Assembly: GCA_022842645.1 (NCBI GenBank) | Contig: JALHPE010000001.1 | Span: forward strand, 7,711-71,710 | Source: Minisyncoccota bacterium | GTDB lineage: Bacteria; Patescibacteriota; Minisyncoccia; Phycocordibacterales; UBA2100 | Length of the DNA stretch: 64,000 bases | Direction of reading: 5' to 3' | Shown: positions 1 through 64,000 of the stretch, one piece after another | Layout: the number at the start of each line of letters is the position of its first letter | How positions within the stretch are numbered: the stretch's first letter is position 1 | Notes under the pieces: generated by a model | Databases searched by the model: none | Seen by the model: the letters and a program-made list of their open reading frames with translations, nothing else | What the model was told of the DNA's origin: nothing | Position numbers and translations under genes: made by a program

Positions 1-2
1 GC

Positions 3-389
3 GCGGTTACCGGAAGCACAATCCCGCCAACGAAACTTAATACGGTCATCGTACATCAACTCAAGACGATGTTTGGCCTCATACACGCACACCTAAAAAC
101 ACTGAAACGCGACCGTCTTCTTCCTGCGGGAATTGTGCTCACCGGCGGTGGCGCTTCTCTTGGAGCAGCAGTGGATGTTGCCCGCTCGACACTGAAGCTC
201 CCTGCTCAAATTGGACTACCCGCCATGTCCGCGCGCGTATCTCCCCTTGACGCCGCATGGGCCTCAGCGCTTGGCCTGTGTCGATGGGGATATGCCGAGG
301 CGCGCATGAGCACGCAACGCCCGCTTGGCGACCTTTCGCGCGCCATGATGGACGGTATCCGATCGCTGTTCCGTTCGTTCCTTCCATAA
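3..389 (+). CDS. ftsA: Cell division protein FtsA, C-terminal fragment (gene starts upstream of the window)
   Basis: Frame is open from the window edge. The C-terminal motif GIVLTGGGASLGA is typical of the actin-like FtsA C-domain. It lies immediately upstream of ftsZ, the conserved ftsA-ftsZ order. Confidence 0.65.
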   Translation, partial: AVTGSTIPPTKLNTVIVHQLKTMFGLIHAHLKTLKRDRLLPAGIVLTGGGASLGAAVDVARSTLKLPAQIGLPAMSARVSPLDAAWASALGLCRWGYAEARMSTQRPLGDLSRAMMDGIRSLFRSFLP

Positions 390-464
390 CTCACAAAGCG
401 CGAATCGGGAATGCGTTCCCGTCAAGATAGGCACGCGTGCGAGTCATGCTACTATGCCTTCAAC

Positions 465-1691
465 ATGGCAAAGCAAGTACGACCAGATGTGGAATCCTTT
501 GCGCGAATTCGTGTCGTTGGCGTTGGCGGCTCTGGTGGTAACACCATTAACCACATGGTCTCGTCGCATGTGATTGGCGTCGACTTTCTCGCAGTCAACA
601 CTGACGCACAGGATCTCGCAAAATCAAAAGCAAAACGCAAGATTCATATTGGTAGAAACCTTACACGCGGCCTCGGAACCGGCATGGATCCCGATTTGGG
701 AAAGCAAGCAGCTGAAGAGACACGCGAAGAGATCCAGGAAGCACTAAAAGGTTCTGACATGGTGTTTGTTACCTGCGGTATGGGCGGCGGCACTGGAACC
801 GGCGCAGCACCCGCTGTCGCAAAAATTGCACGTGAGCTTGGAGCCCTTACTGTCGGTGTTGTAACAAAGCCTTTTAGTTTTGAAGGCGCTCAACGCGGAC
901 GTCTTGCAGAGCAAGGTATTATGGAGCTCCGCAAATCAGTCGATGCAATCATCATCATTCCCAACGACAAACTCCTCTCCGTTGTCGCAAAAGAAACGGG
1001 CATTAAAAATGCGTTTGCGATGTGCGACGATATCCTGAAACAAGCTGTTGAGGGTATTTCAGATCTCATCACGACGACCGGTATCATCAACGTCGACTTT
1101 GCTGATGTACGTTCAATCATGCACAACGCTGGTTCCGCACTCATGGGTATCGGTATGGCAATCGGTGAGAAACGCGCAGAAACAGCCGCGCGTCTTGCCA
1201 TCAACTCCCCACTTCTTGAAGTGTCCATCAACGGCGCAAAGGGTGTACTCTTTTCTGTCGCAGGTGGTGATGATCTCTCTATGCTCGAAGTGCAAGAAGC
1301 GGCAAATGCGATTACTGAAGCTATTGACCCCGAGGCAAAGGTTATTTTTGGCGCCGTAACAGACGAAACTCTCAAGAAAGGACAAATCAAAGTTACTGTT
1401 ATCGCAACAGGATTCCCAGAAAATGTTGGCGGGCGTGTAGCATATCCGGCACAACCAATGCCTGCACGACTCGCAAAACGTGAGCCCGAAATGCCTCCAG
1501 TAAGAAAAATGGAGCAACCGACCCAAGCTCCTGCATCGACACCCATGCCAGCTCCTCAGATAATAAAAGAATCGACACCCCCCGTGAAAGATCAACAGAA
1601 ACCCCGCGAACTCGCGCCCCAACAAAAGCAGGATGTGAATGAAGAAGATGATATCTGGGGAGGCTTTCCTTCATTTCTTCGCAGGAAATAG
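465..1691 (+). CDS. ftsZ: Cell division GTPase FtsZ
   Basis: Tubulin/FtsZ signatures [14 protein letters not shown] and [10 protein letters not shown], and a C-terminal Pro/Gln-rich tail. The ORF track begins at 411; the ATG at 465 (MAKQVRPD...) gives a canonical N-terminus. Confidence 0.95.
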
Positions 1692-1771
1692 TCTGTAGAC
1701 TATAGTTTGTAGTCTGTAGTAAAATATAGAGACTTTTTGTTTACTACAAACTACAGTCTACACACTAAAAA
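1691..1771. repeat. Heptad-array palindromic element, copy 1: (NNNGTAG)x4, 25-nt spacer, (CTACNNN)x4, ending 3 nt before the trxB ATG
   Basis: Read directly: gtctgtag actatag tttgtag tctgtag, then a spacer, then ctacaaa ctacagt ctacaca ctaaaaa. The same architecture and long exact matches occur at 62150-62240 and 23488-23524. Confidence 0.6.
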
Positions 1772-1773
1772 CT

Positions 1774-2700
1774 ATGTATGATCTCGCAATTGTTGGTGGT
1801 GGCCCAGCTGGAATATCGGCGGCCGTCTACGCTGCGCGCAAGCGCCTTAAAACAGTGTTGATTACTGATGACTGGGGCGGGCAAAGCACGGTCTCCCCCG
1901 AAATTCAAAATTGGATCGGGGATCCTTCTATCTCTGGTGCTGATCTTGCAAAGAAACTTCGCGGACACGTCGAGAGTTATAAAGGCGAGTGGCTGGAAAT
2001 CGTCTCGCCCCACCGCGCACAAAGTGTTAAGGAAGTTGAAGGAGGTGTCGAAATTTCGTGCACCGATGGCTCAACGCACACTGCTCGCACACTCCTTGTC
2101 GCAAGCGGCTCAAATCGCCGTAAACTTGAGATCCCAGGTGCCAAAGAGTTTGATAACAAAGGCGTCACCTACTGCGCTTCATGTGATGGCCCTCTCTTTG
2201 CTGATATGGATGTTGCGGTAGTGGGAGGCGGAAACGCGGCATTTGAAACCGCTATGCAGCTCCTCGCATATTGCAAAAGTGTCTCGCTCTTTAATCGTTC
2301 CGATGTATTCCGCGCTGACGAGCTCACTGTCGAGAAGGTTTTGAAGCATCCAAAGATGAAAACGTTCACCAACACACAACTGGTTGCGATTGAGGGGGAA
2401 AAGTTCGTCTCTGGCCTGCGCTATAAAGACGCGAACAGTGCAGAGCAGGTACTCCCTGTTGCTGGCATCTTCGTAGAGATTGGACTCGTCCCTAACACTG
2501 CGTGGCTTGGGAGTATCGTAAAAATGAACGAATACAATCAAGTCATTGCCGACCCGTACACCCAGCGCACTTCACACTCTCGTCTCTGGGCAGCGGGAGA
2601 TTGTACCGACGGCAGATATCATCAAAACAACATCGCCGCCGGTGATGCTGTCAAAGCACTCGAAGACATTTACGCTTTTGTGCACAAAGAAAAGAATTAG
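1774..2700 (+). CDS. trxB: Thioredoxin-disulfide reductase
   Basis: FAD motif GGGPAG, redox-active CASCDG, NADPH motif GGGNAA. The 308-aa length fits low-molecular-weight TrxR. Confidence 0.85.
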   Translation: MYDLAIVGGGPAGISAAVYAARKRLKTVLITDDWGGQSTVSPEIQNWIGDPSISGADLAKKLRGHVESYKGEWLEIVSPHRAQSVKEVEGGVEISCTDGSTHTARTLLVASGSNRRKLEIPGAKEFDNKGVTYCASCDGPLFADMDVAVVGGGNAAFETAMQLLAYCKSVSLFNRSDVFRADELTVEKVLKHPKMKTFTNTQLVAIEGEKFVSGLRYKDANSAEQVLPVAGIFVEIGLVPNTAWLGSIVKMNEYNQVIADPYTQRTSHSRLWAAGDCTDGRYHQNNIAAGDAVKALEDIYAFVHKEKN

Positions 2701-2721
2701 ATTCTCCTGCTGAGATATGAG

Positions 2722-2756
2722 AAAAAAGACCCGGCTCTAAGGCCGGGTCTTTCGTT
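2722..2756. terminator. Bidirectional rho-independent terminator between trxB and the convergent channel gene
   Basis: GC hairpin agacccggc-tctaa-ggccgggtct, flanked by A-run and T-run. Confidence 0.6.
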
Positions 2757-3513
2757 ATCGTGAACTCATCAACTTTGTAAGTTCATCGATTTTATCTTCG
2801 AGACTTCGTAACCGTTCACTCGTTGTGTCTTCTTGCATGGCGTTCGCGGCAATACCTACGATCACACTCAGAAGGAGGAAGACTGTGGTCGCAATAAAGA
2901 ACACGAACAGAAGCCATGACCACGGATACACTTCCATGACAGGTCGAGCGACGTCAGACCATGCGTCAAGCGTCATAATCTGAAAGAACGTAAAGAGCGA
3001 TATGAAGAGGTTGCCGAACTTCTCAGGAAACGCTTGGCCAAACATCTGGGATGCCATCACTGCTGCAACATAGTGCAGTAAGACGAGTACGCCAAGTACA
3101 GCTGCGAATCCTCCTATGGCACGCCCAATGCCCGTAACCACATTGCGAAGTGCCGGTACAACAGAAACAAGTCGCAGCGCACGAAGAATACGCAGTGTTC
3201 GTAGTGCCGAGGCGTTTTCAACAAACGGCGCCATGGTCAGCGCGACGATGATGAAGTCGAACCAGTTCCAGCCCTGTTTCCAGTGGAAGAACGCTGCGCG
3301 GTGAACATAGATCCTAAGACTTAGTTCACCCACGAAAAAAACAATAAACGCGAGATCTATTGCGCGCAACAGCGTGCCGTGAGTTTGCATGACGCTGGGG
3401 AAAGTTTCTATTCCTAGCACAAGTGCGTTTAAACAAATCACGGTAATAACCGTTCGTTCAAAGCGCGGATCTTCAATTATCGCGGATATACGTGTAGTCA
3501 TGCGAATCTCCAT
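2755..3513 (-). CDS. Single-domain voltage-gated cation channel (NaChBac/NavAb-like)
   Basis: S4 voltage sensor LRTLRILRALRLV with Arg every third residue. Pore/selectivity filter FFQIMTLDAWSDV (TLxxWSx signature). Six predicted TM segments in 252 aa. Confidence 0.8.
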   Translation of the reverse strand: MEIRMTTRISAIIEDPRFERTVITVICLNALVLGIETFPSVMQTHGTLLRAIDLAFIVFFVGELSLRIYVHRAAFFHWKQGWNWFDFIIVALTMAPFVENASALRTLRILRALRLVSVVPALRNVVTGIGRAIGGFAAVLGVLVLLHYVAAVMASQMFGQAFPEKFGNLFISLFTFFQIMTLDAWSDVARPVMEVYPWSWLLFVFFIATTVFLLLSVIVGIAANAMQEDTTSERLRSLEDKIDELTKLMSSR

Positions 3514-3577
3514 TACCTGCTACCCCAATGGATATATCACGCGCGACCCGAATCTACAACGTATGTGATTGTGGGGG

Positions 3578-3604
3578 GTTATTTTGAGGAGAGGGAGAGA
3601 TTCG
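3578..3604. repeat. Direct duplicate of the 3' end of tRNA-Ser(CGA), copy at 3751-3777; inverted partial copy at 3695-3712
   Basis: ttattttgaGGAGAGGGAGAGATTCG here versus ttatttttgcGGAGAGGGAGAGATTCG at the true tRNA 3' end. The intervening 145 nt carry perfect hairpins (aattcttgtg..cacaagaatt and gcccaacacatgtgttgggc). Confidence 0.5.
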
Positions 3605-3759
3605 GTCACAAATAATTCTTGTGCCGACGCACAAGAATTTCCGCGACCCCGACTCGGCGACCCGCGTGCTCGCGGGTACCCCGCCTCCGTCTTTCGAATC
3701 TCCCCCTCTTCCTGCAAAAATATAGTCGCCCAACACATGTGTTGGGCTCGTTATTTTTG

Positions 3760-3844
3760 CGGAGAGGGAGAGATTCGAACTCTCGAGGCCTTGCGACCTG
3801 GCGGTTTTCGAAACCGCTCGTTTCAACCACTCACGCACCTCTCC
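3760..3844 (-). tRNA. tRNA-Ser (anticodon CGA), type II with long variable arm
   Basis: Folded by hand: acceptor GGAGAGG/CCTCTCC, D-stem CGT/ACG, anticodon stem GCGGT/ACCGC with loop TTCGAAA, variable arm AGGTC-GCAA-GGCCT, T-arm GAGAG-TTCGAAT-CTCTC, discriminator G. Confidence 0.85.
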
Positions 3845-4093
3845 GTAGGCACGATACTAACAGAACATAGGCCTTTTGCACACTTCAAGTTGTTTCCGAT
3901 GGTAAATCCATTTTTCCGGGATGAGAAGTAAGCGCCTCTAGAATGGCGCGACGCAACTTCTCTGCCCCGTCTTCAGGACGGGGTAAATGTTCAAAAGATT
4001 CTTTCACCTTTTAAGCATACCACGTCCTTTAATCCGCCCCCTCCCATACCCTCTTCATAAGTGCCAAAAAGTGTTGTAGTATGCGCCGCGTAA

Positions 4094-4165
4094 GGCCTCA
4101 TCGTCTAACGGCTAGGACAGCGCCTTTTCAAGGCGTTAATCGGGGTTCGATTCCCCGTGAGGTCA
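4094..4165 (+). tRNA. tRNA-Glu (anticodon TTC)
   Basis: Acceptor GGCCTCA/TGAGGTC, anticodon stem GCGCC/GGCGT with loop TTTTCAA, T-arm CGGGG-TTCGATT-CCCCG, 72 nt. Confidence 0.85.
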
Positions 4166-5870
4166 AAGACAGAGATTTATCAACCTTGAATTGTTCAGAA
4201 AGCCTGAAAATAGGCTGTAATTTTGGTGTTCCATTAAGGATTTCGTGGTAGGTTGGTGTTTTCTCAAAAAACAACGACATTAAAGCCCTTCGAGACTGTA
4301 AATCATCAGCCTTTTCGAGTATTTCAGCAGGGTGTTCCATTACGCGCTTTGCGTAACGAATAAAGCCCTTGATTCCTTTTTCGTTTACCTCAATCGTGCC
4401 ACGCTTACTCTCCGCATCTTTGATCTGTACGTCGAGCGCTTCAATCTCTCTTTCAAGCATCTTTCTCGTAATGATGCTTTCTGCAACTTCAAACGCTTTT
4501 AGTTTCTGGGCTTGCTCTGCCTTAAGTTCGCTTACACTCCTGCTGATTGCCGATGACATTTCAACAATGTCTTTCTCTTTCGAGCGATATTTGCGTACCA
4601 ACTTCTCTTCAAGTTTCTCCAAAAAACCCTTTTCAAAGCGAAGATTATCAATGTAGTTTTTAACACACTTCTCAAGATCTGCTTTTCTAACTCTGAATCC
4701 AGAGTGTGCTCGCTTTCCGTTTTTCACTCCTCCACAATGATACGCGGGAAAATGCTTACCTGACTTTCCGCGAGGTGCACTACCCAAAAGTTCCGAGGTG
4801 CAGAATGGGCAAGTAATCACTTTCCACGGATAGTCTGGATTGTTACGTAAACGTTTGGTTTTACCCCACGGAGAATAGTTATAAAGTACCTCCACGCTCC
4901 CATCCCCATGCTCCTTAACGAAAACTTTGCCGCGATTTGCTCGATTAAAAAGATCAACCGAAACCAGTCCATTGAATTCTCGTAGTCGTACTGGTTGATG
5001 CTTTGTCCACGACTCACAAACAATGCCTGCATATTCTGTTTGCGTAATACGTCTTTGTAATTGTTTAACAGTAAGTAATTTGCCGCCCTTCTTTCCAACT
5101 ACGGTCGGATGCTCTTTATTACTCCGATCCCAGCGTCGAGTCGTTAAGGTGCGATATCCCATTGCGTTTATGGTTTTAACAATCTCATTGTCATCAACGC
5201 CAGCCGCGCGCATCTCAAATATTTTTACCCAGTAATGTGATCGCTCTGGATCAGTCGCGCGAATCACACGGTCTTTTCCATCATAGAAAAATCGCTTATT
5301 AATCATTCCGTCTGGCGCACGACGAGTTGCCCATCCTTCTCTGGCATAGCGAATTTGTGCACCAATCATTCTCGTTAAAATCTGTCTTACTTCTTGCTCA
5401 CCATTATAGGCTGTTATCATTTCAGCCGATTCACTTGGGTAGTATTCACTCCACTTATATTTAACCCCAAGGTGTTCAAGTGTGTTACGTTCAGGCTGAA
5501 TTATTCCATATACGTCGCACATTTGAACACCTAATTCAGCAAGTTCGCGCTTCATCCTCTCGTAAACCACATAACCTGCCCTTGTTGCACGATCAATACA
5601 TTTGATAATGTATTTTTTAATGGGCTTATCAGTGTGTATTCGACTACGGATGTACATTTTTACTTCCTCAAAATCTTGTCTTTCTTTAGTGGTTCCGGAA
5701 TGCGGTTTCTTGAAAACCTCTGCAACGATCCAACCACTACGTTCGGCAAACTGTCTTCCAAGTTTTTCCTGATCATCCAAACTGTCGCCCTTAAGTTGGG
5801 AGGGGTCGCTTACACGGCAATCAATTACGCAGTATGTAGGTCTTTCAGTCATACTCCTACATTTTAACAA
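4128..5870 (-). CDS. Large serine recombinase (phage-type integrase)
   Basis: N-terminal resolvase catalytic domain (YCVIDCRVSDPSQ...DQ with the catalytic Ser, ...IDRATRAG), Cys-rich zinc-ribbon (CPFCTSELLG...HFPAYHCGG) and a C-terminal coiled-coil. The 3' end overlaps tRNA-Glu. Confidence 0.85.
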   Translation of the reverse strand: MLKCRSMTERPTYCVIDCRVSDPSQLKGDSLDDQEKLGRQFAERSGWIVAEVFKKPHSGTTKERQDFEEVKMYIRSRIHTDKPIKKYIIKCIDRATRAGYVVYERMKRELAELGVQMCDVYGIIQPERNTLEHLGVKYKWSEYYPSESAEMITAYNGEQEVRQILTRMIGAQIRYAREGWATRRAPDGMINKRFFYDGKDRVIRATDPERSHYWVKIFEMRAAGVDDNEIVKTINAMGYRTLTTRRWDRSNKEHPTVVGKKGGKLLTVKQLQRRITQTEYAGIVCESWTKHQPVRLREFNGLVSVDLFNRANRGKVFVKEHGDGSVEVLYNYSPWGKTKRLRNNPDYPWKVITCPFCTSELLGSAPRGKSGKHFPAYHCGGVKNGKRAHSGFRVRKADLEKCVKNYIDNLRFEKGFLEKLEEKLVRKYRSKEKDIVEMSSAISRSVSELKAEQAQKLKAFEVAESIITRKMLEREIEALDVQIKDAESKRGTIEVNEKGIKGFIRYAKRVMEHPAEILEKADDLQSRRALMSLFFEKTPTYHEILNGTPKLQPIFRLSEQFKVDKSLSLTSRGIEPRLTP

Positions 5871-6113
5871 CTTTTCTTCTTGTAGAAACTATATTCTTCT
5901 CACGAATCCACATATCTAACAGCGTATCTGCAAGATGATCTAACAATATATCCACATTAACATTTAAGTTGTTATCTGACGGATTAGATTTTGTAGCGGT
6001 CAACTGTTGGAGGAAGTTATCTTGACCCGAACTCATAAAGTTCAGGTTCGTGTGTTATGACTCGTTGCGCAAACGAATGTACAAGTTTCTAAAATTCAGT
6101 AAAAAATAAAAGT

Positions 6114-6169
6114 CGGCTATATAGCCGGATAATTTTTTTACGTTTTTTATGAAATCGGCTATATAGCCG
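6114..6169. repeat. Two copies of the perfect 14-bp palindrome cggctatatagccg (6114-6127 and 6156-6169), each followed by a T-run
   Basis: Read directly. They lie in the integrase upstream region of the element. Either tandem terminators or operator sites. Confidence 0.5.
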
Positions 6170-6484
6170 ACTTTTAACTTATCCCCAACATATGGACTTA
6201 TTCATGACAACACAAAGCGGAACCTTAACCGTCAAGAGTTGTTGTGTTGAGCGTACGAAGCAAGTAAACTGTCTACGTTCGCCCTCAAAGCGAACATTTC
6301 AAAACAAAGACCTAAACCCTCGCTTCGGCGGTGGCATGGTCTAAAAGTCGGATGGAGCGTAGGAACCCCGTCATGTGGTTGCTTCATCCGCCGTATCGGG
6401 AAACCGGTGCGTTCGCGTAAGCGAAGACCCGTGGCGGGTTTTGTGTTTTCTAAAATTCCGCCTTTACAAGAAAAGTGAACACAT

Positions 6485-6613
6485 ATGGACTACGATGATC
6501 TGACAAACGAAGTGGAAGAACTTAAAGCGCAAATCTATAAACTGCGTAGTGAATTAAACTTCTTTGCCACATGTTTTGGATTTGTAGTGCTTATGATCCT
6601 GATATGGAAATAA
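6485..6613 (+). CDS. Small hypothetical protein (43 aa) with a C-terminal transmembrane helix
   Basis: ATG..TAA ORF (MDYDDLTNEVEELKAQIYKLRSELNFFATCFGFVVLMILIWK) below the ORF-track cutoff and inside the mobile element. No homology support. Confidence 0.25.
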   Translation: MDYDDLTNEVEELKAQIYKLRSELNFFATCFGFVVLMILIWK

Positions 6614-6623
6614 CTAAACTCCT

Positions 6624-6866
6624 ATGCAATATCTAACCCTCACAATACTCGCAGTCGCTTTCTTTGCAGGGCAAGCGTTTTTAACTCTCACTCTCCAACA
6701 AAAAGAAAGTAACGAGGAGTTTGCAAAACACGTTCAAGAAAAGATCTTTGATGATTGTTTCGACTACTACGCGGCAACCTCACGAGAAAGAGGTATTGAT
6801 AAAACCACAATTCAGACATGCGTAGACAAGACGAGCGATTGGATGAAGTCTATAAACAATCTGTAA
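6624..6866 (+). CDS. Hypothetical small secreted protein (80 aa, N-terminal signal-like helix)
   Basis: ORF-track ORF; hydrophobic N-terminus LTLTILAVAFFAGQAF. Confidence 0.4.
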   Translation: MQYLTLTILAVAFFAGQAFLTLTLQQKESNEEFAKHVQEKIFDDCFDYYAATSRERGIDKTTIQTCVDKTSDWMKSINNL

Positions 6867-6889
6867 ATTTATTCCGCGCGGAATGAGAA

Positions 6890-7276
6890 TTAAGCAAACT
6901 CGGCTTTATCCTCCTCGGCAGGTTCCAACATTTTTGACTGCAACATATCAAGCCGCTCCTGTGCGAGAGTGAGTTCAAACCCTCGCGCATTCCTCCCAAA
7001 TTCGTCTGGACAGCGTTTTTCCAAGTATCGCATGGCAAGATGCGGGTCTCGCTCTAAATTGTCTACAACGGTCTTTTTTGCCTTTAAAATGGGGTTCAGT
7101 TTCCACCTCGCTTTTTGCTCCACAAAGTCTGGGGTTGCCGTCTGATAGTTATACAGCGTTTGTGGTGCAATTTTGGCTGAATTACAGGCTTCTTCGTCTG
7201 TTGCCCCTATCTGAAAAGCGTCTTCGAGTTTTTGGAGTACGCGAGGAGTGATTTTTTTGGGTCTGCCGAGTGTCAT
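6890..7276 (-). CDS. Phage-like HTH DNA-binding protein (terminase-small-subunit-like N-terminus)
   Basis: N-terminus MTLGRPKKITPRVLQKLEDAFQIGATDEEAC resembles the GRPxKYTPE HTH of phage TerS/Nu1-like proteins. Acidic C-terminus. Confidence 0.4.
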   Translation of the reverse strand: MTLGRPKKITPRVLQKLEDAFQIGATDEEACNSAKIAPQTLYNYQTATPDFVEQKARWKLNPILKAKKTVVDNLERDPHLAMRYLEKRCPDEFGRNARGFELTLAQERLDMLQSKMLEPAEEDKAEFA

Positions 7277-7311
7277 ATCACTATTTTACCGGAAATAAAC
7301 ACGCTGATACA

Positions 7312-8598
7312 ATGCTGTCCAATCTACCCACCATGTCTGGATTCCTGAAAACACGAGAAGTCTTTGAAGAAACGTATCGCGTTGACGATTTGTTGGATTT
7401 TTCGAGTGAAATCAATCGTCTTGATTCGGTAATTCAGCAAGCACCTTACTCGGCGTTGGTTGGATACGTGGGACGTTTTGGCTCTGGAAAGAGCACGGCT
7501 ATTTACCAATTGCGTAAACAGTATGAGCAAGCAAAAAAATCTAAGTGGTTTGAGTTTGATGCATGGAAATATCCCGAACGTCGTGATCTGTGGGAGGGCT
7601 TTGTACTCGATATCGCAGATCAAATGGGGAGCAGAAAGAGAGTGAAGAAGCAGATTGACGGCGATACGAAAACATCGAAAACAGTTGGTGCGATCTCTGA
7701 AATCGCACAAGGGCTTGCCGCTTTCACTGGTCTTTCCTACCTCGTCAGCAAATTTGCACACCTATTCGATAAACAACCCATTGAGCGCGTTTTTGAGTTG
7801 CAAGAGATCCTTGTTGCGATGTTCGGCGCAGTAAAAGAAAAAGACATTTTCATTGTGGTCGAGGATATAGATCGATCAGGTGATGCGGGGCAATATTTCC
7901 TGGAAACACTGCGGCAATTTATTAAGAATAACCTCGCTGAAAAGCGCATCGTTATTCTCGTGCCTATCGGCTCAGAAATTTACGACAAAGAAGACGATCT
8001 TCACGACTCCTTGCAAAAAGTACTCGATTACCAGGTGCATTTTGAACCTCGGTCGGTGAAATACTCAAAGTTCCTGGATTATTTTGATGAAAGTACGTTT
8101 CCTGCAACTCACACCGTGCAAGCGAACGTGCAGGATAAATCTCTTTGGCGAGAGCATATTGAAGACTGGTTTGCTCTTGCGGCTCGTAATGGTCTAAACA
8201 TACGAAAGATTAAATCCGCTGTTCGTGAAGCAAACGCCGCCTTTATTGATCTCCGAGCAAAAGAATTTAAACCCGATCCTCGAATTGTACTCGCAATCAC
8301 TCTGCTTAATTATGTTTACACAGAAGGAAAGAAACGATGGGTAACGCGACTTGAAACCAAGCATGATATTACGAGTAATTGTCCTATTTATAATTATCTG
8401 CAAGTTGTCGCGCGTAACCAGCGACTGTCAGAATACCCAGGGCACTGGAGACCAGGAGCAACGCATTTTGTTGAGGATCGAGAGTTAATCCTTCCGGCGT
8501 ATGTGACTGATTCTAGAGCGCCGAACGGAGAGCCGACAGGAAGATTTTGGCTCTCGGATTTTTACTTAATTCCCTTTGGTAGAAATACCCAAGGATAG
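7312..8598 (+). CDS. KAP-family P-loop NTPase
   Basis: Walker A GRFGSGKST followed by the KAP-diagnostic FEFDAWKYPERRDLWEGF, and Walker B IVVEDIDR. The ORF track starts at a GTG at 7270, overlapping the upstream gene; the ATG at 7312 is preferred. Confidence 0.75.
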   Translation: MLSNLPTMSGFLKTREVFEETYRVDDLLDFSSEINRLDSVIQQAPYSALVGYVGRFGSGKSTAIYQLRKQYEQAKKSKWFEFDAWKYPERRDLWEGFVLDIADQMGSRKRVKKQIDGDTKTSKTVGAISEIAQGLAAFTGLSYLVSKFAHLFDKQPIERVFELQEILVAMFGAVKEKDIFIVVEDIDRSGDAGQYFLETLRQFIKNNLAEKRIVILVPIGSEIYDKEDDLHDSLQKVLDYQVHFEPRSVKYSKFLDYFDESTFPATHTVQANVQDKSLWREHIEDWFALAARNGLNIRKIKSAVREANAAFIDLRAKEFKPDPRIVLAITLLNYVYTEGKKRWVTRLETKHDITSNCPIYNYLQVVARNQRLSEYPGHWRPGATHFVEDRELILPAYVTDSRAPNGEPTGRFWLSDFYLIPFGRNTQG

Positions 8599-8794
8599 TA
8601 GATAATATAGTTCGATAGATCATTGGGTACATAAAATTCAGTGCTTCTATTGCTCAAATACCTTGTTTTATGTGACAAATTCAGTACCCGATGATCCAAT
8701 ACGTACAAGGCTAAATACCTGATTCCAGTGCAAAACAGTATTTTCTATAGTGTTCCAGTCAAAGTACAATGGGCTCAAATCGAACGAAGTGAGG

Positions 8795-8811
8795 TTTGAC
8801 CTCACGGGGAA
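8795..8811. repeat. Inverted exact 17-nt copy of the tRNA-Glu 3' end, within hairpin gtgaggtttgacctcac
   Basis: tttgacctcacggggaa is the reverse complement of ttccccgtgaggtcaaa at 4151-4167. Candidate distal boundary of the integrated element. Confidence 0.5.
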
Positions 8812-8846
8812 GAAAGGGGTCGGGAAAACATTCTGTTTTCCCGTGG
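8812..8846. repeat. Hairpin motif GAAAGGGGTCGGGAAAAC-N4-GTTTTCCCGTG (second copy at 23754-23786)
   Basis: Near-identical 33-35 nt hairpins at two unrelated loci. Confidence 0.5.
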
Positions 8847-8865
8847 AGGAAGGATTGGGAAAACC

Positions 8866-9645
8866 GTGGGTTTCCCAGAACCCCGTTGTGGTCAAAATTC
8901 ATGCCGATGCCTTAACGCCTGGTACAATGTCTCCATGCGAGAAAAGATACAAGTACCGTCGTCTGCTGAATCCTCCGAAGTCACGGTACCGCTGGCAGAG
9001 GACAAGATTCTTCACCGACTTCACCAATGCACAAACCCCGGCGCAAATTGCTCGCCCGAAGATGAGGAAGAACTACAGAAAGACCTTGAACGCTGTGAGG
9101 TTTTCGAGATGTACAATGCCTATATCGAGAGTCGTGTACCAACCCTCCCTCTCTTGGGGAAGAACATCACTGACTTAATCGAAAGAATCCCCAATAAACT
9201 ACGCAATGACCCAGAAACAATTTCTATTGTTAATTATTTGAAGGGGCGACACGCGTCGATTGGTCACGATCTCCGAGCTTATGTTACGCTTGTTATTAGA
9301 TTTGTAACGCTTGAGCAATCAACTCTGAGATTCAGAGATTATGAAAAATACATCGATCAAATAAAAAAAGTTGACGCTGATCGCCGAAGAATGCACGACA
9401 ACCTCTTAGCTTCCTTGGATATGCTCCGCCAAAAAATGGAAGAGGTGTATGATTTGGGATTGTGCGAGAAGAATGATTTTTATGTTTGGTCGCCAGGTGA
9501 GACACGTGAGATTCCCATAAACGCAGTGCCGGTTTTCGCCTCCACAGCAATTGCGAATCGAGACCTTATTAAAAATTGGGCGCTTGCCGCGGACTTTGCA
9601 GAACATTTTGAGAAACTATCGCAACTGCTGGCAGAAAAAAAATAG
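8866..9645 (+). CDS. Hypothetical protein (259 aa); alternative start at 8935 (MREKIQ...)
   Basis: Long ORF with no recognisable motif; followed by a hairpin terminator. Confidence 0.45.
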   Translation: MGFPEPRCGQNSCRCLNAWYNVSMREKIQVPSSAESSEVTVPLAEDKILHRLHQCTNPGANCSPEDEEELQKDLERCEVFEMYNAYIESRVPTLPLLGKNITDLIERIPNKLRNDPETISIVNYLKGRHASIGHDLRAYVTLVIRFVTLEQSTLRFRDYEKYIDQIKKVDADRRRMHDNLLASLDMLRQKMEEVYDLGLCEKNDFYVWSPGETREIPINAVPVFASTAIANRDLIKNWALAADFAEHFEKLSQLLAEKK

Positions 9646-9668
9646 GCATCCTGTGGTTACAGGACGCC
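9645..9668. terminator. Hairpin ggcatcctgt-ggtt-acaggacgcc between convergent genes
   Basis: Stem-loop directly after the stop of the 8866-9645 ORF, preceded by an A-run. Confidence 0.45.
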
Positions 9669-9955
9669 TACTGATTGGCTCGATTTGCCTCTGCTTTTAC
9701 GACAATACAGTAGCAGAGCTTGAGAGCAAACGCCGCATACGCAAGATCGTCATCAGGTAGTGCCAGCGCACTGCGGTGTGATCGCAAAAGATCATAGAGA
9801 TCCTTGCAACGAACATCCGTCCGAACTATTTCTGCTTGCTCATGAGGGTTGTATCCATGCAAAGCTTCACAAGAAGGCAAAACAAGACTGAGAATGTGCG
9901 TTGCTTCTTGCGGATGCGTTTGTGTAAATTTTTTCCAACGACGGAGCTGGCTCAT
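9668..9955 (-). CDS. Hypothetical protein (95 aa)
   Basis: ORF only. Confidence 0.3.
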   Translation of the reverse strand: MSQLRRWKKFTQTHPQEATHILSLVLPSCEALHGYNPHEQAEIVRTDVRCKDLYDLLRSHRSALALPDDDLAYAAFALKLCYCIVVKAEANRANQ

Positions 9956-9999
9956 GTGCCACCTTCCTTTCCTACTGCACTATAACACAGATGTACAAT

Positions 10000-10620
10000 T
10001 TATGCAAAACTTTTTTCGCTCCCTACTGAAATCACCCCCTCCCGCAACACCTGAATATTTCCCTCACTCACATCCACAATCGTCGAAGGCAATCGCTCCG
10101 GAAGCTCACCCGCATCAATCACAAGGTCGATGAGCTTGGCTCGCGCACCCAGTTGCGCGAGTATTTTCTCCGGAGAGCGGTCTGGTTGCATGCCCGCAAG
10201 ATTGGCGCTCGTCGTCGTATAGGGTCGCCCAAACGCACGCGCCAGCTCGAGACAAAATTGAGTGTCTGGCATGCGGAATCCGAATTCATCCCTTCCCTCG
10301 CACATTGCAATAACCGCATCGGCACGCTTTCGGAGAATGAGCGTGAGCGGCCCCGGCATATACGCACTCGCGAGCGCAAGCGCCATCTCGTTCACTTCCC
10401 CATACTCGGCCGCCATGTGTAAATCGGCGACAATAGCGTGTATAGGCTTTCCCTCTTCTCGTCCCTTAATTTCTCGCACTTTTGCAAGTGCCTCATTCGA
10501 AAGCGCATCTGCACCCAGGCCATACAGAGTGTCTGTGGGATACAAAACAACACCTCCACTACGAAGAGCTGTGACACTCTTCGTGATTGCTTCCGGACTC
10601 TTTATGGAGATGATTTCCAT
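10000..10620 (-). CDS. tsaC: L-threonylcarbamoyladenylate synthase (TsaC/YrdC/Sua5 family)
   Basis: YrdC fold signature LYPTDTLYGLGADA. The 206-aa length fits the single-domain TsaC. Confidence 0.85.
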   Translation of the reverse strand: MEIISIKSPEAITKSVTALRSGGVVLYPTDTLYGLGADALSNEALAKVREIKGREEGKPIHAIVADLHMAAEYGEVNEMALALASAYMPGPLTLILRKRADAVIAMCEGRDEFGFRMPDTQFCLELARAFGRPYTTTSANLAGMQPDRSPEKILAQLGARAKLIDLVIDAGELPERLPSTIVDVSEGNIQVLREGVISVGSEKSFA

Positions 10621-10623
10621 CGG

Positions 10624-10695
10624 TGCGCGCTGAGGGGATCGAACCCCCGACCCTCTTCACGTCAAGAAGATGCTCTACCACTGAGCTAAGCGCGC
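10624..10695 (-). tRNA. tRNA-Val (anticodon GAC)
   Basis: Acceptor GCGCGCT/AGCGCGC, anticodon loop TTGACGT, T-arm GGGGG-TTCGATC-CCCCT, discriminator A. Confidence 0.85.
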
Positions 10696-10725
10696 TTGCG
10701 GCCGAGTATAGCAGAAACCGGTATT

Positions 10726-12498
10726 TTATTCATCCTGCAGGAACCCTCCCGCTTGATGTTGCCAGAGCGTGGCGTAGAGCCCTCTTTTCGCGAGAAGTTC
10801 TTGGTGTGTCCCCTCTTCCGCAATTCGTCCATCATCAAGAGCGATGATGCGATCCATTTTCATGATGGTCGAAAGACGATGCGCGATAACCAGTACCGTC
10901 TTCCCACTCATGAGCTTTGCAAGTGCATCTTGAATTAAAACCTCTGACGCTGAATCCAGGCTCGCCGTTGCCTCATCGAGAATAAGAATCGGGGCGTTTT
11001 TAAGGATTGCACGCGCAATCGCGACGCGCTGACGCTCGCCCCCAGAAAGCTTCACACCACGCTCGCCCACATACGTCTCATACCCATGAGGAAGTGCTGC
11101 GATAAATTCATGACAATGCGCCTTCTTCGCGGCGGCGATTACCTCTTCATCACGTGCATCACGGTTGCCGTAGCGAATATTTTCCATGAGGGTACGATGA
11201 AAAAGAATCGGCTCTTGCGGCACAAAACCTATCGCGCTCCGCAAACTTTCTTGTGTCACCGCCGCAATGCTCTGCCCGTCAATCTCGATACTGCCCGATT
11301 TCACGTCGAAAAGGCGCAGGATGATTTTGGTAATGGTGGATTTCCCAGCACCCGAAGGTCCGACGAATGCTACCTTCTCGCCACCTCGAATCGTCAGATT
11401 AAAATCTGTAAAGATGGCGCGCTCGGAGTGAAAGGTGAAATCAACATTCTTAAATTCGATAAGGCCCTTTGAGACACGAAGCGGTTGGGAACCGGGAATG
11501 TCGCGAATTTCGTGCTCTGTTGCCAAAAGCTCCGACATTTCTGCAGCGTCCGCAAGCGCATCGTAAAATCCGCGAAGCTGAAACGCGATACTGCTCAAAA
11601 GCCCGAACGTCCCTACAAGATAGGTTTGTATGAGGACAAAATCTCCTATAGTAAGCTCGCCCCGTTGCCAAAAAATCACCGCCCCGTAAAGGAGTCCGAC
11701 GTTAATAGAAACCATAAGGAGTCCCTGAACACCCCAAATCGTCGTCATGATAAACCACGCCTTCCATTGCGCGTCACTCCAAGTCTCAACAAGTCGTGAG
11801 AAACGTTTTTCTTCGTGCCTCTCTCCAGAAAATAAGGTGACTGCATTTTGATTACCGATCACATCCGAAAGCCCCCCAACCATCTTGCTGTCGGCCTCGG
11901 AACGAAGGAGACGATAGGGACGATGAAAACGAGACAGTACTATTTGAACGATAATAAAAAGTACCGTCCACAGGGCGAGCACGATACCGAGCGTGCGATT
12001 GTGTGTGAAAAGAATTCCCGCCGCACCGACCACAAACACCGCCGCGGGGAGAAAGGAAGTCATGGCGGTATCAAAAATGGTCTCAAACGCGCCCGCATAT
12101 TTACTGACGCGACGAGTAAGGGTGCCACTAAACTGCGATGCGAAAAATGTATGCGAATGCCGGATAAGATATTCAAATGAAGCGCGATAGAGCTGCGCCA
12201 TGGCACGGTTCTCTATCACCATTTGCGCGAGCGCGCTTATGCGTCCGAAAAGCCACTGGAGGAAATAAATACCAGCAATGATGCTGACAACACCCAGAAT
12301 GTACTCCACGAGCTGAGTACTCCTGTCACTTGATGCGAGCGCATTGAAAATTTCACGCAAATAGAGCGGTGCTATTAATCCGGCAACCTGAAATGCAACT
12401 TGCCCCACGATGACCACAAAAAGCATCCATGGTGAATGAAGTGCCTCACGCACGTATGCTCGCGGAATATATCCGTCACGCCGCCGAGGGGATTGCAT
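10726..12498 (-). CDS. ABC transporter, fused permease/ATP-binding protein (MsbA/exporter type)
   Basis: Six-TM permease domain, Walker A GPSGAGKST, ABC signature LSGGERQRVAIARA, Walker B ILILDEATASLD. The start at 12498 is chosen to avoid overlap with divergent tsaD; the ORF track extends to 12585. Confidence 0.9.
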   Translation of the reverse strand: MQSPRRRDGYIPRAYVREALHSPWMLFVVIVGQVAFQVAGLIAPLYLREIFNALASSDRSTQLVEYILGVVSIIAGIYFLQWLFGRISALAQMVIENRAMAQLYRASFEYLIRHSHTFFASQFSGTLTRRVSKYAGAFETIFDTAMTSFLPAAVFVVGAAGILFTHNRTLGIVLALWTVLFIIVQIVLSRFHRPYRLLRSEADSKMVGGLSDVIGNQNAVTLFSGERHEEKRFSRLVETWSDAQWKAWFIMTTIWGVQGLLMVSINVGLLYGAVIFWQRGELTIGDFVLIQTYLVGTFGLLSSIAFQLRGFYDALADAAEMSELLATEHEIRDIPGSQPLRVSKGLIEFKNVDFTFHSERAIFTDFNLTIRGGEKVAFVGPSGAGKSTITKIILRLFDVKSGSIEIDGQSIAAVTQESLRSAIGFVPQEPILFHRTLMENIRYGNRDARDEEVIAAAKKAHCHEFIAALPHGYETYVGERGVKLSGGERQRVAIARAILKNAPILILDEATASLDSASEVLIQDALAKLMSGKTVLVIAHRLSTIMKMDRIIALDDGRIAEEGTHQELLAKRGLYATLWQHQAGGFLQDE

Positions 12499-12532
12499 TT
12501 GACCAAGAATAGCATGATGGTATACATGGCTG

Positions 12533-13723
12533 ATGCGCATCCTTGCCATAGAAACCAGCTGCGACGAAACGGCTGTCTGCATCATCGAAGCAGAAGGAGA
12601 GGGGTTAGGTGTTAGGTTCCAGGTGTTAGGGAATGCCCTTCTTTCGCAAGCAGTCCACGCACAGTATGGCGGAGTTTTTCCGAGCCTAGCCCGGAGAGAA
12701 CATGAACGGAATCTTGTTCCCCTCTTCCAGAAAGCACTGGAGGAAGCGAAGTTGTTGAAGTCGGCACATAATCAAGGCGACACATCGTTGATAGAGAAGG
12801 TTTTACATCGCGAAAACGATCTGCGCCCGCAACTTGTCGCATTTTTGAAAGAGCATGGAAAACCCGATATTGATTGCATTGCGGTGACGCATGGCCCGGG
12901 GCTTGAACCAGCTCTTTGGGTTGGCGTTAATTTTGCACGCGCGCTTGCACATGCGTGGAATCTACCCGTTGTTCCGGTGAATCATATGGAAGGACATCTC
13001 ATCTTGTCGGCTTTAGCCGGACAAGATGAGAAGTATCAAGTATCAAGTATCAAGTATCAAACAAAACACAAAGTCCAATTTCCACTTCTCGCACTTCTTA
13101 TTTCTGGAGGGCACACGGAACTTGTTCTTGCGCGCGAATGGATGAAATATGAACTTCTGGGACAAACGCGTGACGATGCTGTGGGCGAGGCGTTTGATAA
13201 GGTAGCGCGCCTGCTTGATCTTCCCTACCCTGGCGGACCGGAAATAGATAAACTCGCCAAACGCGCCCGTGATGTGGGACTTACGAAGTCCCACATTGAA
13301 TTGCCGCGACCGATGATTGATACAGATGATTATGATTTCTCTTTCTCCGGGCTCAAAACCGCTGTTCGCCGCCTCGTTGAATCGAAACAACCACTGTCAG
13401 AACAAACGAAGATGGAGATTGCGCGGGAGTTCGAGGAGGCGTGTGCGGATGTGCTTGTGGCAAAGACACTCCGTGCCATTGAGGAGTACAATATCGAATC
13501 GCTGGTCGTTGGCGGCGGCGTTTCGGCAAATGAGTACATTCGCGAGCGCCTTGCGGAGAGTATTAAGAGCTATGGCTTGAGTACGAAACTGCTTATTCCC
13601 CCACGCGAGCTTGCAACCGATAATGCACTTATGATCGCACTCGCAGGCTATTTCCGTGCCCTTAACAAGGAATGCGCTGAACCAGAAACGATTCGAGCGA
13701 ATGGGAATTTGAAGTTGGTATAA
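12533..13723 (+). CDS. tsaD: tRNA N6-adenosine threonylcarbamoyltransferase TsaD (Kae1/Gcp)
   Basis: N-terminus MRILAIETSCDETAVCI, metal-binding HMEGH, and LISGGHTELV. Contains two short in-frame insertions built from simple repeats (see findings). Confidence 0.9.
   Translation: MRILAIETSCDETAVCIIEAEGEGLGVRFQVLGNALLSQAVHAQYGGVFPSLARREHERNLVPLFQKALEEAKLLKSAHNQGDTSLIEKVLHRENDLRPQLVAFLKEHGKPDIDCIAVTHGPGLEPALWVGVNFARALAHAWNLPVVPVNHMEGHLILSALAGQDEKYQVSSIKYQTKHKVQFPLLALLISGGHTELVLAREWMKYELLGQTRDDAVGEAFDKVARLLDLPYPGGPEIDKLAKRARDVGLTKSHIELPRPMIDTDDYDFSFSGLKTAVRRLVESKQPLSEQTKMEIAREFEEACADVLVAKTLRAIEEYNIESLVVGGGVSANEYIRERLAESIKSYGLSTKLLIPPRELATDNALMIALAGYFRALNKECAEPETIRANGNLKLV
12603..12632 (+). repeat. 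GGTGTTAGG-type repeat (ggttaggtgttaggttccaggtgttagg) inside the tsaD N-terminal coding region; related copy at 51461-51490
   Basis: The two loci share a 14-nt exact core taggtgttaggttc. Confidence 0.55.
13031..13058 (+). repeat. Perfect tandem (AAGTATC)x4 inside the tsaD coding sequence
   Basis: Read directly: aagtatcaagtatcaagtatcaagtatc. The 7-nt unit is not a multiple of 3. It encodes KYQVSSIKYQ, an insertion relative to canonical TsaD before the ALLISGGHT motif. Confidence 0.8.
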
Positions 13724-13727
13724 AAAT

Positions 13728-13756
13728 AAACTCGCCTATGGAGGGGCGAGTTTATG
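13728..13756 (+). terminator. Rho-independent terminator after tsaD
   Basis: Hairpin ctcgcctatggaggggcgag followed by TTTAT. Confidence 0.6.
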
Positions 13757-14048
13757 TGCAGTAGAAAACGGGGGTTGTCTCTCTAGACAACAATCCTACG
13801 CTTATGCGACCGTCTTCTTAAGTTTAGTTCCCAATCTACAACCCTGCGCGAACAGGAGATCTATACATGAGGTCCATAAGGGCCTCTCCCGACAACACTC
13901 ATGTATATTGCTCTTTGACGAGCGGATCCAGATTGGATACCCACGAAGAAGCCTCTGCACTTGCTACATTCGTGTCTAGAGCCATAATAAACTATTTTAT
14001 AATTTTGTCAAGTCCTGCCCTTTTTCCAAATCATGCTACGATGGCGAA

Positions 14049-16274
14049 ATGTCAAAAGACGGCTCAAAACCTAGCCACATTCGCAATGACGCGGGTATTC
14101 CCGAGGCGTTTCTTAAACCCTACAACCCCGCCGAAGAGGAGTTGAAGACGCGGGCGCTATGGGATGAAAGTGGCTACGCTAACCCCGACAAAATGATCGC
14201 AGACGGACTTACCGCCCCCGATGCGGAACCGTACTCCATCGTCCTTCCCCCACCGAATGTGACGGGGACGCTCCACATGGGACACGCCGCGATGCTCGCG
14301 ATTGAAGACATCCTCATTCGCTACGCGCGCATGAATGGAAAAAAGACGCTCTGGATTCCTGGCACTGACAGCGCGGCTATTGCCACACAAGCGAAAGTGG
14401 AAACCGATATTTATAAAAAAGAAAAGCAGACGCGGTATGACCTCGGCCGTGAAGAACTCATGAAGCGTATCGATGAGTTTACTGAGGAGAGTAAGGCGAC
14501 CATTATCAATCAAGTGCGGACGATGGGAGCAAGTCTCGACTGGAGCCGCTACGCTTACACGCTCGACGAGACGCGCTACAAGGCGGTGATGGAGGCTTTT
14601 GTGCGCATGTATGATGCAGGGCTCATCTACCGCGGAAATCGCATCGTGAACTGGGATCCAAAATTGCAGACGACCGTTTCGGACGACGAGATCGAATATC
14701 TGGAACAAAAAGATCCCTTTTACTATTTCAAGTATGGCCCGTTTGTCATCGGCACCGTACGCCCAGAAACAAAATTTGGCGATAAGTATGTGGTAATGCA
14801 TCCGAACGACGAGCGGTATGCTGGGTACAAGCACGGACAAACAATTGATCTTGAGTGGATAAATGGACCCATCACGGCAACCGTAATCAAAGACGAAGCT
14901 GCGAACATGGACGTTGGCTCTGGTGTCATGACGATCACCCCAGCCCACTCGGGTGTGGACTTTGAGATTGCACAAAGACATGGGCTGGATATCGAACAAG
15001 TGATCGATGAACGCGGTATCCTCCTCCCCATCGCGGGAGAGTTTGCCGGACAACACATCAAGAAAGCCCGCTCTCTTATCGTGGAAAAGCTCACCGCAAA
15101 AGGACTTGTTGAGAAAATCGATGAGAATTATGTGCACAATGTCGCCACCAATAGCCGTGGCGGCGGCCTGATTGAACCCCAGATAAAAAAGCAGTGGTTT
15201 GTGGCAGTGAATAAAGAATTCACCATCTCCCACTCTGAAATGAGCGGCATCCCTACCGGAACGATGACGACGCTCAAGAAGCTTATGCGCCACGTGGTTG
15301 AGACGCAGCAAGTAAAAATAGCACCCGAGAGATTCGAGAAAATCTACTACCACTGGATAGACAACCTCCGTGACTGGAATATCTCGCGGCAAATATGGTT
15401 TGGACATCGTATTCCTGTGTGGTATCGAAGCGACGAGGTCTATTGCGGCACCGAGGCGCCTGGGGGCGATGGATGGGAGCAGGATCCGGATGTGCTCGAC
15501 ACCTGGTTCTCGTCGGGCATATGGACTATTTCTACGCTCGGCTGGCCGGAAGAAACTGCTGACCTGAAGACTTTCCACCCGACCGCGGTACTCGAGACCG
15601 GCTACGACATTCTCTTTTTCTGGGTAGCACGCATGGTCTTGATGTCGGGCTTCTTGGTGGGACAAGTACCCTTCAAGCAGGTATACCTGCACGGGCTTGT
15701 GCGCGATGGACAGGGGCGCAAGATGTCGAAATCCCTCGGGAATATCATTGACCCACTCGACATGATTTCAAAATACGGGGCGGATGCGACGCGACTCTCC
15801 CTCATCATTGGTGCCGCGCCGGGGATGGATATCAAACTCTCGGAAGATCGTGTACGCGGCTACAAACACTTTGCGAATAAACTCTGGAACATCACACGTT
15901 TCGTGCTTGAAAGCACGCACGATATAGATGTGGATGCGAAACTCTCTGAAACTGACGCGAAACTCGTTACTGAAGCGCACGAATTGGTGAAAAACGCCTC
16001 GAAAAACATTGATGCATTCCGCCTCGACCTTGCAGCTGATGAGATTTACCACTTTGTGTGGGATAGGTTTGCCGCTGAGATCATCGAGGAGTCAAAGCCG
16101 ATACTCAAAGAACCTGGAGAGGCTCGGGCTTCACGACAGCGTATGCTGCATAAGATTCTCATCATTTCTCTTAAAGCACTCCACCCGTTTATGCCTTACG
16201 TCACAGAAGCTGTTTGGCAAAAGCTGCCCCAGAAAGATGCGGAGCTCCTTATGGTTGCAAAGTGGCCTAAGTAG
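14049..16274 (+). CDS. valS: Valine--tRNA ligase (compact form lacking the C-terminal coiled-coil)
   Basis: Class I motifs PPPNVTGTLHMGHA (HIGH) and KMSKSLGN. WNISRQIWFGHRIPVWY matches the ValRS WCISRQ..WGHRIP motif rather than IleRS or LeuRS. Confidence 0.9.
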   Translation: MSKDGSKPSHIRNDAGIPEAFLKPYNPAEEELKTRALWDESGYANPDKMIADGLTAPDAEPYSIVLPPPNVTGTLHMGHAAMLAIEDILIRYARMNGKKTLWIPGTDSAAIATQAKVETDIYKKEKQTRYDLGREELMKRIDEFTEESKATIINQVRTMGASLDWSRYAYTLDETRYKAVMEAFVRMYDAGLIYRGNRIVNWDPKLQTTVSDDEIEYLEQKDPFYYFKYGPFVIGTVRPETKFGDKYVVMHPNDERYAGYKHGQTIDLEWINGPITATVIKDEAANMDVGSGVMTITPAHSGVDFEIAQRHGLDIEQVIDERGILLPIAGEFAGQHIKKARSLIVEKLTAKGLVEKIDENYVHNVATNSRGGGLIEPQIKKQWFVAVNKEFTISHSEMSGIPTGTMTTLKKLMRHVVETQQVKIAPERFEKIYYHWIDNLRDWNISRQIWFGHRIPVWYRSDEVYCGTEAPGGDGWEQDPDVLDTWFSSGIWTISTLGWPEETADLKTFHPTAVLETGYDILFFWVARMVLMSGFLVGQVPFKQVYLHGLVRDGQGRKMSKSLGNIIDPLDMISKYGADATRLSLIIGAAPGMDIKLSEDRVRGYKHFANKLWNITRFVLESTHDIDVDAKLSETDAKLVTEAHELVKNASKNIDAFRLDLAADEIYHFVWDRFAAEIIEESKPILKEPGEARASRQRMLHKILIISLKALHPFMPYVTEAVWQKLPQKDAELLMVAKWPK

Positions 16275-16292
16275 AGCTGGTACAATAAGAGC

Positions 16293-16982
16293 ATGTTCGC
16301 GCTTGAATCCTTCGCGATTGCTATTTTGGGAGGGATTTTCCCTGCACTTGCGTGGCTTTGGTTTTGGCTCAAAGAAGACACTCACCCCGAACCACGCCGC
16401 TTGATCGCACTGGCCTTTATTGGCGGCATGCTCACGGTTCTTCTTGTTGTACCTTTACAAAAATTCGCGGCGGGTATCCTCGTCACACAAACCGCCATGT
16501 TTGCGGCGTGGTCAACCATCGAGGAGTTTGCAAAATATGCCGTTGCGTGGCTTCTCGTCCTCCATCGCCGCGAGAACGACGAGCCGATAGACGCGGTTAT
16601 TTACATGGTTGCCTTGGCCCTTGGCTTCGCAGGGCTCGAAAACGCACTCTTCCTCCTCTCGCCCCTTGCCGGGGAGACTCTTGTGCAGACTGTGATTACA
16701 GGGAACCTTCGCTTCATTGGCGCAACGCTTTTGCATGTGTTCTCATCGGCAGTTGTAGGACTCTTTCTTGCGTATGCATTTTACAAATCCGTACTGGTAC
16801 GAGAACTCTACACAGCGGCAGGGGTTATCCTCGCCTCCCTTTTGCACATCGCCTTCAACTTACTTATACTCAACACGGCAGAGGAGCATCTGTTGCGTAC
16901 TTTTGCCGGAGTGTGGGTTGGCGTTATTATCGTTCTCTTTGCACTCGAATTCGTGAAGCGAATTAAGCCACGAATGCGTTAG
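16293..16982 (+). CDS. PrsW-family intramembrane metalloprotease (putative)
   Basis: Polytopic membrane protein with an EExxK motif (IEEFAKY) and a HxxxN motif (LLHIAFNLL). Confidence 0.6.
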   Translation: MFALESFAIAILGGIFPALAWLWFWLKEDTHPEPRRLIALAFIGGMLTVLLVVPLQKFAAGILVTQTAMFAAWSTIEEFAKYAVAWLLVLHRRENDEPIDAVIYMVALALGFAGLENALFLLSPLAGETLVQTVITGNLRFIGATLLHVFSSAVVGLFLAYAFYKSVLVRELYTAAGVILASLLHIAFNLLILNTAEEHLLRTFAGVWVGVIIVLFALEFVKRIKPRMR

Positions 16983-17001
16983 TTACTTAATTATCTTTTC
17001 C

Positions 17002-17508
17002 ATGAGCAAACAATCGTTCTTTTCTCGCCTCACTGGCTCCGACGACAACTACGACGACTTTCTTGATGATCCACGCGCAAATCGTGTTTCTTTCTCGCCG
17101 CAACAAGGCTCAGAGCGCCACGCGAGTATTCCCGTGCAGACATCCACACCAAGCCGTTCCGCCTCTACTCCTCAACCAGAAGGCGAACTTGCAGTGGATG
17201 TGTACCAAACACCTGATCATATCGTGATAAAAGCGTTGATTGCTGGGGTTCAGCCGCAAACTATCGACATTTCCCTCACCCGCGAGATGCTCACCATTTC
17301 CGGCGTACGCACAGATGAGCGCGAAGTAGAAGAAGATAATTACTTCCAACGAGAACTTTATTGGGGATCATTTTCTCGCACCATTCTTCTGCCGGAAGAG
17401 GTGGATGTGGATGCGGCCGAAGCCTCAGAAAAACATGGCATTCTCATGATTCGTCTCCCAAAAATCAACAAACGACGCGAAACGAAGCTGAAAGTGCGAG
17501 CACGTTAG
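17002..17508 (+). CDS. Small heat-shock protein, Hsp20/alpha-crystallin family, with a disordered Ser/Pro-rich N-terminus
   Basis: Alpha-crystallin domain pattern (AVDVYQTPDHIVIKALIAGV...ISLTREMLTISG...FQRELYWGSFSRTILLPEEVD). Confidence 0.8.
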   Translation: MSKQSFFSRLTGSDDNYDDFLDDPRANRVSFSPQQGSERHASIPVQTSTPSRSASTPQPEGELAVDVYQTPDHIVIKALIAGVQPQTIDISLTREMLTISGVRTDEREVEEDNYFQRELYWGSFSRTILLPEEVDVDAAEASEKHGILMIRLPKINKRRETKLKVRAR

Positions 17509-17578
17509 TTTGCATATACGCTCCACTCCTGTACTCTTCTTTCTAGGCGGATGATCCGCATAAAGGGAGGAAAAGCTA

Positions 17579-18151
17579 ATGGTTCGATACATACCGACCG
17601 CTCTTACATTGGCGCGATTCCCATTAGGGATCGCGTTTGCGTACTGTTATTTTTATGACTTAACTTACGCAGCGCTTGTGTTCGCAAGCTTAGGGTGCAT
17701 CACCGATTATCTCGACGGATACTTGGCTCGACGGTGGAATGTGTGCACAAAGTTCGGCAAGATCATGGACGCCTATGGCGATAAGTGGATGTGTTGGATC
17801 ATGACGATCGTCGCGTTCGATATCGTGGGCCCGCACGTTACGCTTATTGCTTTAACGATCATTATTCTTGCCTATGACCTGGGGTTAAGCTTCCTCAGAT
17901 ACATTCTCGGCCATCGGCATATTACAGTCTCGTGGTACGCCAAGTGGAAAACAACGCTTCTTATGCTTGGGCTTCTGATCATTTACGTCGATTGGACACT
18001 CGGATACCCAGGACAAGGACTCATGACACTTGGTGCACTTTGGTTCGTCTTGCCTAGTGCCGCGGTAGTCGCCCTTCTTTCAATCGGTCGATATTTGCGA
18101 GAATATCAGCTCGAGTGGCTAATTCCCTATCCCGTGAGGCTGATCTTTTGA
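17579..18151 (+). CDS. CDP-alcohol phosphatidyltransferase (PgsA-like)
   Basis: CAPT signature D-G-x2-A-R-x8-G-x3-D-x3-D, seen as DYLDGYLARRWNVCTKFGKIMDAYGDK. Confidence 0.75.
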   Translation: MVRYIPTALTLARFPLGIAFAYCYFYDLTYAALVFASLGCITDYLDGYLARRWNVCTKFGKIMDAYGDKWMCWIMTIVAFDIVGPHVTLIALTIIILAYDLGLSFLRYILGHRHITVSWYAKWKTTLLMLGLLIIYVDWTLGYPGQGLMTLGALWFVLPSAAVVALLSIGRYLREYQLEWLIPYPVRLIF

Positions 18152-18226
18152 ATACGAACACCCGACTCCCCCAGGAGCCGGGTGTTCTCTTAAAATAAAA
18201 GAGGTACTATGCTATAGTTTTCGGAC

Positions 18227-18299
18227 GCTTGGGTAGCTCAGTTGGTAGAGCATTCCCCTGAAGAGGGAAGGGTCACCGGTTCGACCCCGGTCCCAAGCA
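18227..18299 (+). tRNA. tRNA-Phe (anticodon GAA)
   Basis: Acceptor GCTTGGG/CCCAAGC, D-loop AGCTCAGTTGGTAGAGC, anticodon loop CTGAAGA, T-arm CCGGTTCGACCCCGG. Confidence 0.9.
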
Positions 18300-18313
18300 C
18301 TTGAGTGTAAGTA

Positions 18314-18349
18314 AACAAAGCGACCCCCTTGAGGGGTCGCTTTGTTTTT
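18314..18349. terminator. Bidirectional rho-independent terminator
   Basis: aaagcgacccc-ctt-gaggggtcgcttt, flanked by A-run and T-run. Confidence 0.7.
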
Positions 18350-18366
18350 CAACGACGGCGAAATAT

Positions 18367-18678
18367 TTATTGCCCTCCGAAATACTGCGGGAATTGGGTG
18401 CGGATCTTGTCGAACGCTGCCTGCATGTTGCTGAATTGTTCCTGAGTCGCTGAGCCAGTGCCCTGTATCTGCTGCATAGCAGCCATGGTGCTCTGCATAA
18501 CAGGAGCTACATACTGCATGTAGAGCCAGAGTGGAATGATGATTAAGGCAATCCACACTGCAAAACGCACAATGCCCCCAATAAAGGCGTTGCGGCGCAT
18601 GGCGTGCAACATACGATTATTCTCACGTGTGAGACGGAGTATGTCGTCGAGTTTGTCGGCGTCGTATTCAATACCCAT
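18367..18678 (-). CDS. Hypothetical membrane protein (103 aa)
   Basis: One central TM helix and a Gln/Met-rich C-terminus. No motif. Confidence 0.4.
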   Translation of the reverse strand: MGIEYDADKLDDILRLTRENNRMLHAMRRNAFIGGIVRFAVWIALIIIPLWLYMQYVAPVMQSTMAAMQQIQGTGSATQEQFSNMQAAFDKIRTQFPQYFGGQ

Positions 18679-18681
18679 GGA

Positions 18682-18906
18682 CTACATGTGCCCAGTAGTG
18701 TCGCACGTCGCACAACCCTTACAATCAAGCTTGATTGGCGTCGCAAGCACCCCGAGAACCAGTGCGTTCCAGAGGAAAAAGAGTGGATCAAAGCGACCAA
18801 TCGGTGCCTGCATAAGAACACTAATCCACGCAAGGATAAACGCGAGAGCCGAGAGAACCCACAAACCCTTCCACAACCAACATTTCATAAGGTGTTTATT
18901 CATCAT
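18682..18906 (-). CDS. Small two-TM membrane protein (DUF378-like) with a C-terminal CxxCxxC cluster
   Basis: The hydrophobic pattern resembles DUF378, but this is low-confidence. Confidence 0.35.
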   Translation of the reverse strand: MMNKHLMKCWLWKGLWVLSALAFILAWISVLMQAPIGRFDPLFFLWNALVLGVLATPIKLDCKGCATCDTTGHM

Positions 18907-18958
18907 AGAAAAACGAGTTATTTCGTAAGTAGACTCATAATACAGTGTTCCTCGTCAC

Positions 18959-19975
18959 TCAAGGAGTCCTATCCACAGGGGCCTCAAGCCCCAAACGCTC
19001 AAAGATAAGTCCCCTCTTTTCTTCGGCAAGACGAGGGCGAGCATATTCTTCTATTACTACCGGATAGTACGCGGTTGAGAGTACCGCGTCTTTGCCAAAT
19101 ATCACCTCGAGCATGAGTCCCGTTCGAGTCTCCTCAGACCACATCTGGTCGAACACGAAATTACCGAGACTGTAGAAGATCGGCTTTCCCTGGTATATTT
19201 CCGCGCTTTGTACAACATGCGGGTGGTGGCCTATGACAATATCAGCACCCGCGTCGATTGCTGCGCGCGCGAATGCAATCTGCATTTCGTTTGGCTCAAG
19301 TTCGTATTCGTTCCCTGAATGCATGGATACAATCACGATGTCGGCGAATGTGTTTGCGCCCGCTACAGCCGCCTTCATGCGCTCTAAGCGCATGAAGGCG
19401 GCGCCAGGACGCCCCTCCCCCGCTTCGCGCCCCGAGAAACGCTGATCAGTGTACGCAAGAAACGCAAACTGAATACCGTTTGCATTCACAAACATCGGCT
19501 GCCCTGCCTCGGTATCATCTTTGCCAGCGCCGACGTGCATAATTCCCTCCGCATCGAGCGCTGAAAGCGTGTCCAGTAAACCCTTTTCACCAAAATCAAA
19601 CGTATGGTTATTTGCGAGCGAAAGCACGTCAAAACCAGCGTCTTTCAAAGCCCGTGGCGCATGCGCGTCGGCACGAAAGCGCATTTCAAAAGCCTCGACA
19701 GGGTCTCCCTCGGTAATCGTCGTCTCAAGATTCCCAAATGCGATGTCTGCGCGCCGAATAATGTCTGTCGTGCTTCCAAACGGAAAATCCGCTCCATGTT
19801 GGAGCATTTTCTTAGCAACGGTTCTCGAGAGCATGATGTCACCCACAAATACAATACTCACCTGCGGCGGAGGTGTGGGTCGCGCATACTCAAGAATTCG
19901 CTCTGGTACACCAGGGATAGTGAGGGGTGCGACCGCAAGAAGAGCGCCGACAAAAAATATGCGGAATGTACGCAT
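18959..19975 (-). CDS. CapA/PGA_cap family metallophosphatase-like protein (poly-gamma-glutamate capsule synthesis family), with signal peptide
   Basis: VSMHSGNEYELEP and IDAGADIVIGHHPHVVQ motifs. Confidence 0.8.
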   Translation of the reverse strand: MRTFRIFFVGALLAVAPLTIPGVPERILEYARPTPPPQVSIVFVGDIMLSRTVAKKMLQHGADFPFGSTTDIIRRADIAFGNLETTITEGDPVEAFEMRFRADAHAPRALKDAGFDVLSLANNHTFDFGEKGLLDTLSALDAEGIMHVGAGKDDTEAGQPMFVNANGIQFAFLAYTDQRFSGREAGEGRPGAAFMRLERMKAAVAGANTFADIVIVSMHSGNEYELEPNEMQIAFARAAIDAGADIVIGHHPHVVQSAEIYQGKPIFYSLGNFVFDQMWSEETRTGLMLEVIFGKDAVLSTAYYPVVIEEYARPRLAEEKRGLIFERLGLEAPVDRTP

Positions 19976-20070
19976 GTGCCCTCGTCCGGAATCGGACCGA
20001 AATCGTACCCTTAGGACGGGTCTGCACTATCCATTGTGCTACGAGGGCAGGCGCCCCCACTTTAGCATGA

Positions 20071-20310
20071 CTAGAGCTCGAGAAGGGTGCGAAGTTCTGG
20101 TTCGTCAAAGCCAACCACAAGATTGTCGCCCACAGTAATTACTGGCACGCCCATTTGTCCTGATTTCTCAATCATGACACGGCGCTGCTCGAGATCGGCA
20201 GCAACATCGTGCTCGGTGTATTCGACATTATTCGCCTTGAAAAACTCCTTCGCCATGCCACAGAAGTGGCAAGTTGGGGTCGAGTAAATGGTGACGGGTG
20301 CTGTTGTCAT
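20071..20310 (-). CDS. Glutaredoxin-like protein (NrdH/Grx family)
   Basis: Thioredoxin-fold protein of 79 aa with CHFC active site (TIYSTPTCHFCGMAKEF). Confidence 0.8.
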   Translation of the reverse strand: MTTAPVTIYSTPTCHFCGMAKEFFKANNVEYTEHDVAADLEQRRVMIEKSGQMGVPVITVGDNLVVGFDEPELRTLLEL

Positions 20311-20371
20311 ATCGCCATGCGCTTAGATATAAGGACATGCATTGTATCACACTCTTTATATGCGATATAAA

Positions 20372-20398
20372 AAGACGCGAGCTTAGGCTCGCGTCTTG
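20372..20398. terminator. Rho-independent terminator
   Basis: aaagacgcgagc-ttag-gctcgcgtctt. Confidence 0.6.
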
Positions 20399-20404
20399 GG
20401 CTTT

Positions 20405-20938
20405 CTAGTTCAGGAGCATCGGCTCATCATTGAGTCCAGGCTCCTCCCATGATAAGGCAGTCTGTGGAGCGAACGTGACGCTCGCCAGGATCTTTATATA
20501 GTTATCCAGAAAGATTTGAGAATCCCTCGGAATTCGGTGGATCGAATCCACAAGTGCAATGAGCCAATCAAGAGGATCGATCCTACAAGGCTTTTTCCCT
20601 GGAAAGAACCCGACGTATAAAGACGCGTCGGTATCTCCAAAGTATGCCCAGACGCCGTCCATGATCGACTGTTGGATACCCATGGCTTTTTTGATCCTGG
20701 CCACGTGACCAGAGGGATCATGGATCGAACTACTCCCGATTTCTTGAACAAACACTCCTTCCCTTCGAGACTGCTCAATATGATTTACCAATTGAACCAA
20801 CCCATGTAAGCCTCGCTGCATAAATGCACGGCGAAGTCGATAGATTTTCTTTTTTTGTTTCACTAGATCCTCCTTACCTTGTCTGTAAGGCACAGTACAA
20901 AAACAAAACATATCTGTAAAGACAGCTGTTTTTCTCAC
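20405..20938 (-). CDS. Hypothetical protein (177 aa, GTG start)
   Basis: ORF only; basic N-terminus. Confidence 0.4.
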   Translation of the reverse strand: MRKTAVFTDMFCFCTVPYRQGKEDLVKQKKKIYRLRRAFMQRGLHGLVQLVNHIEQSRREGVFVQEIGSSSIHDPSGHVARIKKAMGIQQSIMDGVWAYFGDTDASLYVGFFPGKKPCRIDPLDWLIALVDSIHRIPRDSQIFLDNYIKILASVTFAPQTALSWEEPGLNDEPMLLN

Positions 20939-20944
20939 CGTTTG

Positions 20945-21015
20945 TGCGGGATAGGAGAATCGAACTCCTATCTACTGCTTGGGAAGCAGTCGTTCTGCCA
21001 CTAAACTAATCCCGC
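20945..21015 (-). tRNA. tRNA-Gly (anticodon CCC)
   Basis: Acceptor GCGGGAT/ATCCCGC, anticodon stem ACTGC/GCAGT with loop TTCCCAA, T-arm GGAGTTCGATTCTCC. Confidence 0.85.
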
Positions 21016-21061
21016 CTTTTCGAACACAAGCGATTTTACCTAAAAATCCAGCCTGAAGCGA

Positions 21062-21181
21062 GACGAAAGTGGGGCGCAAAATGCTTCACGAGGGACCCCG
21101 CAGCTGGCGAGGATCTGCCTGTTTTTCAGCAGGAAAAACAGGTCTGCCCGAGGGAAGCATTTTGCGCCCCACTTTCGCGAG
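21062..21181. repeat. Nested inverted repeat: 24-nt arms cgaaagtggggcgcaaaatgcttc and gaagcattttgcgccccactttcg enclosing the palindrome cctgtttttc-agc-aggaaaaacagg
   Basis: Read directly. About 120 nt, adjacent to tRNA-Gly. MITE-like or a structured RNA. Confidence 0.5.
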
Positions 21182-21372
21182 CGCCCCCTGTCACACATAA
21201 ATTGCTGCTGCAATTTTGCGCGATCCTTACAGGATCAGTACACTCTGAGGATTTTCTTTTCGCGAGCACGCTCAAAAAAACCTCTCAGAGTCTTGCGAGG
21301 CTCCAGGTGTTCGCCTCTCACCCGCCTCGCAGCCAAGCTGCTCCGGCCTTGCAACGGGGCCCCACCCCCGTC

Positions 21373-21759
21373 TCACCACCAAAACCACCCCCTAACCCGC
21401 TCCAAATTCGTCGGGGCTGGAGGAGGTTCTGAAGACGGTGGTTCGACGATAACAACCACCCCTTCGTGATCTTTTCCGAGATCAAAACGCTCACGCAAGA
21501 CCTGCTCCATACCTCTCTCGGTCGAAAGAGATGAAATATCGCTGTGAAGCTCGGCCTCTCGGATCCGAAGGTCCCGCAATTCCGCCTCTGCCTCTTCCCG
21601 CAAAGCGCGCGATTCTCGCTCTTTTTGATAGACCCCCCAGACACCCTGTAGAACAACCACCAGAAGTGCACAAAATATGAGTATGAAGAGTCGGCGCCAC
21701 ATGAGGCGCACAGGATCGCGCTTGTGCCGGACGAATGCCATGTGGTACGATTCTAACAC
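21373..21759 (-). CDS. Septum formation initiator (FtsB/DivIC-like), GTG start
   Basis: N-terminal TM helix, coiled-coil (REEAEAELRDLRIREAEL), and a C-terminal motif RERFDLGKDHEGVVVI resembling the FtsB ARxxLG..GE.V motif. Confidence 0.55.
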   Translation of the reverse strand: MLESYHMAFVRHKRDPVRLMWRRLFILIFCALLVVVLQGVWGVYQKERESRALREEAEAELRDLRIREAELHSDISSLSTERGMEQVLRERFDLGKDHEGVVVIVEPPSSEPPPAPTNLERVRGWFWW

Positions 21760-21779
21760 TTTAGAAACGCCTCAAACCT

Positions 21780-21905
21780 ATGAACTTCCTCTTCCACCAC
21801 AAAACAAAAAAGGTCCTCAACTTTGTCTGGGGTATCGTTGCCGTCCTCATCATCGTAAGCATGGTGCTCTTCTTTGCGCCAGGGCTCGTGGAGTTGTTTA
21901 TCTAA
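21780..21905 (+). CDS. Small hypothetical membrane protein (41 aa)
   Basis: ATG..TAA ORF MNFLFHHKTKKVLNFVWGIVAVLIIVSMVLFFAPGLVELFI with one clear TM helix; below the ORF-track cutoff. Confidence 0.25.
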   Translation: MNFLFHHKTKKVLNFVWGIVAVLIIVSMVLFFAPGLVELFI

Positions 21906-21916
21906 GCGACCAAGGT

Positions 21917-23713
21917 TTACTCATCTCCTCCGCGCACCACCTTCAGAAACACCTCGTGAGGGATATCAACCTTCCCGCGTGCAAGCATTTTCTTCTTGCC
22001 TTTCTTTTGCTTTTCAAGAAGCTTCATTTTACGTGTGATGTCGCCGCCGTAGAGGTACCCGGTTACGTCTTTGCGCATCGCTGACTTCCTGCGCGATGCG
22101 ACGATCTTTCCATCGCATTTTGCTTGAATTTTGAGCTCGAAGAGCTGTTTCGGAAGAAGCTTTTCGAGCCGCTCAACAAGCGCTTCGGCTTCGTGGCCAA
22201 CGCGTCGTTTTGAGACGATGCGCGCAAATGCAGGCACGAGCTCGTCGGCAACAAGAATGTCCAGTCGAACCACATCCGCACTCCTCAGTCCCAGCAACTC
22301 ATATGAGAGCGATGCAAAGCCTGAAGAGACGCTTTTTAGGCGATCAAAGAAGCCTCGCATAAGCTCGCGCAGCGGCATCTCAGCTGCGAGCTTTACCTTG
22401 CCGTCGGGAAGTGTTTCTGTCTCCCCCACTACCGCTTCATGATCGAATAGAATCTGCGAAATACCGCCGAGATAACTCGGGGGTGTAATGATATCAATTG
22501 CCGCCCATGGCTCGCGCACTGATTTAAGCGTGCCGTCATCAGGAAAACGTGCAGGATTATAAATTTCCTCCACACGCCCGTCTTGGAGTGTAATCTCGTA
22601 CACAGTTGTGGGACTTGTGACCACAAGCGGTAAATCAAATTCGCGCTTCAACCGCTCGATAACAATCTCGAGATGAAGCATCCCGAGAAATCCACACCGA
22701 AATCCTTTCCCCATGACACCAGAGGACTCTTCTTCGTACGAAAGTGAAGAATCGGAGAGGCGCAGACGCTCAAGCGCCTGGCGGAGCTGTACTAAATCGT
22801 CTTGCGACTCTGGGTACACAGACGCCCAAATAACAGGCGCTGGAGCCCTGTAACCGCCGAGCGGAGCGCCACTCATGCGCGCAGAGAGCACTGTGTCGCC
22901 CACAGAGGCAATACCCGGCTTTTTAATGCCAGTCACGATGTAGCCGATTTCCCCTTCCCTAAGCTCATCGCGCGGGGTTTCGTCGGGCGTGAGGACTCCC
23001 ACTTCAAGTGCCGTAAACGAGGCGTTTGCTGCTGCAAGCTTGAGTGAATCTCCCTTTGAAACGCGCCCGCCAAAGAGTCGACAATAAATGATGACGCCGC
23101 GATGGTCGGAATATGAAAAGTCATAAACGAGTGCCTGCATTTTCTCTCCCGAGCTTCGGGGCGGAGGAATACGCTCAACAACCGCGTTCAAGAGTTCTGT
23201 AACACCAACACCTGTCTTACCTGAAGTAAGAATCACGTCGCGCTCGTCACATCCAAGCAGCATAGTGAGTTCTGTCTTCACGTCATCAACACGTGCGTGT
23301 GGTGCGTCTATTTTATTTACTACGGGGATGATCACCCTCTTCAATTCGCGCGCCGTCGAGAGAACCGAAAGTGTCTGCGCCTCAACCCCCTGTGTGGCGT
23401 CCACGAGGAGCACAACCCCTTCAACGGCCGAGAGTGCACGTGAGACTTCGTAGGCAAAATCAACGTGGCCGGGAGTATCGATCAGATTTAGTGTGTAGTT
23501 TGTAGACTGTAGTTTGTAGTTCATCCGGACGGGAGCCATTTTAATGGTGATGCCACGCTCGCGCTCGAGATCCATACGATCCAAGACCTGTTCTTTCATG
23601 GCTCGCTTTTCGATCGTGCCGGTGAGCTCGAGCATGCGATCGGCCAGGGTGGATTTCCCGTGGTCAATGTGCGCGATTATCGAAAAGTTTCTAATGTGTG
23701 AAGACATATTCAT
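21917..23713 (-). CDS. lepA: Elongation factor 4 (LepA); likely true start at the second ATG (23707)
   Basis: IRNFSIIAHIDHGKST G1 motif, DTPGHVDF, and the LepA-specific C-terminal domain ending KKGKKKML..; 598 aa. Confidence 0.95.
   Translation of the reverse strand: MNMSSHIRNFSIIAHIDHGKSTLADRMLELTGTIEKRAMKEQVLDRMDLERERGITIKMAPVRMNYKLQSTNYTLNLIDTPGHVDFAYEVSRALSAVEGVVLLVDATQGVEAQTLSVLSTARELKRVIIPVVNKIDAPHARVDDVKTELTMLLGCDERDVILTSGKTGVGVTELLNAVVERIPPPRSSGEKMQALVYDFSYSDHRGVIIYCRLFGGRVSKGDSLKLAAANASFTALEVGVLTPDETPRDELREGEIGYIVTGIKKPGIASVGDTVLSARMSGAPLGGYRAPAPVIWASVYPESQDDLVQLRQALERLRLSDSSLSYEEESSGVMGKGFRCGFLGMLHLEIVIERLKREFDLPLVVTSPTTVYEITLQDGRVEEIYNPARFPDDGTLKSVREPWAAIDIITPPSYLGGISQILFDHEAVVGETETLPDGKVKLAAEMPLRELMRGFFDRLKSVSSGFASLSYELLGLRSADVVRLDILVADELVPAFARIVSKRRVGHEAEALVERLEKLLPKQLFELKIQAKCDGKIVASRRKSAMRKDVTGYLYGGDITRKMKLLEKQKKGKKKMLARGKVDIPHEVFLKVVRGGDE
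23488..23524 (-). repeat. Half-copy of the heptad-array element inside the lepA coding sequence (encodes MNYKLQSTNYTLN)
   Basis: In the lepA sense strand, ctacaaa ctacagt ctacaaa ctacaca ctaaat. Its first 19 nt match the right arm of copy 1 (1744-1762) exactly. In plus orientation, 24 nt (agtgtgtagtttgtagactgtagt) match the left arm of copy 3 (62156-62179) exactly. Confidence 0.6.
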
Positions 23714-23719
23714 CGAAGA

Positions 23720-23905
23720 CTAAAATGAGAGAATTTGAGGGCGCACATTGTAGGAAAGGGGTCGGGAAAACTCTAGTTTTCCCGTGTCGGAGAGCAGGTC
23801 GGCGAGCGAAGCGATGCCGACCGTTGAGAACCGAGGGTTCTCAAGGAGCGACCCAGACGCGACAATGGGTGCGATTATGGAGAAATTACGGATGTGAGAC
23901 GACAT
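23720..23905 (-). pseudogene. Degenerate, synonymously recoded duplicate of the lepA 5' end (61-aa ORF, MSSHIRNFSIIAP...)
   Basis: The first 12 codons encode the same residues as lepA (MSSHIRNFSIIA) but differ at 8 wobble positions. Homology is then lost. Confidence 0.5.
23754..23786. repeat. Second copy of hairpin motif GAAAGGGGTCGGGAAAAC-N3-GTTTTCCCGTG
   Basis: Compare 8812-8846. Confidence 0.5.
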
Positions 23906-23916
23906 GCCGTCTTATC

Positions 23917-25632
23917 CTACGTTGATTGCTCCCCCGAAGCAATCGGTTCCACATCACGCCAGATACGACGTCGAAGCGCGAGTGCATTCTCGGCGTATTC
24001 CCTGCTTCCAAGAAAATGGTAGGCGAGCGCAGCAGCAGCAACACCCACACCGCCCGCGAGAAGCGCCTTAAAGAGCACCGAGGCAAGAGTCGAGAGCAGT
24101 GTGATGTCTCCTATCACTTGCAGTGTTGCGTATGCAGCACATCCGGCTACAAACGCAGCAGTGAGCGCATGCCAAAATGAACGTTTAATCTGAGAAACGA
24201 ATCCGCCAAAATGCCATTCAATTGAAACCACGAGTAGAAAGGCGCCCATAATGGAAGCCACTGAAAACGCAAACGCGAGTACCACAACGTCGGTTCCCAC
24301 TAGGTTATCAATGCGCAGCAGTGCTTCAAGAAAGCTTGCGACGTCTGCATTTTGCACACTGCGTAGATACGTGTGCGCAAGAATAAGAGTGGTGAGGGCT
24401 GTCACGCCAGATATGGCAAGTGGAATAAGCGTTCTCCCCGCTGCATACCATGCACGAATGAGAAGAAGAGAAACACCTTGGCTGGCGAGAGAAAGCGAGA
24501 AGAGTGCGAGTGCTGCAGCGGTAAGGCGCGTGTCGGTCCAATCAAACGCGCCCGAACCAAGCGCAGCGCGTACAATATGCGCGCGAAGCACGATGACGAG
24601 CGCGAGCGCAGGGAGCGACCAGAAAAACATTTGACGAACGGCGAGCGCCGCATGCGCCAAAAACGCGTGTGTTGCACCGCGCGCATGCGCCTCGGCAAGG
24701 AGTGGGAATGCGGCTGTTGCATAGCTTGCGCCAATCACAGAAAGCGGAACTCCCTGCAGATTGTAGGCAAACATAAATACCGCGATTGAGCCCGCGGGGA
24801 GTGCCGCAGCAAGCGAGAGAAGGCCAAAGAACGCAAACTGACCAAAGGAGAGCGCCAGTGCGCGTGGAAGTGAAATGCGAACAGTAGCCAAAAAGCTGCG
24901 CCATTCAGGAAGTGATGCCATCTCTCTACCAAGACCTTCGCGCAAGAGTGGTGGCAATTGAATACCTAAATGAAGTACTGCACCAATCACAACGCCATAG
25001 GCAAGTCCCATAAGTCCCTGCGATGGAACTAACACTAACGCACCGTAAATGATGCCGAGATTATAGACAATCGGCGAGAGTGCATAGAGTGCGTATCGAT
25101 GTCTAAATTGTGTGAGGCCCGCAGCAATATTTGAAAAGCCCAGAAGCACCGCTTGTATCAGGAGTATACGTGTGAGGAGCACCAACTCTTCCTGTGCATA
25201 GGAAAGCGCGGGGAAAAATGTTGCAAGAATTGAGGGAGCAAACACTGCAGCACCACCCGCAACAAGTGCAACCAATGCACCAAAACACACAATGAGGCCG
25301 TCTATGTACCGCCGTTGCGCCGCCTCATCACGACGTGCAAGTTCTGGTATGAGCACGTACGCAGAAACCAGCGCCCCTACGCCGATAAACACGAGATCCG
25401 GTACGCGGAACGCTGCGTAATAGACGTCGAGCTCGGCTCCTGCGCCAAAGAGATGTGCGAGCACACGGTCACGCACGAGCGCGAGGAGCGACGAGGCGAG
25501 AGATGAAAGTGCGAGAATATACGCGGCCGCCTGAAGCCCGCGCACCTCAAGAGAAAGATAGGACAAAGCCCATCCCGCTCCGCTGTAAGTCTTTTCAAGC
25601 GTCGTGCGCCCGCTTTTAAGAAAACGAATCAT
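23917..25632 (-). CDS. murJ: Lipid II flippase MurJ (MviN)
   Basis: Polytopic membrane protein of 571 aa. N-terminal motif LVRDRVLAHLFGAGAELDVYYAAFRVP matches the MurJ RD..A..FG.G...DAF..AFRIP signature. Confidence 0.85.
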   Translation of the reverse strand: MIRFLKSGRTTLEKTYSGAGWALSYLSLEVRGLQAAAYILALSSLASSLLALVRDRVLAHLFGAGAELDVYYAAFRVPDLVFIGVGALVSAYVLIPELARRDEAAQRRYIDGLIVCFGALVALVAGGAAVFAPSILATFFPALSYAQEELVLLTRILLIQAVLLGFSNIAAGLTQFRHRYALYALSPIVYNLGIIYGALVLVPSQGLMGLAYGVVIGAVLHLGIQLPPLLREGLGREMASLPEWRSFLATVRISLPRALALSFGQFAFFGLLSLAAALPAGSIAVFMFAYNLQGVPLSVIGASYATAAFPLLAEAHARGATHAFLAHAALAVRQMFFWSLPALALVIVLRAHIVRAALGSGAFDWTDTRLTAAALALFSLSLASQGVSLLLIRAWYAAGRTLIPLAISGVTALTTLILAHTYLRSVQNADVASFLEALLRIDNLVGTDVVVLAFAFSVASIMGAFLLVVSIEWHFGGFVSQIKRSFWHALTAAFVAGCAAYATLQVIGDITLLSTLASVLFKALLAGGVGVAAAALAYHFLGSREYAENALALRRRIWRDVEPIASGEQST

Positions 25633-25644
25633 AGAAACACGATT

Positions 25645-28041
25645 CTAACGTGCTCCTTCGATTCCAAGAAAAGGATCCTTCCCACCACGCACATTCTCAA
25701 TGAGTTGTGGAATCCATGTTTCTGATGTATTAAGCTGCGCAACACGTCCCAAGACGATAAGCGCATCATTGGTGCGACCAACCTGATTATAGGAAAGCCC
25801 CAGGATGAAGAGTGCATTGGCATAATCTGGTGCAAGAGTCCCTGCACGTTCAAGCGCTTGTGCCGCCTCAGCATATGCGCCACCAGCGTAGAGTATGTAC
25901 CCCAAGTTAAACCAGCCAAGCGGATCTTCTTGTACGAGCTGTACCGCCTGCGCCGCCGCCGTGACAGCAGCGTCGCCATTCCCTGCCGACGCCTCAACTT
26001 GAGAGAGTAAATAATATGCGATTGCGAGATCGGGTTTGAGAGCGATTGCCTCCTGGAGATATGTCCTGGCACGCTCTACATTTCCCGTCGCAATAGCAAT
26101 CTGTGCCAAGCGCACTTTCGGCACCGGATTCGTCGGCTGCACCTCAAACGCACGCTCGTACGAAGAGACAGCACTTTCAAGCGCCCCATCGACATTTGCT
26201 CCTGCAAACTCTCCGTATATCTGCGCGAGCGTCAGCCAGTTTTGGTAGTTGTTTTCAAGCTCAACGGCGGTCAAACCATGCCCGATGGTGCGCTCGAGTG
26301 TTGCCTGCAGCGTTGCACGAGCCGCCTCATCGTTTGCTCCACTTTGTGCAAGCGCCGCAAGCTGCACCACGCCAAGCTCGGCAGCAGCACGGTGTGCGCG
26401 GTCATTTTTAGGTGAGATTGTGAGCGCCGTTTGAATGAAAGAGCCCGCGCGCGCAAGATCGCTGGTGTCGCGGTACGTGAATGCTGCGCGATTTACGAGC
26501 GCGTTGGAAGCCACCTCGCGCACAGCTGTTCCGGCTGAAAAGACAACGCCGACACAAAGAATGAGCATGAGTACTGCACAAAGAACTTCGGGCACCTTCG
26601 CAATACCAATACGGAATGAGCGTGGCGATGCGTCGCCAGCCGCACACACAGCAAGAAGAGCTAGAAAGAGGAATGTGACCCCTGTAAGCGCGACACCTGG
26701 GGTGTAGATCATGTGGTACCCAACAAGATAGATGGTGCCTACGAGCGCAATACCAAAGAGCGCCCTGCCGCGCACAAGCGGCCGCACTTCCCGAGTGAAG
26801 CGCACAAAGAAAAAGAGAATCGCAATAATGATGCTCGCCCACGCAATGAGACCAAGTGCGCCGACCGCAAAAATAGAGGTAGGAATGATGCCGACACCAG
26901 TATTGAAATCGGAATTCCAGAATGGTGTGAGATTGACTTCTTGAGGCTTGTAGAGGCCCCACTCGCGGATGAATGAGTTGGGACCCGCGCCAAACACAAG
27001 ATCGCGCGGTGCGCCGAGAGACTGCCTTGCAACGTCAAACGTCCCCTGCCATGACGGACGCACTTCCACCTCGTTAATTTGAATGCGCGATGGCAAGCGT
27101 TCCGCAAACTGTACATTAAAGAATCCGAGAGCGATAAAAAGGATGGCACCTACTGCCCACGGCGCGCCACGCTTTACACTTTCAAGAAGCGATACACCAT
27201 CCACTTTAAGTGCACTCCGTACGACGCCAAGAAAACCAAGGAGCAAAAGTGCGCCCGCCCCCCAGAACACGTCTTTAAAGTGAATAATGAGCACGATAAA
27301 AAGCGCGGAGAGACCAAGCGGAATAAGCACGAGTCTCTGAGCGCCCTGCATGAGCCCACCAACAAAGAGTGCTCCCGAAAGAAAAAGCGCGAGGCCGGCG
27401 AGAATGCCAAGGTCATGCCACGATCCAAAAAGGTTCGCCGTCGGCGTTTGGAGCACACCGAACGAGAACACCGAGGGAACGATGACGTAGAGTACTTGAA
27501 AGACGAGGAGAACGGTGAGTCCGTAGGCAAAGGCTCGAACAGCACGGGTAATCGTCGGACGATGGTCGGTGAGGATGAGTGTTGCGAGTACGAAAATTGC
27601 ATACCAAAGTATGACGGCCACTAATGTATCCTGCTCAACACCCGCGCCCACGATCGACGACATACTCCAGCCTGAAGCGGCGGAGGAAACAAGATAGGCA
27701 AGGGGCAAGAGCCCCAAGAGCGGAATAAGTATTGTACGAGACACACGCACTTCTCCCTCAGCAAATCGTGCGACCGTCCAGAAAAATGCGGTGAGGATAA
27801 CAAACACACTCGCAAGAAGCACCTTCCCCTGCCCTACACCAGCCCACGCGACGGGGATGAAAAGAACGGGAAGTAGTGCAAAGAGTGCTATGAGCAAGAA
27901 ACGAGAGACGGTGTCACCCCAGTGTGTAAAACCCCGTTCATGCTGTGATGCTCGTTCTTCAGTGCGCGGAACATGCTCGGTTTTTTCTGGTGCTGATATG
28001 TGCTCTGACATAGTCGAGATGTGCAGGGGTTTTTGATCCAT
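25645..28041 (-). CDS. O-antigen-ligase/Wzy-like polytopic membrane protein with C-terminal TPR repeats
   Basis: About 12 TM helices in the N-terminal 450 aa. The C-terminal roughly 300 aa show TPR-like A/L/Y/G periodicity. Confidence 0.7.
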   Translation of the reverse strand: MDQKPLHISTMSEHISAPEKTEHVPRTEERASQHERGFTHWGDTVSRFLLIALFALLPVLFIPVAWAGVGQGKVLLASVFVILTAFFWTVARFAEGEVRVSRTILIPLLGLLPLAYLVSSAASGWSMSSIVGAGVEQDTLVAVILWYAIFVLATLILTDHRPTITRAVRAFAYGLTVLLVFQVLYVIVPSVFSFGVLQTPTANLFGSWHDLGILAGLALFLSGALFVGGLMQGAQRLVLIPLGLSALFIVLIIHFKDVFWGAGALLLLGFLGVVRSALKVDGVSLLESVKRGAPWAVGAILFIALGFFNVQFAERLPSRIQINEVEVRPSWQGTFDVARQSLGAPRDLVFGAGPNSFIREWGLYKPQEVNLTPFWNSDFNTGVGIIPTSIFAVGALGLIAWASIIIAILFFFVRFTREVRPLVRGRALFGIALVGTIYLVGYHMIYTPGVALTGVTFLFLALLAVCAAGDASPRSFRIGIAKVPEVLCAVLMLILCVGVVFSAGTAVREVASNALVNRAAFTYRDTSDLARAGSFIQTALTISPKNDRAHRAAAELGVVQLAALAQSGANDEAARATLQATLERTIGHGLTAVELENNYQNWLTLAQIYGEFAGANVDGALESAVSSYERAFEVQPTNPVPKVRLAQIAIATGNVERARTYLQEAIALKPDLAIAYYLLSQVEASAGNGDAAVTAAAQAVQLVQEDPLGWFNLGYILYAGGAYAEAAQALERAGTLAPDYANALFILGLSYNQVGRTNDALIVLGRVAQLNTSETWIPQLIENVRGGKDPFLGIEGAR

Positions 28042-28065
28042 CTCGCTATAGTACCACCGAGACGT

Positions 28066-28098
28066 CGAAAATCCCCACCTGTTGGGTGGGGATTTTCA
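28066..28098 (-). terminator. Rho-independent terminator of the RNase P RNA gene
   Basis: In the RNA sense, AAAAUCCCCACC-CAACA-GGUGGGGAUUUUCG. Confidence 0.6.
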
Positions 28099-28432
28099 TG
28101 TCTACACCGTTAAGCCGGATTCTGTCGAGGGCAGTCATGTATCTGGGATGATTGTTGCCAACCACCTCAAGCGGTTCTCCGTTCAGTTTTTAGGCTGGAC
28201 GACACGACCTTGCACGCAGGTAGGAATTTTGCCGTTGCACCTCTCACGTTTCCATGAGAGCTACTCCTTGCGGAGCCTCTCACCTCTCGGCTCGAGCGTC
28301 TCTGTTCGCATCCCTTGGATTCCGCCAGCTGGCGGACCAGGCGGGCGTTACCCGCTACCATTTGAACTTAATCACGCGTGTCCGGACTTTCCTCTAGGAC
28401 TTTCGTCCCAGCGACTGCCTAGTGCAGATTTG
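28098..28432 (-). ncRNA. rnpB: RNase P RNA (bacterial type A)
   Basis: Reverse complement contains the universally conserved AGGAAAGTCCGGAC (P4 5' strand) and GGTAACGCC. The 3' segment ACAGAATCCGGCTTAACGGTG matches the conserved ACAGAAcCCGGCTTA P4 3' strand. The 5' CAGGCAGTCGC resembles E. coli CAGACAGTCGC. Length about 335 nt. Confidence 0.85.
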
Positions 28433-28465
28433 CATTATCCCACACCTGAATTTTTTAGCAAATCA

Positions 28466-28747
28466 CTAGTTTCCAGTACCCTCCACAGGTTTGGCTTGGA
28501 TAGGACTCACCATCGGCTCGTTGGGAAGGCGTCCATCAATCACAATGTTGTTTTTCTTTTCTATTTCTTCCACCTGAGCTGCAAGACCACGAGAGAGCTT
28601 CTTTGTAAGATCAAGCGGAAGCGTGAAGGCGTGTTTCTTCTCGCCAGACGTAAACACAATTTGCAGAAGCCCGTTCAAGATGCGCGCATGAAATCCTTCA
28701 ATAAAAATCTTGTCCCCTCCCTTCCCGAAATCGTATTGTGGTTCCAT
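28466..28747 (-). CDS. Hypothetical protein (93 aa)
   Basis: ORF only. Confidence 0.35.
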   Translation of the reverse strand: MEPQYDFGKGGDKIFIEGFHARILNGLLQIVFTSGEKKHAFTLPLDLTKKLSRGLAAQVEEIEKKNNIVIDGRLPNEPMVSPIQAKPVEGTGN

Positions 28748-28975
28748 ACCTCTATTCTACTCCCTCTCAGGCCTGAGCCAAGAACTGGTTCATTTGGCGC
28801 CATTTGAGCCAGTTGCCAACCAACCCCTCACCAAGGAGCATGGAGGGGTGACGACATGGTTTTGAGGGTCTTCGCAGGCGCGACGGCGCCGAGACTGAGC
28901 GCTGGGCGAGCACGCCCAGATAGCGACCCGAAAAGCCATGTCGGCAATCCGACTTGCTCTGCCCCTCCCCCTCTT

Positions 28976-29953
28976 CTAATGCTTGCCCGAATCCACCTCG
29001 TAGTTCGTATTCTGCGCCTCGAAGAAGTTCACGAGTTCGAAGACGTCGGTTGAGGTTGTCATCCACTTTGCCGGGTTCGTCACATTGTAGTGCTTAGGAA
29101 GTCCAAGCTCTTCCAAGCGACGATCTGCAACATATTGCACATATTGATTTACGTAGTCGGCATTGAGTCCGAGGATACCGTGTGGGAAGAGATCTTTGTT
29201 GTAGGCAGTTTCGAGATTCACGCCCTCAACGATAATACCTGCAATCTCCTGCGCGAAATCCGCGCTCACGAGCTCTGCATTTTCCTCAAGAATGTTGTGA
29301 ATGAGGTTGATGCCAAACTTCAGGTGGAGGGATTCGTCGCGAATGACCCAGTTGATCATGGAACCGAGGTTACGAAGCTGATTACGCTGACGGAATGAGA
29401 GCGCGACCATGAAGCCCGAGTAGAACCAGATGCCTTCCATCACGATGTTCGTCGCAACGAGGTTTCTAATGAAGTCCTTCTTCCCTTCTGGCGTCTCGAT
29501 ATCGAGCGAATCCTCCATCATGCGCTTCATGTACTTGTTGATGTATGCCTCTTTTGCAAGCATTGAAGGCGTCTGGAGATGAATCGCAAAAACTTCATCG
29601 CGGTTGAATGGAAACGTCTGCAAGACATACTCAAACGCGACGCAGTGATTTGCCTCCTCCCACATTTGCTTTGCGAGATAGAGATGGCACTCGGCAGATT
29701 TGAGATAGGGATAGACCCCAAGTGCGATCGAGCGATTTACGATGAGTTCCGCCGGGTTGAAGAACGCCATCAGGAACTTCACCGCATGACGCTCGTCATC
29801 GGTCATTTTCTGCCAGTCATCAAGATCTTCTTTCAGAGCGATTTCGTGCGGGAACCATGTGTTACGCACGGCCTGGTTGTAGAGATCATACGCCCATTGA
29901 TACTTAATGGGGTGCAAATTCATGTCATCCGGCGTTGCTTTTCCTACGAGCAT
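28976..29953 (-). CDS. nrdB: Ribonucleotide reductase class I beta subunit (ferritin-like diiron/tyrosyl radical)
   Basis: Ferritin-like helices with conserved Glu/His ligand pairs (EANHCVAFEY, ...EGIWFYSGF), 325 aa, directly downstream of nrdA. Confidence 0.9.
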   Translation of the reverse strand: MLVGKATPDDMNLHPIKYQWAYDLYNQAVRNTWFPHEIALKEDLDDWQKMTDDERHAVKFLMAFFNPAELIVNRSIALGVYPYLKSAECHLYLAKQMWEEANHCVAFEYVLQTFPFNRDEVFAIHLQTPSMLAKEAYINKYMKRMMEDSLDIETPEGKKDFIRNLVATNIVMEGIWFYSGFMVALSFRQRNQLRNLGSMINWVIRDESLHLKFGINLIHNILEENAELVSADFAQEIAGIIVEGVNLETAYNKDLFPHGILGLNADYVNQYVQYVADRRLEELGLPKHYNVTNPAKWMTTSTDVFELVNFFEAQNTNYEVDSGKH

Positions 29954-30013
29954 AGAGTTATGTGAAGTTTAATTTAGATAAGTTCTACTTTCTGGATTTT
30001 TAATTTCCGCAGA

Positions 30014-32827
30014 CTACTGACAGGCATCGCACTGTGCGCGCTCTGCCGGATCAACGGGACACACGAACGCCTTTTTTGCCTGCACTGGTGCTTGCGCGAG
30101 CGCGGGAGCGGGAGTCGCAGGTTCTGAAACCGAAGCTTCTCCAACTGTGGCAAAACCCATGCGCGATACTTCTTCTGTGGGAGCCACCGCAAGAGCAGTA
30201 ACAGCTCCTACCGCAAGAGCAGTTGGGGCGGATGAAGGGCTCGATGCCGTAACTGGGAGTACTTCTTGCATGGCGGGTGTTATAGGAAGTGCGCCTTGGT
30301 CCGCCACAGCAGCAAAGCCTCGTGTTGCAGGTTGTGGCACCTCCGTCGAAACCGCTTCAGCCTTCACTGGAACCATTTCTGGCACCTGCACAGGACTCAT
30401 CTGGATAGGCGAAGCAACGGGCTCCTCGTTGGCAAAGACTGGCTGTGCGACCACGTTCGCGAAGCCGCGCTTGCCGGTTATTGCCATCTTATTCACAGAG
30501 GTTGTTGATTGCTCCGCAGTATGGCGTGGCTTCATGTGGAGGTAGTAAGTGGTCTTCAGTCCCTGCTTCCACGCTGCCATGTAGACGTTTTTCATTTCGT
30601 TCATGTCACGGCTTTCAAGATACATGTTGCGTGAGAGTGCCTGATCCACCCACTTCTGCGCACGTGCAGCAACCTCGATGAATGCGTAGGGCGAAGTGCT
30701 AAACGAGGTTTTGTAGATCTGCTTCAGATACGACGGAATTTCAGGAATACTAGAGATATCGCCCTGCTGTTCCACAATCTTTTCTTTCACCTCGTCCCAG
30801 ATCCCCATGTTCTTAAGATCTTTTACGAGGTTGTGGTTGATATCCATGTATTTACCGGAGATTTTGTTTCGTGAGAAGACCTGGGCGAAACGTGGGTCGA
30901 TGCCTGGCGTCGTGCCTGCAACAAGACCAATGTTTGCGTTCGGCGCAACAGCCATAAGCGTCGCGTTGCGCATGCCGCCCTTCACTTTTTCACGAAGGGC
31001 ATCCCAATTGAGCTGTTTATTCCTTGACTCACGCTTCATACCGGTCGAGATGCCACGATCTTCTTCGAGCGCTGCGATGGAATCCACGGGCACCATACCC
31101 TTTGACCAACGCGAACCTTCGAAGTGCTTGTAGACGCCGCGCTCGCGTGCAAGATTGGCACTCTCATCAATTGCCATGTAGCTCACGAATTCGAATACGC
31201 GATCAGAAAAATCTGCCGCATGTCCGCTCTCATACGCCATGCCAAGTTGTTCTAGGGCATCTGCAAAGCCCATGACACCCAGTCCAATCGCGCGATTCTC
31301 CTGATCCCCTTTGACTGCTTCTGGAATAGGGAGTGTGTTTATGTCGATGAGGTTGTCGAGCTGACGAATGGCAAGGCGCACACTCTCTTCAAGCTTGTGC
31401 CAGTTGAGCTGACGGCCCTCGATGTGCCCTGCGAGGTTGAGTGAGGCAAGGTTACAGACCGCAACACTGTCTTTGCTCTGCGGAAGACAGATCTCCGTGC
31501 AAAGGTTCGACATGTGAATGGTGCCGGTGTTGTTGTTGAGGGCACGGAGGTTGATTGGATCTTTCCACGTGAGCCATGGATGCGATGTGGATTGAAGTGC
31601 AGTGAGAATCTGGTGCCACTGCTCGGTTGCCGGCACTTTCTTCCACATGCGGAGCTCGCCTCGCTTTGCCATTTCTATATATTCGGCATAGCGCTTTGCA
31701 AATTCTTTGCCGTAGAGCTCATTCAGATCCGGCGTTTCCTTGGGATCAAACATGTACCAATCTTCCTGCTGCTCCACTCGACGCATAAAATCGTCGGAGA
31801 GGTAGACGGCGGTGTTTGCCGTGCGCATGCGAAGGTAGTCATCGCCTGCATTGTGCTTCCAGTCGATATATTCGGGAAAATCATAATGCCAGTTTTCCAT
31901 GTAGAAGCAGAGTGCTCCTTTCTTCTTGCCGCCACGCTGAACAGCGCGGATTGCAGTGTCCATAATCTTTGCGAACGGCGTGGGACCAGAAGAGACTGTG
32001 TTTGATGATTTGAGAGGAGAACCCGCGGCACGAAGCTTGGTGACAGAAACACCGATGCCACCCGATGCTTTTGATAGCTTCAAGACATCTGCCACCGATT
32101 TTGCGATGTGGTCCATGTCATCATGTACTTCAAGGAGGAAGCAGTTGGAGAGTGCGGGGCGCGGTGTGCCTGCCGCAAGATTTGTGGAGCCACCTGCGAC
32201 GTACAGGTGCTGCGACATGCGGTCGTAGAACTTCTGCGCCATTTCTGTTGGATTAGCCTCGTTGTACGCAAGACCCATCGCGATACGCATGAAGAAATAC
32301 TGTGGCGTCTCGGCAGGCTTCTGCTTCGTATTCTTCAAGGCATAGCGATCGAGAAGTGATGAGAGTCCAGCGTAGGTGAAGATCTCGTCGCGCTCGATCA
32401 TGAGAGATGCGGCAAGTGCCTCGAGGTCGTATTTTTCCGCCATGCGGGTATCGAGGAGGCCGCTCGCGATACCTTCGCGCACGTATTCGGCGAACCGCGT
32501 GCGGTACTTTGCCGCAAGTTCAGTCGGGTTGTCGTTATATTCGCCTATCACGCGACGATATACTGTCTTCAAAAGAAGACGCACAGCCACTTTGTCGTAC
32601 TCAATGTCTTCTTTAATGTTTTGCACCGCGGCGTTGATGGTCGCAATATCCATCTCTTCCGTGGTGATTCCGTCGTAGAGCGTGAGCTGCGTCTCGCTCG
32701 CGATCTGGGTCACCATCGAGATGGGGTCAGTGAGCCCTTGGCACGCTCGTTCAATCGAACGATTAATTTTGTCCGCGTTGAACTGTTCGCGCGCACCGTC
32801 GCGCTTCGTAATGGTCAGATTCACCAT
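30014..32827 (-). CDS. nrdA: Ribonucleotide reductase class I alpha subunit with an unusual roughly 190-aa low-complexity C-terminal extension
   Basis: N-terminal ATP-cone (VTKRDGAREQFNADKINRSI), catalytic core NLCTEICLPQ, and terminal redox Cys pair (CPVDPAERAQCDACQ). Confidence 0.9.
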   Translation of the reverse strand: MVNLTITKRDGAREQFNADKINRSIERACQGLTDPISMVTQIASETQLTLYDGITTEEMDIATINAAVQNIKEDIEYDKVAVRLLLKTVYRRVIGEYNDNPTELAAKYRTRFAEYVREGIASGLLDTRMAEKYDLEALAASLMIERDEIFTYAGLSSLLDRYALKNTKQKPAETPQYFFMRIAMGLAYNEANPTEMAQKFYDRMSQHLYVAGGSTNLAAGTPRPALSNCFLLEVHDDMDHIAKSVADVLKLSKASGGIGVSVTKLRAAGSPLKSSNTVSSGPTPFAKIMDTAIRAVQRGGKKKGALCFYMENWHYDFPEYIDWKHNAGDDYLRMRTANTAVYLSDDFMRRVEQQEDWYMFDPKETPDLNELYGKEFAKRYAEYIEMAKRGELRMWKKVPATEQWHQILTALQSTSHPWLTWKDPINLRALNNNTGTIHMSNLCTEICLPQSKDSVAVCNLASLNLAGHIEGRQLNWHKLEESVRLAIRQLDNLIDINTLPIPEAVKGDQENRAIGLGVMGFADALEQLGMAYESGHAADFSDRVFEFVSYMAIDESANLARERGVYKHFEGSRWSKGMVPVDSIAALEEDRGISTGMKRESRNKQLNWDALREKVKGGMRNATLMAVAPNANIGLVAGTTPGIDPRFAQVFSRNKISGKYMDINHNLVKDLKNMGIWDEVKEKIVEQQGDISSIPEIPSYLKQIYKTSFSTSPYAFIEVAARAQKWVDQALSRNMYLESRDMNEMKNVYMAAWKQGLKTTYYLHMKPRHTAEQSTTSVNKMAITGKRGFANVVAQPVFANEEPVASPIQMSPVQVPEMVPVKAEAVSTEVPQPATRGFAAVADQGALPITPAMQEVLPVTASSPSSAPTALAVGAVTALAVAPTEEVSRMGFATVGEASVSEPATPAPALAQAPVQAKKAFVCPVDPAERAQCDACQ

Positions 32828-33040
32828 AATTTTTTCCTATAAAAGTTAATAAATTCCCCGATTACTAACTACTTCCTCTCCTCTTCGCGCCATACGCCAG
32901 GGGGCAGAAAACACGCTCGTCGCGCTTGAAGCGACAAGTTTTCTACATCCCGGGCGTACGCACGCTCAGTTGACTTAAAGTAACACACGCCCTCTTTGTA
33001 GGGACTTTTTCCACAGCTGTGGATAACCCGATTTATGGCT

Positions 33041-33496
33041 TTATAGAGAGAGATTTTGAGGGAGGGTTGCGCGATCACCAATTTTAATGCGATGTGTGTC
33101 GGAAAATCCAGCGGGAACTTCGAGCACGAATCTCGCGGGTTTCGGAGGGGCAAAAGAGGTTGGGTAACTCTCGGGAGAGGCAGATTTTTCTATATGCACT
33201 ACTTCTCCCTCTTTAGAAAACCAAAGAATGTCGATCGAAATCAACATATCCTTCATCCAAAACGTATGAATGCCCTCTTCCTCAAAGACAAAGAGCATAC
33301 CTTCGTTTGATCCGAGCGATGAGACGCCACTCAAGCCCTGCGTTCGTGCGGCTGGTGAATCTGCAAGCATGACGCGCACGTCTACCCCACCAATACGGAC
33401 GACGCCGGAAGGGGTTATAACCCCTTCCGGCGTCGAAAACCACACACTGAAAGCAAGAATCGCAAAAAAACCAAGAGTAATACTCGCCCACTTCAT
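33041..33496 (-). CDS. DUF192 (COG1430) family protein with signal peptide
   Basis: Matches the DUF192 signature: GLSGV..GMLFVF...FWMKDMLISIDILWF...ARFVLEVPAGF. The start at 33496 (MKWASI) overlaps the upstream stop as TAATG. Confidence 0.75.
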   Translation of the reverse strand: MKWASITLGFFAILAFSVWFSTPEGVITPSGVVRIGGVDVRVMLADSPAARTQGLSGVSSLGSNEGMLFVFEEEGIHTFWMKDMLISIDILWFSKEGEVVHIEKSASPESYPTSFAPPKPARFVLEVPAGFSDTHRIKIGDRATLPQNLSL

Positions 33497-33906
33497 TAGG
33501 CAAAGAGTACCAGAATGAGGGCCATTACGATAAACGAAACGAGCCAGTATCCAGCGGTGATAAAGAAGTATTTCATTGGCTTCATCTCCCAGAGAACCGA
33601 GCCTAGAAGCACTGGTGCCGTAAAGCCGACCCACGACCAGATACCAAGCTCAATCGCGCCAATCCAGTCATAGACACCCCATGCAATCCCGAAATGCGCC
33701 ATGACCCATGCCGCAACGACAGCTGCGAGAAATGCGAGAAATGCCATCATCGGCATTTTTTTCTTCCCTTCTTCCATTTTGCTCATATCGAGCCCTGCGG
33801 CTTTAGCCCAAGAATCACCGAATACTTTCGGGTGATACCATGCCATTCCAAGAATGACATTTGCAATACCGGCTAGGAGAATAGGAACGAGTGTGACTTC
33901 AAACAT
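33496..33906 (-). CDS. DUF1761-like small membrane protein
   Basis: Four TM helices; N-terminal pattern ILGMAWYHPKVFGDSWAKAAGL is typical of DUF1761. Confidence 0.5.
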   Translation of the reverse strand: MFEVTLVPILLAGIANVILGMAWYHPKVFGDSWAKAAGLDMSKMEEGKKKMPMMAFLAFLAAVVAAWVMAHFGIAWGVYDWIGAIELGIWSWVGFTAPVLLGSVLWEMKPMKYFFITAGYWLVSFIVMALILVLFA

Positions 33907-34015
33907 AGTAAAAAGTAGCTAGGTGTATAAATCCCCGTTCCTCTATCGTAGCTCCCCGCGCCCCGCGCGCCAGTGGGGGCTGTGTGCAACTTCTCTCTTA
34001 CTAGCATATGAGTTG

Positions 34016-34100
34016 CGGAGGCGGTGAGATTCGAACTCACGGTACCTTGCGGCACGCCGACTTTCCAAGTCGGTGGAATAAACCACTATCCGACGCCTCC
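34016..34100 (-). tRNA. tRNA-Ser (anticodon GGA), type II
   Basis: Acceptor GGAGGCG/CGCCTCC, D-stem GGA/TCC, anticodon stem CCGAC/GTCGG with loop TTGGAAA, long variable arm, T-arm GTGAGTTCGAATCTCAC, discriminator G. Confidence 0.85.
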
Positions 34101-34138
34101 TTTTACCACAAACTACAAAGATAGCCGAAATACAGCAC

Positions 34139-34843
34139 CTAGACAACCGAAGCTTTAAATCGTCTGTCAGGCACCTTCGCTTCTTTCCACGATTCGTATA
34201 GGCCGGAAATTCTGGGATTCGATGTTCCAAAGACACGCAAATACGATTCCACTGCACGCGCACTACAAAGATAGATTCTGGTGTTTTGCGCGATTATGTG
34301 GGGTTCGATATCATTTTGACGAAAGACGTCTGCTACTTGTCGGATAAGTTCTCCTGATTCGCTAGTAAAGCAAAGTCCGATGTTTTGGTACTTGTTGCCA
34401 AGAGTCGTGTGTCGATGAATATACAAACAACCATCAGTATCCATTAAGCCACGAACGCATGTAGTTCTGTATGAAAAATTTGCAAGAACCCATGATGGAA
34501 TTCGAAGACCTTTTTCAAGTTTATTCCCACTCGACAATCCTTGGGAAATTAAAAAATCTACAACTGTCGTACTATTTAGGACAAGGACGAGCGCATTAGT
34601 ATGTTGCCGCTTGCGTGAGGTGGGACGAATACCGAAAAGATGATCACATAAATCAGAAATATACTCAGCATACTGTGCGTCTTTTTCGGCATTCATTGTG
34701 ATACTCAATTGCCAGGGATTTCCAATACCTCCATCCCCGAGCATAATGCCAAAAAACTCGGCAAGCTTAGATGACTTCTCAGGCAATCGTACAATTTTTC
34801 TGTGACTTTTTGCCGGGTAGCGTAATGTAGCTACTGAACTCAT
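34139..34843 (-). CDS. LAGLIDADG homing endonuclease (double-motif, free-standing)
   Basis: Two LAGLIDADG motifs, LAEFFGIMLGDGGI and VRGLMDTDGCLYI, about 100 aa apart; 234 aa. Confidence 0.8.
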   Translation of the reverse strand: MSSVATLRYPAKSHRKIVRLPEKSSKLAEFFGIMLGDGGIGNPWQLSITMNAEKDAQYAEYISDLCDHLFGIRPTSRKRQHTNALVLVLNSTTVVDFLISQGLSSGNKLEKGLRIPSWVLANFSYRTTCVRGLMDTDGCLYIHRHTTLGNKYQNIGLCFTSESGELIRQVADVFRQNDIEPHIIAQNTRIYLCSARAVESYLRVFGTSNPRISGLYESWKEAKVPDRRFKASVV

Positions 34844-34952
34844 AACACCATTGTAACAAGTGTTTTCGAGCTTACATTTTTTGATTTTTTATCCAGACAT
34901 GTGATATATATCAGTTAGCAGCATCCGAGCTCAAAAGAAAGGAAGTGGACCG

Positions 34953-35147
34953 ATGTCGAAAGAGTGTTTTTGGTTTGTGGCGAGTGCCTGTCTTGTGCTC
35001 ATCCTTCTACCAGGATGTTCGACTGAGGTTAGGCGGCAAAGTGATAAGGAAGAGGTGAAACCACCTCCTCCCCCAGCCCACCGGCCAACGCCTGTACTGG
35101 CACAACCGCCGTCATGTCCTGACGAACGGCGCGCATACTGCGCATGA
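34953..35147 (+). CDS. Small putative lipoprotein (64 aa) with a Pro-rich tail
   Basis: Signal peptide ending in a lipobox-like LLPGC. Confidence 0.35.
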   Translation: MSKECFWFVASACLVLILLPGCSTEVRRQSDKEEVKPPPPPAHRPTPVLAQPPSCPDERRAYCA

Positions 35148-35153
35148 AGTTCT

Positions 35154-35184
35154 TAACAGCCGCATACTCTGCGGCTGTTTTTAT
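35154..35184. terminator. Bidirectional rho-independent terminator
   Basis: acagccgcat-actc-tgcggctgt followed by TTTTAT. Confidence 0.65.
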
Positions 35185-36074
35185 ACCTGCATCTGCGACA
35201 GTGCACTGATACGCTCTTCTACAGGCGGATGTGTTGCAAAAAGCTTTGCAACAAACCGCCCCATGTCGTGCGCACCAAAAGGATTTGAAATGAAGAGATG
35301 CGCTGTTGCGTGATTGGCGCGCTCCATCGGCGCTTCGTGGGAGGAAATCTTTACGAGCGCAGAGGCGAGCGCATCTGGATAGCGCGTAAGGAGCGCGCCC
35401 GAGGCATCGGCGAGGAACTCTCGGCGGCGCGATATGGCGAGTTGAATGAGTTGCGCGGCAATCGGCGCAAGAAGAATGCCAATAAATCCAACAGCCATGA
35501 GAATGATATTTGCTCGCGCATCCCTGTCCCCCGCACCATAAAACGACGCGCGGAGAAAGAAGTCGGCGAGCATTGCAACAAAACCAGCAAGCACGACGGC
35601 AACCGTCATCACGAGAATGTCGCGGTTCCCGATGTGTGCGAGCTCGTGCGCTACCACGCCCTCAAGCTCGCTTCTGTCGAGTCGCTCTAAGAGACCTGTT
35701 GTCACCGCAACGACCGAGTGCTTCGGGTTTCTCCCTGTTGCAAAGGCGTTCGGTGCCGGATCATTCACGATGAAGACGCGCGGCTTGGGAAGCCCTGCAG
35801 TAATCGCAAGATTTTCGACAATGCGATGGAGTTCGCGGTAGGTGTTCGGATCCGCCTCGACTGCTCCCGTGGAAGACAGCGCCACTTTATCCGAAAACCA
35901 ATAGGCCGAGATATTCATGAAAAGCGAGAATGCGACCGCAACCCACAAAATCCCCGGCTGTTGTAAATACCACGCCGTCACATACCCAATAGCTACAACA
36001 AAGACGAGAAACCCGCCCATAAGGAGCCAGGTGCGACGGATGTTTGCTGCCTGATGCGTGTATAAACTAGCCAT
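35181..36074 (-). CDS. htpX: Zinc metalloprotease HtpX (M48 family)
   Basis: HEXXH seen as VVAHELAHIGNRD, four TM segments, 297 aa. Confidence 0.9.
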   Translation of the reverse strand: MASLYTHQAANIRRTWLLMGGFLVFVVAIGYVTAWYLQQPGILWVAVAFSLFMNISAYWFSDKVALSSTGAVEADPNTYRELHRIVENLAITAGLPKPRVFIVNDPAPNAFATGRNPKHSVVAVTTGLLERLDRSELEGVVAHELAHIGNRDILVMTVAVVLAGFVAMLADFFLRASFYGAGDRDARANIILMAVGFIGILLAPIAAQLIQLAISRRREFLADASGALLTRYPDALASALVKISSHEAPMERANHATAHLFISNPFGAHDMGRFVAKLFATHPPVEERISALSQMQV

Positions 36075-36115
36075 ATCTGTTAGCCTATCTTCAAAAAAAC
36101 CAAAATCAAGTGTAT

Positions 36116-36676
36116 TTAGAACTTCACTGGAACCGGCTGACGCGCGGCCTCCTCACTTTCCGCAAGCGCAAAGAATTCGCTCGGCTTGAAGCCAAATGCG
36201 GAACCGATGATGTTTGAGGGAACTTGTTCGAGCGCGTTTTTCAATTCCTGCACGACGGAATTATAAAAGCGGCGTGCGGCTTGGATTTTATTCTCCGTGT
36301 CGGAGAGCTCACGCTGAAGCTCGAGGAAGTTGGTATTTGCCTTCAAGTCTGGGTAGCTCTCTGCGACAGCAAAGAGTGATTTAAGAGCACCCGTAAGCAT
36401 GTTTTCCGCGGCGGCATGTTCTTCCACGGTGCCCGCATTCATCGCCTGTGTGCGCATCTCCGTCACTTTCGCGAGCGTCTCTTTTTCGTGCGTCGCATAA
36501 CCTTTCACCGTTTCAATAATGTTCGGGATGAGGTCGTAGCGGCGTTTGAGTTGCACATCAATATCAGCCCATGCTTCCTGCACACGATTAGTAAGCGCAA
36601 CGAGGCGGTTGTAGCCCAGAATCGCCCAGAGGACGACGGCTGCAACAACACCGAGAATTATGTATAGGATTGTCAT
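36116..36676 (-). CDS. lemA: LemA family protein
   Basis: N-terminal TM helix plus the conserved LemA region (YNRLVALTNRVQEAWADIDVQLKRRYDLIPNIIETVKGYATHEKETL). The htpX-lemA pairing is common. Confidence 0.85.
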   Translation of the reverse strand: MTILYIILGVVAAVVLWAILGYNRLVALTNRVQEAWADIDVQLKRRYDLIPNIIETVKGYATHEKETLAKVTEMRTQAMNAGTVEEHAAAENMLTGALKSLFAVAESYPDLKANTNFLELQRELSDTENKIQAARRFYNSVVQELKNALEQVPSNIIGSAFGFKPSEFFALAESEEAARQPVPVKF

Positions 36677-36701
36677 GTCTCCATTTTATCACACGACTAT
36701 C

Positions 36702-39700
36702 TTATCTCAACCCGCCCGGAGGAACCGCGCACCCGGCAGGATTTGGTTCGGCTTCGCAGAGGCATTGGATGAACGAATTGATTGGTTGTTCTGGCTCGCA
36801 GGTGCGCACGTCCTCTGGCGTAGGGTTTCCACTTTGCCCGCTGGACCCGCCCCCTCCTCCATTTCCACTGCCCGAACCGCTTCCGCCTGTGCCTACGGGC
36901 GTGCTCTGACTTCGCGCGATTTCTTCCGGCGTGAATATACGCTCCGGATCAGAATCGTCGCCACGCACACGCACCAGTGTCTCATGCAGAAGTTTATCGG
37001 TTGTATTCTTCGTGTTGCACACCAAGCCAAAACGAGTCGATTCGGTGATTGTTGGCGAACTGATAGATCCGTTCTGAGGGCCACGATGGAAGACTTTGAA
37101 GTCTGCGCTTATAACAGCGCACGTTGAGCTTCCGACATCGGTCCCGACACTCGACCACGAAAGCGTTGTTGTGGATCCAGAAGTTATGAACGAGGGATTA
37201 GCAACAATTGCACCCACGATAACCACCGGCTGCGGAGTGGATTGCGGCTCAGTCGGTGGTCGAGGAGGCTCTTCCTCCCCTCCTCCACCAAAATCAAAGA
37301 ACGCAAATAAGCCCTGGAGGAGTCCTTGCAAAACACTCATCCCACCGCGAGAGAATCCGCCCGAGCCACTGCCAGAAGAAGGAGGACTGCCGGGCACATC
37401 TCCAGAAGCAGAATCTTCAGGGGTGGAATCCCCCGGCGCACGACCATTTGTTTTTCCACTAGAACCAGAATCTGCATTGGCGCCAGGAGCACCACCTTGT
37501 CCGCCACGATCGCCGTTTGCACCCCCATCTGCAACAGATCCTACGCCGCCTCCGTCTCCTCCTGTTGCATCTTGTTGTGCCTTCTCTTCTTCTCCACTTT
37601 CACCTGGCGTAGCGGGTGCAACTCCTTGTGGCTCACCACTTTGCGATTCAGAGGGGGGCGCATCTCCAGGAGGCGTAGAAGTAAGAACACCACTATTCTG
37701 ATTTTGAATGGTCGTGTCGGGAGTAGATGGCGCTTCTGACGTAGCAGGAGTTTCTAAAGGCTCTTCTCCCCCAGGCATAATCGCATACACCCCCGCGCCA
37801 CCTAATAACATACTGACCGCCGACAAACATGAACGGAAGCCTGTACACATATCCCACGCTCTGCGTGCAACAGACGTTTGATTAGAGGGTGTATTTTGGG
37901 GCGATGCCGTGTTTACCCCTGCTCCCGAGCCGCGTGCTTGCGCCTCAGCCGTAGCCCCCCTTGCGTAATCATCAAGCGCACCTCGTGCAAGCGCGAGCAC
38001 TTGTGGATCATCTAGCTTGGCACCGTTTGCAAGTGCCCCATCAACGTCATCGAGCTTGCGTGCAGCATTGTCATACAACCCGGAAGCTGAAGTACCCTTC
38101 GTTATTACAGCCTTTTCGATCGCTACATCGCGAAGGAATTTAATCTCTGCAATCTGTGCTTCGCGCGCAGCTTGTGCGCGCGACCACTCATCAAGGCGTT
38201 TTATAAAATCATCGTTAATTGGAGCCACATCCCTACTAACTGGAGCTACAGCCTCAGGAACCACAGCGGCTGGAGGAGTGTCTGGAATGGGCGGTGGGGT
38301 TGGGGTGGTATCGCGCGGAATCGGAGGCGGCGTTTGCGGGAGCGGAGGTGGAACCGCATCAACAATCGGCGCACGTGGAAGATTTGCATTAGGCAGTGGT
38401 GACGGCGTTGTGGCTGGTACGTCTGGAAGTGCATCTCGAGCCAGGGCACCTGTGGGTAAAACGTCTCTTGTAAACCACCCACGTAACGATTGAGCTGCGT
38501 CTCCGATCGATGATCGAAGAGATGTCAAAGAGAAACCTTCCGAAACAGGCACAAGCGCATCCGCTCGATCCGGTACAAATGCACCAGCTTCTCCTAACGA
38601 ACCTTTTATTTCTTTTTCCTTTTGCCCCGGACGGAACGTGAATGGCGAAGGGGGAATGGACGGTGGAGTAGTCACTTGTGTATTTGGCGGTGGCGCAATG
38701 TCTGCAGCTACGACAGGCGCAGCAGATGGCGGGCGTGGCGTATCGCGGACAAGAGCAACAAAACTCGGTGACTCCGGAAGAGTTGGTGCAGGTGTGCCAG
38801 GCGAGCGTGGAGTTGTGGGCACAGGCACTGCCGGTGCCTCAGCCACAGCAGGAGTGTTGTCGGCAACAGTAATTACAGAAGGAGTTGGTATATCCTCCAC
38901 ATCAACTGCTCGAACAACTACATCAAAAGAACTATTCGCGATCACGGTTGGAGCAGAGATAGTATCAAAAATCGCGAGGGCAGTTACAACTTCTCCATGA
39001 GATAACGATTGGACGGTCGGGATATCTACAGCGGAGACTGTACGAACTTCCGGAATAGTAGAAACTTTTGCTAATAATGTATTTATTTCGATGACCGCAT
39101 TCTCAACTTTTGCTCCCTGAGAAGCGATTCTTGCTTTGAATTGAGCTTGGTTCGCGGCTTTGCTAAAAATATTACGTGCATAAAAGTTATCAACCTCCTG
39201 AGCCAAACTGCTCACATTTGTGCGCGCTATTTTCGCCTGCTCCAATAATCCTTCTCGAACATCACTGGGCACGAGAGGATTTTTGGCGACATTCTCTGCT
39301 GCGTCCGCTAATCTACCGACACCTGAACGCAAAGAGGGAGATGTGTTTTTTAATATCTCAAGGCCATCTAAACCTCCGATTTGCCTTGCTCGCAATAGTT
39401 CTTCCTGCATTACCTTTAAACGTCTAATACTCGGGGGTATAGCAACTTGTGCTTTTGCCAAATCTGCTTCTGCGGCAGCCACTAATTCTTTTCGAGGATT
39501 CGGTGCTATTGGCGGGTTTGTCTCAGAAACCAACATTGAAGTAGGAGAAGGGGGCGGGAGACTCTCTTCTGCTGCTCGGCGTGCACGTGCGGCAATCTCT
39601 GACAAATCGGCCAAAACAGTCGCTTGATCGGGGGAGGAACCGATGCCGGCGCGCCACACTTCGTCCATGGCAGCAAGTTGTTTACGCAAAATTTCCGTCT

Positions 39701-42700
39701 CCCCAAGTGGTAAACTTTCTCGACGAAGATCTGCAACGAGGTTCTCACGTAATACCTTCGTAGCTTGTTCTTCAGCACGACGTGCAATCTCATTCGGATC
39801 GCCTTGTATTCTACTGCGCCCGATCCCCTCTTGGTACTGCCGATTTGCAATCTCAATCGCACGCCGATTTGCTTCGACGGAGACATTTTGATTCGCAACC
39901 TCTCGAGTGGCTTCGGGACTTGGCGGTTGGTTTCCTCGAACAAAATTCCTCACGTTATTCATAAGACCTTCGATACGATTTCCTGCTGCAATGACACCCT
40001 CCGTCACACCGTATAGAATCGCATTCTGTATACCCGCACCCGAAGTCTCATTACCCACCGAATTCATAGCAGGGGTATCCCCGCTTTGAGGAACATTTGC
40101 AACAACTGTCGGGCCATCCAGAGCTTGAGGAGCATCCGCAACTACAGGTCTCGCAGCTGGTGTTGGTTCGTTTATCAATTTTGGTTCTGTGGATATCTGC
40201 GCCACATACGTCTCTGTCCTTGAAAAATCCGGACTTATAGGGCGTGTTGCGGCGATGATGGGATTATCTTGATTAACAATTGGCGTTGCCCTAACATCCA
40301 GCGGCGAAGGAACATCTGAATAGACTTGAGCAATTTGCGCTTCTACTGCTGCTTCCCTTCCTAACGCGGCCTTCATCAGACCTCCTAACCCACGATCGCC
40401 AATAGGGATTTCTGACACAACGCTCTGATCCGGCCTAAGGATAAAGGGTGATCTGCCACCATCAAGATCCTGCGCTATACGGGGAGCATCCGGAGAGACT
40501 GCGGATTCGGGCACCTGGGCAATCTGCGTACGTGGCAACTTCGCCACGGCATCGATATCTGCCTGAATAACAACATCTGCTGCCGTCATCTCTGCAATCG
40601 TAGGCTCGGTTCCCAGATCAGGGCGGCCTGCTATATTTTTTGCAAGGGCACTTTGGTATCGCTTGTATGCTTTTGTGTCTTCAAACCCAGCCTGTTTCAG
40701 TGCCGAAGCGATTGAGCGATTATATGCAAGAGAAGTTGCTACATCCGGATTCGGAGTAATTGGGTCAAGCGTGCGAGCACCGATTATCATTTTTGCCGCC
40801 TCACGTTCGCGCTGGGCAAGTTGTATTTTCGCTAGATCTTCGCTGGCTCTCGCTGGCAGACCTCCCGCCGGTGCACCCAAAGACGCTTCACGGAAGTTTG
40901 CAAACCCCGCGAGCACGTCCGCCTCACCAGTCTGGTGATTTACAATACGGATATTCGGATTCCATGCGCGAGCGGCATCAGCCATAATGAGACTGCCCAG
41001 TACCTGCCCACCATCAGGCAAATCCCCTTTTTGCATGACGGTCTCCACACCGATACCCCGGTGACCAAACTGGCGAGCATGGGCGTAGTATTCATCAAAA
41101 GGAGTGAGTATGCCTATATCCACCACTTTCTCACCGGCAATATTTGTCTGGGTTCTTCCTAGGTACGCTGACACATACACGCCTGAGCCTCTTCCGTTGT
41201 TTGCATTTGACTCAAGGATTTTGAACATATCGTATGTATTTGCACGTGTCTCGTGAAATACCAATAAGTCTCTCTGTGCAGGAGTACGGACCCTACCAAC
41301 GTTCTCACGATTAGCCCAAACGTCGTTCATATACCACAATCGAACTGTGTATGTCTCTCCATTAAATGGAATTTTTTTAACCGCAACTGAAACATCTACC
41401 TCACCTTTTCGCGCCGTCCTGACTTTCAGTGTTTGCATGGTTGCATCCGGCAATATAGGCAAACTTGATGGATTAATAGTTGCCCCCGTGCTGCACATTT
41501 TTGCGTCAGTGCAGACAGCGGTTGCAACCGCATCGTTACTCGCAGGGACAGGTGCTGTTGTATTTGTGGGCTCTGAAGTTGGGTTACTGGGAGGAACTTC
41601 GCCGTCTCCTGAGCGCACAACCGGGTTCGCGACCTCCGGAGGAGTATTTACTGCTCCCTGATTCGCATTCGGCACCTCAGCAATTGCAGTAGGCCTTGAT
41701 GTTTGAGCGTACCACTGAGCCGCTGGTTCTGAGCCGAATACTTTTGCAAGACCGTCACGTAACGCCTCATTTGTAATGGGATCCTCGATTCCATATCTTG
41801 CCAGTGCTGGATATTCTGCTTTAAAGATTCCCTTCGTTAGAGCCGCCCGAGCAGCAAGATCGTTGCGCGCAATGGGTGTAGTAAGTGTAAGTCCCCCTGT
41901 TTCTGCATGGCGCAAACGAGACAAATCATCAAAGGAACCGTTGATCACATCAGTACCAACCCACAACTTAACCACATCGTTATAAGTTTTTGCATTTACG
42001 TACGCTGGTTGGTAATCCAATTTTGCTGAAACCATAGCCGCAGCGTCTGCGTGAGAGGCAAAACATGCGTATGGAGCGTTGCAAGATATGATATTTATTT
42101 TCTCGGGCACAACCTTTGTTAAGTCAGGCTTGCCATTGACAATTGGGACATCGTTGAAAAGCTCTGGTTTGATTTTCTGTACTTCGCGCACACCTTCCCA
42201 TTTCATTCCCCCGAGATTGTTTAATTCTTTAGCAGCGGCAACATGCCTCGAACGAACGTCGACATTTCTCCATTGAGTTTGATTTCCTAAAAAACTTACC
42301 CTACTGGTATCACTACCATCGCGACCAAAAGAAAGAGTGACGGGGCTTTTCTCCCCCGTAACCACACTAGCTGACACAGAGTCTCCTGCTTGCGCAAGAC
42401 CAATCGAAGAACCTTCCGGCATAAAAAGAGAAAATGGAGGGAGCGCGGCGGGATTCGGAGTGGCTGCAAGTCCAACGATGACAGCCGCTTGCTTTAATAC
42501 ACGACCAACTGGCGTCTCGCCTATTCGAGACAAGACTGTAGGGGCGGATGGTATCAAACGATCGACTCCTGCTCCGCCTACAAGAGAATCTATCCCACTT
42601 CCCCCACTTGGAACATTTGATGGGGCATTTGAAGCGCGCATAACTGGGGGAGGTTGGATATTGCGAAGCGGAATACTCTCCACGTTATTGATTCCAGACA

Positions 42701-45700
42701 CACTTGGCACCTCGACAGCACGCCCCCTTGAAGGGATTGCCGCAGGAATCGCATCGGACACGGGCGTAATCGGCGGCTCATATAATACAAGTGCTCTACT
42801 TGGCGGAAGCGGTGCGTCTGGGCGAATACCGCTGAGTGCAGCTCTTACTTCTTGCGCATCAGGTCGCAGATCAAGCTCAGGATGGTATACACGATCCGCA
42901 AAACGTTGCGCAGCAACTGTCTCAAACTCTGAAGCGGTACCCGACCATCTTCCAGCAGTAATTTCATGGTTGAGTCCGCTAGTGACGGAGCGACCCATGC
43001 GATCCGCAAGAACCGCAGCATCAGTACTTAAACCTGCAGTTGGAGGACGAAATACCCCTGAAGCAATGGCGTAATCGTCGCGCGCAACGTCGAGAGCGAA
43101 ATTACCCAAACCCCTTCCTATGGCTCCCGCTTGTTTAAAAGTGACAATACCAAGAGGTCCGACGTATTGTGTCGAATCAACAATAAAAGCTCCAAGTGCA
43201 GAACGGGGGCTGCGCGCGAGTCCAGCGATTTGCACATCCGTGACCGGAGTAACTCCAAATATAGACGAGACGTTAGAAGCCCCATCCCACAGACTTTTCA
43301 TGACACCTCCACCAAAAAGTTTCGGGTAATTCCCCTCACGCCACGCATTTTGTACAACTTCGCCCCAATAATCTGAACGCTCCTGCAGCCACTGAGGAGG
43401 AGCTTCAGTACCTGTAATGGTATTAATTCTTTGTTGCAGAGAAGCATCGGTGACTTTGCCCTGAAGGATTTGATCAATCCGAGCGTTTGTGAGGGTCAGA
43501 TTACCCTGCGGATCGTACCATCCAGGACCTTCTGTGCCGGCGATGCCTTCCAACGTGAATGGAGTAAGCGCTGATTCAAGCATGACTCTTCCCAAACTCA
43601 TGTCCCCACGCTGATACGCATCAATCATTTCAGAGAAACTCAAATTGCTCTGGAGAGCATCTTGTTTCTGCTGAATGAGTTGCGGTAGTATTTCTCGCAT
43701 TGCAAGTTCCTCGCGCGTCATGGTCGCCGGGTCACGCTTCATAAACGCTACATAATCCGACGCACGCGGGTCGTTCGTTAGAAATCCTAGAGTATTACGG
43801 CTCGTATTAATATCGCCCTCAACGTCTGAAAGTTGTGCTCCTAGCGAAGCAATCTCCTGACGTCTATCGTAAAGAAGTCCTGTATCTCTAGGAGAAATCG
43901 CGACATCATTCAGGGCATCTATTTCAGAGCGCAACTGAAGTGCGCGCAGATTTGCTTTATCAAGCGCGCTCTGAGCGCGATACCGCTCGTCTAAGACACT
44001 TTGCACGGGATCGCTGATGCGCTCCTGATATTCCCGATTAACTTCCGCAAAACGAGCACGAGCTGCTTCAAGGTTATTTACAGCCTCAAATCGCTCTTTC
44101 TGCAACGTATCAAGTGGCGCTGCAACAGAGCTAAAGTTCGCCAGGGCTTCTTGTTGTACCCGTGCTGACGCATTTGCTTCCGCAATCGCAACGCTCCGCT
44201 CTTGGAATAATGCACCCCTCTTTGCATCAACCGATGAAAACGTCTTCGTCAAACGATCATTATCGGTATTGAATGCTTCGCGAAGTCCGTTATGTTCATT
44301 CGCTAGACTTTGATACCGTTGAAAATCTGCTTGGCTTAATTTTTTTCCATTTGCCTCCGCTTTTGCGTCCAGTGCGGAGAGCTCTGTGCGTATGGCATCC
44401 ATCCGCGCGATTCGCGCCTCTTGTTCGGGATACGTACGAACCCGCGCGATCACATCCTCCGTTTTGCTGGTCATTGCCCCCACTGTGTTTGTCTCGACTG
44501 TTGTTTTAAACGTGCGTTCCGCCATGACGCATCCGTTTGTTTGCGCACACAATGACTCTTCTGCGGCATTCTGCGCTGCAATCGCTGTATTTTTCTCCTG
44601 AATCGCGGCCTGACTACGAGCTTCTGCCTGCGCGGCATCTCGCACAACCGCCTCGCGCGCCGCCCTCATTCTTAAAACCTCCTCTTCACTCCGCCCCCCT
44701 GAAATAGATCCGTTTTGCGAAAGATTTAATTGCGTATTCTCACTATTTTTTAGAACGTCTTGCAAACGCCTCTCCGCCTGAACGACATCTTGCGCCGCTT
44801 CGATGCGATCGCGCTCGATGCGTAAGAACGTTTTGTCTGTTTCGCCAGTTTGAGTGCCTTTTTCTCCTGCAAATGTATCAATACCAACTCGAGATCCTTC
44901 GGACACCCCGGTGCTATACCCTGGCAAACCCTGTTTTCTAAATGCATCGTCGCTAGGTCCGCTTGGGGAGTTCTTAAGACCCGCCTGTTCATTAGCCGCG
45001 ATTGTGGGGTTGATCTGGTTTAGGGGATCCTGCACACCACTCGGTCCCCCGGCGTTCTGCGCAAGATACCGAAGACTCTCCTGTCGACTCGCTTCTCTCT
45101 CTACTCCGTCCAGCGCCGCAATCGCTTGGGCACGATCAGATAACTGAAGCCCCAGCGAGTCACCAAGTTTTGTAAACCATGCACGATTGTCTGGTTGTTC
45201 TTCCACCGCCGCCTTGAGCGCAAGCGCCTCGCCTGAGGATATGAGTTCCCCTCGCGCCTGTTTTTCGAGTACATATTCAGCAACTCCCTTCTGAAATTGC
45301 TCCGGCGTCACACCTTCGAATTGTTTTATAACATCTTCTATTGAAGCAAGGGAATCTAGGTTCGATTCTTCTGGGCGACTTCCCATGCTGTCGAGAATTG
45401 CTTTGCTTGTTACCAACTCCCCACTATTCACATCAACTATTTCCGCTTCTCCGAATGGGCTCTCTGTAAATTCGGTTGTGTTTAATGTGGGGTCAACGGA
45501 ACCGGTGGCTAATGTTTTCAACCCGGCCCACGCCTCTGCCGCAGTTGCTTTCGCGGTTTGCCACATTCCATTCAAGCCATCCGCAAGAGTTGAAACTGTT
45601 GACGGCCGAGATGTCGGAAGAGCAAAAGGATCAGGAGATCCTGTATTGCTGAAAGTTCCTGTCGGGCGAACAAGATCACCCAACCCCTGATAAAACGAAC

Positions 45701-46565
45701 TTCCACCGTTTGCAGCGGAGACTGAGTCTACGTACTGCTGGTATGGTGATGGACTGAAAGTCCCTGAATTATTAGCAGTGGGTAATTCAGATAAGTCGAA
45801 AGTATTTCTGCCACTCCCTTGCAGATATTCGTATAATTGCGAAGGATTGATACGCCCCTGATCGATGAGTTTTTGATAATTTGCGACGTCCCCCAAACTA
45901 CCAGTGGTATTTATTGGGGGTCGTACCGTGCCTGCCTGTACTGCATTATTAAAATTAATGTTTTGGTCTATAAGCGCCTGTTCGTAACTTGAGAGATTAG
46001 GATTTAGTGCCCTATTCATACTCTCATTCAACTGCATTTGACTTTCGTTGGGACCGAATAACTGATCCCAATAATCACCTAATTTCCCTCCTAGGGACTG
46101 CGAATCTGCAGAAACACCACTTGGAGTTCCGGGCTGACCTTGCACAATATTTTTTCCCCCAGACATCGCTTCTATTGCTTTTTGCTGCAAATCTTGGCAG
46201 GTTGTAGCTCCTGAAGGAACGGTGCAGGACTTTTCTTCGACGCCTCCACGAATACCTTGCTTCCAACATGTTTGCACACCACCGCTTAAGCCAGTAAGGT
46301 TTGCTTTGTCACACTCGATGGCCTTGGCAGCGCTTGCATCTTTATTTGTGTTAGAAGAAACAGAATTTTCTTTTTCTCCAGCTGAGACATTGTTTTGTTG
46401 TTGCGCGGGACACTTTTCAGGACACACATTTACAATAGCTCCATTCAACGCGCAATTAATCTTGCGAGCATTACCAGCACATTGTTCCTGCGCGAAAGAA
46501 GGACTAGGGATTAACAAAAGGACAGAGGAACAAATAGCAAAAAACGTGACGTGTGCACGATTCAT
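36702..46565 (-). CDS. Giant secreted/cell-surface protein (3287 aa)
   Basis: Signal peptide, Cys-rich N-terminal region, long coiled-coil stretches, Pro- and Gly-rich linkers, and a C-terminal module shared with the 869-aa protein (GGM..FF amphipathic segment, Ig-like TTTLSWSSVG domain, terminal VRTCEPEQPINSFIQCLCEAEPNPAGC). The many antisense ORFs within it are low-complexity artefacts. Confidence 0.8.
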   Translation of the reverse strand: MNRAHVTFFAICSSVLLLIPSPSFAQEQCAGNARKINCALNGAIVNVCPEKCPAQQQNNVSAGEKENSVSSNTNKDASAAKAIECDKANLTGLSGGVQTCWKQGIRGGVEEKSCTVPSGATTCQDLQQKAIEAMSGGKNIVQGQPGTPSGVSADSQSLGGKLGDYWDQLFGPNESQMQLNESMNRALNPNLSSYEQALIDQNINFNNAVQAGTVRPPINTTGSLGDVANYQKLIDQGRINPSQLYEYLQGSGRNTFDLSELPTANNSGTFSPSPYQQYVDSVSAANGGSSFYQGLGDLVRPTGTFSNTGSPDPFALPTSRPSTVSTLADGLNGMWQTAKATAAEAWAGLKTLATGSVDPTLNTTEFTESPFGEAEIVDVNSGELVTSKAILDSMGSRPEESNLDSLASIEDVIKQFEGVTPEQFQKGVAEYVLEKQARGELISSGEALALKAAVEEQPDNRAWFTKLGDSLGLQLSDRAQAIAALDGVEREASRQESLRYLAQNAGGPSGVQDPLNQINPTIAANEQAGLKNSPSGPSDDAFRKQGLPGYSTGVSEGSRVGIDTFAGEKGTQTGETDKTFLRIERDRIEAAQDVVQAERRLQDVLKNSENTQLNLSQNGSISGGRSEEEVLRMRAAREAVVRDAAQAEARSQAAIQEKNTAIAAQNAAEESLCAQTNGCVMAERTFKTTVETNTVGAMTSKTEDVIARVRTYPEQEARIARMDAIRTELSALDAKAEANGKKLSQADFQRYQSLANEHNGLREAFNTDNDRLTKTFSSVDAKRGALFQERSVAIAEANASARVQQEALANFSSVAAPLDTLQKERFEAVNNLEAARARFAEVNREYQERISDPVQSVLDERYRAQSALDKANLRALQLRSEIDALNDVAISPRDTGLLYDRRQEIASLGAQLSDVEGDINTSRNTLGFLTNDPRASDYVAFMKRDPATMTREELAMREILPQLIQQKQDALQSNLSFSEMIDAYQRGDMSLGRVMLESALTPFTLEGIAGTEGPGWYDPQGNLTLTNARIDQILQGKVTDASLQQRINTITGTEAPPQWLQERSDYWGEVVQNAWREGNYPKLFGGGVMKSLWDGASNVSSIFGVTPVTDVQIAGLARSPRSALGAFIVDSTQYVGPLGIVTFKQAGAIGRGLGNFALDVARDDYAIASGVFRPPTAGLSTDAAVLADRMGRSVTSGLNHEITAGRWSGTASEFETVAAQRFADRVYHPELDLRPDAQEVRAALSGIRPDAPLPPSRALVLYEPPITPVSDAIPAAIPSRGRAVEVPSVSGINNVESIPLRNIQPPPVMRASNAPSNVPSGGSGIDSLVGGAGVDRLIPSAPTVLSRIGETPVGRVLKQAAVIVGLAATPNPAALPPFSLFMPEGSSIGLAQAGDSVSASVVTGEKSPVTLSFGRDGSDTSRVSFLGNQTQWRNVDVRSRHVAAAKELNNLGGMKWEGVREVQKIKPELFNDVPIVNGKPDLTKVVPEKINIISCNAPYACFASHADAAAMVSAKLDYQPAYVNAKTYNDVVKLWVGTDVINGSFDDLSRLRHAETGGLTLTTPIARNDLAARAALTKGIFKAEYPALARYGIEDPITNEALRDGLAKVFGSEPAAQWYAQTSRPTAIAEVPNANQGAVNTPPEVANPVVRSGDGEVPPSNPTSEPTNTTAPVPASNDAVATAVCTDAKMCSTGATINPSSLPILPDATMQTLKVRTARKGEVDVSVAVKKIPFNGETYTVRLWYMNDVWANRENVGRVRTPAQRDLLVFHETRANTYDMFKILESNANNGRGSGVYVSAYLGRTQTNIAGEKVVDIGILTPFDEYYAHARQFGHRGIGVETVMQKGDLPDGGQVLGSLIMADAARAWNPNIRIVNHQTGEADVLAGFANFREASLGAPAGGLPARASEDLAKIQLAQREREAAKMIIGARTLDPITPNPDVATSLAYNRSIASALKQAGFEDTKAYKRYQSALAKNIAGRPDLGTEPTIAEMTAADVVIQADIDAVAKLPRTQIAQVPESAVSPDAPRIAQDLDGGRSPFILRPDQSVVSEIPIGDRGLGGLMKAALGREAAVEAQIAQVYSDVPSPLDVRATPIVNQDNPIIAATRPISPDFSRTETYVAQISTEPKLINEPTPAARPVVADAPQALDGPTVVANVPQSGDTPAMNSVGNETSGAGIQNAILYGVTEGVIAAGNRIEGLMNNVRNFVRGNQPPSPEATREVANQNVSVEANRRAIEIANRQYQEGIGRSRIQGDPNEIARRAEEQATKVLRENLVADLRRESLPLGETEILRKQLAAMDEVWRAGIGSSPDQATVLADLSEIAARARRAAEESLPPPSPTSMLVSETNPPIAPNPRKELVAAAEADLAKAQVAIPPSIRRLKVMQEELLRARQIGGLDGLEILKNTSPSLRSGVGRLADAAENVAKNPLVPSDVREGLLEQAKIARTNVSSLAQEVDNFYARNIFSKAANQAQFKARIASQGAKVENAVIEINTLLAKVSTIPEVRTVSAVDIPTVQSLSHGEVVTALAIFDTISAPTVIANSSFDVVVRAVDVEDIPTPSVITVADNTPAVAEAPAVPVPTTPRSPGTPAPTLPESPSFVALVRDTPRPPSAAPVVAADIAPPPNTQVTTPPSIPPSPFTFRPGQKEKEIKGSLGEAGAFVPDRADALVPVSEGFSLTSLRSSIGDAAQSLRGWFTRDVLPTGALARDALPDVPATTPSPLPNANLPRAPIVDAVPPPLPQTPPPIPRDTTPTPPPIPDTPPAAVVPEAVAPVSRDVAPINDDFIKRLDEWSRAQAAREAQIAEIKFLRDVAIEKAVITKGTSASGLYDNAARKLDDVDGALANGAKLDDPQVLALARGALDDYARGATAEAQARGSGAGVNTASPQNTPSNQTSVARRAWDMCTGFRSCLSAVSMLLGGAGVYAIMPGGEEPLETPATSEAPSTPDTTIQNQNSGVLTSTPPGDAPPSESQSGEPQGVAPATPGESGEEEKAQQDATGGDGGGVGSVADGGANGDRGGQGGAPGANADSGSSGKTNGRAPGDSTPEDSASGDVPGSPPSSGSGSGGFSRGGMSVLQGLLQGLFAFFDFGGGGEEEPPRPPTEPQSTPQPVVIVGAIVANPSFITSGSTTTLSWSSVGTDVGSSTCAVISADFKVFHRGPQNGSISSPTITESTRFGLVCNTKNTTDKLLHETLVRVRGDDSDPERIFTPEEIARSQSTPVGTGGSGSGSGNGGGGGSSGQSGNPTPEDVRTCEPEQPINSFIQCLCEAEPNPAGCAVPPGGLR

Positions 46566-46636
46566 TACGAGTAATTATACGTATATAAAAGTAACAAAAA
46601 TGGGATTTCCCCATTCATACAAAAAAGTGACCCGAA

Positions 46637-47044
46637 TTACTCCGGGTCACTTGATGACGTGGTCGTGGCTCGCGCCTCTTGGATGCGCATGTCCGCCAAA
46701 AGCCCTCTTACGAGATAGCTCGGCATCATATCGCTCAAGTCGCGTACGTATGCGACCGTGTATTTTCCTTCCGGAAACACACCGGCAACATGGCGCACAT
46801 CAGGCACACATTGCCGAAGCCCAATAACGAGCTCTTCTTTGGGGGTTTGTACTCCCGAGAAGTACTTGGCCAGTATTTCAGCCGAAAACCGATCTGAGCA
46901 GAAATAGCCTTCCACTTGACCAGACTCGACTGTGCCAACTACCGGAATATCGGGATCTTTGAGATCAACCGTGACCTCTTCCCATCCGAGAGCTGCGCTT
47001 CCGAAGATGCCAACGAACACGAACGTCAAGACTGTACTTTTCAT
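46637..47044 (-). CDS. Small secreted protein (135 aa) between the two large surface-protein genes
   Basis: Signal peptide MKSTVLTFVFVGIFGSAALG; two Cys. Confidence 0.45.
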   Translation of the reverse strand: MKSTVLTFVFVGIFGSAALGWEEVTVDLKDPDIPVVGTVESGQVEGYFCSDRFSAEILAKYFSGVQTPKEELVIGLRQCVPDVRHVAGVFPEGKYTVAYVRDLSDMMPSYLVRGLLADMRIQEARATTTSSSDPE

Positions 47045-47134
47045 GACAAAAGCGTCCTTCGGCGCTACTACAGTTTTGATCTGGATTGTTTATACACGAA
47101 AAAAGTAAATAAGTCAAGTTTCTGCTGGGGACAG

Positions 47135-49744
47135 CTACATCCCCCTTGGAGAAACAGAACATCCCGCGGGGTTGGGTTCGGCCTCACAAAGACATGCAAT
47201 GAATGCGTCGATCGATTGTTCGGGATCACAGGTGCGGACGTCTATGGGAGCTACTGATGATTCGCCGCTGGCACTTGTTCCACCTGTTCCAGAAGAAGAG
47301 ACTGCGCTCGAAGCGCGGCCGGAATTAGAGAAGAGGGGCGGCGTGGTGGAAGCACTGCCCTCCACGCGCACCAACACTTCGTTAATGAATTTGTCTTCCC
47401 CACGCTCGATGTCACAAATAACCGCGAAACGTGTTGTCTCGGAAATGAGTGGTGATTGCACTTTTCCATTTGCGCCGCGCGCAATCACGCGCGAGAGCGC
47501 ATCGACAACTGCGCAAGACTGCGCACCCACACTCGACCACGAAAGCTGCGTGGTTTTGCCCGAAGCGATTTCAATCGGATTTGCAGTAATCGTCGCAACA
47601 GGTGTCGTACGCGGCTCAACTTTCGCAGGAGATGGATTTGCTGAATTCGCACCCGGAGGAGTGAAGAATGAAGCCAGGGCTTTTATAAGCGTGCCCATTA
47701 TTTGCATTCCTCCCTGTATAAATCCTGAGTTTGATTGCTGTGCACTCGCCCGAGGCTCTGGTGGAGTTTCTGATGCGGGTGGTGTCTCACTTTGCGCCGG
47801 AGGCTTCGGGGGGGAATTCGCCTTCGCCTCCTCAGTTTCTGGCGCAGAAGGCAGCGAGTCTTGAGGTTCCGACACAGAAGGAGGTGGTGTTGGCACTGGA
47901 GGTGGTGGTGTGGGTGCGGTTGGAATTGAAGGAGGTGGTGGAGGAACCTCGGCAACTTGGGTTGGAATCTCTACCCGAGACGCGCCAGGAAAGTTGAAAC
48001 GCTCCTGAATATTCCCAAAAACTTCTCTCACGTTCTGTGCGATTGCTGAAAGGCCTGAAAGCAGCCCTTCTCCGGGTGTGACTACCTCAGGAACTTCTTG
48101 TGGTGGTGTCTCTGATTCAAATCCAAGTGCCGAGCGTATTCGTTCTGCAACTAACCCACTGAGCGTGCCCGGGCCTGTGCCGAAGACGCTAATTGCATTT
48201 GCTTCGTCAAACTCAAATTCCGGCTCCGCGGCTTCAAGTTCACCTGCGTTTGCGCGGAGTCTCACGAGTCCTTCCGCCTCGCTGAGTACGCGCTGCTCAG
48301 AGCGCGCATCTTGCAGCGCGCGATACTCGTTTGATTTTATGAAATCGGGAAGCCAAGGAGTCCTGTCAATCCATTCTCGAAACGGGAGCGCGCGTGTTTC
48401 GTATGCAAGATCGAGCGCATACTCTGCTCGCGCAACATCCTCCTCAAGAATACGTCGCGCTGTCGCAACTTCCGGATCATCTGCACCGATGCGCCCACCA
48501 ACAAGTCCACTGAACGCCCCCTCAACTGCAATCGTACGTGCACGCTCGAAGCTTTTCGCAACAGGAAGTCCCTGCTCAAGACCTTCTGCAAAACGATTTG
48601 GAAGAACAGTACCTTCATCCCACCACAAAGGATACTGGGGGAGTTTCGGTGATACATCAGAAACAGTGCCTGTATCTATTTCTGCGGTTACGATATCAAC
48701 TGAAGGAAGTATCTCTTCTTCGGGAGGTGACTTAGGTGGCGTAAAAGGGTTTACATCATATGGCGGACGAATGGGGTTGCCTATGTCGTTGGGCGGATTA
48801 TCTGTCACCGGCTGCGCAGGACCGCCGCTCAGAGACGGAGCTTTTGGTGGAGGCGTTTGTGGATTGTTACTCGCAACAACCGGCCCGGGACGAGGAACGC
48901 TAGTATTCCCTCCGTTTCCTCCGGAAAATCCTGGCGCAGAGTTTATGCCAAAGAGGTTACCAAAAAAATCTATGACGCTCGGGAGAAGTCCTGAAAATAC
49001 ACTCCCCACCACGGGAGAAACAATAGTGCTAGAGATACCAGAAGCTCCAAATGTCGTGAGATGTTCAAATGGATTTCCACCACTAAATACCCCACCTTCG
49101 CCAAAGGTGCTTGCGGGGCGCTTGGGTTCGAGCACTGACGGTTTTCCCGTGGGAACTTGAGGCTTGGTTTGTGTCGGTGACGGAGCTTGTGGAGTCACCA
49201 CCTCAACTTCTGGTAGCACTACACTACCATCCGGATTGACCGCGGCACCACCGGTTGGATCAACAGATCCGCCCGGGAGAGGTTCCCCACTTGGAGGTTC
49301 AAACGCATCGAGCGGATCACTTCCAGAAGGCAATGTGCCACCCGAACCACCCGATGAACCTGAACTTCCCGAGCTACCCGCGCCACCACTCGGAGGATTG
49401 GTGGTGCCGCTGTCGGGCACGTCAGGAGCCCCGGTCAGAGGCTTTCCGTCGCAGCCTATTTTTGCCAAACACTTCGACGCGTCACATTTCGAAATTACCA
49501 CCGGGTTTGCTATCCCATCACATTCAAGTCCAAGTGCTTCGTTGTCGCCGACTGGTGTGCGCATGCATTCTGCGCCTTGCGGCAATGCATCTGGATGATT
49601 AGGCTCGGTAACACCCAGACCACAACGAATATCAGCATACTGAATCGAGCCCTTCAATTGAGCGTGCGTAATGAACGGCGCCGTTACAGAAGAAGCAACC
49701 CCGAACACTATGGTAAACACTAAACGAACGGTCATCCCTACCAT
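47135..49744 (-). CDS. Secreted Pro/Gly-rich surface protein (869 aa) sharing the C-terminal Ig-like plus CLCEAEPNPAGC module with the giant protein
   Basis: Signal peptide, Cys-rich N-terminal region, PPPP linkers; the C-terminal roughly 230 aa align to the giant protein C-terminus. Confidence 0.7.
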   Translation of the reverse strand: MVGMTVRLVFTIVFGVASSVTAPFITHAQLKGSIQYADIRCGLGVTEPNHPDALPQGAECMRTPVGDNEALGLECDGIANPVVISKCDASKCLAKIGCDGKPLTGAPDVPDSGTTNPPSGGAGSSGSSGSSGGSGGTLPSGSDPLDAFEPPSGEPLPGGSVDPTGGAAVNPDGSVVLPEVEVVTPQAPSPTQTKPQVPTGKPSVLEPKRPASTFGEGGVFSGGNPFEHLTTFGASGISSTIVSPVVGSVFSGLLPSVIDFFGNLFGINSAPGFSGGNGGNTSVPRPGPVVASNNPQTPPPKAPSLSGGPAQPVTDNPPNDIGNPIRPPYDVNPFTPPKSPPEEEILPSVDIVTAEIDTGTVSDVSPKLPQYPLWWDEGTVLPNRFAEGLEQGLPVAKSFERARTIAVEGAFSGLVGGRIGADDPEVATARRILEEDVARAEYALDLAYETRALPFREWIDRTPWLPDFIKSNEYRALQDARSEQRVLSEAEGLVRLRANAGELEAAEPEFEFDEANAISVFGTGPGTLSGLVAERIRSALGFESETPPQEVPEVVTPGEGLLSGLSAIAQNVREVFGNIQERFNFPGASRVEIPTQVAEVPPPPPSIPTAPTPPPPVPTPPPSVSEPQDSLPSAPETEEAKANSPPKPPAQSETPPASETPPEPRASAQQSNSGFIQGGMQIMGTLIKALASFFTPPGANSANPSPAKVEPRTTPVATITANPIEIASGKTTQLSWSSVGAQSCAVVDALSRVIARGANGKVQSPLISETTRFAVICDIERGEDKFINEVLVRVEGSASTTPPLFSNSGRASSAVSSSGTGGTSASGESSVAPIDVRTCDPEQSIDAFIACLCEAEPNPAGCSVSPRGM

Positions 49745-49756
49745 TATACGAAGCGC

Positions 49757-49785
49757 GGCCGCCCTTCGGGCGGCCGCGCACGCAT
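49757..49785. terminator. Perfect GC hairpin gcgcggccgccc-ttcg-ggcggccgcgc between the surface-protein operon start and the groEL end
   Basis: Read directly; the U-tract is weak. Confidence 0.5.
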
Positions 49786-49806
49786 TTCTGTTGAGAAGTC
49801 TTGGGG

Positions 49807-51459
49807 TTACATGTCGTCCATACCCATACCACCTCCCATAGCAGGAGCATCCTTCTTCTCTTCTGGCTCATCTGCAATCGCGGCTTCAGTGGTAAGAAGC
49901 ACAGCGGCGGCAGATGCAGCGTTTGCCACACCGGAGCGCGTCACCTTCACCGGATCGATAATACCAGCTTCGAAAAGATCGATGATAGACACTTCCTCAC
50001 TCTCGCTTGCGGCATCAAAACCAAATGCGCCACCTTTCTTTATGACTTCTTGTAGGAGGACAGCGCCGTCTTCTCTGCCACAATTCTTTGCGATCTGGAG
50101 AAATGGCGCGGAAAGTGCCGCAACAAGAATACGATACCCGATGGTGTATTCATCGTGCGCCTTTGCATCAATTTTTTTACTCAGCTTATCTCCCACTTTT
50201 GCAAGTGCTGCACCACCACCAGGAACCACACCCTCTGCAATCGCGGCTTTTGTTGCATTCACCGCATCTTCGATCTTATCTTTGAGGTATTTCATTTCAG
50301 TTTCTGTCGCGGCACCAACACGAATCACCGCAACGCCGCCAGAAAGTTTTGCAACACGCTCATCAAGCTTCTCGCGATCAAACTTTGAATCTGTGTTTTC
50401 TGCTTGCTTTCTGAGCTGTGACACGCGCGATTCGATGTCGCTCTTCTTGCCCTTGCCACCGACGATAACCGTTGAGTCCTTCGTTGCAACAACACGCTGC
50501 GCTTTGCCGAGCATGCTCACCTCTGCGTTTTCGAGTTTGATACCGAGATCTTCTGAGACCGTCTGTGCACCGACGGTAATCGCAATGTCTTGGAGCATAT
50601 CCTTCTTGCGATCGCCATAACCCGGGGCTTTGACCGCAAGCACATTGAATGCGCCACGAAGTTTGTTCACCACAAATGTTGCAAGTGCTTCACCGTCGAC
50701 ATCATCAGCAATGATGACAAGGTCTTTCTTGCCGCTTTGTGCAAGTTTCTCAAGGAGTGGGAGAATTTCCTTAATGGTTGAAATCTTTCTGTCGGTGATC
50801 AAGACGGGCACATCCTTTGCCACGGCCTCCATGCGCTCTGCATTCGTAATCATGTAGGGCGAGACATAGCCCTTGTCGAATTCGAGACCTTCAACGTAAT
50901 CGGTTTCGATACCAATTGATTGCGATTCTTCCACCGTTACCACGCCGTCTTTACCAACCTTCTCAACAACATCCGCAATCTTCTCGCCAAGTTCTTTGTT
51001 TTCTGCAGAAATAGAGGCGACGTATTGAATGTCTTTCTTCCCCTTCACCTCACGCGCCATTTTCTTAAGTTCTGTAACCGCATCCTTCGCTGCCGCTTCA
51101 ATACCGCGACGAATCATCATGGCATTCGCGCCCATTGCTGTGCGCTTCAAGCCTTCATGCACAAGCGCTTGTGTGAGGACAACGGCTGTTGTTGTGCCAT
51201 CCCCCGCTTTGTCATTCGTCTTCGTGGCAACTTCCTTCACGATACCAGCGCCCATGTTCTCAAATTTGTCTTTAAGTGTGATTTCTTTTGCGATGGAAAC
51301 GCCATCGTTCGTGATGGTCGGTCCTCCCCAGGAGCGATCGATTGCAACGTTCCTGCCGCGAGGCCCAAGCGTGACGCGCACAGCACCCGCAACAATGTCC
51401 ACCCCTCGCTTAAGGGCGCCACGTACTTCAGAGTCGAAAATAACTATTTTTGCCGACAT
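49807..51459 (-). CDS. groL: Chaperonin GroEL (Cpn60)
   Basis: AAVEEGIVPGGG-type motifs and the GGM-repeat C-terminus (GGGMGMDDM); 550 aa. Confidence 0.95.
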   Translation of the reverse strand: MSAKIVIFDSEVRGALKRGVDIVAGAVRVTLGPRGRNVAIDRSWGGPTITNDGVSIAKEITLKDKFENMGAGIVKEVATKTNDKAGDGTTTAVVLTQALVHEGLKRTAMGANAMMIRRGIEAAAKDAVTELKKMAREVKGKKDIQYVASISAENKELGEKIADVVEKVGKDGVVTVEESQSIGIETDYVEGLEFDKGYVSPYMITNAERMEAVAKDVPVLITDRKISTIKEILPLLEKLAQSGKKDLVIIADDVDGEALATFVVNKLRGAFNVLAVKAPGYGDRKKDMLQDIAITVGAQTVSEDLGIKLENAEVSMLGKAQRVVATKDSTVIVGGKGKKSDIESRVSQLRKQAENTDSKFDREKLDERVAKLSGGVAVIRVGAATETEMKYLKDKIEDAVNATKAAIAEGVVPGGGAALAKVGDKLSKKIDAKAHDEYTIGYRILVAALSAPFLQIAKNCGREDGAVLLQEVIKKGGAFGFDAASESEEVSIIDLFEAGIIDPVKVTRSGVANAASAAAVLLTTEAAIADEPEEKKDAPAMGGGMGMDDM

Positions 51460-51460
51460 A

Positions 51461-51490
51461 AGGTTTTAGGTTCTAGGTGTTAGGTTCTAG
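51461..51490. repeat. GGTGTTAGG-type repeat (aggttttaggttctaggtgttaggttctag) in the groES-groEL spacer
   Basis: Shares a 14-nt exact core with 12603-12632. Confidence 0.55.
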
Positions 51491-51493
51491 TAA

Positions 51494-51817
51494 CTACTGT
51501 ATGATCGCGAGAATGTCAGACTCGTGAATGAGGAAATATTCAGTGTCGTCTCCTTCGAATTTCACCTCATTGTCCCAGCCGGAATTGAAGTAGACCTTCA
51601 TTCCCTTCTTAACAGTCATGGGGATAAGCTCGTTATCGTCACCGTGTTTGCCGGGGCCGACAGCGATCACCACTCCGCGCTTGGATTTCTCCTTCTGCGC
51701 CGTGTCGGGAATGTAGATGCCTCCGGGAGATTTCGTTTCCTCCTTGTCTTCGCGCTTAACGAGCACACGATCGTGAAGCGGCTGAACCGATACTTTTGTA
51801 CCTGTGTTGTTACCCAT
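51494..51817 (-). CDS. groS: Co-chaperonin GroES (Cpn10)
   Basis: LHDRVLVKR...GGIYIPDTA mobile-loop region; about 100 aa; upstream of groEL. Confidence 0.9.
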   Translation of the reverse strand: MGNNTGTKVSVQPLHDRVLVKREDKEETKSPGGIYIPDTAQKEKSKRGVVIAVGPGKHGDDNELIPMTVKKGMKVYFNSGWDNEVKFEGDDTEYFLIHESDILAIIQ

Positions 51818-51948
51818 ACAAAAAGAGATTAGTGATTAAAGCGGTCGCATTATATGTGAGCGAGGGGGCGTTCGCAAGAAAAAGTACCCCTTACACAGGG
51901 GGTAGGAGGCGCTTTGACTTACCCTCCCTCTTTTGCTATCCTCTCGCT

Positions 51949-52179
51949 ATGGAACTCTCGGGTTTACTGCCGTACGTGCAGATAGCCCTCTCGGTCCTCC
52001 TCATAGTTGCGATACTCTTGCAACGCACGGGAGCGTCACTCGGAGGTGCATTCGGAGCTGATAACTTCAGCACCGGTTTTCACACGCGCCGTGGCTTTGA
52101 AAAAGTTCTCTTCAATTCTACGATCGTGCTTGGTATACTGTTTGCACTCTCCGCGCTCGCGCACCTCTTTATCGGTTAA
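51949..52179 (+). CDS. secG: Preprotein translocase subunit SecG (putative)
   Basis: 76 aa with two TM helices separated by a Gly-rich loop (ILLQRTGASLGGAFGADNFSTGFHTRRG), matching the SecG LLQ.GKGA..G.AFG pattern. Confidence 0.6.
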   Translation: MELSGLLPYVQIALSVLLIVAILLQRTGASLGGAFGADNFSTGFHTRRGFEKVLFNSTIVLGILFALSALAHLFIG

Positions 52180-52229
52180 TACTGGCCAGACGGCCTTCGC
52201 GCGAGACGGGTTACCTCGTCTTATACTCC

Positions 52230-53930
52230 ATGTTCGGCTCGATTCCACTTGTTCGTCGTTTGTACGACACACTCCGCACCTTCTCACCATTTGAGAGGCT
52301 ACTTCTCTATGTCTTATCTCTCGCGCTCGCACTCTCTGCGGGCTGGATGCTCATTTCCCTCAGCGCTGTATTTTCAACGCAAATCCCTGCGCGTGGCGGC
52401 TCATTTGTAGAAGGTGCTGTTGGCACCGCACGCTTTGCGAACCCGCTTCTTGCCTCCTCTCAAGCAGATCACGACCTTACCGCACTCGTGTACTCAGGAC
52501 TCACACGACAAGAAGGAGGCACCTTTGTGCCCGACCTTGCCGAACGTGTGAGCGTCTCTGAAGACGGCACTGAATACACGTTTACACTTCGTGATGCAAC
52601 ATTTCATGATGGAGAGCCGGTGACCGCGGAGGATGTTGCGTTCACTGTTGCACTTGCGCAAGACCCCGCAACAAAAAGCACTCGTCGCGCGAACTGGGAA
52701 GGGGTTGAAGTACACGTCGATGATCCGCGAACCGTGCGCTTCACACTACCGAACGCGTACGCACCTTTCATTGGAAACACAACGCTCGGCATTCTTCCAA
52801 AACACTTGTGGAAAGATGTTTCGGCAGACGAGTTTTCCTTCACCTCTTTGAACACAGTCCCCGTGGGGAGTGGCCCTTTCAAAATAAAGGATGTCTCGCT
52901 CGACCCTGTCGGTGCGCCAACAGAATATGTGCTCGAATCGTTTGCAGATTTTACACTCGGCGAACCGCATCTGCGCCGAATTACCTACCGCTTCTACCCA
53001 GATGATGACGCACTCTTCGAAGCGTTTCTTGCGGGAGATATTGATAGTTTTCTATCACTTTCGCCAAAAACACTCTCTAATGAAATTACACAAAATGCAC
53101 GTCTAGTAGAACTGCCACTCACGAGAGTGTTCGCCGTGTTCTTTAACCAAAATCATGCATCTTTCTTAGCAAATACCGCAGCTCGTCAAGCGCTCGCAGC
53201 GAGCGTTGAAAGAAGCGCGCTCATTGATCGAGTACTGGGAGGCTTTGGAGAGCCTCTTACAGGTCCAATACCATCCGACATATTATCGCTCGCCGCGACT
53301 ACAACCGAAACCTCTGCAGCGTCGAAAATTCTTGAAGATGGTGGGTGGTCGCTTGAGACAGCAAGCACCAGTGAGGCGCGGCCTTTGTGGAAACGGAAGG
53401 ACGCCACACTCTCCTTTTCGCTTGCGACCGCAGACACCCCCGAACTAGTTGAAACAGCGCAACTGATTGCAGAACAGTGGCGCGCACTCGGTATTGATGT
53501 GAGACTCGAAACATATCCACTATCCGATTTCAATCAAACAGTACTCCGCCCACGCGCGTATGATGCAATTCTTTTTGGAAAGGTGCTCACGCGCCCACTC
53601 GACCTGTTTGCCTTCTGGCATTCATCGCAGCGCAACGACCCTGGACTCAATCTCGCGCTCTACGCAAACACATCTGCCGATAAACTTCTGGCCGAGGCGC
53701 GTTCCGAAAACGACACGGATGCGCGACGCGAACTTTATAGAACATTCACAACACTCGTTGCAGAAGATGCGCCCGCTGTGTTTCTCTACACGCCAAGCGC
53801 ACTCTATGTTGCACCAGCACACATCACAGGCCCTGCAAAAATGACCGTCACCTTCCCTGCCGAACGATTCCTTGCCGCTCACACGTGGTATCGCGATATC
53901 GAATATGTGTGGCAAATTTTCACCAAGTAA
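52230..53930 (+). CDS. ABC transporter substrate-binding protein, family 5 (peptide/nickel, OppA-like)
   Basis: N-terminal TM/signal anchor, SBP_bac_5 pattern (LVYSGLTRQEGGTFVPDLAERVSVSEDGTEYTFTLRDATFHDGEPVTAEDV), 566 aa. Confidence 0.8.
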   Translation: MFGSIPLVRRLYDTLRTFSPFERLLLYVLSLALALSAGWMLISLSAVFSTQIPARGGSFVEGAVGTARFANPLLASSQADHDLTALVYSGLTRQEGGTFVPDLAERVSVSEDGTEYTFTLRDATFHDGEPVTAEDVAFTVALAQDPATKSTRRANWEGVEVHVDDPRTVRFTLPNAYAPFIGNTTLGILPKHLWKDVSADEFSFTSLNTVPVGSGPFKIKDVSLDPVGAPTEYVLESFADFTLGEPHLRRITYRFYPDDDALFEAFLAGDIDSFLSLSPKTLSNEITQNARLVELPLTRVFAVFFNQNHASFLANTAARQALAASVERSALIDRVLGGFGEPLTGPIPSDILSLAATTTETSAASKILEDGGWSLETASTSEARPLWKRKDATLSFSLATADTPELVETAQLIAEQWRALGIDVRLETYPLSDFNQTVLRPRAYDAILFGKVLTRPLDLFAFWHSSQRNDPGLNLALYANTSADKLLAEARSENDTDARRELYRTFTTLVAEDAPAVFLYTPSALYVAPAHITGPAKMTVTFPAERFLAAHTWYRDIEYVWQIFTK

Positions 53931-53949
53931 CCACTTTATTAATTATTAA

Positions 53950-55830
53950 TTGTTAATCACAGAAAGATCTATGTTCAGTCCTACAGAACCCACCCGAGGA
54001 GGTGGAGCACCAAGGAGAGGGCCACACCCACTCGGGCCTCGAGGTCCGCGACCCGGCGGAATGCGACACTCACGTCCACGACCACCACGTCGAGGCTCCG
54101 TGCGTGTTGAGCACTCATCTCCCGCGCCGCGCCGCGAAAATGCAAAAGTCCCACCAATTAGCACCGACACTGTGCGCATCATTCCACTTGGCGGTGTGGA
54201 AGAAATTGGCCGCAACATGACAGCCGTTGAAGTTGGTGATGATATTTATGTCCTCGATTGTGGCTTCCAGTTTAAGGAAGACGACACGCCGGGCATTGAT
54301 TACATCCTTCCAAACACTGGCTACTTGGAGCAGAACCGCCACAAAGTGCGCGGCATGCTCATCTCTCACGGTCACCTAGACCACATCGGTGGCATTCCCT
54401 ACATCCTCGACAGGATTGGTAATCCAATGATCTACACCCGCCGCCTCACGGGCATGATGATCAAAAAGCGTCAAGAAGAATTTGTGGGGAGTAGCCCAAT
54501 TCAAATTCGCGAAGTTGAAAAAGGTGAGACCATAAAACTTGGCAATCACACGGTGCGCTTTTTTGGCGTGACTCACACCGTGCCGGATTCCATGGGTATT
54601 ATTATCGAGACTCCATGGGGCGATGTCGTTTTCACTGGCGACATTAAGCTCAACCATACGGATGGTACGCCATCCGAGGAAGAACAGCGTGAGTTCGCTA
54701 TCTTCAAAGACCGCAACGTCTTAGCACTTCTCATGGACTCCACGAACGTCTGGCAGCCAGGCTTCTCGATTCCGGAGGTAAATGTCTACACCACTCTCCA
54801 GCGCATCATTACGGAAACGAATGGCCGCCTCATTATCGCGATGTTCGCCTCGCACCTTGAACGCCTCATCCGTGTCATGCAGTTTGCGGAAGAAAATGCG
54901 AAGAAGGTGGTGATCGACGGCCGCTCAATGCGCACCAACATCGAAATTGCGCGCGAACTTGGTCTCATCAAATACAAGGATGACACAGTCATCCAGGTAG
55001 AAGACATCGATCGCTTCCCTCCTGAGAAAGTGGTAATTCTTGCAACGGGTGCACAGGGTGACGAATTCGCCTCTCTTGCCCGTATCGGCAACAAATCACA
55101 CAAATATTTGCGCCTCAAACCGACTGACACCATTGTGCTCTCGTCGTCGGTCATTCCGGGAAACGAACGTGCGGTGCAAAAGCTGAAAGACAACCTCTCG
55201 CGTCAAGGCGCACGCATCATCACCTACCACGCGTCCGATGTGCACGCTTCGGGACACGGCAACCGTGAAGAAGCAGTATGGATTCACAAACAAGTGCGTC
55301 CAAAATTCTTCGTGCCCGTGCACGGCTATCACTATATGCTCCGCGTGCATGGCGACGTTGCTGAAGAGCTCGGCATGCCACGCGCGAACATTATCATTCC
55401 TGATAACAGCGCAGTGGTTGAGATTGTGAATGGCGAAAAAATTGGTGTGCATCCAGTCAAAGCTCCCAACGAACTCCGTGTTGTTGAGGGACACACCGTT
55501 TCTGAACTCTCTGATGTCTTAATGCGCGACCGCAAGGCACTCGGACAGGAGGGATTCTGTGTTGTCGTGGCAACGGTTGATCGTCGTACTGGAAAACTCC
55601 ACAAATCTCCCGATATTATTTCTCGCGGATTTGTGTACCTCCGAGACAACAAAGACCTCATGGATCAAACGCGACTGATTGTGCGCAAGAGCGTTGAGAC
55701 TGCAATGCGCAATCCTCGTGCAGCAGACCTTGATAGTGCACGCGATGACCTCGCGGAAGATGTTGCTCGTTTCCTCCTTCTCAAAACACAGAAGCGACCG
55801 ATTGTAATTCCCGTGATCGTAAGTATCTAA
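53950..55830 (+). CDS. rnj: Ribonuclease J (metallo-beta-lactamase / beta-CASP) with a basic Arg/Pro-rich N-terminal extension
   Basis: HxHxDH motif MLISHGHLDHIGG, beta-CASP and C-terminal domains, 626 aa. Confidence 0.9.
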   Translation: MLITERSMFSPTEPTRGGGAPRRGPHPLGPRGPRPGGMRHSRPRPPRRGSVRVEHSSPAPRRENAKVPPISTDTVRIIPLGGVEEIGRNMTAVEVGDDIYVLDCGFQFKEDDTPGIDYILPNTGYLEQNRHKVRGMLISHGHLDHIGGIPYILDRIGNPMIYTRRLTGMMIKKRQEEFVGSSPIQIREVEKGETIKLGNHTVRFFGVTHTVPDSMGIIIETPWGDVVFTGDIKLNHTDGTPSEEEQREFAIFKDRNVLALLMDSTNVWQPGFSIPEVNVYTTLQRIITETNGRLIIAMFASHLERLIRVMQFAEENAKKVVIDGRSMRTNIEIARELGLIKYKDDTVIQVEDIDRFPPEKVVILATGAQGDEFASLARIGNKSHKYLRLKPTDTIVLSSSVIPGNERAVQKLKDNLSRQGARIITYHASDVHASGHGNREEAVWIHKQVRPKFFVPVHGYHYMLRVHGDVAEELGMPRANIIIPDNSAVVEIVNGEKIGVHPVKAPNELRVVEGHTVSELSDVLMRDRKALGQEGFCVVVATVDRRTGKLHKSPDIISRGFVYLRDNKDLMDQTRLIVRKSVETAMRNPRAADLDSARDDLAEDVARFLLLKTQKRPIVIPVIVSI

Positions 55831-55836
55831 AAAGAG

Positions 55837-55863
55837 AAAGCCCGGAAAAAATCCCGGGCTTTC
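55837..55863 (+). terminator. Rho-independent terminator after rnj
   Basis: aaagcccgg-aaaaaat-cccgggcttt. Confidence 0.7.
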
Positions 55864-55878
55864 GAGTATGAGGCGACG

Positions 55879-56340
55879 CTAGTGGATAGTGTGCTCATCA
55901 GAAAAACCGATGGCACGCACGACAAGCGTCATCATGCATGCGATAAGCATGACAATCCAAAGCGCGCCTAAGGCCGTCGTGAACCCATGCTCGATGAAAA
56001 AAAGTAGCATCGAGAATGCACACGATGCCGACAGTGCACGACGTTCCCATTCAGACATAGGATCAAGGAAACGCCAGATGAGCGCAAGAGTGGTGCCGAA
56101 CAACATGACGGTTACCGGCACCATCAAACCGAAAGCAAGATGCAGATATGCACACACGATCTGCAAGCTCCCGAATACAATTGCGCGCCTAAAGAACTGA
56201 CTGGTTGCCCAAACAAAACGCATGGAGAGGACCTGATTCAACACAATATGCGCCGTATCAGAGCCTTGAATGCGAAGAACGCCCAGCTTTCCAAGCATAG
56301 TACCTCCAGATGGGGATGATCCCCGTGGGCGACTATACAA
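55879..56340 (-). CDS. Hypothetical membrane protein (153 aa or less)
   Basis: Three or four TM helices; no motif. Confidence 0.4.
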   Translation of the reverse strand: MYSRPRGSSPSGGTMLGKLGVLRIQGSDTAHIVLNQVLSMRFVWATSQFFRRAIVFGSLQIVCAYLHLAFGLMVPVTVMLFGTTLALIWRFLDPMSEWERRALSASCAFSMLLFFIEHGFTTALGALWIVMLIACMMTLVVRAIGFSDEHTIH

Positions 56341-56349
56341 TGAAAATAT

Positions 56350-57141
56350 CTATTCTGCAATACACCACGAATTTTTAGTCCTAGCAATCATTCCCTCTCG
56401 TTCGAGGGCGACCAACGCGGGTACACAACGCTCATCACCAAGAAGGGGTTGTAATGATTGGCGCTCTGTCAGAGCCCGTAGAATAGCACCTCGCATTTCC
56501 CGGGTAGAGCCAGAAAAAGATTTTTGACGCACATGATGACGACTTCGGCGAGAAGGATTCGGGTGTTGTTTTTTGATATGAGCACCGTAATCCATTAACG
56601 CCGCATACCACTCCCGAGGATTGCGCGTGCGCATCACACACGTTCTGAGAATGGGTATTAGTTTCGTATCAGGAACCGACCGCGAGCGCGGAAAGAAATG
56701 ATGAATAAGTGCAGCGCGAATATTAGTTTCAATAAAAACGTCTGATTCGTTGAAGGCGAACGCGCGTATTGCACCCGCAGTGTAAGAGCCAACACCAGGG
56801 AGAGATTCGAGTGCAGTGCGATCCTTGGGGAGCGCTCCACCGTATTGCGTCACTATCGCTTTTGCACATTCGTGGAGCATTTTCGCACGCCGATTATAGC
56901 CAAGCCCACTCCATTCTCTGAGCACACGCGAAAGTGGTGCTTGTGCCAGTGAGTGTGCAGTAGGAAACATACGCATCCACCGTTCAAAATATGGAACGAC
57001 ACGATCAACTTGTGTTTGTTGTAGCATGATTTCAGACACGAGAATGGCGTAAGAGTCGCGAGTCTTACGCCAAGGCAGCGTGTGGCGTCCGTACTTTCGG
57101 TAGTGCATCAAAACAACTCGACGAAATGTAGTGCTTGTCAT
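56350..57141 (-). CDS. HhH-GPD base-excision DNA glycosylase (MutY/Nth-like, no NUDIX domain)
   Basis: N-terminus YRKYGRHTLPWRKTRDSYAILVSEIMLQQTQVDRVVPYFERW matches the MutY/endonuclease III HhH-GPD N-terminal region. Confidence 0.65.
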   Translation of the reverse strand: MTSTTFRRVVLMHYRKYGRHTLPWRKTRDSYAILVSEIMLQQTQVDRVVPYFERWMRMFPTAHSLAQAPLSRVLREWSGLGYNRRAKMLHECAKAIVTQYGGALPKDRTALESLPGVGSYTAGAIRAFAFNESDVFIETNIRAALIHHFFPRSRSVPDTKLIPILRTCVMRTRNPREWYAALMDYGAHIKKQHPNPSRRSRHHVRQKSFSGSTREMRGAILRALTERQSLQPLLGDERCVPALVALEREGMIARTKNSWCIAE

Positions 57142-57842
57142 GGCAATACCTTTTGCACCTCTTCAAACCAGAGCGCATACCCTTCTCCCGATGGGTGGAG
57201 CATATCGGCAGAATAGTAGTGCTTTGGATCTTTCGTGAACAAATCCTCTTCACGTGACTTGTAGAGATTGACATACGTTGTGCCGGTCTCTCCTGCAATA
57301 CGCGCAAACTCTGCATGGTAACGAAGGGTGGCGCGATGATAATACGGATTCAGGAACCAAGGGAAAAATCGTGTGCGTCCCACGTCCCCTGCGGTCAAAA
57401 ATATAACGTGAGGAGAGAGTTTTTTTGCCTCGCTCAAATATGCGGAGAGCTCTCTCGCCGCATCCCCTGCCTGGCGAAAGCGGATAATGTCGTTCGCACC
57501 AATGTGGATGAGTATGAACGCATATTCACTTCGCTTTACCTCAGCAAGTTGTGCAGGAAGATCCGCAATACGCGCACCAGAAACAGCATGATTCTCAATA
57601 GCGTTTTGTGGATAGAGTGACCCAAGTCGACCAGCAATACTCTCCTCAAGTTTTTCTGCCCCCACACCAACCCCTAGAGAGTCACCAAGTATCAGAATGA
57701 CGGGATGCCCCGTGGGACGTTCGAAAGGTAGTGCTATACGCACCAATGATTCGCTAGTTATGCGAAGTGATTGAAAGCGCGCATATGCATACCCAAGGTA
57801 TGAAAATGACGCCGCAAGAGCGACAAGCATGAGTATCTTCAT
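57138..57842 (-). CDS. SGNH/GDSL hydrolase family protein with signal peptide
   Basis: GDSL block ILILGDSLGVGVGA and a C-terminal DxxH region. Confidence 0.7.
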   Translation of the reverse strand: MKILMLVALAASFSYLGYAYARFQSLRITSESLVRIALPFERPTGHPVILILGDSLGVGVGAEKLEESIAGRLGSLYPQNAIENHAVSGARIADLPAQLAEVKRSEYAFILIHIGANDIIRFRQAGDAARELSAYLSEAKKLSPHVIFLTAGDVGRTRFFPWFLNPYYHRATLRYHAEFARIAGETGTTYVNLYKSREEDLFTKDPKHYYSADMLHPSGEGYALWFEEVQKVLP

Positions 57843-58531
57843 ACTTCGTACACCACATCCTTACGTTCCACTATCACCTTCCACCCTTCGCGCTGCGCAT
57901 GGCGATACAGCTTCATGTTTGGATTGAAACAAATAGGGGTTTCGACAAGTTCAAGAAATGGTATGTCGCTTTCAGTATCTCCTACACCGATTGAGCCCTC
58001 GAGCGTCAATCCCTCTTTCTCAACTGCGCGGTGCACGATTGCAGCTTTATTGAAAATAAGATGCTCATCAACAATCTTTCCCGTAAAGGCTCCTTCGCCG
58101 CCTGTTTCGTAGATCGTGCCGTACACCTTATCGAACCCGAGGTGTGGACAAAATTTGTCGAGAATGGTTTTTGGAGAGTGCGAGACGGCAAGAAGAAAAA
58201 AGTCGTCCTGCTTTAGTTGTTTGAGCAGATCGCGTGTATAGCGATACACGCGCTTCGAGTGCTCTTCGACGACATGCTCTGCTGCATCGGCAAGAACCTG
58301 ATATTTGACTCCTTTCAAGTGTCGCAAAAACGCTTGCACAACTGCGTGAATGTATGCCTCGTAACCACCCTCGCGATTGAGCCACCGCTCGTGCTCAAAC
58401 TCAAACTCGTCGCGCGCCTCTTCTGGAAACGCTCCAACAAAGATAAGACGATCAACGATTTCTATTAAAAGCGACGAGCGGAAAATGGTGCCATCGACGT
58501 CAAAAATAGCTACTTTCTTGTTTTCGGACAT
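57839..58531 (-). CDS. HAD-superfamily hydrolase (HAD-IB/phosphoserine-phosphatase-like)
   Basis: Motif I VAIFDVDGTI and later HAD motifs (GVGDTESD). Confidence 0.75.
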   Translation of the reverse strand: MSENKKVAIFDVDGTIFRSSLLIEIVDRLIFVGAFPEEARDEFEFEHERWLNREGGYEAYIHAVVQAFLRHLKGVKYQVLADAAEHVVEEHSKRVYRYTRDLLKQLKQDDFFLLAVSHSPKTILDKFCPHLGFDKVYGTIYETGGEGAFTGKIVDEHLIFNKAAIVHRAVEKEGLTLEGSIGVGDTESDIPFLELVETPICFNPNMKLYRHAQREGWKVIVERKDVVYEV

Positions 58532-58609
58532 GCACCCATACTACATGATGGGGACTTGGCTAAGAAGCGGATATGAGTATAGTGGTGCAAGCCCCGGCGA
58601 ATCGGGGAC

Positions 58610-58888
58610 ATGACGGTAAAGGAGATGGATATGTCGAAAACAAGCGATGCCATTTCGGCTTCTGTGCTCTCGCATCTCAAATCAGTTACCAAGGAATGCC
58701 AGTTTCGTGAATGGCTCCAGGTAATCCTCCAAGAAGACATCTCTAAATACCAAGATGAAATTACGATGGCGATTCAAGCGGCAGTGGAACGGCTTGGATT
58801 GAAACATTCCTGCGATGAAAACCTCGTCGAGCAGGCGCTTGAAAAACTGCAGGAATCGTCTCTTGTGAGAGAACCTGCCCATCTATAA
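58610..58888 (+). CDS. Hypothetical protein (92 aa)
   Basis: ORF only. Confidence 0.3.
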   Translation: MTVKEMDMSKTSDAISASVLSHLKSVTKECQFREWLQVILQEDISKYQDEITMAIQAAVERLGLKHSCDENLVEQALEKLQESSLVREPAHL

Positions 58889-58889
58889 T

Positions 58890-59558
58890 TCACGCTTGTG
58901 GCCATCTGCTTCCTGCAGGTGGCCACAGTTTTGTAAGTGCATGAGCAGAGCAGTCGTGTTTTCGCGCCTTACACACATACCGCCCGTAGAGCACGAGCCC
59001 GTTGTTTACATATTTCCAATCTTTTTTCGGAATAAGAGATTCAAGGTCGTGAGAAATCTTTTTAAGGTCGGTGTGGTTAGTTAAATCAAACTTGCGTGCA
59101 AAACGCTTCACGTGTGTGTCGGTTGGTATCCCCTCCCAAGTCTCATACAGTTCTCCGAGGATAACGTGTGCTGTTTTATAACCGACGCCCGGGAGTTTCT
59201 GGAGCTCCTGTGCCGTCCGTGGGACTTTGCCACGAAATCCGCCGGGCGGCGGAGCTGCGACGATTTTTGCGGCCAGGCGTATATGCCGCGCTTTGTTGCG
59301 GAAAAACGGAATCGTTGAAAGTTCTTTTTCAAATTGACGAGGGTCTGCATCTGCGAAATTTTTTGCAGTCTTATATTTTCTAAACAATGTTACAGTCACT
59401 TTATTTACCGCCTTATCGGTACACTGTGCAGAGAGTACAACCGCAACAAGAAATTGAAACGGTGTTTTGTAGTAGAGTTCGGTTTTGGGTGCTGGGTAAG
59501 TCTTTTTTAAAAAGCGTACAAGCGCACGTGCGCGCATCTCACGAACTGACACTCGCAT
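58890..59558 (-). CDS. nth: Endonuclease III (Nth), HhH-GPD family
   Basis: HhH motif LQKLPGVGYKTAHVILGEL and a C-terminal Cys cluster. Confidence 0.8.
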   Translation of the reverse strand: MRVSVREMRARALVRFLKKTYPAPKTELYYKTPFQFLVAVVLSAQCTDKAVNKVTVTLFRKYKTAKNFADADPRQFEKELSTIPFFRNKARHIRLAAKIVAAPPPGGFRGKVPRTAQELQKLPGVGYKTAHVILGELYETWEGIPTDTHVKRFARKFDLTNHTDLKKISHDLESLIPKKDWKYVNNGLVLYGRYVCKARKHDCSAHALTKLWPPAGSRWPQA

Positions 59559-59563
59559 ATCGT

Positions 59564-59941
59564 TTAGGCAGTGACATTACCCCCGGAACTTTCCTCCCAA
59601 CGCTTTTTTAGAATGGGTTCCAAATCGCGAATCTTTTTTTCGATATCTTGAGGCAAGGTATCGGTTTTATTGAGGATGTGCTCTGCAATATCCACCAAGC
59701 GCAGTGCATCCCTTCGTATCAGAGGGGCGTTCAGTTTGTCTGCGACCAGAAGAAGATTAATAGAATTGTATACCTCATAAAAATCTTTGGATGTGATATT
59801 TGCATTTTCTTCTGCTTGCCGCATCGCCACCAGCTCATCCAACACCGCCGGCGCAACAATTTCTTCTATACGCCTGAGAGACTCCGCCCGCTTGCTTTTC
59901 CTTCGCTCAGCACCAAGATCTACAATCTTACCTTCTTCCAT
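59564..59941 (-). CDS. Hypothetical protein (125 aa)
   Basis: ORF only. Confidence 0.35.
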   Translation of the reverse strand: MEEGKIVDLGAERRKSKRAESLRRIEEIVAPAVLDELVAMRQAEENANITSKDFYEVYNSINLLLVADKLNAPLIRRDALRLVDIAEHILNKTDTLPQDIEKKIRDLEPILKKRWEESSGGNVTA

Positions 59942-59947
59942 ATGTTA

Positions 59948-60412
59948 TTAGCGAATGATAATAGGAATAGAAACTGACGCGGCGTTTTCAGGAAGCCCGG
60001 ACGCATTATCGTTTTTCAAAACTAACGTAGCAGGGCCAACATATCCTGGTATTGATACCGTGAATGCGAATGGTACGAACTCTGGTGTCATCCACTCCCC
60101 CTCTGCGGTTACAGGACCTTCTGCGATCAAGGCACCATTTACATCGAGTACTTCGTATGGAAAGTTTGCTTCAAAGTACCACCCGCCACGCGCCTCACCC
60201 TGCACACTGAAGACTGAAGACACAACCGCGCCCGGAAGCGGTGTGTCAACACGAATCCGATTGGTGTCTGCATTCTCGTAAACCGCTTGCGCTCGAGGAG
60301 TACTGTCTTGCTCTTCAATCGGCGTCGGCTCAGGCATTACAAAACCACCCATATACCATACGCCCGCCCCAAAGGAGACGATTGCGATGAGGAGCATGAC
60401 GATATATTTCAT
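59948..60412 (-). CDS. Gmad2-like immunoglobulin-like domain protein with signal anchor (putative)
   Basis: W.FEANFPYEVLD.NGALIAEGPVTAEGEWMT.EFVPF pattern typical of Gmad2 Ig-like domains; start at MKYIVML. Confidence 0.45.
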   Translation of the reverse strand: MKYIVMLLIAIVSFGAGVWYMGGFVMPEPTPIEEQDSTPRAQAVYENADTNRIRVDTPLPGAVVSSVFSVQGEARGGWYFEANFPYEVLDVNGALIAEGPVTAEGEWMTPEFVPFAFTVSIPGYVGPATLVLKNDNASGLPENAASVSIPIIIR

Positions 60413-60840
60413 GCCCCTAGTGTACCTCGTATACGTCGCTCGACAACGGCCGCAAGAAACACCGAAAGCGGGAGAAGTAATGTCATTTGTATAAGCGGCG
60501 AGACGGGAAGTCCCCAAATAAGGGGCATGGCGTCCGTATATTCCCAGCGCCCGAGCGCCATCGCTTTATATTCAACAAAAAGGGCAATCCAGAGCCCGAT
60601 GAGTGCAAGGCCTATTATTTCTCGAGGTTCGACCTTGAAAAACCAGGTGAGGGACCCCTTAAAGAGAGCAACGAGCCCAACAGCACCAAACGTATAGACA
60701 ACATCACCGATTGTCGCAAACACAAAGACCGGTAACACTCCCTCCATCGCCTCATATCCTGTATAGAGAACTATGTGGGAGCGCTCCCAAATGACGTGCA
60801 GCACGAACGCGGTGAGAACAAGTAGTGCGTACAAGCGCAT
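60409..60840 (-). CDS. Hypothetical polytopic membrane protein (143 aa)
   Basis: Four TM helices; no motif. Confidence 0.4.
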   Translation of the reverse strand: MRLYALLVLTAFVLHVIWERSHIVLYTGYEAMEGVLPVFVFATIGDVVYTFGAVGLVALFKGSLTWFFKVEPREIIGLALIGLWIALFVEYKAMALGRWEYTDAMPLIWGLPVSPLIQMTLLLPLSVFLAAVVERRIRGTLGA

Positions 60841-60842
60841 AG

Positions 60843-61814
60843 CTAGAGCTTTGCAAGAACTTTGGCAAGCTTCTGCGGACTATGACGAATAAAGGAGCGT
60901 TGCAACACGTCTCCCTTTGCTTTCTTGGCAACACCATCAGCAAGCACATCGACTCCGATGTACTTTCGTGGATGTGCAAATGCGTTTTTATCAAAGCGAA
61001 CAGGCGTGCCTTCATCAGCGTATTTTTTGATAAGCGTAGCCGATGGCATTTTCGTGTTGTAAACAACGGTGTCAAAAACACCTTCTTTCCCGATTGTTGC
61101 CTCAAGAGCTCGAACATAATCGGCGACCGTAAAGTCGTCGGTGTGGCCGTGTCTATTCATAAGATTAGCGACATATACTTTTCGCGCTTTCGATTTTACA
61201 AACGCTTCGCTAAACCCTTGTACAAGGAAGTTGGGTATGAGCGACGTATACAAATCCCCTGGGCCTACAATGATGACATCTGCTTCTTTGAGAGCCGCGA
61301 GTGCCTTGGGGTGTATCTTTGCTTTCGGTTTGAGTGACATCTTCTTTACGCCAAACTTCGAAACCAACTGATACTCACCGAGAGCGTCTTCACCGGTGAT
61401 AACTTTTCCGTTTTTAAGTTCAGTTACAAGCTCCGCAGTGTCTAATGTCACAGGAATAACTTTCCCTTTGATGTTGAGAATGGTGCCAACAATCTCAAGT
61501 GCCTTATCAATAGATCCACTAATCTTCTCGAGCGTTGAAATGAAAATATTTCCAAAGTTGTGTCCCTCAAGACCACCGTTTTGATAGCGGTGACTGAAGA
61601 GTTTGCGCATTAAGGTTCCGCTCTCGCCGAGTGCGATGAGAGACTGGCGAAGATCCCCAGGAGGAAGCACCCCGAGTTCGTCGCGCAGGCGCCCGGTCGA
61701 GCCGCCGTCATCAAACATAGTTACGATCGCTGAGAGCTCAACGGGATAGCGCTTCAAGCCCAAAAGGACGGGAAATCGCCCCGTGCCACCCCCTATAGTG
61801 ACCACCTTTTTCAT
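60843..61814 (-). CDS. YvcK/CofD-like gluconeogenesis-factor family protein (UPF0052)
   Basis: N-terminus VVTIGGGTGRFPVLLGL...MFDDGGSTGRLRDELGVLPPGDLRQ is diagnostic of the YvcK/CofD family. Confidence 0.85.
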   Translation of the reverse strand: MKKVVTIGGGTGRFPVLLGLKRYPVELSAIVTMFDDGGSTGRLRDELGVLPPGDLRQSLIALGESGTLMRKLFSHRYQNGGLEGHNFGNIFISTLEKISGSIDKALEIVGTILNIKGKVIPVTLDTAELVTELKNGKVITGEDALGEYQLVSKFGVKKMSLKPKAKIHPKALAALKEADVIIVGPGDLYTSLIPNFLVQGFSEAFVKSKARKVYVANLMNRHGHTDDFTVADYVRALEATIGKEGVFDTVVYNTKMPSATLIKKYADEGTPVRFDKNAFAHPRKYIGVDVLADGVAKKAKGDVLQRSFIRHSPQKLAKVLAKL

Positions 61815-62014
61815 CCCGTTAGAAGTCGGGCGCGAACGAAAGACCGTCGCTCCAGACTTGGCTATGAATAATGAAATTTACGTGCATATGATATGTCTGT
61901 CTCCCGTCTGTCCACGACTTCTAACGGGATTCATCCGGCCACTATACCTGTGCATAACGCTCTGCGCCACCCTTGCATCAAATACGTTAGTTGCTATGCT
62001 CTCTATACACCCCC

Positions 62015-62120
62015 AATACATCAAGAGTGCGGTGAAGGTTCTGGCCTTTCGATCCGCCCCCAACCCCTCTTCCGAGGACGGTGGGAAACCAGTCCTTCGG
62101 GCAGATGCACTATTTAGATG
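62015..62120 (+). promoter_or_regulatory. SAM-I (S-box) riboswitch-like leader of metK
   Basis: CATC-AAGAG-TGCGGTGAAGG-CTGGCC...CCCCCAACC...GGTGGGAAACC...GCAGATG resembles the S-box consensus (AAGAG, GGnGGAGGGA, CTGGCCC, GCAACC, GGTGCnAAnnCC, P1 closing GATG). Followed by a terminator hairpin. Canonical position upstream of metK. Confidence 0.5.
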
Positions 62121-62146
62121 TCTCCCGTATGGGAGCTTTTTATTTA
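62121..62146 (+). terminator. Expression-platform terminator (tctcccgtatgggag plus TTTTTATTT)
   Basis: Hairpin plus U-run directly after the riboswitch-like element. Confidence 0.5.
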
Positions 62147-62149
62147 CCA

Positions 62150-62240
62150 GTCTGTAGTGTGTAGTTTGTAGACTGTAGTCGAGAAATTCCTCGCAACGCA
62201 CATACTACAAACTACAATCTACTTTCTACAAACTATTCAT
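62150..62240. repeat. Heptad-array palindromic element, copy 3 (gtctgtag tgtgtag tttgtag actgtag, 25-nt spacer, ctacaaa ctacaat ctacttt ctacaaa ctattcat) ending at the metK ATG
   Basis: Read directly; 24-nt exact match to the lepA copy. Confidence 0.6.
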
Positions 62241-63293
62241 ATGTTGCATTTACTGAACACCTATACAACTGAAAGCGTTACCAGTGGCCACCCTGACAAA
62301 GTGTGCGACCAGATTTCTGATGCAATTCTTGACGCATGCCTCGCGCAGGATCCAAAATCGCGTGTTGCGGTCGAGACGTTTGGCTCGCACGGAACTCTCA
62401 TGATTGGCGGCGAAGTCACCACGAACGCGAAGGTTGATATGAAGAAAATTGCAAACGAGGTATACAAATCCATCGGCTATACGCAGAAGTTAAAGATTCT
62501 TAACACCGTTGCGCGACAATCAAACGATATAGCACAAGGGGTGGACACCGGAGGCGCAGGTGACCAAGGCATCATGTATGGCTACGCAACCGACGAAACG
62601 AAAGAAATGCTCCCCCTCGGAGTTGTGCTTGCGCACGGACTTGCGCGCCGTCTCGAAAAACTTCGTCGTGACAAAACGCTTCCCTGGGCGCGCCCTGATG
62701 GGAAGACACAAGTGACTATCAAAAACGGAAAAGTGATAAACGCACTCTGCTCAACCCAGCACGCAAAAAACATTTCTCAAGAAGATATTCGCAAAGACCT
62801 CGTCAAACATCTCTTCAAGCCGATTCTGGGCAATTTGAAAGACATTGAAATCTTAGTCAATCCGACTGGAAAATTCGAGGTGGGAGGCTTTGAGGCGGAC
62901 GCTGGGCTTACGGGGAGAAAGATTATGGTTGATACGTATGGCGGACTCATGCCGCACGGTGGGGGCGCCTTCTCTGGAAAAGACGCGACAAAGGTAGATC
63001 GTTCAGCAGCCTACATGTGCCGCTTTGTTGCAAAAAACCTAGTCGCCAATGGCTACGGAAAGAAGGTATTAGTGACAGTCGCCTATGCAATTGGTCGCGT
63101 TGAACCGGTGATGGTGGAAGCGTTCAATGAGAAAGGAAAAGATCTTTCTAAGATCGTACAGAAGCACTTTGACTTCCGCCCACGCGCGATCATTGAACGC
63201 CTCGAACTTCGAAAGCCAGTATTCCGCGAAACCGCTGCCTATGGTCACTTTGGTGTCACAGGACGCTCGTGGGAGAAAATTGAGAAGATATAA
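62241..63293 (+). CDS. metK: S-adenosylmethionine synthase (short form)
   Basis: GHPDKVCDQISDAILDA N-terminal motif, GGGAFSGKD P-loop-like motif, DRSAAY; 350 aa. Confidence 0.9.
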   Translation: MLHLLNTYTTESVTSGHPDKVCDQISDAILDACLAQDPKSRVAVETFGSHGTLMIGGEVTTNAKVDMKKIANEVYKSIGYTQKLKILNTVARQSNDIAQGVDTGGAGDQGIMYGYATDETKEMLPLGVVLAHGLARRLEKLRRDKTLPWARPDGKTQVTIKNGKVINALCSTQHAKNISQEDIRKDLVKHLFKPILGNLKDIEILVNPTGKFEVGGFEADAGLTGRKIMVDTYGGLMPHGGGAFSGKDATKVDRSAAYMCRFVAKNLVANGYGKKVLVTVAYAIGRVEPVMVEAFNEKGKDLSKIVQKHFDFRPRAIIERLELRKPVFRETAAYGHFGVTGRSWEKIEKI

Positions 63294-63313
63294 TCCTCTA
63301 AAACCGAGGATGA

Positions 63314-63340
63314 AAAAGACTCCCTATTGGGAGTCTTTTT
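63314..63340. terminator. Bidirectional rho-independent terminator after metK
   Basis: aaaagactccc-tatt-gggagtcttttt. Confidence 0.7.
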
Positions 63341-63704
63341 CATGGGATATCCCTTCTTTACTTGGTAGAAACGCAAGAGCGAGTGTTGCTGCGGTGAGAC
63401 CAAGATCGCGGACACCGATTGCGGTCGCGCCGATCTCTACGGTGATTACGAGAAGGTGGAGCGCGAGCGTGAGCGCGACCCAGCGCGTCCAGATATTGAG
63501 CGCAAGAAGCGCGCCGGCAATTACTTCAAATAAACCGTTCGCGAGCACAATAAATGCGGGAGGAATATTGAGGAAATTGACCGCCCACTCAGGAACCCAC
63601 GAGACCCAATTGAGTCCATCAAAAAGCTGAGAGAATCCAAACCACAGAAACACTACTGCAAGTCCGTATCGAAGAATGGCAAGACCGAGGCGTTCGTGTG
63701 TCAT
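63324..63704 (-). CDS. DoxX-like small membrane protein (putative)
   Basis: Four TM helices; LRYGLAVVFLWFGFSQL resembles the DoxX N-terminus. Confidence 0.4.
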   Translation of the reverse strand: MTHERLGLAILRYGLAVVFLWFGFSQLFDGLNWVSWVPEWAVNFLNIPPAFIVLANGLFEVIAGALLALNIWTRWVALTLALHLLVITVEIGATAIGVRDLGLTAATLALAFLPSKEGISHEKDSQ

Positions 63705-63707
63705 ACA

Positions 63708-64000
63708 CTATTGCGCAAGAGCACCAATTTTAAAACCAAAGAGCATCTTTTCTTTGGCAGAATCGCCACCGTGCTGTCGATTGAATTTCAGACTACCATC
63801 TGTGCCACAGATCTGGAGAATTGCCTGTTCTCCACCGGGGTGCTTCGGAATCCATGAAGTGAGGTCATAGACGTTTCCATTTACTATAGACCAACAACTC
63901 GCACGCGTGCCATGCTGCGCCACGAGGGCGGCAGTCATGCCCGAGGGCGCAGGAGGAGGGTTTGCGGCAGTTTCTGAGCCGGCATTGGTATCGTCGCTTT
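63708..64000 (-). CDS. Cytochrome b5-like heme-binding domain protein (N-terminus beyond the window edge)
   Basis: HPGG heme-ligand motif (IPKHPGGEQAILQICGTDGS). The frame is open to the window end. Confidence 0.5.
   Translation of the reverse strand, partial: SDDTNAGSETAANPPPAPSGMTAALVAQHGTRASCWSIVNGNVYDLTSWIPKHPGGEQAILQICGTDGSLKFNRQHGGDSAKEKMLFGFKIGALAQ

What the first reader, a model, noticed from the sequence alone, without database searches (positions are those of the whole stretch)
13031..13058. A frame-breaking tandem heptanucleotide (AAGTATC)x4 inside essential tsaD
Four perfect copies of a 7-nt unit sit within an in-frame insertion (EKYQVSSIKYQTKHKVQ) that canonical TsaD lacks, just before the ALLISGGHT motif. 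Gain or loss of one unit would frameshift an essential tRNA-modification enzyme. This is the architecture of a contingency (phase-variable) locus but in a housekeeping gene. Alternatively, it marks a recent simple-sequence insertion tolerated in a surface loop.
Basis: seen in the sequence. Interest (0 to 1): 0.55.

Follow-up and report, generated by a model that had tools for sequence, protein, structure and literature searches.

The report
Conserved heptamer repeat inside tsaD
A perfect four-copy 7-base repeat really does sit in frame inside the essential tRNA-modification gene tsaD of a Kaiserbacteria-like (CPR) bacterium, but it is an old, stably kept repeat next to a conserved hairpin in a floppy surface loop, one of many ~31-base heptamer arrays in such genomes, and not an on/off switch.

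Summary
Window 13031-13060 is (AAGTATC)x4.3, in frame, and encodes K167-Q176 of TsaD.

The contingency-locus reading is not supported:
- Eight independent sample assemblies are 100% identical.
- No predicted slipped product exists among 15 billion proteins.
- At least eight related species (62-76% identical TsaD) carry the same ~30-nt array at the same site, at the nucleotide level: 28/31 codons identical, against ~42% elsewhere in the gene.

The "tolerated loop insertion" fallback is half right. The peptide is the only internal low-confidence segment of a confident TsaD model, but the insert is not recent.

New findings:
1. The array starts at the 3' foot of a 14-bp hairpin (12998-13030). Its 5' arm is native TsaD codons, and the stem co-varies across relatives.
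2. Other CPR lineages have different heptamers or palindromes at the same loop.
3. The window has 11 period-7 arrays against 0.9 expected, both inside and between housekeeping genes.
4. AAGTATC arrays lie in frame in LigA, MnmA, DnaX, GatB, Fmt and an aaRS on other CPR-like contigs.
5. Array lengths peak at 31-32 nt.

Best reading: a self-maintaining heptanucleotide simple-sequence repeat, tolerated in a permissive loop. It is a new CPR variant of known heptamer-repeat systems.

The parts
12533..13723 (+). tsaD (tRNA N6-adenosine threonylcarbamoyltransferase), 396 aa, host gene
   Evidence: PDB phmmer E 5e-74. Pfam TsaD on the identical Logan contigs. AF2 model pLDDT 87.1. Foldseek top hits are TsaD/YgjD.
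12998..13030 (+). Hairpin: 5' arm CTCATCTTGTCGGC (12998-13011, native codons LILSA), loop TTTA, 3' arm GCCgGACAAGATGAG (13016-13030, insert-specific codons AGQDE). Its 3' foot abuts the array.
   Evidence: RNA fold z = -4.7, with 0 of 200 shuffles folding as well. Present in all 8 array-bearing relatives with compensatory changes: core 10 bp are 92% paired, 4 pairs have double changes, 0 of 500 shuffles reach the observed score. Protein-level coupling is Leu-Gln 12, Ile/Val/Met-Asn 7, and 0 of the other combinations, Fisher 2e-5.
13031..13060 (+). (AAGTATC)x4.3 heptanucleotide array, encoding K167-Q176 (KYQVSSIKYQ)
   Evidence: Orthologous arrays in relatives. Codon identity 28/31 against 39-45% in the rest of the gene. 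Codon usage gives 2e-4 for this spelling. Residues 166-178 are the only internal segment with pLDDT below 50.
12998..13078 (+). Hypervariable TsaD loop codons (L156-Q182) between HMEGH and FPLLALLISGGHT. This is an insertion hotspot across CPR.
   Evidence: Loop length is 12-15 aa at baseline and up to 71 aa with heptamer arrays or palindromes in other lineages.
12600..12630 (+). Second period-7 array in tsaD (AGGKKYT type), encoding GLGVRFQVLG in an N-terminal beta-hairpin. It causes no length change relative to relatives.
   Evidence: TRF. Shares the 15-mer TTAGGTGTTAGGTTC with the groES-groEL array, and the one in-frame TAG reads CAG. No significant RNA structure.
23489..23521 (-). TAGTNTG-type array inside lepA (21917-23713, minus strand), translated in the stop-free orientation as NYKLQSTNYTL
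   Evidence: Same loop length as relative L093, 4 aa longer than L092.
1689..1774 (+). Inverted pair of TAGTNTG arrays filling the ftsZ-trxB spacer. The 5' arm starts at the ftsZ stop codon TAG and the 3' arm ends at the trxB ATG.
   Evidence: RNA fold z = -4.4. The orthologous spacer of L093 holds the same unit family.
51461..51490 (-). AGGTKYT-type array occupying nearly the whole groES-groEL spacer. It is G-poor and unstructured on the mRNA strand.
62149..62235 (+). Inverted pair of TAGTNTG arrays ending 5 nt before the metK start codon
   Evidence: RNA fold z = -4.0.

Best explanation
The (AAGTATC)x4.3 tract is a long-lived heptanucleotide simple-sequence repeat embedded in frame in a permissive, disordered surface loop of TsaD.

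It belongs to a genome-wide class, apparently common across CPR bacteria, of short period-7 arrays with a modal length of 31-32 nt. These arrays lie between genes, often running right up to start codons. In the stop-free orientation they also lie inside housekeeping genes.

In tsaD the array starts at the 3' foot of a 14-bp hairpin. The hairpin's 5' arm is the native codons that follow the HMEGH metal-binding motif.

Shown: the array, its frame, its position in the loop, its presence at the orthologous site in at least 8 related species, its nucleotide-level conservation, and the co-varying hairpin.

Inferred: the hairpin and the array are created, and kept matched, by DNA-level template-switch or slipped-strand events. 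Quasi-palindrome correction would keep the two arms complementary. Slippage or conversion among units would keep the repeat homogeneous, with only changes of three units (21 nt) surviving in a coding region. The encoded peptide would be a tolerated passenger. It does not act as a phase switch. One- or two-unit slips are simply lethal or deleterious frameshifts that selection removes.
For: Period-7 arrays number 11 in the window against 0.9 in dinucleotide-preserving shuffles.

The same array occupies the same site in P0002, P0006, P0031, P0032, P0016, P0051 and P0094. All have about 4.1-4.4 units with 2-4 point changes. P0010 keeps the hairpin plus a 1.4-unit remnant, which equals a loss of exactly 3 units.

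Codon identity is 28/31 in the array against 39-45% elsewhere. Codon usage does not explain this (2e-4).

The hairpin shows covariation and Leu-Gln / Ile-Asn coupling. The stems are almost entirely perfect Watson-Crick pairs, which is what DNA-level template switching predicts.

Independent lineages have other heptamers plus a hairpin at the same site: L035 with AGACAGT and L022 with AAAGTKR. Others have in-frame palindromes there: L018, L014, L016 and P0079.

The array-encoded peptide is the only internal low-confidence segment in the model.

AAGTATC arrays occur at 120 or more metagenomic places. None of the 80 examined is in tsaD. Twenty-seven lie inside ORFs of at least 200 aa, including LigA, MnmA, DnaX, GatB, Fmt and a class-I aaRS. 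One host contig is from Levybacteria.

Array lengths peak at 31-32 nt.

The closest published parallels show the same orientation rule and the same proximity to start codons (PMC4679880).
Against: Nucleotide-level conservation and stem covariation over 25-38% protein divergence are also what selection on a functional RNA or DNA element would produce. The mutational model is inferred, not shown.

A pure slippage equilibrium does not obviously predict a sharp 31-32-nt mode.

The insert is patchily distributed on a rough neighbour-joining tree, in at least 10 groups. This requires either many losses, recurrent gain, or recombination.

Hairpins abut only about 2% of the array flanks examined, so the tsaD architecture is not the general rule.

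The complete genome was not available, so its repair and exonuclease gene content could not be checked.
Confidence: 0.55

Rival explanations
1. Functional cis-element. The hairpin plus a ~31-nt single-stranded heptamer platform would be an RNA (or ssDNA) signal recognised for its periodicity rather than its sequence. For example, OB-fold proteins (cold-shock-domain or S1 type) might bind one heptamer each. The element would tune translation, pausing or mRNA stability of housekeeping genes.
For: The array DNA is conserved beyond protein need. The stem shows compensatory changes. Three lineages have the same architecture with different sequences. Array length is uniform at 31-32 nt. Intergenic arrays run up to the start codons of trxB, groEL and metK, where no obvious Shine-Dalgarno sequence was seen. 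The same idea, together with CspB binding to heptamer repeats, is discussed for TAACTGA repeats (PMC4679880).
Against: Many different unit sequences coexist in one genome. Close relatives do well without the insert, for example P0004, P0005 and P0013. G.U pairs are nearly absent from the stems, which is unusual for RNA helices under selection. The other coding arrays, in lepA and at the tsaD N-terminus, show no structure. There are no binding or expression data.
Confidence: 0.25
2. Miniature mobile element. Pre-formed ~31-nt heptamer arrays (and small palindromes) would be inserted again and again by some enzyme, with a preference for hairpin feet. The tsaD copies in different lineages would then be independent insertions.
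For: Near-identical AAGTATC arrays occur at 120 or more unrelated loci and in at least two CPR groups. The distribution on the TsaD tree is patchy. Array size is uniform. Array start phase differs between relatives and between the two LigA hosts. A heptamer-plus-palindrome composite in L023 resembles, from memory, the cyanobacterial SDR elements embedded in heptamer tracts (Elhai 2008).
Against: No transposase, HUH enzyme or reverse transcriptase was found among the window ORFs scanned. There is only one AAGTATC array in 64 kb. Insert-bearing loops share flanks and a stem built from host codons, which fits descent better than repeated hits. Some arrays replace native sequence without changing length, as in lepA, the tsaD N-terminus and Levybacteria DnaX.
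Confidence: 0.12
3. Contingency (phase-variable) locus. Slippage of the 7-nt tract would switch TsaD on and off.
For: The unit is not a multiple of 3. A change of +/-1 or +/-2 units truncates the protein before SGGHT. The tract is perfect in this strain.
Against: The tract has only 4.3 units. The consensus is identical in 8 sample assemblies. No slipped product is on record. The length is conserved across species, and the arrays in relatives are interrupted. The host is a housekeeping gene. The same repeat lies in many other essential genes. Known heptanucleotide phase variation uses 13-24 promoter repeats that vary between isolates (PMC8262952).
Confidence: 0.03
4. Selected peptide. KYQVSSIKYQ would be a functional loop of Kaiserbacteria TsaD, for example a partner or tRNA contact, and the DNA repeat would be incidental.
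For: The peptide motif recurs in many homologues.
Against: Synonymous sites are conserved too. The loop is predicted to be disordered. About half of the homologues, including close ones, lack it. The same peptide occurs in unrelated enzymes.
Confidence: 0.04
5. Assembly or sequencing artefact.
For: Short repeats can be mis-assembled.
Against: Eight independent assemblies are 100.000% identical over up to 14.6 kb. Orthologous arrays occur in unrelated data sets. The reading frame is intact.
Confidence: 0.01

Closest known systems
TAACTGA heptamer direct repeats of marine Beggiatoaceae, some Cyanobacteria and Bacteroidetes (MacGregor 2015, PMC4679880), and heptanucleotide 'long simple sequence repeats' (Mrazek 2007, as cited there)
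   Same: Tandem 7-nt units, mostly 2-6 copies, at many sites per genome. Most are intergenic and end a few nucleotides before start codons that lack a Shine-Dalgarno sequence. One orientation has stops in all three frames and can only overlap ORF ends. The other orientation is found inside ORFs as a 7-aa periodic peptide. Their function is unknown, and DNA-polymerase slippage and RNA-binding proteins have been proposed.
   Different: Here many unit sequences coexist in each genome instead of one favoured heptamer. The arrays sit in the middle of essential enzymes rather than at protein ends or in hypothetical proteins. They are conserved at orthologous sites across species. The length mode is sharp at 31-32 nt. 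In tsaD there is an adjacent co-varying hairpin. The hosts are CPR bacteria.
Cyanobacterial STRR heptamers and the small dispersed repeats embedded in heptamer tracts (Mazel 1990, Vioque 1997, Elhai 2008; recalled from memory, papers not held)
   Same: Heptanucleotide tandem arrays are dispersed through the genome. They occur inside functional genes, for example the RNase P RNA gene. Small hairpin elements are associated with heptamer tracts, as in the L023 tsaD loop.
   Different: A different phylum, and no shared unit sequences were seen. Whether the CPR arrays are mobile is untested.
Rickettsia palindromic elements (Ogata 2000; from memory)
   Same: Selfish repeats inserted in frame into housekeeping proteins at surface positions that tolerate them. 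The small in-frame palindromes in the TsaD loop of L018, L014, L016 and P0079 resemble this.
   Different: RPEs are palindromes of about 100-150 bp, not 30-nt tandem heptamers, and they belong to defined sequence families within one genus.
Phase-variable heptanucleotide SSR of the H. influenzae hmw1A/hmw2A promoters (PMC8262952)
   Same: A 7-bp tandem repeat that can slip.
   Different: It lies in a promoter, has 13-24 copies, varies between isolates, and controls a surface adhesin. Here the tract has 4.3 copies, is fixed, and lies in a housekeeping ORF.
Quasi-palindrome template-switch and tandem-repeat slippage mutagenesis (Ripley; Lovett laboratory; from memory)
   Same: A mutational route that makes imperfect inverted repeats perfect and that expands, contracts or homogenises tandem repeats. 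This would mimic covariation and concerted evolution.
   Different: It is known as a laboratory mutational mechanism in E. coli. It has not been shown to build conserved structures in natural genes.
Tandem repeats of Borg elements that create disordered regions in proteins (PMC9879509, seen)
   Same: Perfect nucleotide tandem repeats inside ORFs that add disordered peptide.
   Different: Borg coding repeats have units divisible by 3, are recent and fast-evolving. Here the unit is 7 nt and the array is old and of constant length.

Membership tests
Contingency / phase-variable SSR locus | SSR whose unit is not a multiple of 3, lying in an ORF or promoter so that slippage changes expression | tested here: met
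   A 7-nt unit in frame. A change of +/-1 or +/-2 units truncates the protein at 201-208 aa.
Contingency / phase-variable SSR locus | Tract long enough to be hypermutable | tested here: not met
   4.3 units here, against 13-24 for the hmw1A heptamer tract. The arrays in relatives are interrupted by point changes.
Contingency / phase-variable SSR locus | Copy number differs among closely related strains or samples | tested here: not met
   Eight assemblies are identical. The 90% cluster has a single member. None of the six predicted variant products is on record. Relatives keep about 4.1-4.4 units.
Contingency / phase-variable SSR locus | Within-population heterogeneity in reads | not testable with these tools
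Contingency / phase-variable SSR locus | Controls a dispensable, usually surface or host-interaction function | tested here: not met
   The host is TsaD. The same array is found in LigA, MnmA, DnaX, GatB, Fmt and an aaRS elsewhere.
Heptanucleotide dispersed SSR class (LSSR / STRR / TAACTGA-like) | Tandem direct repeats of a 7-nt unit, a few copies each | tested here: met
Heptanucleotide dispersed SSR class (LSSR / STRR / TAACTGA-like) | Many arrays per genome, with period 7 over-represented against other periods | tested here: met
   11 observed against 0.9 expected in the window. Period 7 gives 287 of the TRF rows in CPR-like loci, against 32 for period 6 and 61 for period 8.
Heptanucleotide dispersed SSR class (LSSR / STRR / TAACTGA-like) | Stop-containing orientation excluded from ORF interiors, and intergenic arrays abut start codons | tested here: met
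   TAG-type arrays are translated only as the reverse complement (lepA) or sit at ORF ends (ftsZ stop). Arrays end 0-5 nt from the trxB, groEL and metK start codons. ORF-embedded AAGTATC arrays are in the stop-free orientation.
Heptanucleotide dispersed SSR class (LSSR / STRR / TAACTGA-like) | One favoured unit sequence per genome (as for TAACTGA or STRR1-3) | tested here: not met
   The window has at least three unit families: TAGTNTG, AGGTKYT and AAGTATC. L118 has more than 10.
In-frame selfish palindromic elements (RPE-like) | Repeated element found in frame in housekeeping proteins at tolerated surface sites | tested here: met
In-frame selfish palindromic elements (RPE-like) | The element itself is a palindrome of about 100-150 bp from a defined sequence family | tested here: not met
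   The element is a 30-nt tandem array. The adjacent stem is built partly from host codons.
REP/REPIN-RAYT or IS200/IS605-type hairpin elements | Cognate HUH (Y1) transposase encoded in the genome | tested here: inconclusive
   None was found among 10 large window ORFs, but only 64 kb of the genome was available.
TsaD/Kae1/Qri7 family (host gene) | HxxxH metal-binding motif, SGGHT motif, ASKHA fold, Pfam PF00814 | tested here: met

The most novel reading that the evidence does not exclude
The unit 'hairpin foot plus ~31-nt heptamer array' would be a previously unrecognised cis-element of CPR bacteria. It would be either a periodicity-read binding platform, for example for multi-OB-fold proteins, that acts on the mRNAs or ssDNA of core housekeeping genes, or the footprint of a new kind of very small insertion machinery that targets hairpin feet. 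Either would explain its nucleotide-level conservation, its fixed size, and its independent reappearance at the same TsaD site in at least three lineages.
Probability: 0.25. Interest if true: 0.8.

Novelty: new variant of a known kind. Interest (0 to 1): 0.55.

Why it matters
The finding removes a tempting but wrong idea, namely phase variation of an essential tRNA-modification enzyme. In its place it points to a broader and apparently undescribed property of CPR/Patescibacteria genomes.

Short heptanucleotide arrays of nearly fixed length, together with small palindromes, are threaded through core enzymes (TsaD, LepA, DnaX, LigA, MnmA, GatB, Fmt and an aaRS) and through the spacers in front of start codons. 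They persist at orthologous sites with their DNA sequence, not only their peptide, conserved.

This bears on three questions:
- Why CPR proteins carry so many lineage-specific inserts.
- How replication and repair work in these reduced genomes.
- Whether heptamer repeats, long unexplained in cyanobacteria and Beggiatoaceae, have a general function.

The tsaD case offers a compact test object, because it pairs a co-varying stem with an array inside a well-understood enzyme.

Tried and rejected
- A genome-contig scan with the single protein found nothing. The rescan with the alignment saturated on generic TsaD motifs and returned few close relatives. It did yield useful distant CPR loci.
- My first strict period scan saw only the perfect array. 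TRF against shuffles was needed to show the period-7 excess.
- My first tsaD-context flag for the metagenome hits was uninformative. A tblastn check showed that the arrays are truly outside tsaD.
- The hypothesis that every heptamer array abuts a hairpin was rejected. Only about 2% of flanks do, although this is enriched over controls.
- The hypothesis that the array acts as an internal promoter or terminator was rejected. There is no plus-strand promoter-like site at the array, and the only good terminator follows the tsaD stop codon.
- The hypothesis that the lepA, tsaD N-terminal or groES-groEL arrays form RNA structure was rejected (z = -0.3, +1.1 and +0.3).
- Codon bias as the explanation for the array's conservation was rejected.
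- I assumed at first that the 12600-12630 array and the DnaX array were length insertions. They are not.
- Literature searches for heptamer repeats in CPR/Patescibacteria found nothing. Elhai 2008 and Vioque 1997 are not held in the library.
- One Pfam call failed because of a bad reference, and one fold call exceeded the length limit.
Full report
**1. Observation.**
Window 13031-13060 reads AAGTATC four times, followed by AA. It lies in frame in ORF 12533-13723(+). Three lines of evidence identify this ORF as TsaD:
- PDB phmmer gives E 5e-74 against Aquifex, Salmonella and E. coli TsaD.
- Pfam TsaD is recorded on the identical public contigs.
- An AlphaFold model (mean pLDDT 87.1, pTM 0.85) superposes on solved TsaD/YgjD structures (TM 0.87 normalised to the target).

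The tract is far beyond chance. No comparable run appears at any period in shuffles. The 14-mer has 3 matches against 0.23 expected.

The array encodes K167-Q176 (KYQVSSIKYQ). Solved TsaDs lack 11-16 residues at this position. The nearest insert-free relatives have a 15-aa loop where this protein has 27 aa.

**2. The organism and the population.**
Homologues with names are Candidatus Kaiserbacteria, which belong to CPR/Patescibacteria.

The identical protein is encoded on 11 contigs. Eight Logan assemblies from different runs (SRR28154519-31) are 100.000% identical to the window over 3.6-14.6 kb. This is one clonal population with one consensus copy number.

The 90%-identity cluster has a single member. 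None of the six products predicted for -3 to +3 units exists among about 15 billion proteins, while the wild type does. Read-level variation could not be examined.

**3. The tract is old, not recent.**
Among 120 homologues, about half have a 15-aa baseline loop (for example IVLSAMEEGKLAKFK). Dozens carry variants of the array-encoded peptide: KYQVSSDKYQ, KYQVSGIRYQ, KYQVAGSKYQ, IKYHVSSIK, KSQVSSIK, NNQVSSIK.

For eight relatives I obtained the DNA. All still have a recognisable AAGTATC array of 4.1-4.4 units with 2-4 point changes. P0031, at 65% protein identity, reads AAGTATC AAGTAGC AGGTAGC AAGTATC AA.

P0010 keeps only AAGTAAC AAG. That is what an in-frame loss of exactly three units would leave.

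At residues that are identical between the window and each relative, codons are identical 39-45% of the time across the gene, but 28 of 31 times inside the array. This genome's codon usage gives only 2e-4 for spelling KYQVSSI with these codons. GTA is a minor Val codon, used 16% of the time.

The DNA is therefore conserved or continually homogenised, and not just the peptide. On a neighbour-joining tree built with the loop masked, the insert is scattered in at least 10 groups among baseline loops. This implies repeated loss, recurrent gain, or recombination, and I could not decide among these.

**4. A hairpin sits at the array's 5' edge.**
Directly upstream lies CTCATCTTGTCGGC-TTTA-GCCgGACAAGATGAG (12998-13030). 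The local RNA fold has z = -4.7.

The 5' arm is the native codons LILSA that follow the HMEGH metal-binding motif. The 3' arm encodes the insert-specific AGQDE. The array begins at the stem's 3' foot.

All eight array-bearing relatives have this stem, with different sequences. Examples are ATCGTCATTTCCGC/GCGGAAATGACGAT in P0031, TCCTGTCCGC/GCGGACAGGA in P0016 and TCATTTCCA/TGGAAATGA in P0094. The insert-free P0005 and P0013 lack it.

On an alignment of the eight, the 10-bp core is 92% paired and four of its pairs show changes on both sides. No shuffle out of 500 reaches the observed covariation, and the slid registers collapse.

The pairing predicts Leu(TTG) with Gln(CAA), and Ile(ATT) with Asn(AAT). 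Among the 120 proteins the counts are Leu-Gln 12, Ile/Val/Met-Asn 7, Leu-Asn 0 and Ile-Gln 0 (Fisher 2e-5, not corrected for phylogeny).

The stems are almost all perfect Watson-Crick pairs with very few G.U pairs. This leans toward a DNA-level process rather than selection on an RNA helix.

**5. The same site in other CPR lineages.**
In TsaD genes from distant CPR genomes (38-55% identity), the same loop holds other small repeats in frame:
- L021 has (CTAWAAC)x4.3.
- L035 has (AGACAGT)x5, preceded by a perfect 14-bp stem.
- L022 has a stem followed by an AAAGTKR array.
- L034 has an ATTTCYC array.
- L023 has heptamers flanking a GC-rich palindrome.
- L018, L014, L016 and P0079 have perfect in-frame palindromes.

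Stems of at least 8 bp right after the His codon occur in 9 of 28 genes with long loops, against 1 of 48 with short loops.

**6. It is one of many.**
TRF finds 11 period-7 rows in the window, against 0.9 in shuffles. The main arrays are these:
- A second array lies in tsaD at 12600-12630. It shares a 15-mer with the groES-groEL array, its single in-frame TAG reads CAG, and it causes no length change relative to relatives.
- One lies in lepA at 23489-23521. It is translated from the stop-free strand as NYKLQSTNYTL and has the same length as the loop of L093.
- An inverted pair fills the ftsZ-trxB spacer from stop codon to start codon (1689-1774). It is conserved as a unit family in L093 and folds with z = -4.4.
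- One fills the groES-groEL spacer (51461-51490).
- An inverted pair ends 5 nt before the metK start (62149-62235, z = -4.0).

A metagenome scan for AAGTATC-type arrays found at least 120 places. None of the 80 fetched is in the tsaD loop. Twenty-seven lie inside ORFs of at least 200 aa. Hosts confirmed by Pfam are LigA, MnmA, a class-I aaRS, Fmt, DnaX and GatB.

The host contigs carry about 3.2 further period-7 arrays per 10 kb. The contig richest in them is from Levybacteria. In its DnaX the array occupies a constant-length segment, and near-perfect versions recur in 16 of 120 homologues.

Lengths of non-seeded period-7 arrays peak sharply at 31-32 nt.

**7. Where the peptide sits.**
In the model, residues 166-178 are the only internal stretch with pLDDT below 50. 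They lie in a coil between helix 151-162 and strand 185-190. The site is permissive.

**8. Mechanism.**
Shown:
- A real, in-frame heptamer array lies in a disordered loop.
- It is conserved at the nucleotide level at an orthologous site.
- It is attached to a co-varying stem.
- It belongs to a dispersed class of ~31-nt heptamer arrays.

Inferred, as the best reading (confidence 0.55): template-switch correction of the quasi-palindrome, together with slippage or conversion among units, creates the structure and keeps it matched. Selection allows only changes of three units in coding DNA. The peptide is a passenger.

Rivals:
- A functional periodicity-read cis-element (0.25).
- A tiny mobile element that targets hairpin feet (0.12).
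- A selected peptide (0.04).
- A phase-variable switch (0.03).
- An artefact (0.01).

**9. Comparison with known systems.**
The closest described systems are the TAACTGA heptamer repeats of Beggiatoaceae, Cyanobacteria and Bacteroidetes, and heptanucleotide long SSRs generally (PMC4679880). These show the same copy range, the same orientation rule, the same proximity to start codons, and the same occasional in-ORF copies.

From memory, further parallels are the cyanobacterial STRR and SDR elements and the Rickettsia palindromic elements.

The differences here are these:
- Many units coexist in each genome.
- Arrays sit inside the cores of essential enzymes.
- Orthologous arrays are conserved at the DNA level.
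- Array length is nearly fixed.
- The tsaD copy has a hairpin attached.
- The hosts are CPR bacteria.

A genuine heptanucleotide phase-variable tract (the hmw1A promoter) has 13-24 variable copies (PMC8262952). I found no paper describing heptamer arrays in CPR, but the library is incomplete.

**10. Verdict.**
The phase-variation reading is not supported. The tolerated-loop reading is supported, except for the claim that the insert is recent. What is actually present is a new CPR variant of the heptanucleotide-repeat phenomenon, with an unexpectedly conserved stem-plus-array inside tsaD. Interest is 0.55.

Noticed in passing
window 12600-12630: A second period-7 array lies inside tsaD (GGGGTT AGGTGTT AGGTTCC AGGTGTT AGGG, encoding GLGVRFQVLG). 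It shares the 15-mer TTAGGTGTTAGGTTC with the groES-groEL spacer array. The one position that would be an in-frame TAG reads CAG. There is no length difference from Kaiserbacteria relatives, so it looks like overwriting rather than insertion.
   Followed up: partly
window 23489-23521 (lepA, 21917-23713, minus strand): A TAGTNTG-type array encodes NYKLQSTNYTL in the LepA G-domain hairpin. It has the same length as the loop of relative L093 (SYGYKGQDYVL) and is 4 aa longer than that of L092.
   Followed up: partly
window 1689-1774: An inverted pair of heptamer arrays fills the ftsZ-trxB spacer. The 5' arm begins at the ftsZ stop codon TAG and the 3' arm ends at ACT-ATG of trxB. It forms a strong hairpin (z = -4.4). 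The orthologous spacer in L093 (5302-5363) has the same unit family. This could be a stop-start coupling structure.
   Followed up: partly
window 51461-51490: A heptamer array occupies nearly all of the 34-nt groES-groEL spacer. On the mRNA strand it is G-poor and unstructured, and no Shine-Dalgarno-like sequence was seen before the groEL ATG.
   Followed up: partly
window 62110-62240: A terminator-like hairpin (CTCCCGTATGGGAGCTTTTT) is followed by an inverted pair of heptamer arrays that ends 5 nt before the metK start codon. What is transcribed upstream of it is unknown.
   Followed up: no
window 12755-12865 (TsaD residues ~75-111): An insert of about 37 aa relative to all solved TsaDs lies between the first helix and the next strand. 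It is present in all Kaiserbacteria homologues and is partly helical in the model.
   Followed up: no
L218 (P0079) tsaD loop; L018 tsaD loop: A second insert family occupies the same TsaD loop. It is a ~30-nt in-frame palindrome (CATTCTAACGTTTTG/CAAAATGTTAGAATG, peptide HSNVLQNVRM). It recurs in several Kaiserbacteria-like homologues and resembles CATTTTAGCTTTTTG/CAAAAAGCTAAAATG in a distant Paceibacterota genome.
   Followed up: partly
L118 7061-7097 and DnaX homologues P0121-P0240: In Levybacteria DnaX, a perfect (AAGTATC)x5.3 array encodes KYQVSSIKYQVS in a constant-length segment of domain III. Sixteen of 120 homologues keep near-perfect versions, and others read KYQISNIKNQIS or KYQIRQLADQIS.
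   Followed up: partly
L122, L155 (metagenome contigs): Other heptamer-derived peptides recur within and between proteins. NGKWKMENGK, from an AAATGGA array, appears in both a class-I aaRS and MnmA. SRITYHVS appears twice in one MnmA. GatB of L139 carries SPRNDS/SARNDD-type inserts.
   Followed up: no
window 3759-8598: A large serine recombinase (4128-5870, minus strand; Resolvase domain, weak hit) and a KAP-family NTPase (7270-8598) lie next to tRNA-Ser and tRNA-Glu, with a LOOT RNA at 6309-6425. This may be an integrated element.
   Followed up: no
window 36702-46565 (minus strand): A single ORF of 3287 aa. It was not analysed.
   Followed up: no
window 53936-53957: (TTATTAA)x3.1 lies between the SBP_bac_5 gene (52230-53930) and RNase J (53950-55830). 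It is a short AT-rich period-7 array in a 19-nt spacer.
   Followed up: no

Follow-up and report, generated by a model that had tools for sequence, protein, structure and literature searches.

A heptanucleotide repeat array within the lepA reading frame of a Minisyncoccota bacterium and related arrays in non-coding leaders

Analysis of a 64,000-nucleotide stretch of Minisyncoccota contig JALHPE010000001.1, from a Kaiserbacteria (CPR) genome (hereafter the window, i.e. the whole stretch of DNA that was analysed) revealed that lepA, the gene of the translation factor EF4, contains a short in-frame array of 7-nt units, parts of which are identical to arms of palindromic elements placed immediately before trxB and metK. 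We lean towards the view that the lepA tract is a repeat array at the DNA level whose units have been made uniform by slippage or gene conversion, and that it is tolerated since its reading frame keeps the conserved residues of a LepA hairpin. In lepA itself, the array most probably lacks a separate function.

Results

The sense strand of lepA contains, after the dinucleotide AA, five consecutive 7-base units of the general form CTACANN (CTACAAA, CTACAGT, CTACAAA, CTACACA and CTAAAT(C); 35 nt in total). The minus strand carries the repeat quoted in the original prediction, without mismatch, at 23486-23519 (0 expected in shuffles); the coordinates given there, 23488-23524, were off by 2-3 nt, the full loop occupying 23486-23521. 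Tandem Repeats Finder detected a period of 7 at 23489-23521, with 4.7 copies and 80% matches, and the tract, built of head-to-tail 7-nt units in at least three copies, resembles heptanucleotide simple-sequence repeats (SSRs) in this respect. The true start of lepA is likely the second ATG, at 23707, which gives a protein of 596 aa, as in relatives. The array lies approximately 190 nt inside the ORF and is followed by no start codon. The ORF was intact in every assembly examined, and an identical LepA segment was recorded on nine contigs (P0242) and on a Logan contig (L001).

The encoded segment corresponds to the hairpin between the G2 (RGITIK) and G3 (DTPGH) motifs and aligns to the equivalent part of Aquifex LepA (2YWE), whose canonical hairpin is FYKAKDGNTYKLHL. 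Its 12 residues equal the length found in most Kaiserbacteria LepA proteins and in most of 120 homologues, and are one fewer than in Aquifex LepA and in E. coli LepA (the E. coli sequence as quoted in the original prediction). The original proposal that the tract is in-frame and neutral in length is supported. Conserved features of this part of LepA are the Y...Y spacing of seven residues and L-N; among close relatives, no other 12-residue stretch of the protein varies as much as the loop (mean pairwise difference 0.58 vs 0.067). The tract has no fold (MFE -4.3 kcal/mol, z = +0.9) and no inverted partner arm was found for it. Phage origin was rejected, since viral contigs contained no exact 24-nt match to the tract.

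Table 1. Location of lepA, of the heptanucleotide arrays and of the metK riboswitch region in the window
Feature	Position	Strand	Remarks
lepA (EF4)	21917..23713	-	598-aa ORF
In-frame heptad array in lepA	23486..23521	-	12-codon loop NYKLQSTNYTLN
In-frame heptad array in tsaD	12600..12630	+	TTAGGTG TTAGGTT CCAGGTG TTAGGGA
In-frame perfect heptad array in tsaD	13031..13060	+	AAGTATC x4.3
Palindromic heptad element, ftsZ-trxB gap	1689..1773	+	fills gap
Palindromic heptad element, metK leader	62148..62235	+	left arm 62148-62179, right arm 62204-62235
SAM-I riboswitch aptamer and terminator-like hairpin	62015..62143	+	aptamer 62015-62111
Single-armed heptad array, groES-groEL gap	51460..51493	-	fills gap

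As shown in Table 1, non-coding arrays precede trxB, metK and groEL, whose gene identities were confirmed. The trxB element comprises a left arm of five TAG-N4 units (1689-1720), the first TAG being the stop codon of ftsZ, and a right arm of five CTA-N4 units (1743-1773) that abuts the trxB ATG at 1774; its predicted RNA hairpin reaches -31.4 kcal/mol (z -4.96). The right arm of the metK element stops 5 nt before the metK ATG at 62241, and the hairpin of this element is predicted at -28.5 kcal/mol (z -4.0). Upstream of it lie a SAM-I aptamer (44.2 bits, E 7.5e-9; gathering score 44.4) and, next, a hairpin that resembles a terminator and carries a T run (approximately 62122-62143, located by eye); together they place the heptad element within the transcribed metK leader and rule out a promoter inside it. 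The metK-leader element was identical in five samples, with no copy-number variation among them, and its position is reused with a different unit flavour in two other lineages (L136 and L140). The groEL array reads CTAGAAC, CTAACAC, CTAGAAC, CTAAAAC and CTT on the sense strand, directly followed by ATG, and has neither an inverted partner nor a Shine-Dalgarno (SD) site. All three genes carry arrays that are G-poor on the mRNA, adjoin the AUG and share the sense CTA-N4 orientation of the lepA tract. SD-like motifs were present at -5 to -15 in only approximately 3 of 37 genes. A known RNA family was rejected as the source of the heptad elements by an Rfam gathering scan of the whole window, which returned no family at any of them.

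The identity between lepA and the leader elements proved slightly longer than originally proposed. Nucleotides 23489-23513 of lepA and 62155-62179 of the metK-element left arm are identical at 25/25 positions (24 nt had been predicted), and 23501-23520 matches the reverse complement of the trxB-element right arm (1743-1762) at 20/20 positions when compared by eye (19 nt predicted); for this second pair the repeat-finding tool lists just the wider 41-nt arm, with 85% complementarity. In either palindromic leader element, one arm has the unit order of the lepA array (AGT-AAA-ACA; AAA-AGT ... ACA-CTAAA). The tract, originally described as a half-copy of the element, is better termed an orphan array that draws on the same heptads in the same order.

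These arrays clearly exceed chance in the window. Searching with TAGNNTGTAGNNTGTAG at no more than one mismatch gave 15 matches, all of them in the lepA, trxB and metK places (0 expected), and four CTA or TAG triplets at period 7 occurred six times, with none at periods 5, 6 or 8-11. When the lepA peptide was resampled synonymously with the codon usage of the window, five in-phase CTA triplets appeared in 0/20000 sequences and an arm match of at least 25 nt in 0/3000 (maximum 21). The peptide therefore does not account for the DNA match, and chance or codon usage as the source of the tract was ruled out by the shuffles and the resampling. Together with the comparison of lineages described below, this bears out the proposal that the match is a DNA-level phenomenon and not a by-product of the peptide.

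Comparison of LepA genes revealed 7-nt-periodic CTA arrays at the identical site and in the same phase in three separate Kaiserbacteria clades (as split by a loop-masked neighbour-joining LepA tree without support values), which speaks against the one-off event implied by the original prediction. Recombination among lineages could mimic polyphyly in such a tree. The unit flavours differ: CTACAGA in two to three copies in L132, CTACGTT in two copies in L005, and CTATACC/CTAxACG in L007 and L008. Self-similarity at lag 7 exceeded synonymous resampling in the window (p=0.0027), L007 (p=0.0006), L132 (p=0.0014), L005 (p=0.0038) and L008 (p=0.0135), and stood at chance level in non-heptad LepA loops; the weakest heptad-type cases were L009 and L004. 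All eight heptad-type loci contain five units, so no copy-number change, as expected from slippage, was seen across them. The presence of same-site arrays with other units in other lineages indicates that the lepA loop is a long-lived or recurrent array site, and not just a recent copy from trxB or metK.

Sister lineages with 93-96% identical LepA have ordinary loops lacking the periodicity. One related sample (MetK 92% and LepA 93% identical, on contigs assigned to one genome by their shared sample alone) has neither the metK element nor the lepA array. Patch replacement was considered as a cause of loop turnover (1/10 loop identity vs 95.6% elsewhere) and dropped: nucleotide identity of lepA among the closest relatives is just 77-80%, hence neutral drift of an unconstrained loop suffices and no special mechanism is needed. 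The intergenic arrays and the lepA array of L008 are both of the TAGC type, those of the window being TAG[T/A]NTG; this agreement in flavour between lepA and intergenic arrays was observed in two genomes only. In the loci of relatives, which were short, a matching-flavour partner array was detected, as a weak match, in L008 only.

Two further in-frame arrays were identified in tsaD. The first encodes GLGVRFQVLGN where relatives have DWKAGFDYQVLGN, and the sole unit that would place TAG in frame reads CAG instead. The second, a perfect array, forms a 12-residue insertion, EKYQVSSIKYQT, missing from the TsaD proteins of L002 and L003. Outside the window, in-frame CTACANN arrays occur, among the matches listed, in Pfam-confirmed LigA, TsaE, MurB, Mur ligase, Lgt, pilin, Der and FemAB genes of other, mostly CPR, genomes, where they encode (S/T)TNYKLQ(S/T)T-type peptides; peptides of the NYKLQ(S/T)T type are shared by LigA, MurB, Lgt and pilins of such genomes. 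A Pasteurellaceae genome (L052) carried long pure CTACAGA arrays. Units of this class are widespread, as many pure tandem repeats from many phyla were among the matches listed to CTACANN x3 + CTA, a scan of the genome collection that served as a source of examples only, with no unbiased frequency and no control heptad.

Discussion

The lepA tract would represent a coding member of a genome-wide class of short CTA-N4 heptanucleotide arrays, here of the CTACANN type. Units of one array are more alike than the protein demands, and lineages differ in unit flavour at the same site, a pattern that concerted evolution would produce by replication slippage and/or short-patch gene conversion, both within the array and between the dispersed arrays of the genome. 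The array may survive in lepA because it lies in the least constrained stretch of the protein, and because CTACAAA-type units in this frame yield x-Y-K-L-Q-S-T-N-Y-T-L-N, which keeps the conserved Y-K ... Y-x-L-N. The canonical hairpin has two TACAAA-like seeds approximately 21 nt, i.e. three units, apart, and the site may have been hit or maintained repeatedly for this reason. The shared unit order points to copying among the lepA, trxB and metK loci, which could have proceeded from lepA to the leaders or from the leaders to lepA.

Since trxB follows ftsZ, metK follows a SAM riboswitch and groEL follows groES, these genes cannot be leaderless. Judging from their position and composition, the non-coding arrays may enable ribosomes to land independently of an SD site. 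In the elements that have an inverted TAG-N4 arm, the landing site would be masked by a hairpin of approximately -30 kcal/mol.

Slippage and conversion are themselves inferred, and the invariance of the metK leader in five samples, as well as the constant five units of the lepA array, weigh against them. The synonymous-site periodicity seen across lineages could equally reflect selection at the nucleotide level, i.e. a function. One such function would be that of a cis-element: a trans-acting factor reading CUA-N4 RNA arrays (ribosomal protein S1, a cold-shock-domain protein or a HutP-like multimeric RNA-binding protein in 7-nt registers) would also bind lepA mRNA, selection would keep the periodicity, and LepA synthesis would be coupled to that of TrxB, MetK and GroEL. 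We consider this unlikely. The periodicity does persist in at least five lineages of three clades despite saturated synonymous divergence, the lepA tract has the orientation of the three start-codon-proximal arrays, the metK-leader position is reused across lineages, and start-adjacent heptamer repeats have been proposed as regulator sites (PMC4679880; bioRxiv 10.1101/2022.06.06.494920). However, unit sequences vary widely between lineages, no candidate factor emerged from the analysis, no start codon lies downstream of the lepA array, and the in-frame arrays in many unrelated genes fit passive spread better than a regulon. The ordinary loops of the sister lineages argue, moreover, that the tract is dispensable.

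A precedent for such a factor is HutP, which recognises XAG triplets separated by 4-nt spacers in 7-nt registers (PMC2425495). The left arms of the leader elements carry four to five UAG-N4 units in the exact XAG-N4 register, and a second array is located approximately 22-29 nt away; unlike in HutP sites, this second array is inverted and not direct, and the motif common to lepA mRNA and all leader arrays is CUA-N4, with UAG-N4 being antisense in lepA. TRAP binding sites are comparable to those of the HutP type. It would be bolder still, and in our opinion distinctly improbable, to regard CUA-N4 arrays, in Kaiserbacteria and other CPR bacteria, as a regulatory code or as a signal for translation independent of SD sites; a factor would read them in 7-nt registers, and the in-frame copies would be preserved at the nucleotide level as nodes of a network.

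The potential for antisense pairing between lepA and the metK leader, suggested in the original prediction, is indeed strong. The UAG-N4 left arm of this leader is perfectly complementary to lepA mRNA over 25 nt, and the predicted duplex (-45.7 kcal/mol) is more stable than that of the leader's own two arms (-26.8); for trxB, a weaker partner, the values are -30.1 vs -29.7 kcal/mol. The metK element is transcribed, being downstream of the SAM riboswitch, and the lepA tract, being unstructured, is accessible. Through such mRNA-mRNA cross-talk, the leader hairpin would be opened or translation of lepA blocked, yet we regard this as very improbable: the intramolecular hairpin is kinetically favoured, ribosomes would strip a duplex from a translated ORF, the related sample described above lacks both partners, and the limited DNA examined from other genomes contained no matching leader arm. 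The 25-nt identity is, in addition, partly expected from the small shared heptad vocabulary (a rough estimate of approximately 0.01-0.1, given the heptad structure).

The tract had also been likened to Rickettsia palindromic elements (RPEs), i.e. palindromic insertions of approximately 150 bp that lengthen the protein (PMC10969869). Half of a mobile RPE- or MITE-like element would, on this account, have been inserted in-frame into lepA. The two dispersed palindromic copies before trxB and metK are in agreement with this, and, judging from sequence comparison, the tract appears to share with RPEs its in-frame residence, its fold-compatible position and the recurrence of the encoded peptide in unrelated housekeeping genes. 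It is, however, not palindromic, is only 35 nt long instead of being a hairpin-former of approximately 100-150 bp, and lacks a second arm, a target duplication and a fold. The protein is not lengthened compared with relatives, other clades carry different unit sequences at the same site and phase, and viral contigs lack an exact copy. This reading is largely refuted and hardly tenable.

We give almost no credence to a contingency locus, in which gain or loss of units near the 5' end of lepA would toggle the gene off and on. Non-triplet repeats close to the 5' end of an ORF are the classic architecture of such loci, and pure CTACAGA arrays reach considerable length in the Pasteurellaceae genome L052, but there are only five, imperfect, units here and five in every lineage, the ORF is intact in every assembly with the same protein on nine contigs, and the sibling metK-leader array does not vary. 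The least credible reading of all, chance or convergence of the protein towards a favoured hairpin sequence, could draw on the conserved Y...Y spacing and L-N and on the intrinsic 21-nt period of YTLN...YTLN loops, but is refuted for the window by the resampling of the CTA phase pattern and arm match and by the lag-7 p values of 0.0006-0.014 in five lineages; it is partly possible for L009 and L004.

Several known repeats are comparable with the arrays described here. Heptanucleotide LSSRs include the STRR of heterocystous cyanobacteria, over-represented 7-nt SSRs (Mrazek et al. 2007) and the GGGAATC arrays of Xanthomonas; they are often intergenic, sometimes occur as inverted pairs able to form stem-loops, and their function is unexplained (PMC4692102, PMC4679880). 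Short tandem 7-nt arrays far above chance are a common trait, but those described here are short (4-5 units), imperfect at two positions per unit and show no copy-number variation, and half of the arrays in the window are in-frame within conserved genes at fixed length. The TAACTGA direct repeats of marine Beggiatoaceae, cyanobacteria and Bacteroidetes end a few nt from start codons where SD sites are rare, and a role in translation has been proposed for them; one orientation has stops in all three frames and the other is readable, and the minority located within ORFs lie mostly at protein ends or in hypothetical proteins (MacGregor 2015, PMC4679880). The trxB, metK and groEL arrays likewise stop near the start codon with no intervening SD site. 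The lepA tract, in contrast, is remote from the start, the units (CTACANN, CTANNAC, AAGTATC) and the phylum differ, and it is internal loops that the in-frame arrays replace or lengthen, in LepA and TsaD here and in proteins such as LigA and MurB elsewhere. For TAACTGA repeats, no recurrence at one site in different lineages has been described.

REP/REPIN elements carry a GTAG head and are mobilised by RAYT transposases. GTAG/CTAC is the invariant core of every unit here, and, in the manner of REPINs, the elements before trxB and metK are inverted doublets folding into long hairpins. Their arms, however, consist of tandem heptads, whereas a REP would have one GTAG followed by a distinct stem; the family has few members in the 64 kb, and an inverted partner is lacking for the lepA tract.

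In many bacteria, no class of long simple repeats is more strongly over-represented than the heptanucleotide one, and its origin and role are unexplained (PMC4692102, PMC4679880). The lepA tract belongs to a wider, little-described habit of these bacteria, the placing of repeat arrays before start codons and inside housekeeping genes. This case adds a non-triplet array, in-frame and at fixed length, in the gene of a conserved translation factor, and its recurrence at one site and phase in separate lineages, each with its own units. Further core genes, both of this genome and of other CPR phyla, have similar arrays in their loops, so that repeat DNA specifies short segments of essential proteins. 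Non-coding arrays are found at precisely those start codons that cannot be leaderless, and the organism is almost devoid of SD sites; this provides a testable link between heptamer repeats and SD-independent initiation. Should the CUA-N4 code exist, the lepA copy might be a sponge for its factor or a pairing partner of the UAG-N4 leader arms, and LepA output would be linked to the expression of trxB, metK and groEL. The arrays also offer a natural system for concerted evolution between coding and non-coding copies of a repeat.

Characteristics of the heptad tract of lepA

The tandem 7-nt units (CTA-N4, here CTACANN; TAG-N4 on the opposite strand) found within lepA lie between the G2 (RGITIK) and G3 (DTPGH) motifs, and Tandem Repeats Finder called a period of 7 with 4.7 copies at this site. 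The tract is identical to the left arm of the palindromic element in front of metK (25/25) and, as read by eye, to the reverse complement of the right arm of the trxB element (20/20). All 15 matches of TAGNNTGTAGNNTGTAG in the window fall inside the lepA tract and these two elements, against a chance expectation of none. A Logan contig (L001) also carries the tract, and the protein segment that it encodes is recorded on 9 contigs. In the relatives lepA starts at the second ATG, giving a protein of 596 aa.

The codons for MNYKLQSTNYTLNL were redrawn synonymously with the codon usage of the window. Five in-phase CTA did not occur in these redraws (0/20000), nor did an exact arm match of at least 25 nt (0/3000; maximum 21). 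The match is a DNA-level one and no by-product of the peptide. The tract described in the original prediction is real and non-random, and its interpretation as converted rather than inserted sequence also holds. The proposed analogy to Rickettsia palindromic elements does not, since these are palindromic insertions of ~150 bp that lengthen proteins (PMC10969869), whereas the tract is 35 nt long, unpaired and length-neutral. In RNA folding it is unstructured.

Features of the window and heptad units of lepA loops in comparison loci
Feature	Position	Strand	Details
Palindromic heptad element (trxB)	1689-1773		fills the gap from ftsZ (411-1691) to a TrxB-like gene (1774-2700)
Inverted repeat	6107-6176		perfect, 21 nt; 28-nt spacer
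LOOT RNA (RF03000)	6309-6425	+	76.1 bits
tsaD	12533-13723	+	essential gene; two in-frame heptad arrays
tsaD array 1	12600-12630	+	
tsaD array 2	13031-13060	+	
Inverted repeat	21064-21177		31 nt, 90% complementary; 52-nt spacer; near tRNA gene (20945-21015)
lepA	21917-23713	-	598-codon ORF; Pfam GTP_EFTU, EFG_III, EFG_C, LepA_C
lepA heptad tract	23486-23521		sense strand AA CTACAAA CTACAGT CTACAAA CTACACA CTAAAT; encodes NYKLQSTNYTLN
RNase P, bacterial class A	28095-28430	-	123.8 bits
Giant ORF	36702-46565	-	3287 aa
groES-groEL gap, single-armed array	51460-51493	-	CTAGAAC CTAACAC CTAGAAC CTAAAAC CTT-ATG
SAM-I riboswitch (RF00162)	62015-62111	+	44.2 bits (gathering score 44.4; shortfall 0.2); E 7.5e-9
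Riboswitch and terminator-like hairpin region	62015-62143	+	hairpin between riboswitch and metK
Palindromic heptad element (metK)	62148-62235		in front of metK
lepA loop, L132			CTACAGA CTACAGA CCACAGA CTACGTA
lepA loop, L005			CTACGTT CTACGTT CTACAAA CTATACT
lepA loop, L007			CTATACC CTAAACG CTATACC CTATACG
lepA loop, L008			CTACACG CTAAACG CTACTCG CTATACG

Heptad arrays at the LepA hairpin

The best LepA matches originated from Candidatus Kaiserbacteria/Patescibacteria (top amino-acid identity 94%). Among 120 homologues the loop carrying the tract is hypervariable in sequence and at times in length, and across the six nearest proteins no other 12-residue stretch of LepA varies as much (mean pairwise difference 0.58 vs 0.067). 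Since the closest lepA genes share only 77-80% nucleotide identity, this divergence needs no special mechanism.

A loop of the type xY(K/T/V/R)L(Q/N/R)xxxY(T/V)LN was found in three separate clades of a loop-masked neighbour-joining tree. When cut into 7-nt units from position 3 of the first loop codon, the DNA of all such loops was 7-nt periodic, each lineage having its own units, which contradicts the view of the tract as a one-off. Given the peptide, lag-7 self-similarity was significantly elevated for the window (p=0.0027) and for the comparison loci L007 (0.0006), L132 (0.0014), L005 (0.0038) and L008 (0.0135). No heptad periodicity was detected in the loops of the sister lineage and other close relatives (L130/131, L002, L003), and in non-heptad loops lag-7 self-similarity, conditional on each peptide, was at chance. 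The lag-7 excess and the lineage-specific units in three clades indicate that the hairpin is a recurrent or long-maintained array site, with arrays probably homogenised per lineage.

CTACAAA-type units in the lepA phase read Y-K, L-Q and (S/T)-T-N, while the canonical hairpin is FYKAKDGNTYKLHL in Aquifex (2YWE) and x-W/Y-K...Y-x-L-N in Kaiserbacteria. The array thereby retains the conserved Y-K...Y-x-L-N and changes the turn only. Two TACAAA-like stretches three units apart may plausibly have seeded it.

Heptad arrays within other genes

In tsaD, the first array substitutes for a loop (GLGVRFQVLGN in place of DWKAGFDYQVLGN), and CAG is found in the sole unit where a TAG would have been in frame; the second is a perfect AAGTATC x4.3 that adds 12 residues not present in relatives. 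A genome collection was scanned for CTACANN x3 + CTA, without a control unit and hence with no bearing on relative frequency. The matches listed come from many phyla and include in-frame arrays in Pfam-confirmed LigA (Peribacteria), TsaE, MurB (Wildermuthbacteria), Mur ligase (Parcubacteria), Lgt (Uhrbacteria), Der and FemAB, as well as in four tandem, Pfam-confirmed pilin genes (Saccharibacteria). The encoded peptides are alike across these genes (e.g. STNYKLQST). In the saccharibacterial locus (L030 781-2656) each pilin-like gene carries a CTACAAG array in its leader peptide, directly N-terminal to the N-methylation motif (..PTSYKLQATHS..GFTLVEM), with more AAGAATC-type heptads upstream.

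Non-coding arrays preceding start codons

The first TAG of the trxB element is the ftsZ stop codon, and its other end meets the trxB ATG. The metK element is located in leader RNA, being downstream of the riboswitch and terminator-like hairpin, a pair also seen upstream of metK in many related loci. No SD was found in the array-filled groES-groEL gap; in an unrelated Parcubacteria genome (L056, ~1455-1560), a CTACAAG/CTACAAC array abuts a groEL-like start. In all three cases (trxB, metK and groEL) G-poor CTA-N4 units on the mRNA strand extend up to the AUG. The two palindromic elements gave hairpin energies of -31.4 kcal/mol (trxB; z -4.96) and -28.5 kcal/mol (metK; z -4.0), and no structure was predicted for the groEL array by RNA folding. 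In locus L008, TAG-N4 arrays of the TAGC type (17619-17665 and 4201-4217) begin at the L33 gene's stop codon and reach into an SD-like GGAG that precedes a small ORF; its lepA array, on the TAG strand, is likewise of the TAGC(G) type.

Only ~3/37 window genes are preceded by an SD-like motif (positions -5 to -15). In many, a TAnnAT box lies 6-8 nt ahead of the ATG (start codons considered include 16293, 14049, 28041, 34843, 46565, 58531, 36676 and 12533), which suggests that the mRNAs of this Kaiserbacterium are mostly leaderless. Judging by position and composition, CTA-N4 arrays could serve SD-independent initiation at leadered starts, with the inverted arm masking the array; at trxB, the left arm could be opened by ribosomes that terminate on the stop codon of ftsZ. 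Comparable ideas have been put forward for TAACTGA repeats and for Nostoc heptamers (PMC4679880; bioRxiv 10.1101/2022.06.06.494920).

Lability and probable copying of the arrays

At the metK-leader site, arrays of other flavours occur in loci L136 and L140 and a vestige in L135, and there is no array in L134. In L219/L220 (MetK 92%) riboswitch and terminator are followed directly by the ATG. L219 shares its sample with L003, so both contigs may belong to one genome; the loop is ordinary in the LepA of L003 (93%). The metK leader showed no variation across five samples of the population to which the window belongs. A palindromic element of a different flavour (TAGTTNN x4, spacer, CTAGNNN x4) lies elsewhere in the sister lineage of the window's LepA (L131 652-738), upstream of a TPR-protein gene.

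The trxB, metK and lepA copies of CTACANN look like a lineage-specific set. The unit order AGT-AAA-ACA is common to lepA and the metK arm, and AAA-AGT...ACA-CTAAA to lepA and the trxB arm; this shared order argues for copying among the three arrays. With lepA as an old array site, it is as plausible a donor as a recipient.

Relation to known repeats and overall interpretation

The closest kinds to the lepA tract are heptanucleotide simple repeats (STRR, over-represented 7-nt SSRs) and start-codon-proximal TAACTGA repeats. Like the former, it is a tandem 7-nt array beyond chance expectation; no copy-number polymorphism, another property of such repeats, was seen. The heptad elements presumably also resemble REP/REPIN sequences (GTAG core, hairpin doublets), a likeness checked at the level of fold. 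HutP reads XAG in a register with a 4-nt spacer (PMC2425495), which the TAG-N4 arms fit, but these arms are in inverted orientation, and what all members share is the CUA-N4 strand.

The main rival explanation, a nucleotide-level function of the lepA tract, appears rather unlikely. On balance, and with modest confidence, we favour the interpretation of the tract as a passive repeat array that evolves in concert and resides in a permissive, sequence-compatible loop.

What the first reader, a model, noticed from the sequence alone, without database searches (positions are those of the whole stretch)
23714..23916. Synonymously recoded duplicate of the lepA N-terminus immediately upstream of lepA
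A 61-codon ORF starts MSSHIRNFSIIA, identical to LepA residues 1-12, but 8 of the 12 codons use different synonymous codons (TCT/TCG, AGA/CGT and so on). The next residues differ by single-nucleotide changes (H to P, D to V). A second weaker echo (STVGIASLADLL versus STLADRML) follows. Amino-acid identity with saturated synonymous divergence is not what a recent tandem duplication produces. It implies an old or horizontally acquired fragment kept under selection, or a leader peptide mimicking the LepA N-terminus. Between the copies lie three perfect hairpins, including the GAAAGGGGTCGGGAAAAC motif.
Basis: seen in the sequence. Interest (0 to 1): 0.55.

Follow-up and report, generated by a model that had tools for sequence, protein, structure and literature searches.

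The report
Hairpin element duplicates gene starts
The small gene in front of lepA is the left half of a duplicated gene start that flanks a small hairpin-rich repeat element lodged in lepA; the same element sits in many genes of these ultra-small bacteria and appears undescribed.

Summary
On the minus strand a 61-codon ORF (23905-23720) begins MSSHIRNFSIIA, identical to LepA residues 1-12. Eight of the 12 codons differ, and every difference is synonymous.

It is not specific to lepA. The ORF is one copy of a recurrent cassette in Patescibacteria, with four parts:
- a partial copy of a gene end (U);
- a 117-nt four-hairpin repeat element (E);
- a short inverted copy of the target site ("anti");
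- the complete gene (D).

I retrieved 113 distinct E copies. The cassette occurs at the same P-loop codon of lepA, fusA and typA. It also occurs in dnaX, murD, rnhA and glycosyltransferase genes, and at the 3' ends of tRNA genes.

In three loci U and D are nucleotide-identical, and in one of them the identity runs 22 nt upstream of the ATG. The cassette therefore starts as a plain DNA duplication.

The upstream ORF has no stop in 28 of 31 loci and ends within 17 nt of the gene's start in 26 of 31. The anti segment base-pairs with codons 12-15 of the real gene, with clear covariation, and so encloses its start codon. Translational coupling is the likely working mechanism.

U evolves with the same synonymous to non-synonymous ratio as the functional copy. 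I could not explain this. I found no Rfam family and no paper describing the element.

The parts
23917..25632 (-). murJ-like gene; its stop codon lies 11 nt upstream of the small ORF's ATG
   Evidence: ORF list. The orthologous gene carries Pfam MurJ in L010, L147 and L148.
23720..23905 (-). Upstream ORF of 61 codons plus TAG. It consists of U plus translated element E plus a tail, and ends 12 nt before lepA's ATG.
   Evidence: Ten homologues were found in relatives. The frame is kept open in 28 of 31 cassettes.
23870..23905 (-). U: the left copy of lepA codons 1-12. Amino acids are identical and 8 of 12 codons are synonymously different.
23753..23869 (-). Repeat element E, 117 nt. It runs from the left terminus CCCATTGTCGCG to the conserved tail GACCCCTTTCC.
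   Evidence: One copy in the window. 113 distinct copies retrieved elsewhere. It is the most conserved stretch of the 8-kb locus against L010: 0.89 identity versus 0.55-0.75 in the genes. No Rfam hit.
23848..23860 (-). Hairpin Ha. Its sequence varies between loci and it is imperfect in this window.
   Evidence: Compensating stems read by eye in alignment A2. Not scored formally.
23824..23844 (-). Hairpin H1: TTGAGAACC-CTC-GGTTCTCAA
   Evidence: I5. 99% of cells paired, 3 pairs with double changes.
23797..23822 (-). Hairpin H2: GGTCGGC...GCCGACC. Its length varies between loci; in the three loci compared the length differed by 15 nt, a multiple of three.
   Evidence: Covariation in the short form.
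23763..23784 (-). Hairpin H3: CGGGAAAACT-AG-AGTTTTCCCG, with an invariant core
   Evidence: I3. Invariant in 22 of 22 sequences; part of that invariance is ascertainment, because H3 was the search pattern.
23741..23750 (-). 'anti' segment CAATGTGCGC. It starts 3 nt after E and is the reverse complement of lepA codons 12-15.
   Evidence: I2. Shuffle p = 0.007 for this locus. Covariation across 22 loci. Present in the minimum-free-energy fold.
23708..23740 (-). Spacer between anti and lepA's ATG. It contains the upstream ORF's stop (23720-23722). No Shine-Dalgarno-like motif is visible.
23672..23707 (-). D: lepA codons 1-12, the right copy of the duplication
23665..23674 (-). j: GCGCACATTG in lepA (codons 12-15, Ala-His-Ile-Asp of the P-loop). 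It is the pairing partner of anti and spans the insertion point.
21917..23707 (-). lepA (EF4), 596 aa from the MSS start
   Evidence: Closest named relatives are Candidatus Kaiserbacteria.

Best explanation
The 61-codon ORF is the left half of a gene-end duplication. The duplication flanks a 117-nt, four-hairpin repeat element (E) lodged at codon 13 of lepA in a Kaiserbacteria-like genome.

**The element family.** E is a small, non-autonomous, probably mobile element spread through Patescibacteria. Wherever it sits near a gene end the layout is the same:
1. a truncated copy of that end (U);
2. E;
3. immediately after E, a 9-23-nt inverted copy of the intact target site (anti);
4. a short spacer;
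5. the complete gene (D).

The duplication regenerates an intact gene, so the element can sit inside essential genes.

**Proposed working mechanism in the mRNA.**
- U supplies the start codon of an ORF that is kept open through E.
- That ORF stops 12 nt before lepA's ATG.
- Anti pairs with lepA codons 12-15, so lepA's start lies inside a closed loop.
- Ribosomes translating the upstream ORF must melt this helix and terminate at lepA's start.
- lepA is therefore most likely expressed by termination-reinitiation coupling.

**The 'synonymous recoding'.** It is the long-term divergence of the two copies of the duplication. Both copies show the signature of protein-level selection.

**Shown versus inferred.**
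- Shown: the family, the duplications, the inverted copy and its covariation, the open frame and stop placement, and the substitution pattern.
- Inferred: mobility and its mechanism, translational coupling, and any reason for selection on U, which remains open.
For: **Family.**
- Homologues of the small ORF lie upstream of lepA in some genomes and upstream of fusA in others. Each starts with the N-terminus of its own downstream gene.
- Species genomes gave 13 loci. Together these gave 113 distinct copies.
- 31 clear U-E-D cassettes were found: fusA 10, typA 11, lepA 4, glycosyltransferase 3, dnaX 2, murD 1. rnhA adds one more.

**tRNA contexts.**
- 24 copies lie 25-75 nt from the 3' end of a tRNA gene on the opposite strand.
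- They have a direct copy of the tRNA 3' end on the left of E and an inverted copy on the right.
- Overall, 40 of 89 copies have a flanking direct duplication, against 2 of 89 in a maximum-of-20-shuffles control.

**Origin as a DNA duplication.**
- U and D are identical in L016, L088 and L131.
- In L088 the duplication is 60 nt with 1 mismatch and includes 22 nt of 5' flank.

**Anti.**
- It is a perfect complement of at least 9 nt to the D junction in 22 of 31 cassettes.
- In 21 of those 22 it starts 2-3 nt after E.
- Median length of the perfect match is 11 nt to D and 6 nt to U.
- In alignment A2, 7 of 15 anti:j pairs change on both sides (for example CG 11, UA 11). The whole structure is 92% paired, and 0 of 500 shuffles reach it.
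- The helix and hairpins H1-H3 appear in the minimum-free-energy fold of the window leader, z = -4.07.

**Translation.**
- The U frame carries 4 stops in 31 loci, against 81 and 62 in the other frames.
- The stop lies within 17 nt of D's start in 26 of 31 loci, with 9 overlaps of 4 or 8 nt.
- Downstream of hairpin H2, E is read in three different frames.

**Patchy distribution on a congruent MurJ/LepA tree.** ((window E+, L146 E-), (L147 E-, L010 E+)), (L148 E+, L149 duplication without E).
Against: - No transposase, recombinase or reverse transcriptase was found next to any copy. In the lepA cassettes where neighbours were read they are ordinary housekeeping genes.
- E has no terminal inverted repeats.
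- The duplications vary from about 15 to 60 nt. No known bacterial MITE mechanism fits.
- The extreme sequence conservation of E is partly ascertainment, because the searches required the H3 core.
- No expression data exist, so coupling rests on comparative evidence only.
- A plain insertion model does not explain two things:
  - why U keeps the amino-acid sequence (U syn/nonsyn 183/73 versus D 182.5/73.5);
  - why anti keeps tracking synonymous changes in D in cassettes whose U and D are saturated.
- About a third of the cassettes lack a convincing anti segment.
Confidence: 0.68

Rival explanations
1. **Homing cassette with its own replacement gene start.** The mobile unit would be E plus anti plus spacer plus the first 12 codons of lepA, carried in from another lineage. 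U would be the displaced native start, which has not yet decayed. The synonymous differences would then be ordinary divergence between two orthologues. This resembles genomic islands that insert into the end of a tRNA or dusA gene and bring a replacement end.
For: - U versus D of the same locus is as different as U versus D of other species. The fraction of same-amino-acid codons that differ is 0.71 versus 0.68 in fusA.
- The element-free orthologue L147 matches U at 22 of 24 positions and D at 16 of 24.
- The Asn codon is AAT in 5 of 6 U copies and in 3 of 3 element-free genes, but AAC in 6 of 6 D copies (hand count).
- The first 9 D codons are 25 of 27 identical between the window and L010, while the lepA body is about 72% identical.
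- E+ and E- genomes are interleaved on the tree.
- Anti and j would both travel inside such a unit.
Against: - In fusA and typA, D copies are no more similar to each other than U copies are.
- Identity shows no step at the junction between the window and L010.
- The closest relative, L146, is equally distant from U and from D.
- Parsimony on the lepA tree favours one old insertion with losses.
- Element-free genes resembling U are also expected if E is lost by U x D recombination.
- A separate cassette would be needed for every target gene.
Confidence: 0.2
2. **E is a resident cis-regulatory RNA, not a mobile element.** It would be a conserved structured leader or terminator module recruited in front of translation-factor genes. 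The duplicated start and the anti helix would have evolved as a regulatory switch. For example, a monitoring uORF in the style of SecM-SecA that senses elongation.
For: - Very high sequence conservation of E.
- Covarying helix that encloses the start codon.
- Maintained uORF.
- Recurrent mutation of the His codon in U that weakens the alternative anti:U helix.
- The E-encoded peptide is proline-rich in all three frames.
Against: - The same element with the same flanking direct and inverted copies lies antisense beside 24 tRNA genes, where no mRNA logic applies.
- It also lies after the cca gene and next to unrelated genes.
- Young, nucleotide-identical duplications exist.
- Sister genomes differ in presence and absence.
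Confidence: 0.1
3. **A leader peptide that specifically mimics the LepA N-terminus**. The peptide would act as a decoy or sensor for something that recognises LepA.
For: The amino-acid sequence of U is conserved, and partly co-varies with D at variable positions: MSSH/MSSH in the window and MSSN/MSSN in L010.
Against: - The copied N-terminus is that of whatever gene lies downstream: EF-G, TypA, DnaX, MurD, RNase H or a glycosyltransferase.
- At tRNA genes the copied piece is RNA-coding.
- U carries His>Pro or His>Gln in the P-loop.
Confidence: 0.03
4. **A simple pseudogene remnant, or an assembly artefact.** The remnant would come from a second lepA, or from a tandem duplication with no further meaning.
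For: Some U copies are decaying: L092 and L117 in fusA, and the murD and glycosyltransferase copies have pN of 0.10-0.22.
Against: - There is no second lepA-like start in the window.
- The cassette is conserved in many independent assemblies.
- The frame is kept open.
- pN/pS = 0.087.
Confidence: 0.02

Closest known systems
Rickettsia palindromic elements (RPEs) and other intragenic MITE-like repeats (ERIC, BOX)
   Same: These are small (about 100-150 bp), hairpin-rich, multi-copy, non-autonomous elements. They tolerate being translated and are found inside protein-coding genes (description in PMC10969869).
   Different: RPEs are read through as an in-frame insertion within one protein. Here the host gene is split: a truncated copy ends as a separate small ORF and a complete gene is regenerated downstream. 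E has no terminal inverted repeats. The flanking duplication is 15-60 nt and variable. An inverted copy of the target is written next to the element.
Integrative elements that insert into a gene end and carry a replacement end (tRNA, tmRNA and dusA-type islands; from my own knowledge)
   Same: Direct repeats of the gene end flank the insert. The gene stays intact. The displaced fragment can differ from the functional copy by silent changes. The tRNA T-loop region is a favoured site.
   Different: Those elements are kilobases long, encode a site-specific recombinase and have one fixed target. E is 117 nt, sits in many different genes, and has no recombinase nearby.
Translationally coupled upstream ORFs with a helix masking the downstream start (for example SecM-SecA, erm leaders, phage MS2 coat-replicase; from my own knowledge)
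   Same: An upstream ORF ends at or near the next start. A covarying helix encloses the downstream initiation region, so the helix must be opened by the translating ribosome.
   Different: The upstream ORF here is built from a copy of the regulated gene's own first codons plus a repeat element. No arrest motif or sensed signal is known. The same module occurs at unrelated genes.
Insertion sequences that make long, variable target duplications (IS1634 and IS1549 types; from my own knowledge)
   Same: They make direct target duplications of tens of bases and of variable length.
   Different: Those are autonomous IS elements with terminal inverted repeats and a transposase. No inverted target copy is known for them.

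Membership tests
Rfam RNA families (any) | Match to a curated covariance model | tested here: not met
   0 matches at E<=10 for window 23400-24100. Only tRNAs were found in seven E-bearing loci at gathering score.
MITE | Terminal inverted repeats | tested here: not met
   The inverted-repeat search of 23600-24000 finds only the internal hairpins and anti:j. The E termini CCCATTGTCGCG and GACCCCTTTCC are not complementary.
MITE | Short target-site duplication of fixed length | tested here: not met
   The duplications range from about 15 to 60 nt and differ between loci.
MITE | Small, multi-copy, no coding capacity of its own, found in many genomic contexts | tested here: met
   113 distinct copies retrieved; two copies occur in one genome assembly (L019 and L022).
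Rickettsia palindromic element type | Element is translated in frame as part of a single host protein | tested here: not met
   The ORF through E stops before the regenerated gene. In 22 of 31 loci its frame differs from the gene's frame.
Rickettsia palindromic element type | Element sequence stays free of stop codons when inside genes | tested here: met
   28 of 31 cassettes have no stop in the U frame, against 4 and 1 in the other frames.
REP / REPIN elements | Extragenic palindromes associated with a RAYT transposase | not tested
   Whole genomes were not available. No such gene was seen in the flanks read.
uORF-coupled or masked-start leaders | Upstream ORF terminating at or near the downstream start | tested here: met
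   The gap is 12 nt in the window. 26 of 31 cassettes lie within 17 nt, 9 of them with overlaps of 4 or 8 nt.
uORF-coupled or masked-start leaders | Conserved helix enclosing the downstream initiation region | tested here: met
   In anti:j, 7 of 15 pairs change on both sides. 0 of 500 shuffles reach the whole structure. The helix is in the minimum-free-energy fold.
uORF-coupled or masked-start leaders | Downstream translation depends on uORF translation; response to a signal | not testable with these tools
   This needs reporter fusions or ribosome profiling.
Integrative island with a replacement gene end | Site-specific recombinase and cargo between the direct repeats | tested here: not met
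   Only 162 nt lie between the two repeat copies, 198 nt start to start. The neighbours are a TPR protein, MurJ, LepA and DivIC.
Diversity-generating retroelement (TR/VR pair) | Differences confined to adenines of the template copy | tested here: not met
   The nine differences are of mixed type: T/G, A/T, T/C, A/C, C/T, G/C and G/A.
tRNA or tmRNA-like gene | Recognised by ARAGORN | tested here: not met
   E itself is not called in seven E-bearing loci scanned whole, or in 113 sub-loci. Only neighbouring true tRNAs are called.

The most novel reading that the evidence does not exclude
E would be a new kind of non-autonomous mobile element of ultra-small bacteria that invades the first or last few dozen bases of essential genes: the P-loop codons of translational GTPases and the T-arm of tRNA genes.

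It would neutralise its own insertion in three ways:
1. It duplicates the gene end, so a whole gene is rebuilt.
2. It writes an inverted copy of the intact target next to itself. This points to a target-templated insertion step (target-primed or template-switching) not known for bacterial small repeats.
3. It is translated through, so the native start still drives the gene by coupling.

The redundant start copy would stay under protein-level selection because cassettes are repeatedly lost and regained, or for a reason still unknown.
Probability: 0.3. Interest if true: 0.85.

Novelty: new variant of a known kind. Interest (0 to 1): 0.7.

Why it matters
If this reading is right, it matters in four ways.
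- It shows how a selfish or regulatory repeat can live inside essential, highly conserved genes without harming them, in genomes that are among the smallest and least understood.
- It gives a concrete, testable example of gene expression rewired through a duplicated start plus a masking helix.
- It offers a sequence signature (direct plus inverted target copies) that may point to an insertion mechanism not described in bacteria.
- It explains a class of conserved 'hypothetical' small ORFs annotated upstream of fusA, typA and lepA in Patescibacteria genomes. It also warns annotators that these are duplicated gene starts, not independent genes.

Tried and rejected
- **Known RNA family.** Rfam gave nothing and ARAGORN does not call E.
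- **DGR template/variable repeat pair.** Rejected, because the differences are not adenine-specific.
- **Duplication delimited by the start codon** (leaderless-mRNA or reverse-transcription idea). Rejected. In L088 the identity runs 22 nt upstream of the ATG, and hairpin plus T-run motifs sit just upstream of several U starts.
- **Fixed-length target duplication.** Rejected.
- **Terminal inverted repeats.** None found.
- **Excision, splicing or ribosomal bypass joining U to the gene body.**
  - Unlikely, because U carries His>Pro or His>Gln in the P-loop in 20 of 22 GTPase cassettes.
  - In addition, D's own first codons are conserved.
- **Neutral decay of U, refreshed by gene conversion.** Conversion does occur.
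  - L086 and L131 change in concert.
  - L010 shares its first 14 nt.
  - L148 shares the 3' part.
  - But conversion cannot give pS of about 1 together with pN of about 0.05.
- **Within-locus selection for maximal nucleotide dissimilarity.** There is only a weak excess: 0.71-0.87 of same-amino-acid codons differ, against 0.54-0.74 in the comparison classes, with small numbers.
- **Orientation of E relative to flanking ORFs.** A crude ORF-based census was uninformative.
- **Promoter and terminator consensus scan of the window region.** Nothing found.
- **Sliding identity between related cassettes,** to find a step at the junction. Too noisy.
- **Literature.** Four full-text searches found no description of this element.

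Full report
**What is in the window**

All features lie on the minus strand, in this order:
- a murJ-like gene (25632-23917);
- 11 nt of spacer;
- a 61-codon ORF (23905-23720);
- 12 nt of spacer;
- lepA. The ATG for MSSH is at 23707 and an earlier in-frame ATG lies at 23713.

The ORF and LepA share residues 1-12 (MSSHIRNFSIIA).
- Eight of the 12 codons differ, by nine nucleotide changes, and all are silent.
- Codon 13 is CAC>CCC (His>Pro) and codon 15 is GAC>GTC (Asp>Val). After that the similarity stops.
- The repeat finder sees a 43-nt direct repeat at 77% identity, spaced 198 nt apart.
- It also sees two perfect hairpins, and a 10-nt inverted repeat between 23741-23750 and lepA codons 12-15 at 23665-23674.
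- A third hairpin, with 7-bp arms, lies at 23797-23822.

Only about 7.7 of the 36 sites are synonymous (derived). Nine random substitutions would all be silent about once in a million.

**It is not a lepA peculiarity**

A protein search with the 61-aa ORF returned ten homologues at 64-81% identity. Looking up their contigs gave the key result.
- Some homologues lie between murJ and lepA, as here (L010, L011).
- Others lie directly upstream of fusA, the gene for EF-G (L002-L009).

In every locus the small ORF begins with the N-terminus of its own downstream gene:

| Locus | Gene | Small ORF starts | Downstream gene starts |
|---|---|---|---|
| L010 | lepA | MSSNIRNFSIIT | MSSNIRNFSIIA |
| L003 | fusA | MNRDYPLEKVRNFGIVA | MKRDYPLEKVRNFGIVA |
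| L005 | fusA | MSRDYPLEKVRNFGIVA | MSRDYPLEKVRNFGIVA |
| L008 | fusA | MARDYPLEKVRNFGIIA | MARDYPLEKVRNFGIIA |

After that start, all the small ORFs share one nearly invariant nucleotide core.

A scan of species-representative genomes gave 13 loci. Together these gave 113 distinct copies. Rfam has no matching family. Four literature searches found nothing on this element.

**Anatomy of the cassette**

I call the core E. It spans window 23753-23869 and has these parts (alignment A2):
- a left terminus, (C)CCRTCGTCGCG. It belongs to the element, because it is also present at an rnhA locus;
- a hairpin of variable sequence (Ha);
- hairpin H1;
- hairpin H2, of variable length;
- hairpin H3 with the tail GACCCCTTTC.

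Thirty-one copies have the layout U-E-D, where U is a copy of the first 9-19 codons of the gene D that follows. The counts are fusA 10, typA 11, lepA 4, glycosyltransferase 3, dnaX 2 and murD 1. An rnhA locus adds one more.

Twenty-four further copies lie 25-75 nt from the 3' end of a tRNA gene on the opposite strand. There the left flank of E is a direct copy of the tRNA 3' end, sometimes including its terminator.

Across all 89 copies with enough flank, 40 have a direct duplication. The control, a maximum over 20 shuffles, reaches the same score in 2 of 89.

**The inverted target copy**

A short segment follows E directly. It is the reverse complement of the intact target, spanning the insertion point.
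- In the window it is CAATGTGCGC, pairing with GCGCACATTG.
- In 22 of 31 protein-gene cassettes the perfect complement is at least 9 nt. In 21 of those 22 it starts 2-3 nt after E. This includes 17 nt at a glycosyltransferase gene and 16 nt at murD.
- The median length of the perfect match is 11 nt to D but only 6 nt to U.
- Beside tRNA genes, 14 of the 15 loci examined carry a copy of the T-loop, T-stem and acceptor 3' strand, up to 23 nt, at the same offset.

Because it spans the junction and sits at a fixed offset in unrelated targets, it was most likely written at insertion from the target itself. That is an inference.

**It starts as a DNA duplication and is patchily distributed**

- In typA loci L016, L088 and L131, U and D are nucleotide-identical. 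L086 and dnaX locus L081 differ by one base.
- In L088 the identity covers 60 nt with one mismatch and includes 22 nt upstream of the ATG. U there still has the His codon.
- L086 and L131 differ from each other at the same two synonymous sites in both copies. This means concerted change: gene conversion or re-duplication.

The window's closest named relatives are Candidatus Kaiserbacteria. For lepA, the MurJ and LepA identities give the same tree: ((window, L146), (L147, L010)), (L148, L149).
- E is present in the window, L010 and L148.
- E is absent in L146 and L147.
- In L149 the duplicated start is present, but with different small hairpins and no E.

**Evidence that the upstream ORF is translated and coupled**

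- From U's start to 20 nt before D, the U frame contains 4 stop codons in 31 loci, and 28 loci have none.
- The other two frames contain 81 and 62 stops, and only 4 and 1 loci are stop-free.
- Downstream of hairpin H2, E is read in three different frames in different loci (SDTGKLEFSRPLS, HGKTTVFPTPF, RENYSFPDPF). In the three loci compared, hairpin H2 differs in length by 15 nt, a multiple of three.
- The stop lies within 17 nt of D's start in 26 of 31 loci. Nine are overlaps of 4 or 8 nt.
- No Shine-Dalgarno-like motif precedes D in the loci I read.

**Evidence for the masking helix**

On the 22-sequence alignment of GTPase cassettes:
- The structure H1 + H2 + H3 + anti:j is 92% paired.
- Twelve pairs change on both sides.
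- No shuffle out of 500 reaches the observed values, and slid controls drop to 34-45% paired.
- Within anti:j, 7 of 15 pairs covary (for example CG 11 / UA 11, and CG 7 / AU 4 / UA 4). The covarying positions are the wobble positions of codons 12-15. Anti therefore tracks silent changes in the gene.

The alternative helix, anti with U, is only 68% paired. It has systematic mismatches at the mutated His codon.

The window leader folds into H1, H2, H3 and the anti:j helix, with the lepA start in the enclosed loop. The z-score is -4.07.

A ribosome reading the upstream ORF passes through anti and terminates 12 nt before the ATG. Termination-reinitiation coupling is therefore the most economical reading. 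This is inferred, not shown.

**The recoding**

Pooled over 31 cassettes (412 codons), U versus D shows:
- 211 synonymous and 70 non-synonymous differences;
- pS 0.82, pN 0.071, ratio 0.087;
- differences by codon position of 52, 19 and 210.

The distribution is bimodal. pS is about 0 in five loci and about 1.0-1.5 in most GTPase loci.

Within a locus, U and D are as different at silent positions as copies from different species (0.71 versus 0.68 in fusA).

Between cassettes that share homologous linkers and spacers, U accumulates 183 synonymous and 73 non-synonymous differences. D accumulates 182.5 and 73.5. U thus evolves like a working N-terminus, although its P-loop His is destroyed.

- A neutral remnant would show mostly non-synonymous change.
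- Gene conversion would erase the silent differences.
- So either U is under peptide-level selection for an unknown reason, or one of the two copies is repeatedly supplied from diverged functional genes (the homing-cassette rival).

Hints for the rival, counted by hand:
- The element-free L147 matches U at 22 of 24 positions and D at 16 of 24.
- The Asn codon is AAT in U and in element-free genes, but AAC in all six D copies.

The same pattern is expected if E is lost by U x D recombination. The fusA and typA data do not show D copies clustering. I leave this open.

**Verdict**

- The 'mimic' idea is not supported.
- The 'kept under selection' idea is supported, and it generalises.
- The 'second echo' (STVGIASLADLL) is hairpin H2 of the element. 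It is also present at fusA and typA.

The finding is one member of an apparently undescribed family of small structured repeats. They insert near gene ends with a gene-regenerating duplication, an inverted target copy and a translated, coupled upstream ORF.

The nearest known things are Rickettsia palindromic elements (PMC10969869), islands that bring a replacement gene end, and masked-start coupled leaders. Each differs in defining features, which are listed in the membership table.

Noticed in passing
L149:2370-2500: In another Kaiserbacteria genome, lepA also has a duplicated start: MSAHIRNFSIIAH..., then MNIRNFSIIAH. The intervening sequence holds two different small hairpins (CCCCGTTAGAG...CTCTAACGGGG and GGTTGGAAAGCTTCGCTTCCAACGG) and no E.
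   Followed up: partly
L022:3180-3260: leuS has a duplicated N-terminus: MRSYDHKKIEKKW, then MKKYDHKSIERKW. The two copies are separated by a different element of about 38 nt (TCCTTCGCTAAAGCTTCGGACGG...). A similar motif occurs in L020. An E copy lies about 100 nt further upstream.
   Followed up: no
L018:2738-2830, L019:2548-2650, L020:1600-1710: In three species E sits directly after the stop codon of a gene whose N-terminus looks like a CCA-adding enzyme (my reading of the N-terminal sequence; not scanned against Pfam). That gene ends ...KKHHVS and converges on a gene that looks like xth. A long non-coding stretch of 450-650 nt follows.
   Followed up: partly
L135:13430-13620, L127 (minus strand, around 3275): Beside tRNA genes, the left and right copies of the duplication each keep a terminator-like hairpin, but with different stem sequences. 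Structure is kept and sequence changed. This is an RNA-level parallel to the synonymous recoding of the protein copies.
   Followed up: no
window 23763-23784 and 23858-23869: In one frame hairpin H3 reads CAC GGG AAA ACT = His-Gly-Lys-Thr. The E left terminus CCCATCGTCGCG resembles CACATCGATGCG (Ala-His-Ile-Asp-Ala of EF-G). E may itself descend from a GTPase P-loop fragment. The tail ACCCCUUUC also loosely resembles the 3' end of 16S rRNA.
   Followed up: no
L146:1749-2494: In the closest relative (LepA 93% identical), a pyrF (OMP decarboxylase) gene split into two ORFs lies between murJ and lepA. Neither E nor U is present.
   Followed up: no
window 4001-10000: GC content drops to 0.43-0.45, against 0.49-0.54 in most of the rest of the window. 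This may be acquired DNA.
   Followed up: no
L068:6154-6454; L099:195-1825: Two E copies lie 271 nt apart in L068. In L099 two copies in opposite orientation flank a small tRNA cluster. tRNA-context copies form a subfamily with a different H1 (GGGAAACC...GGTTTTCCC) and no H2.
   Followed up: partly
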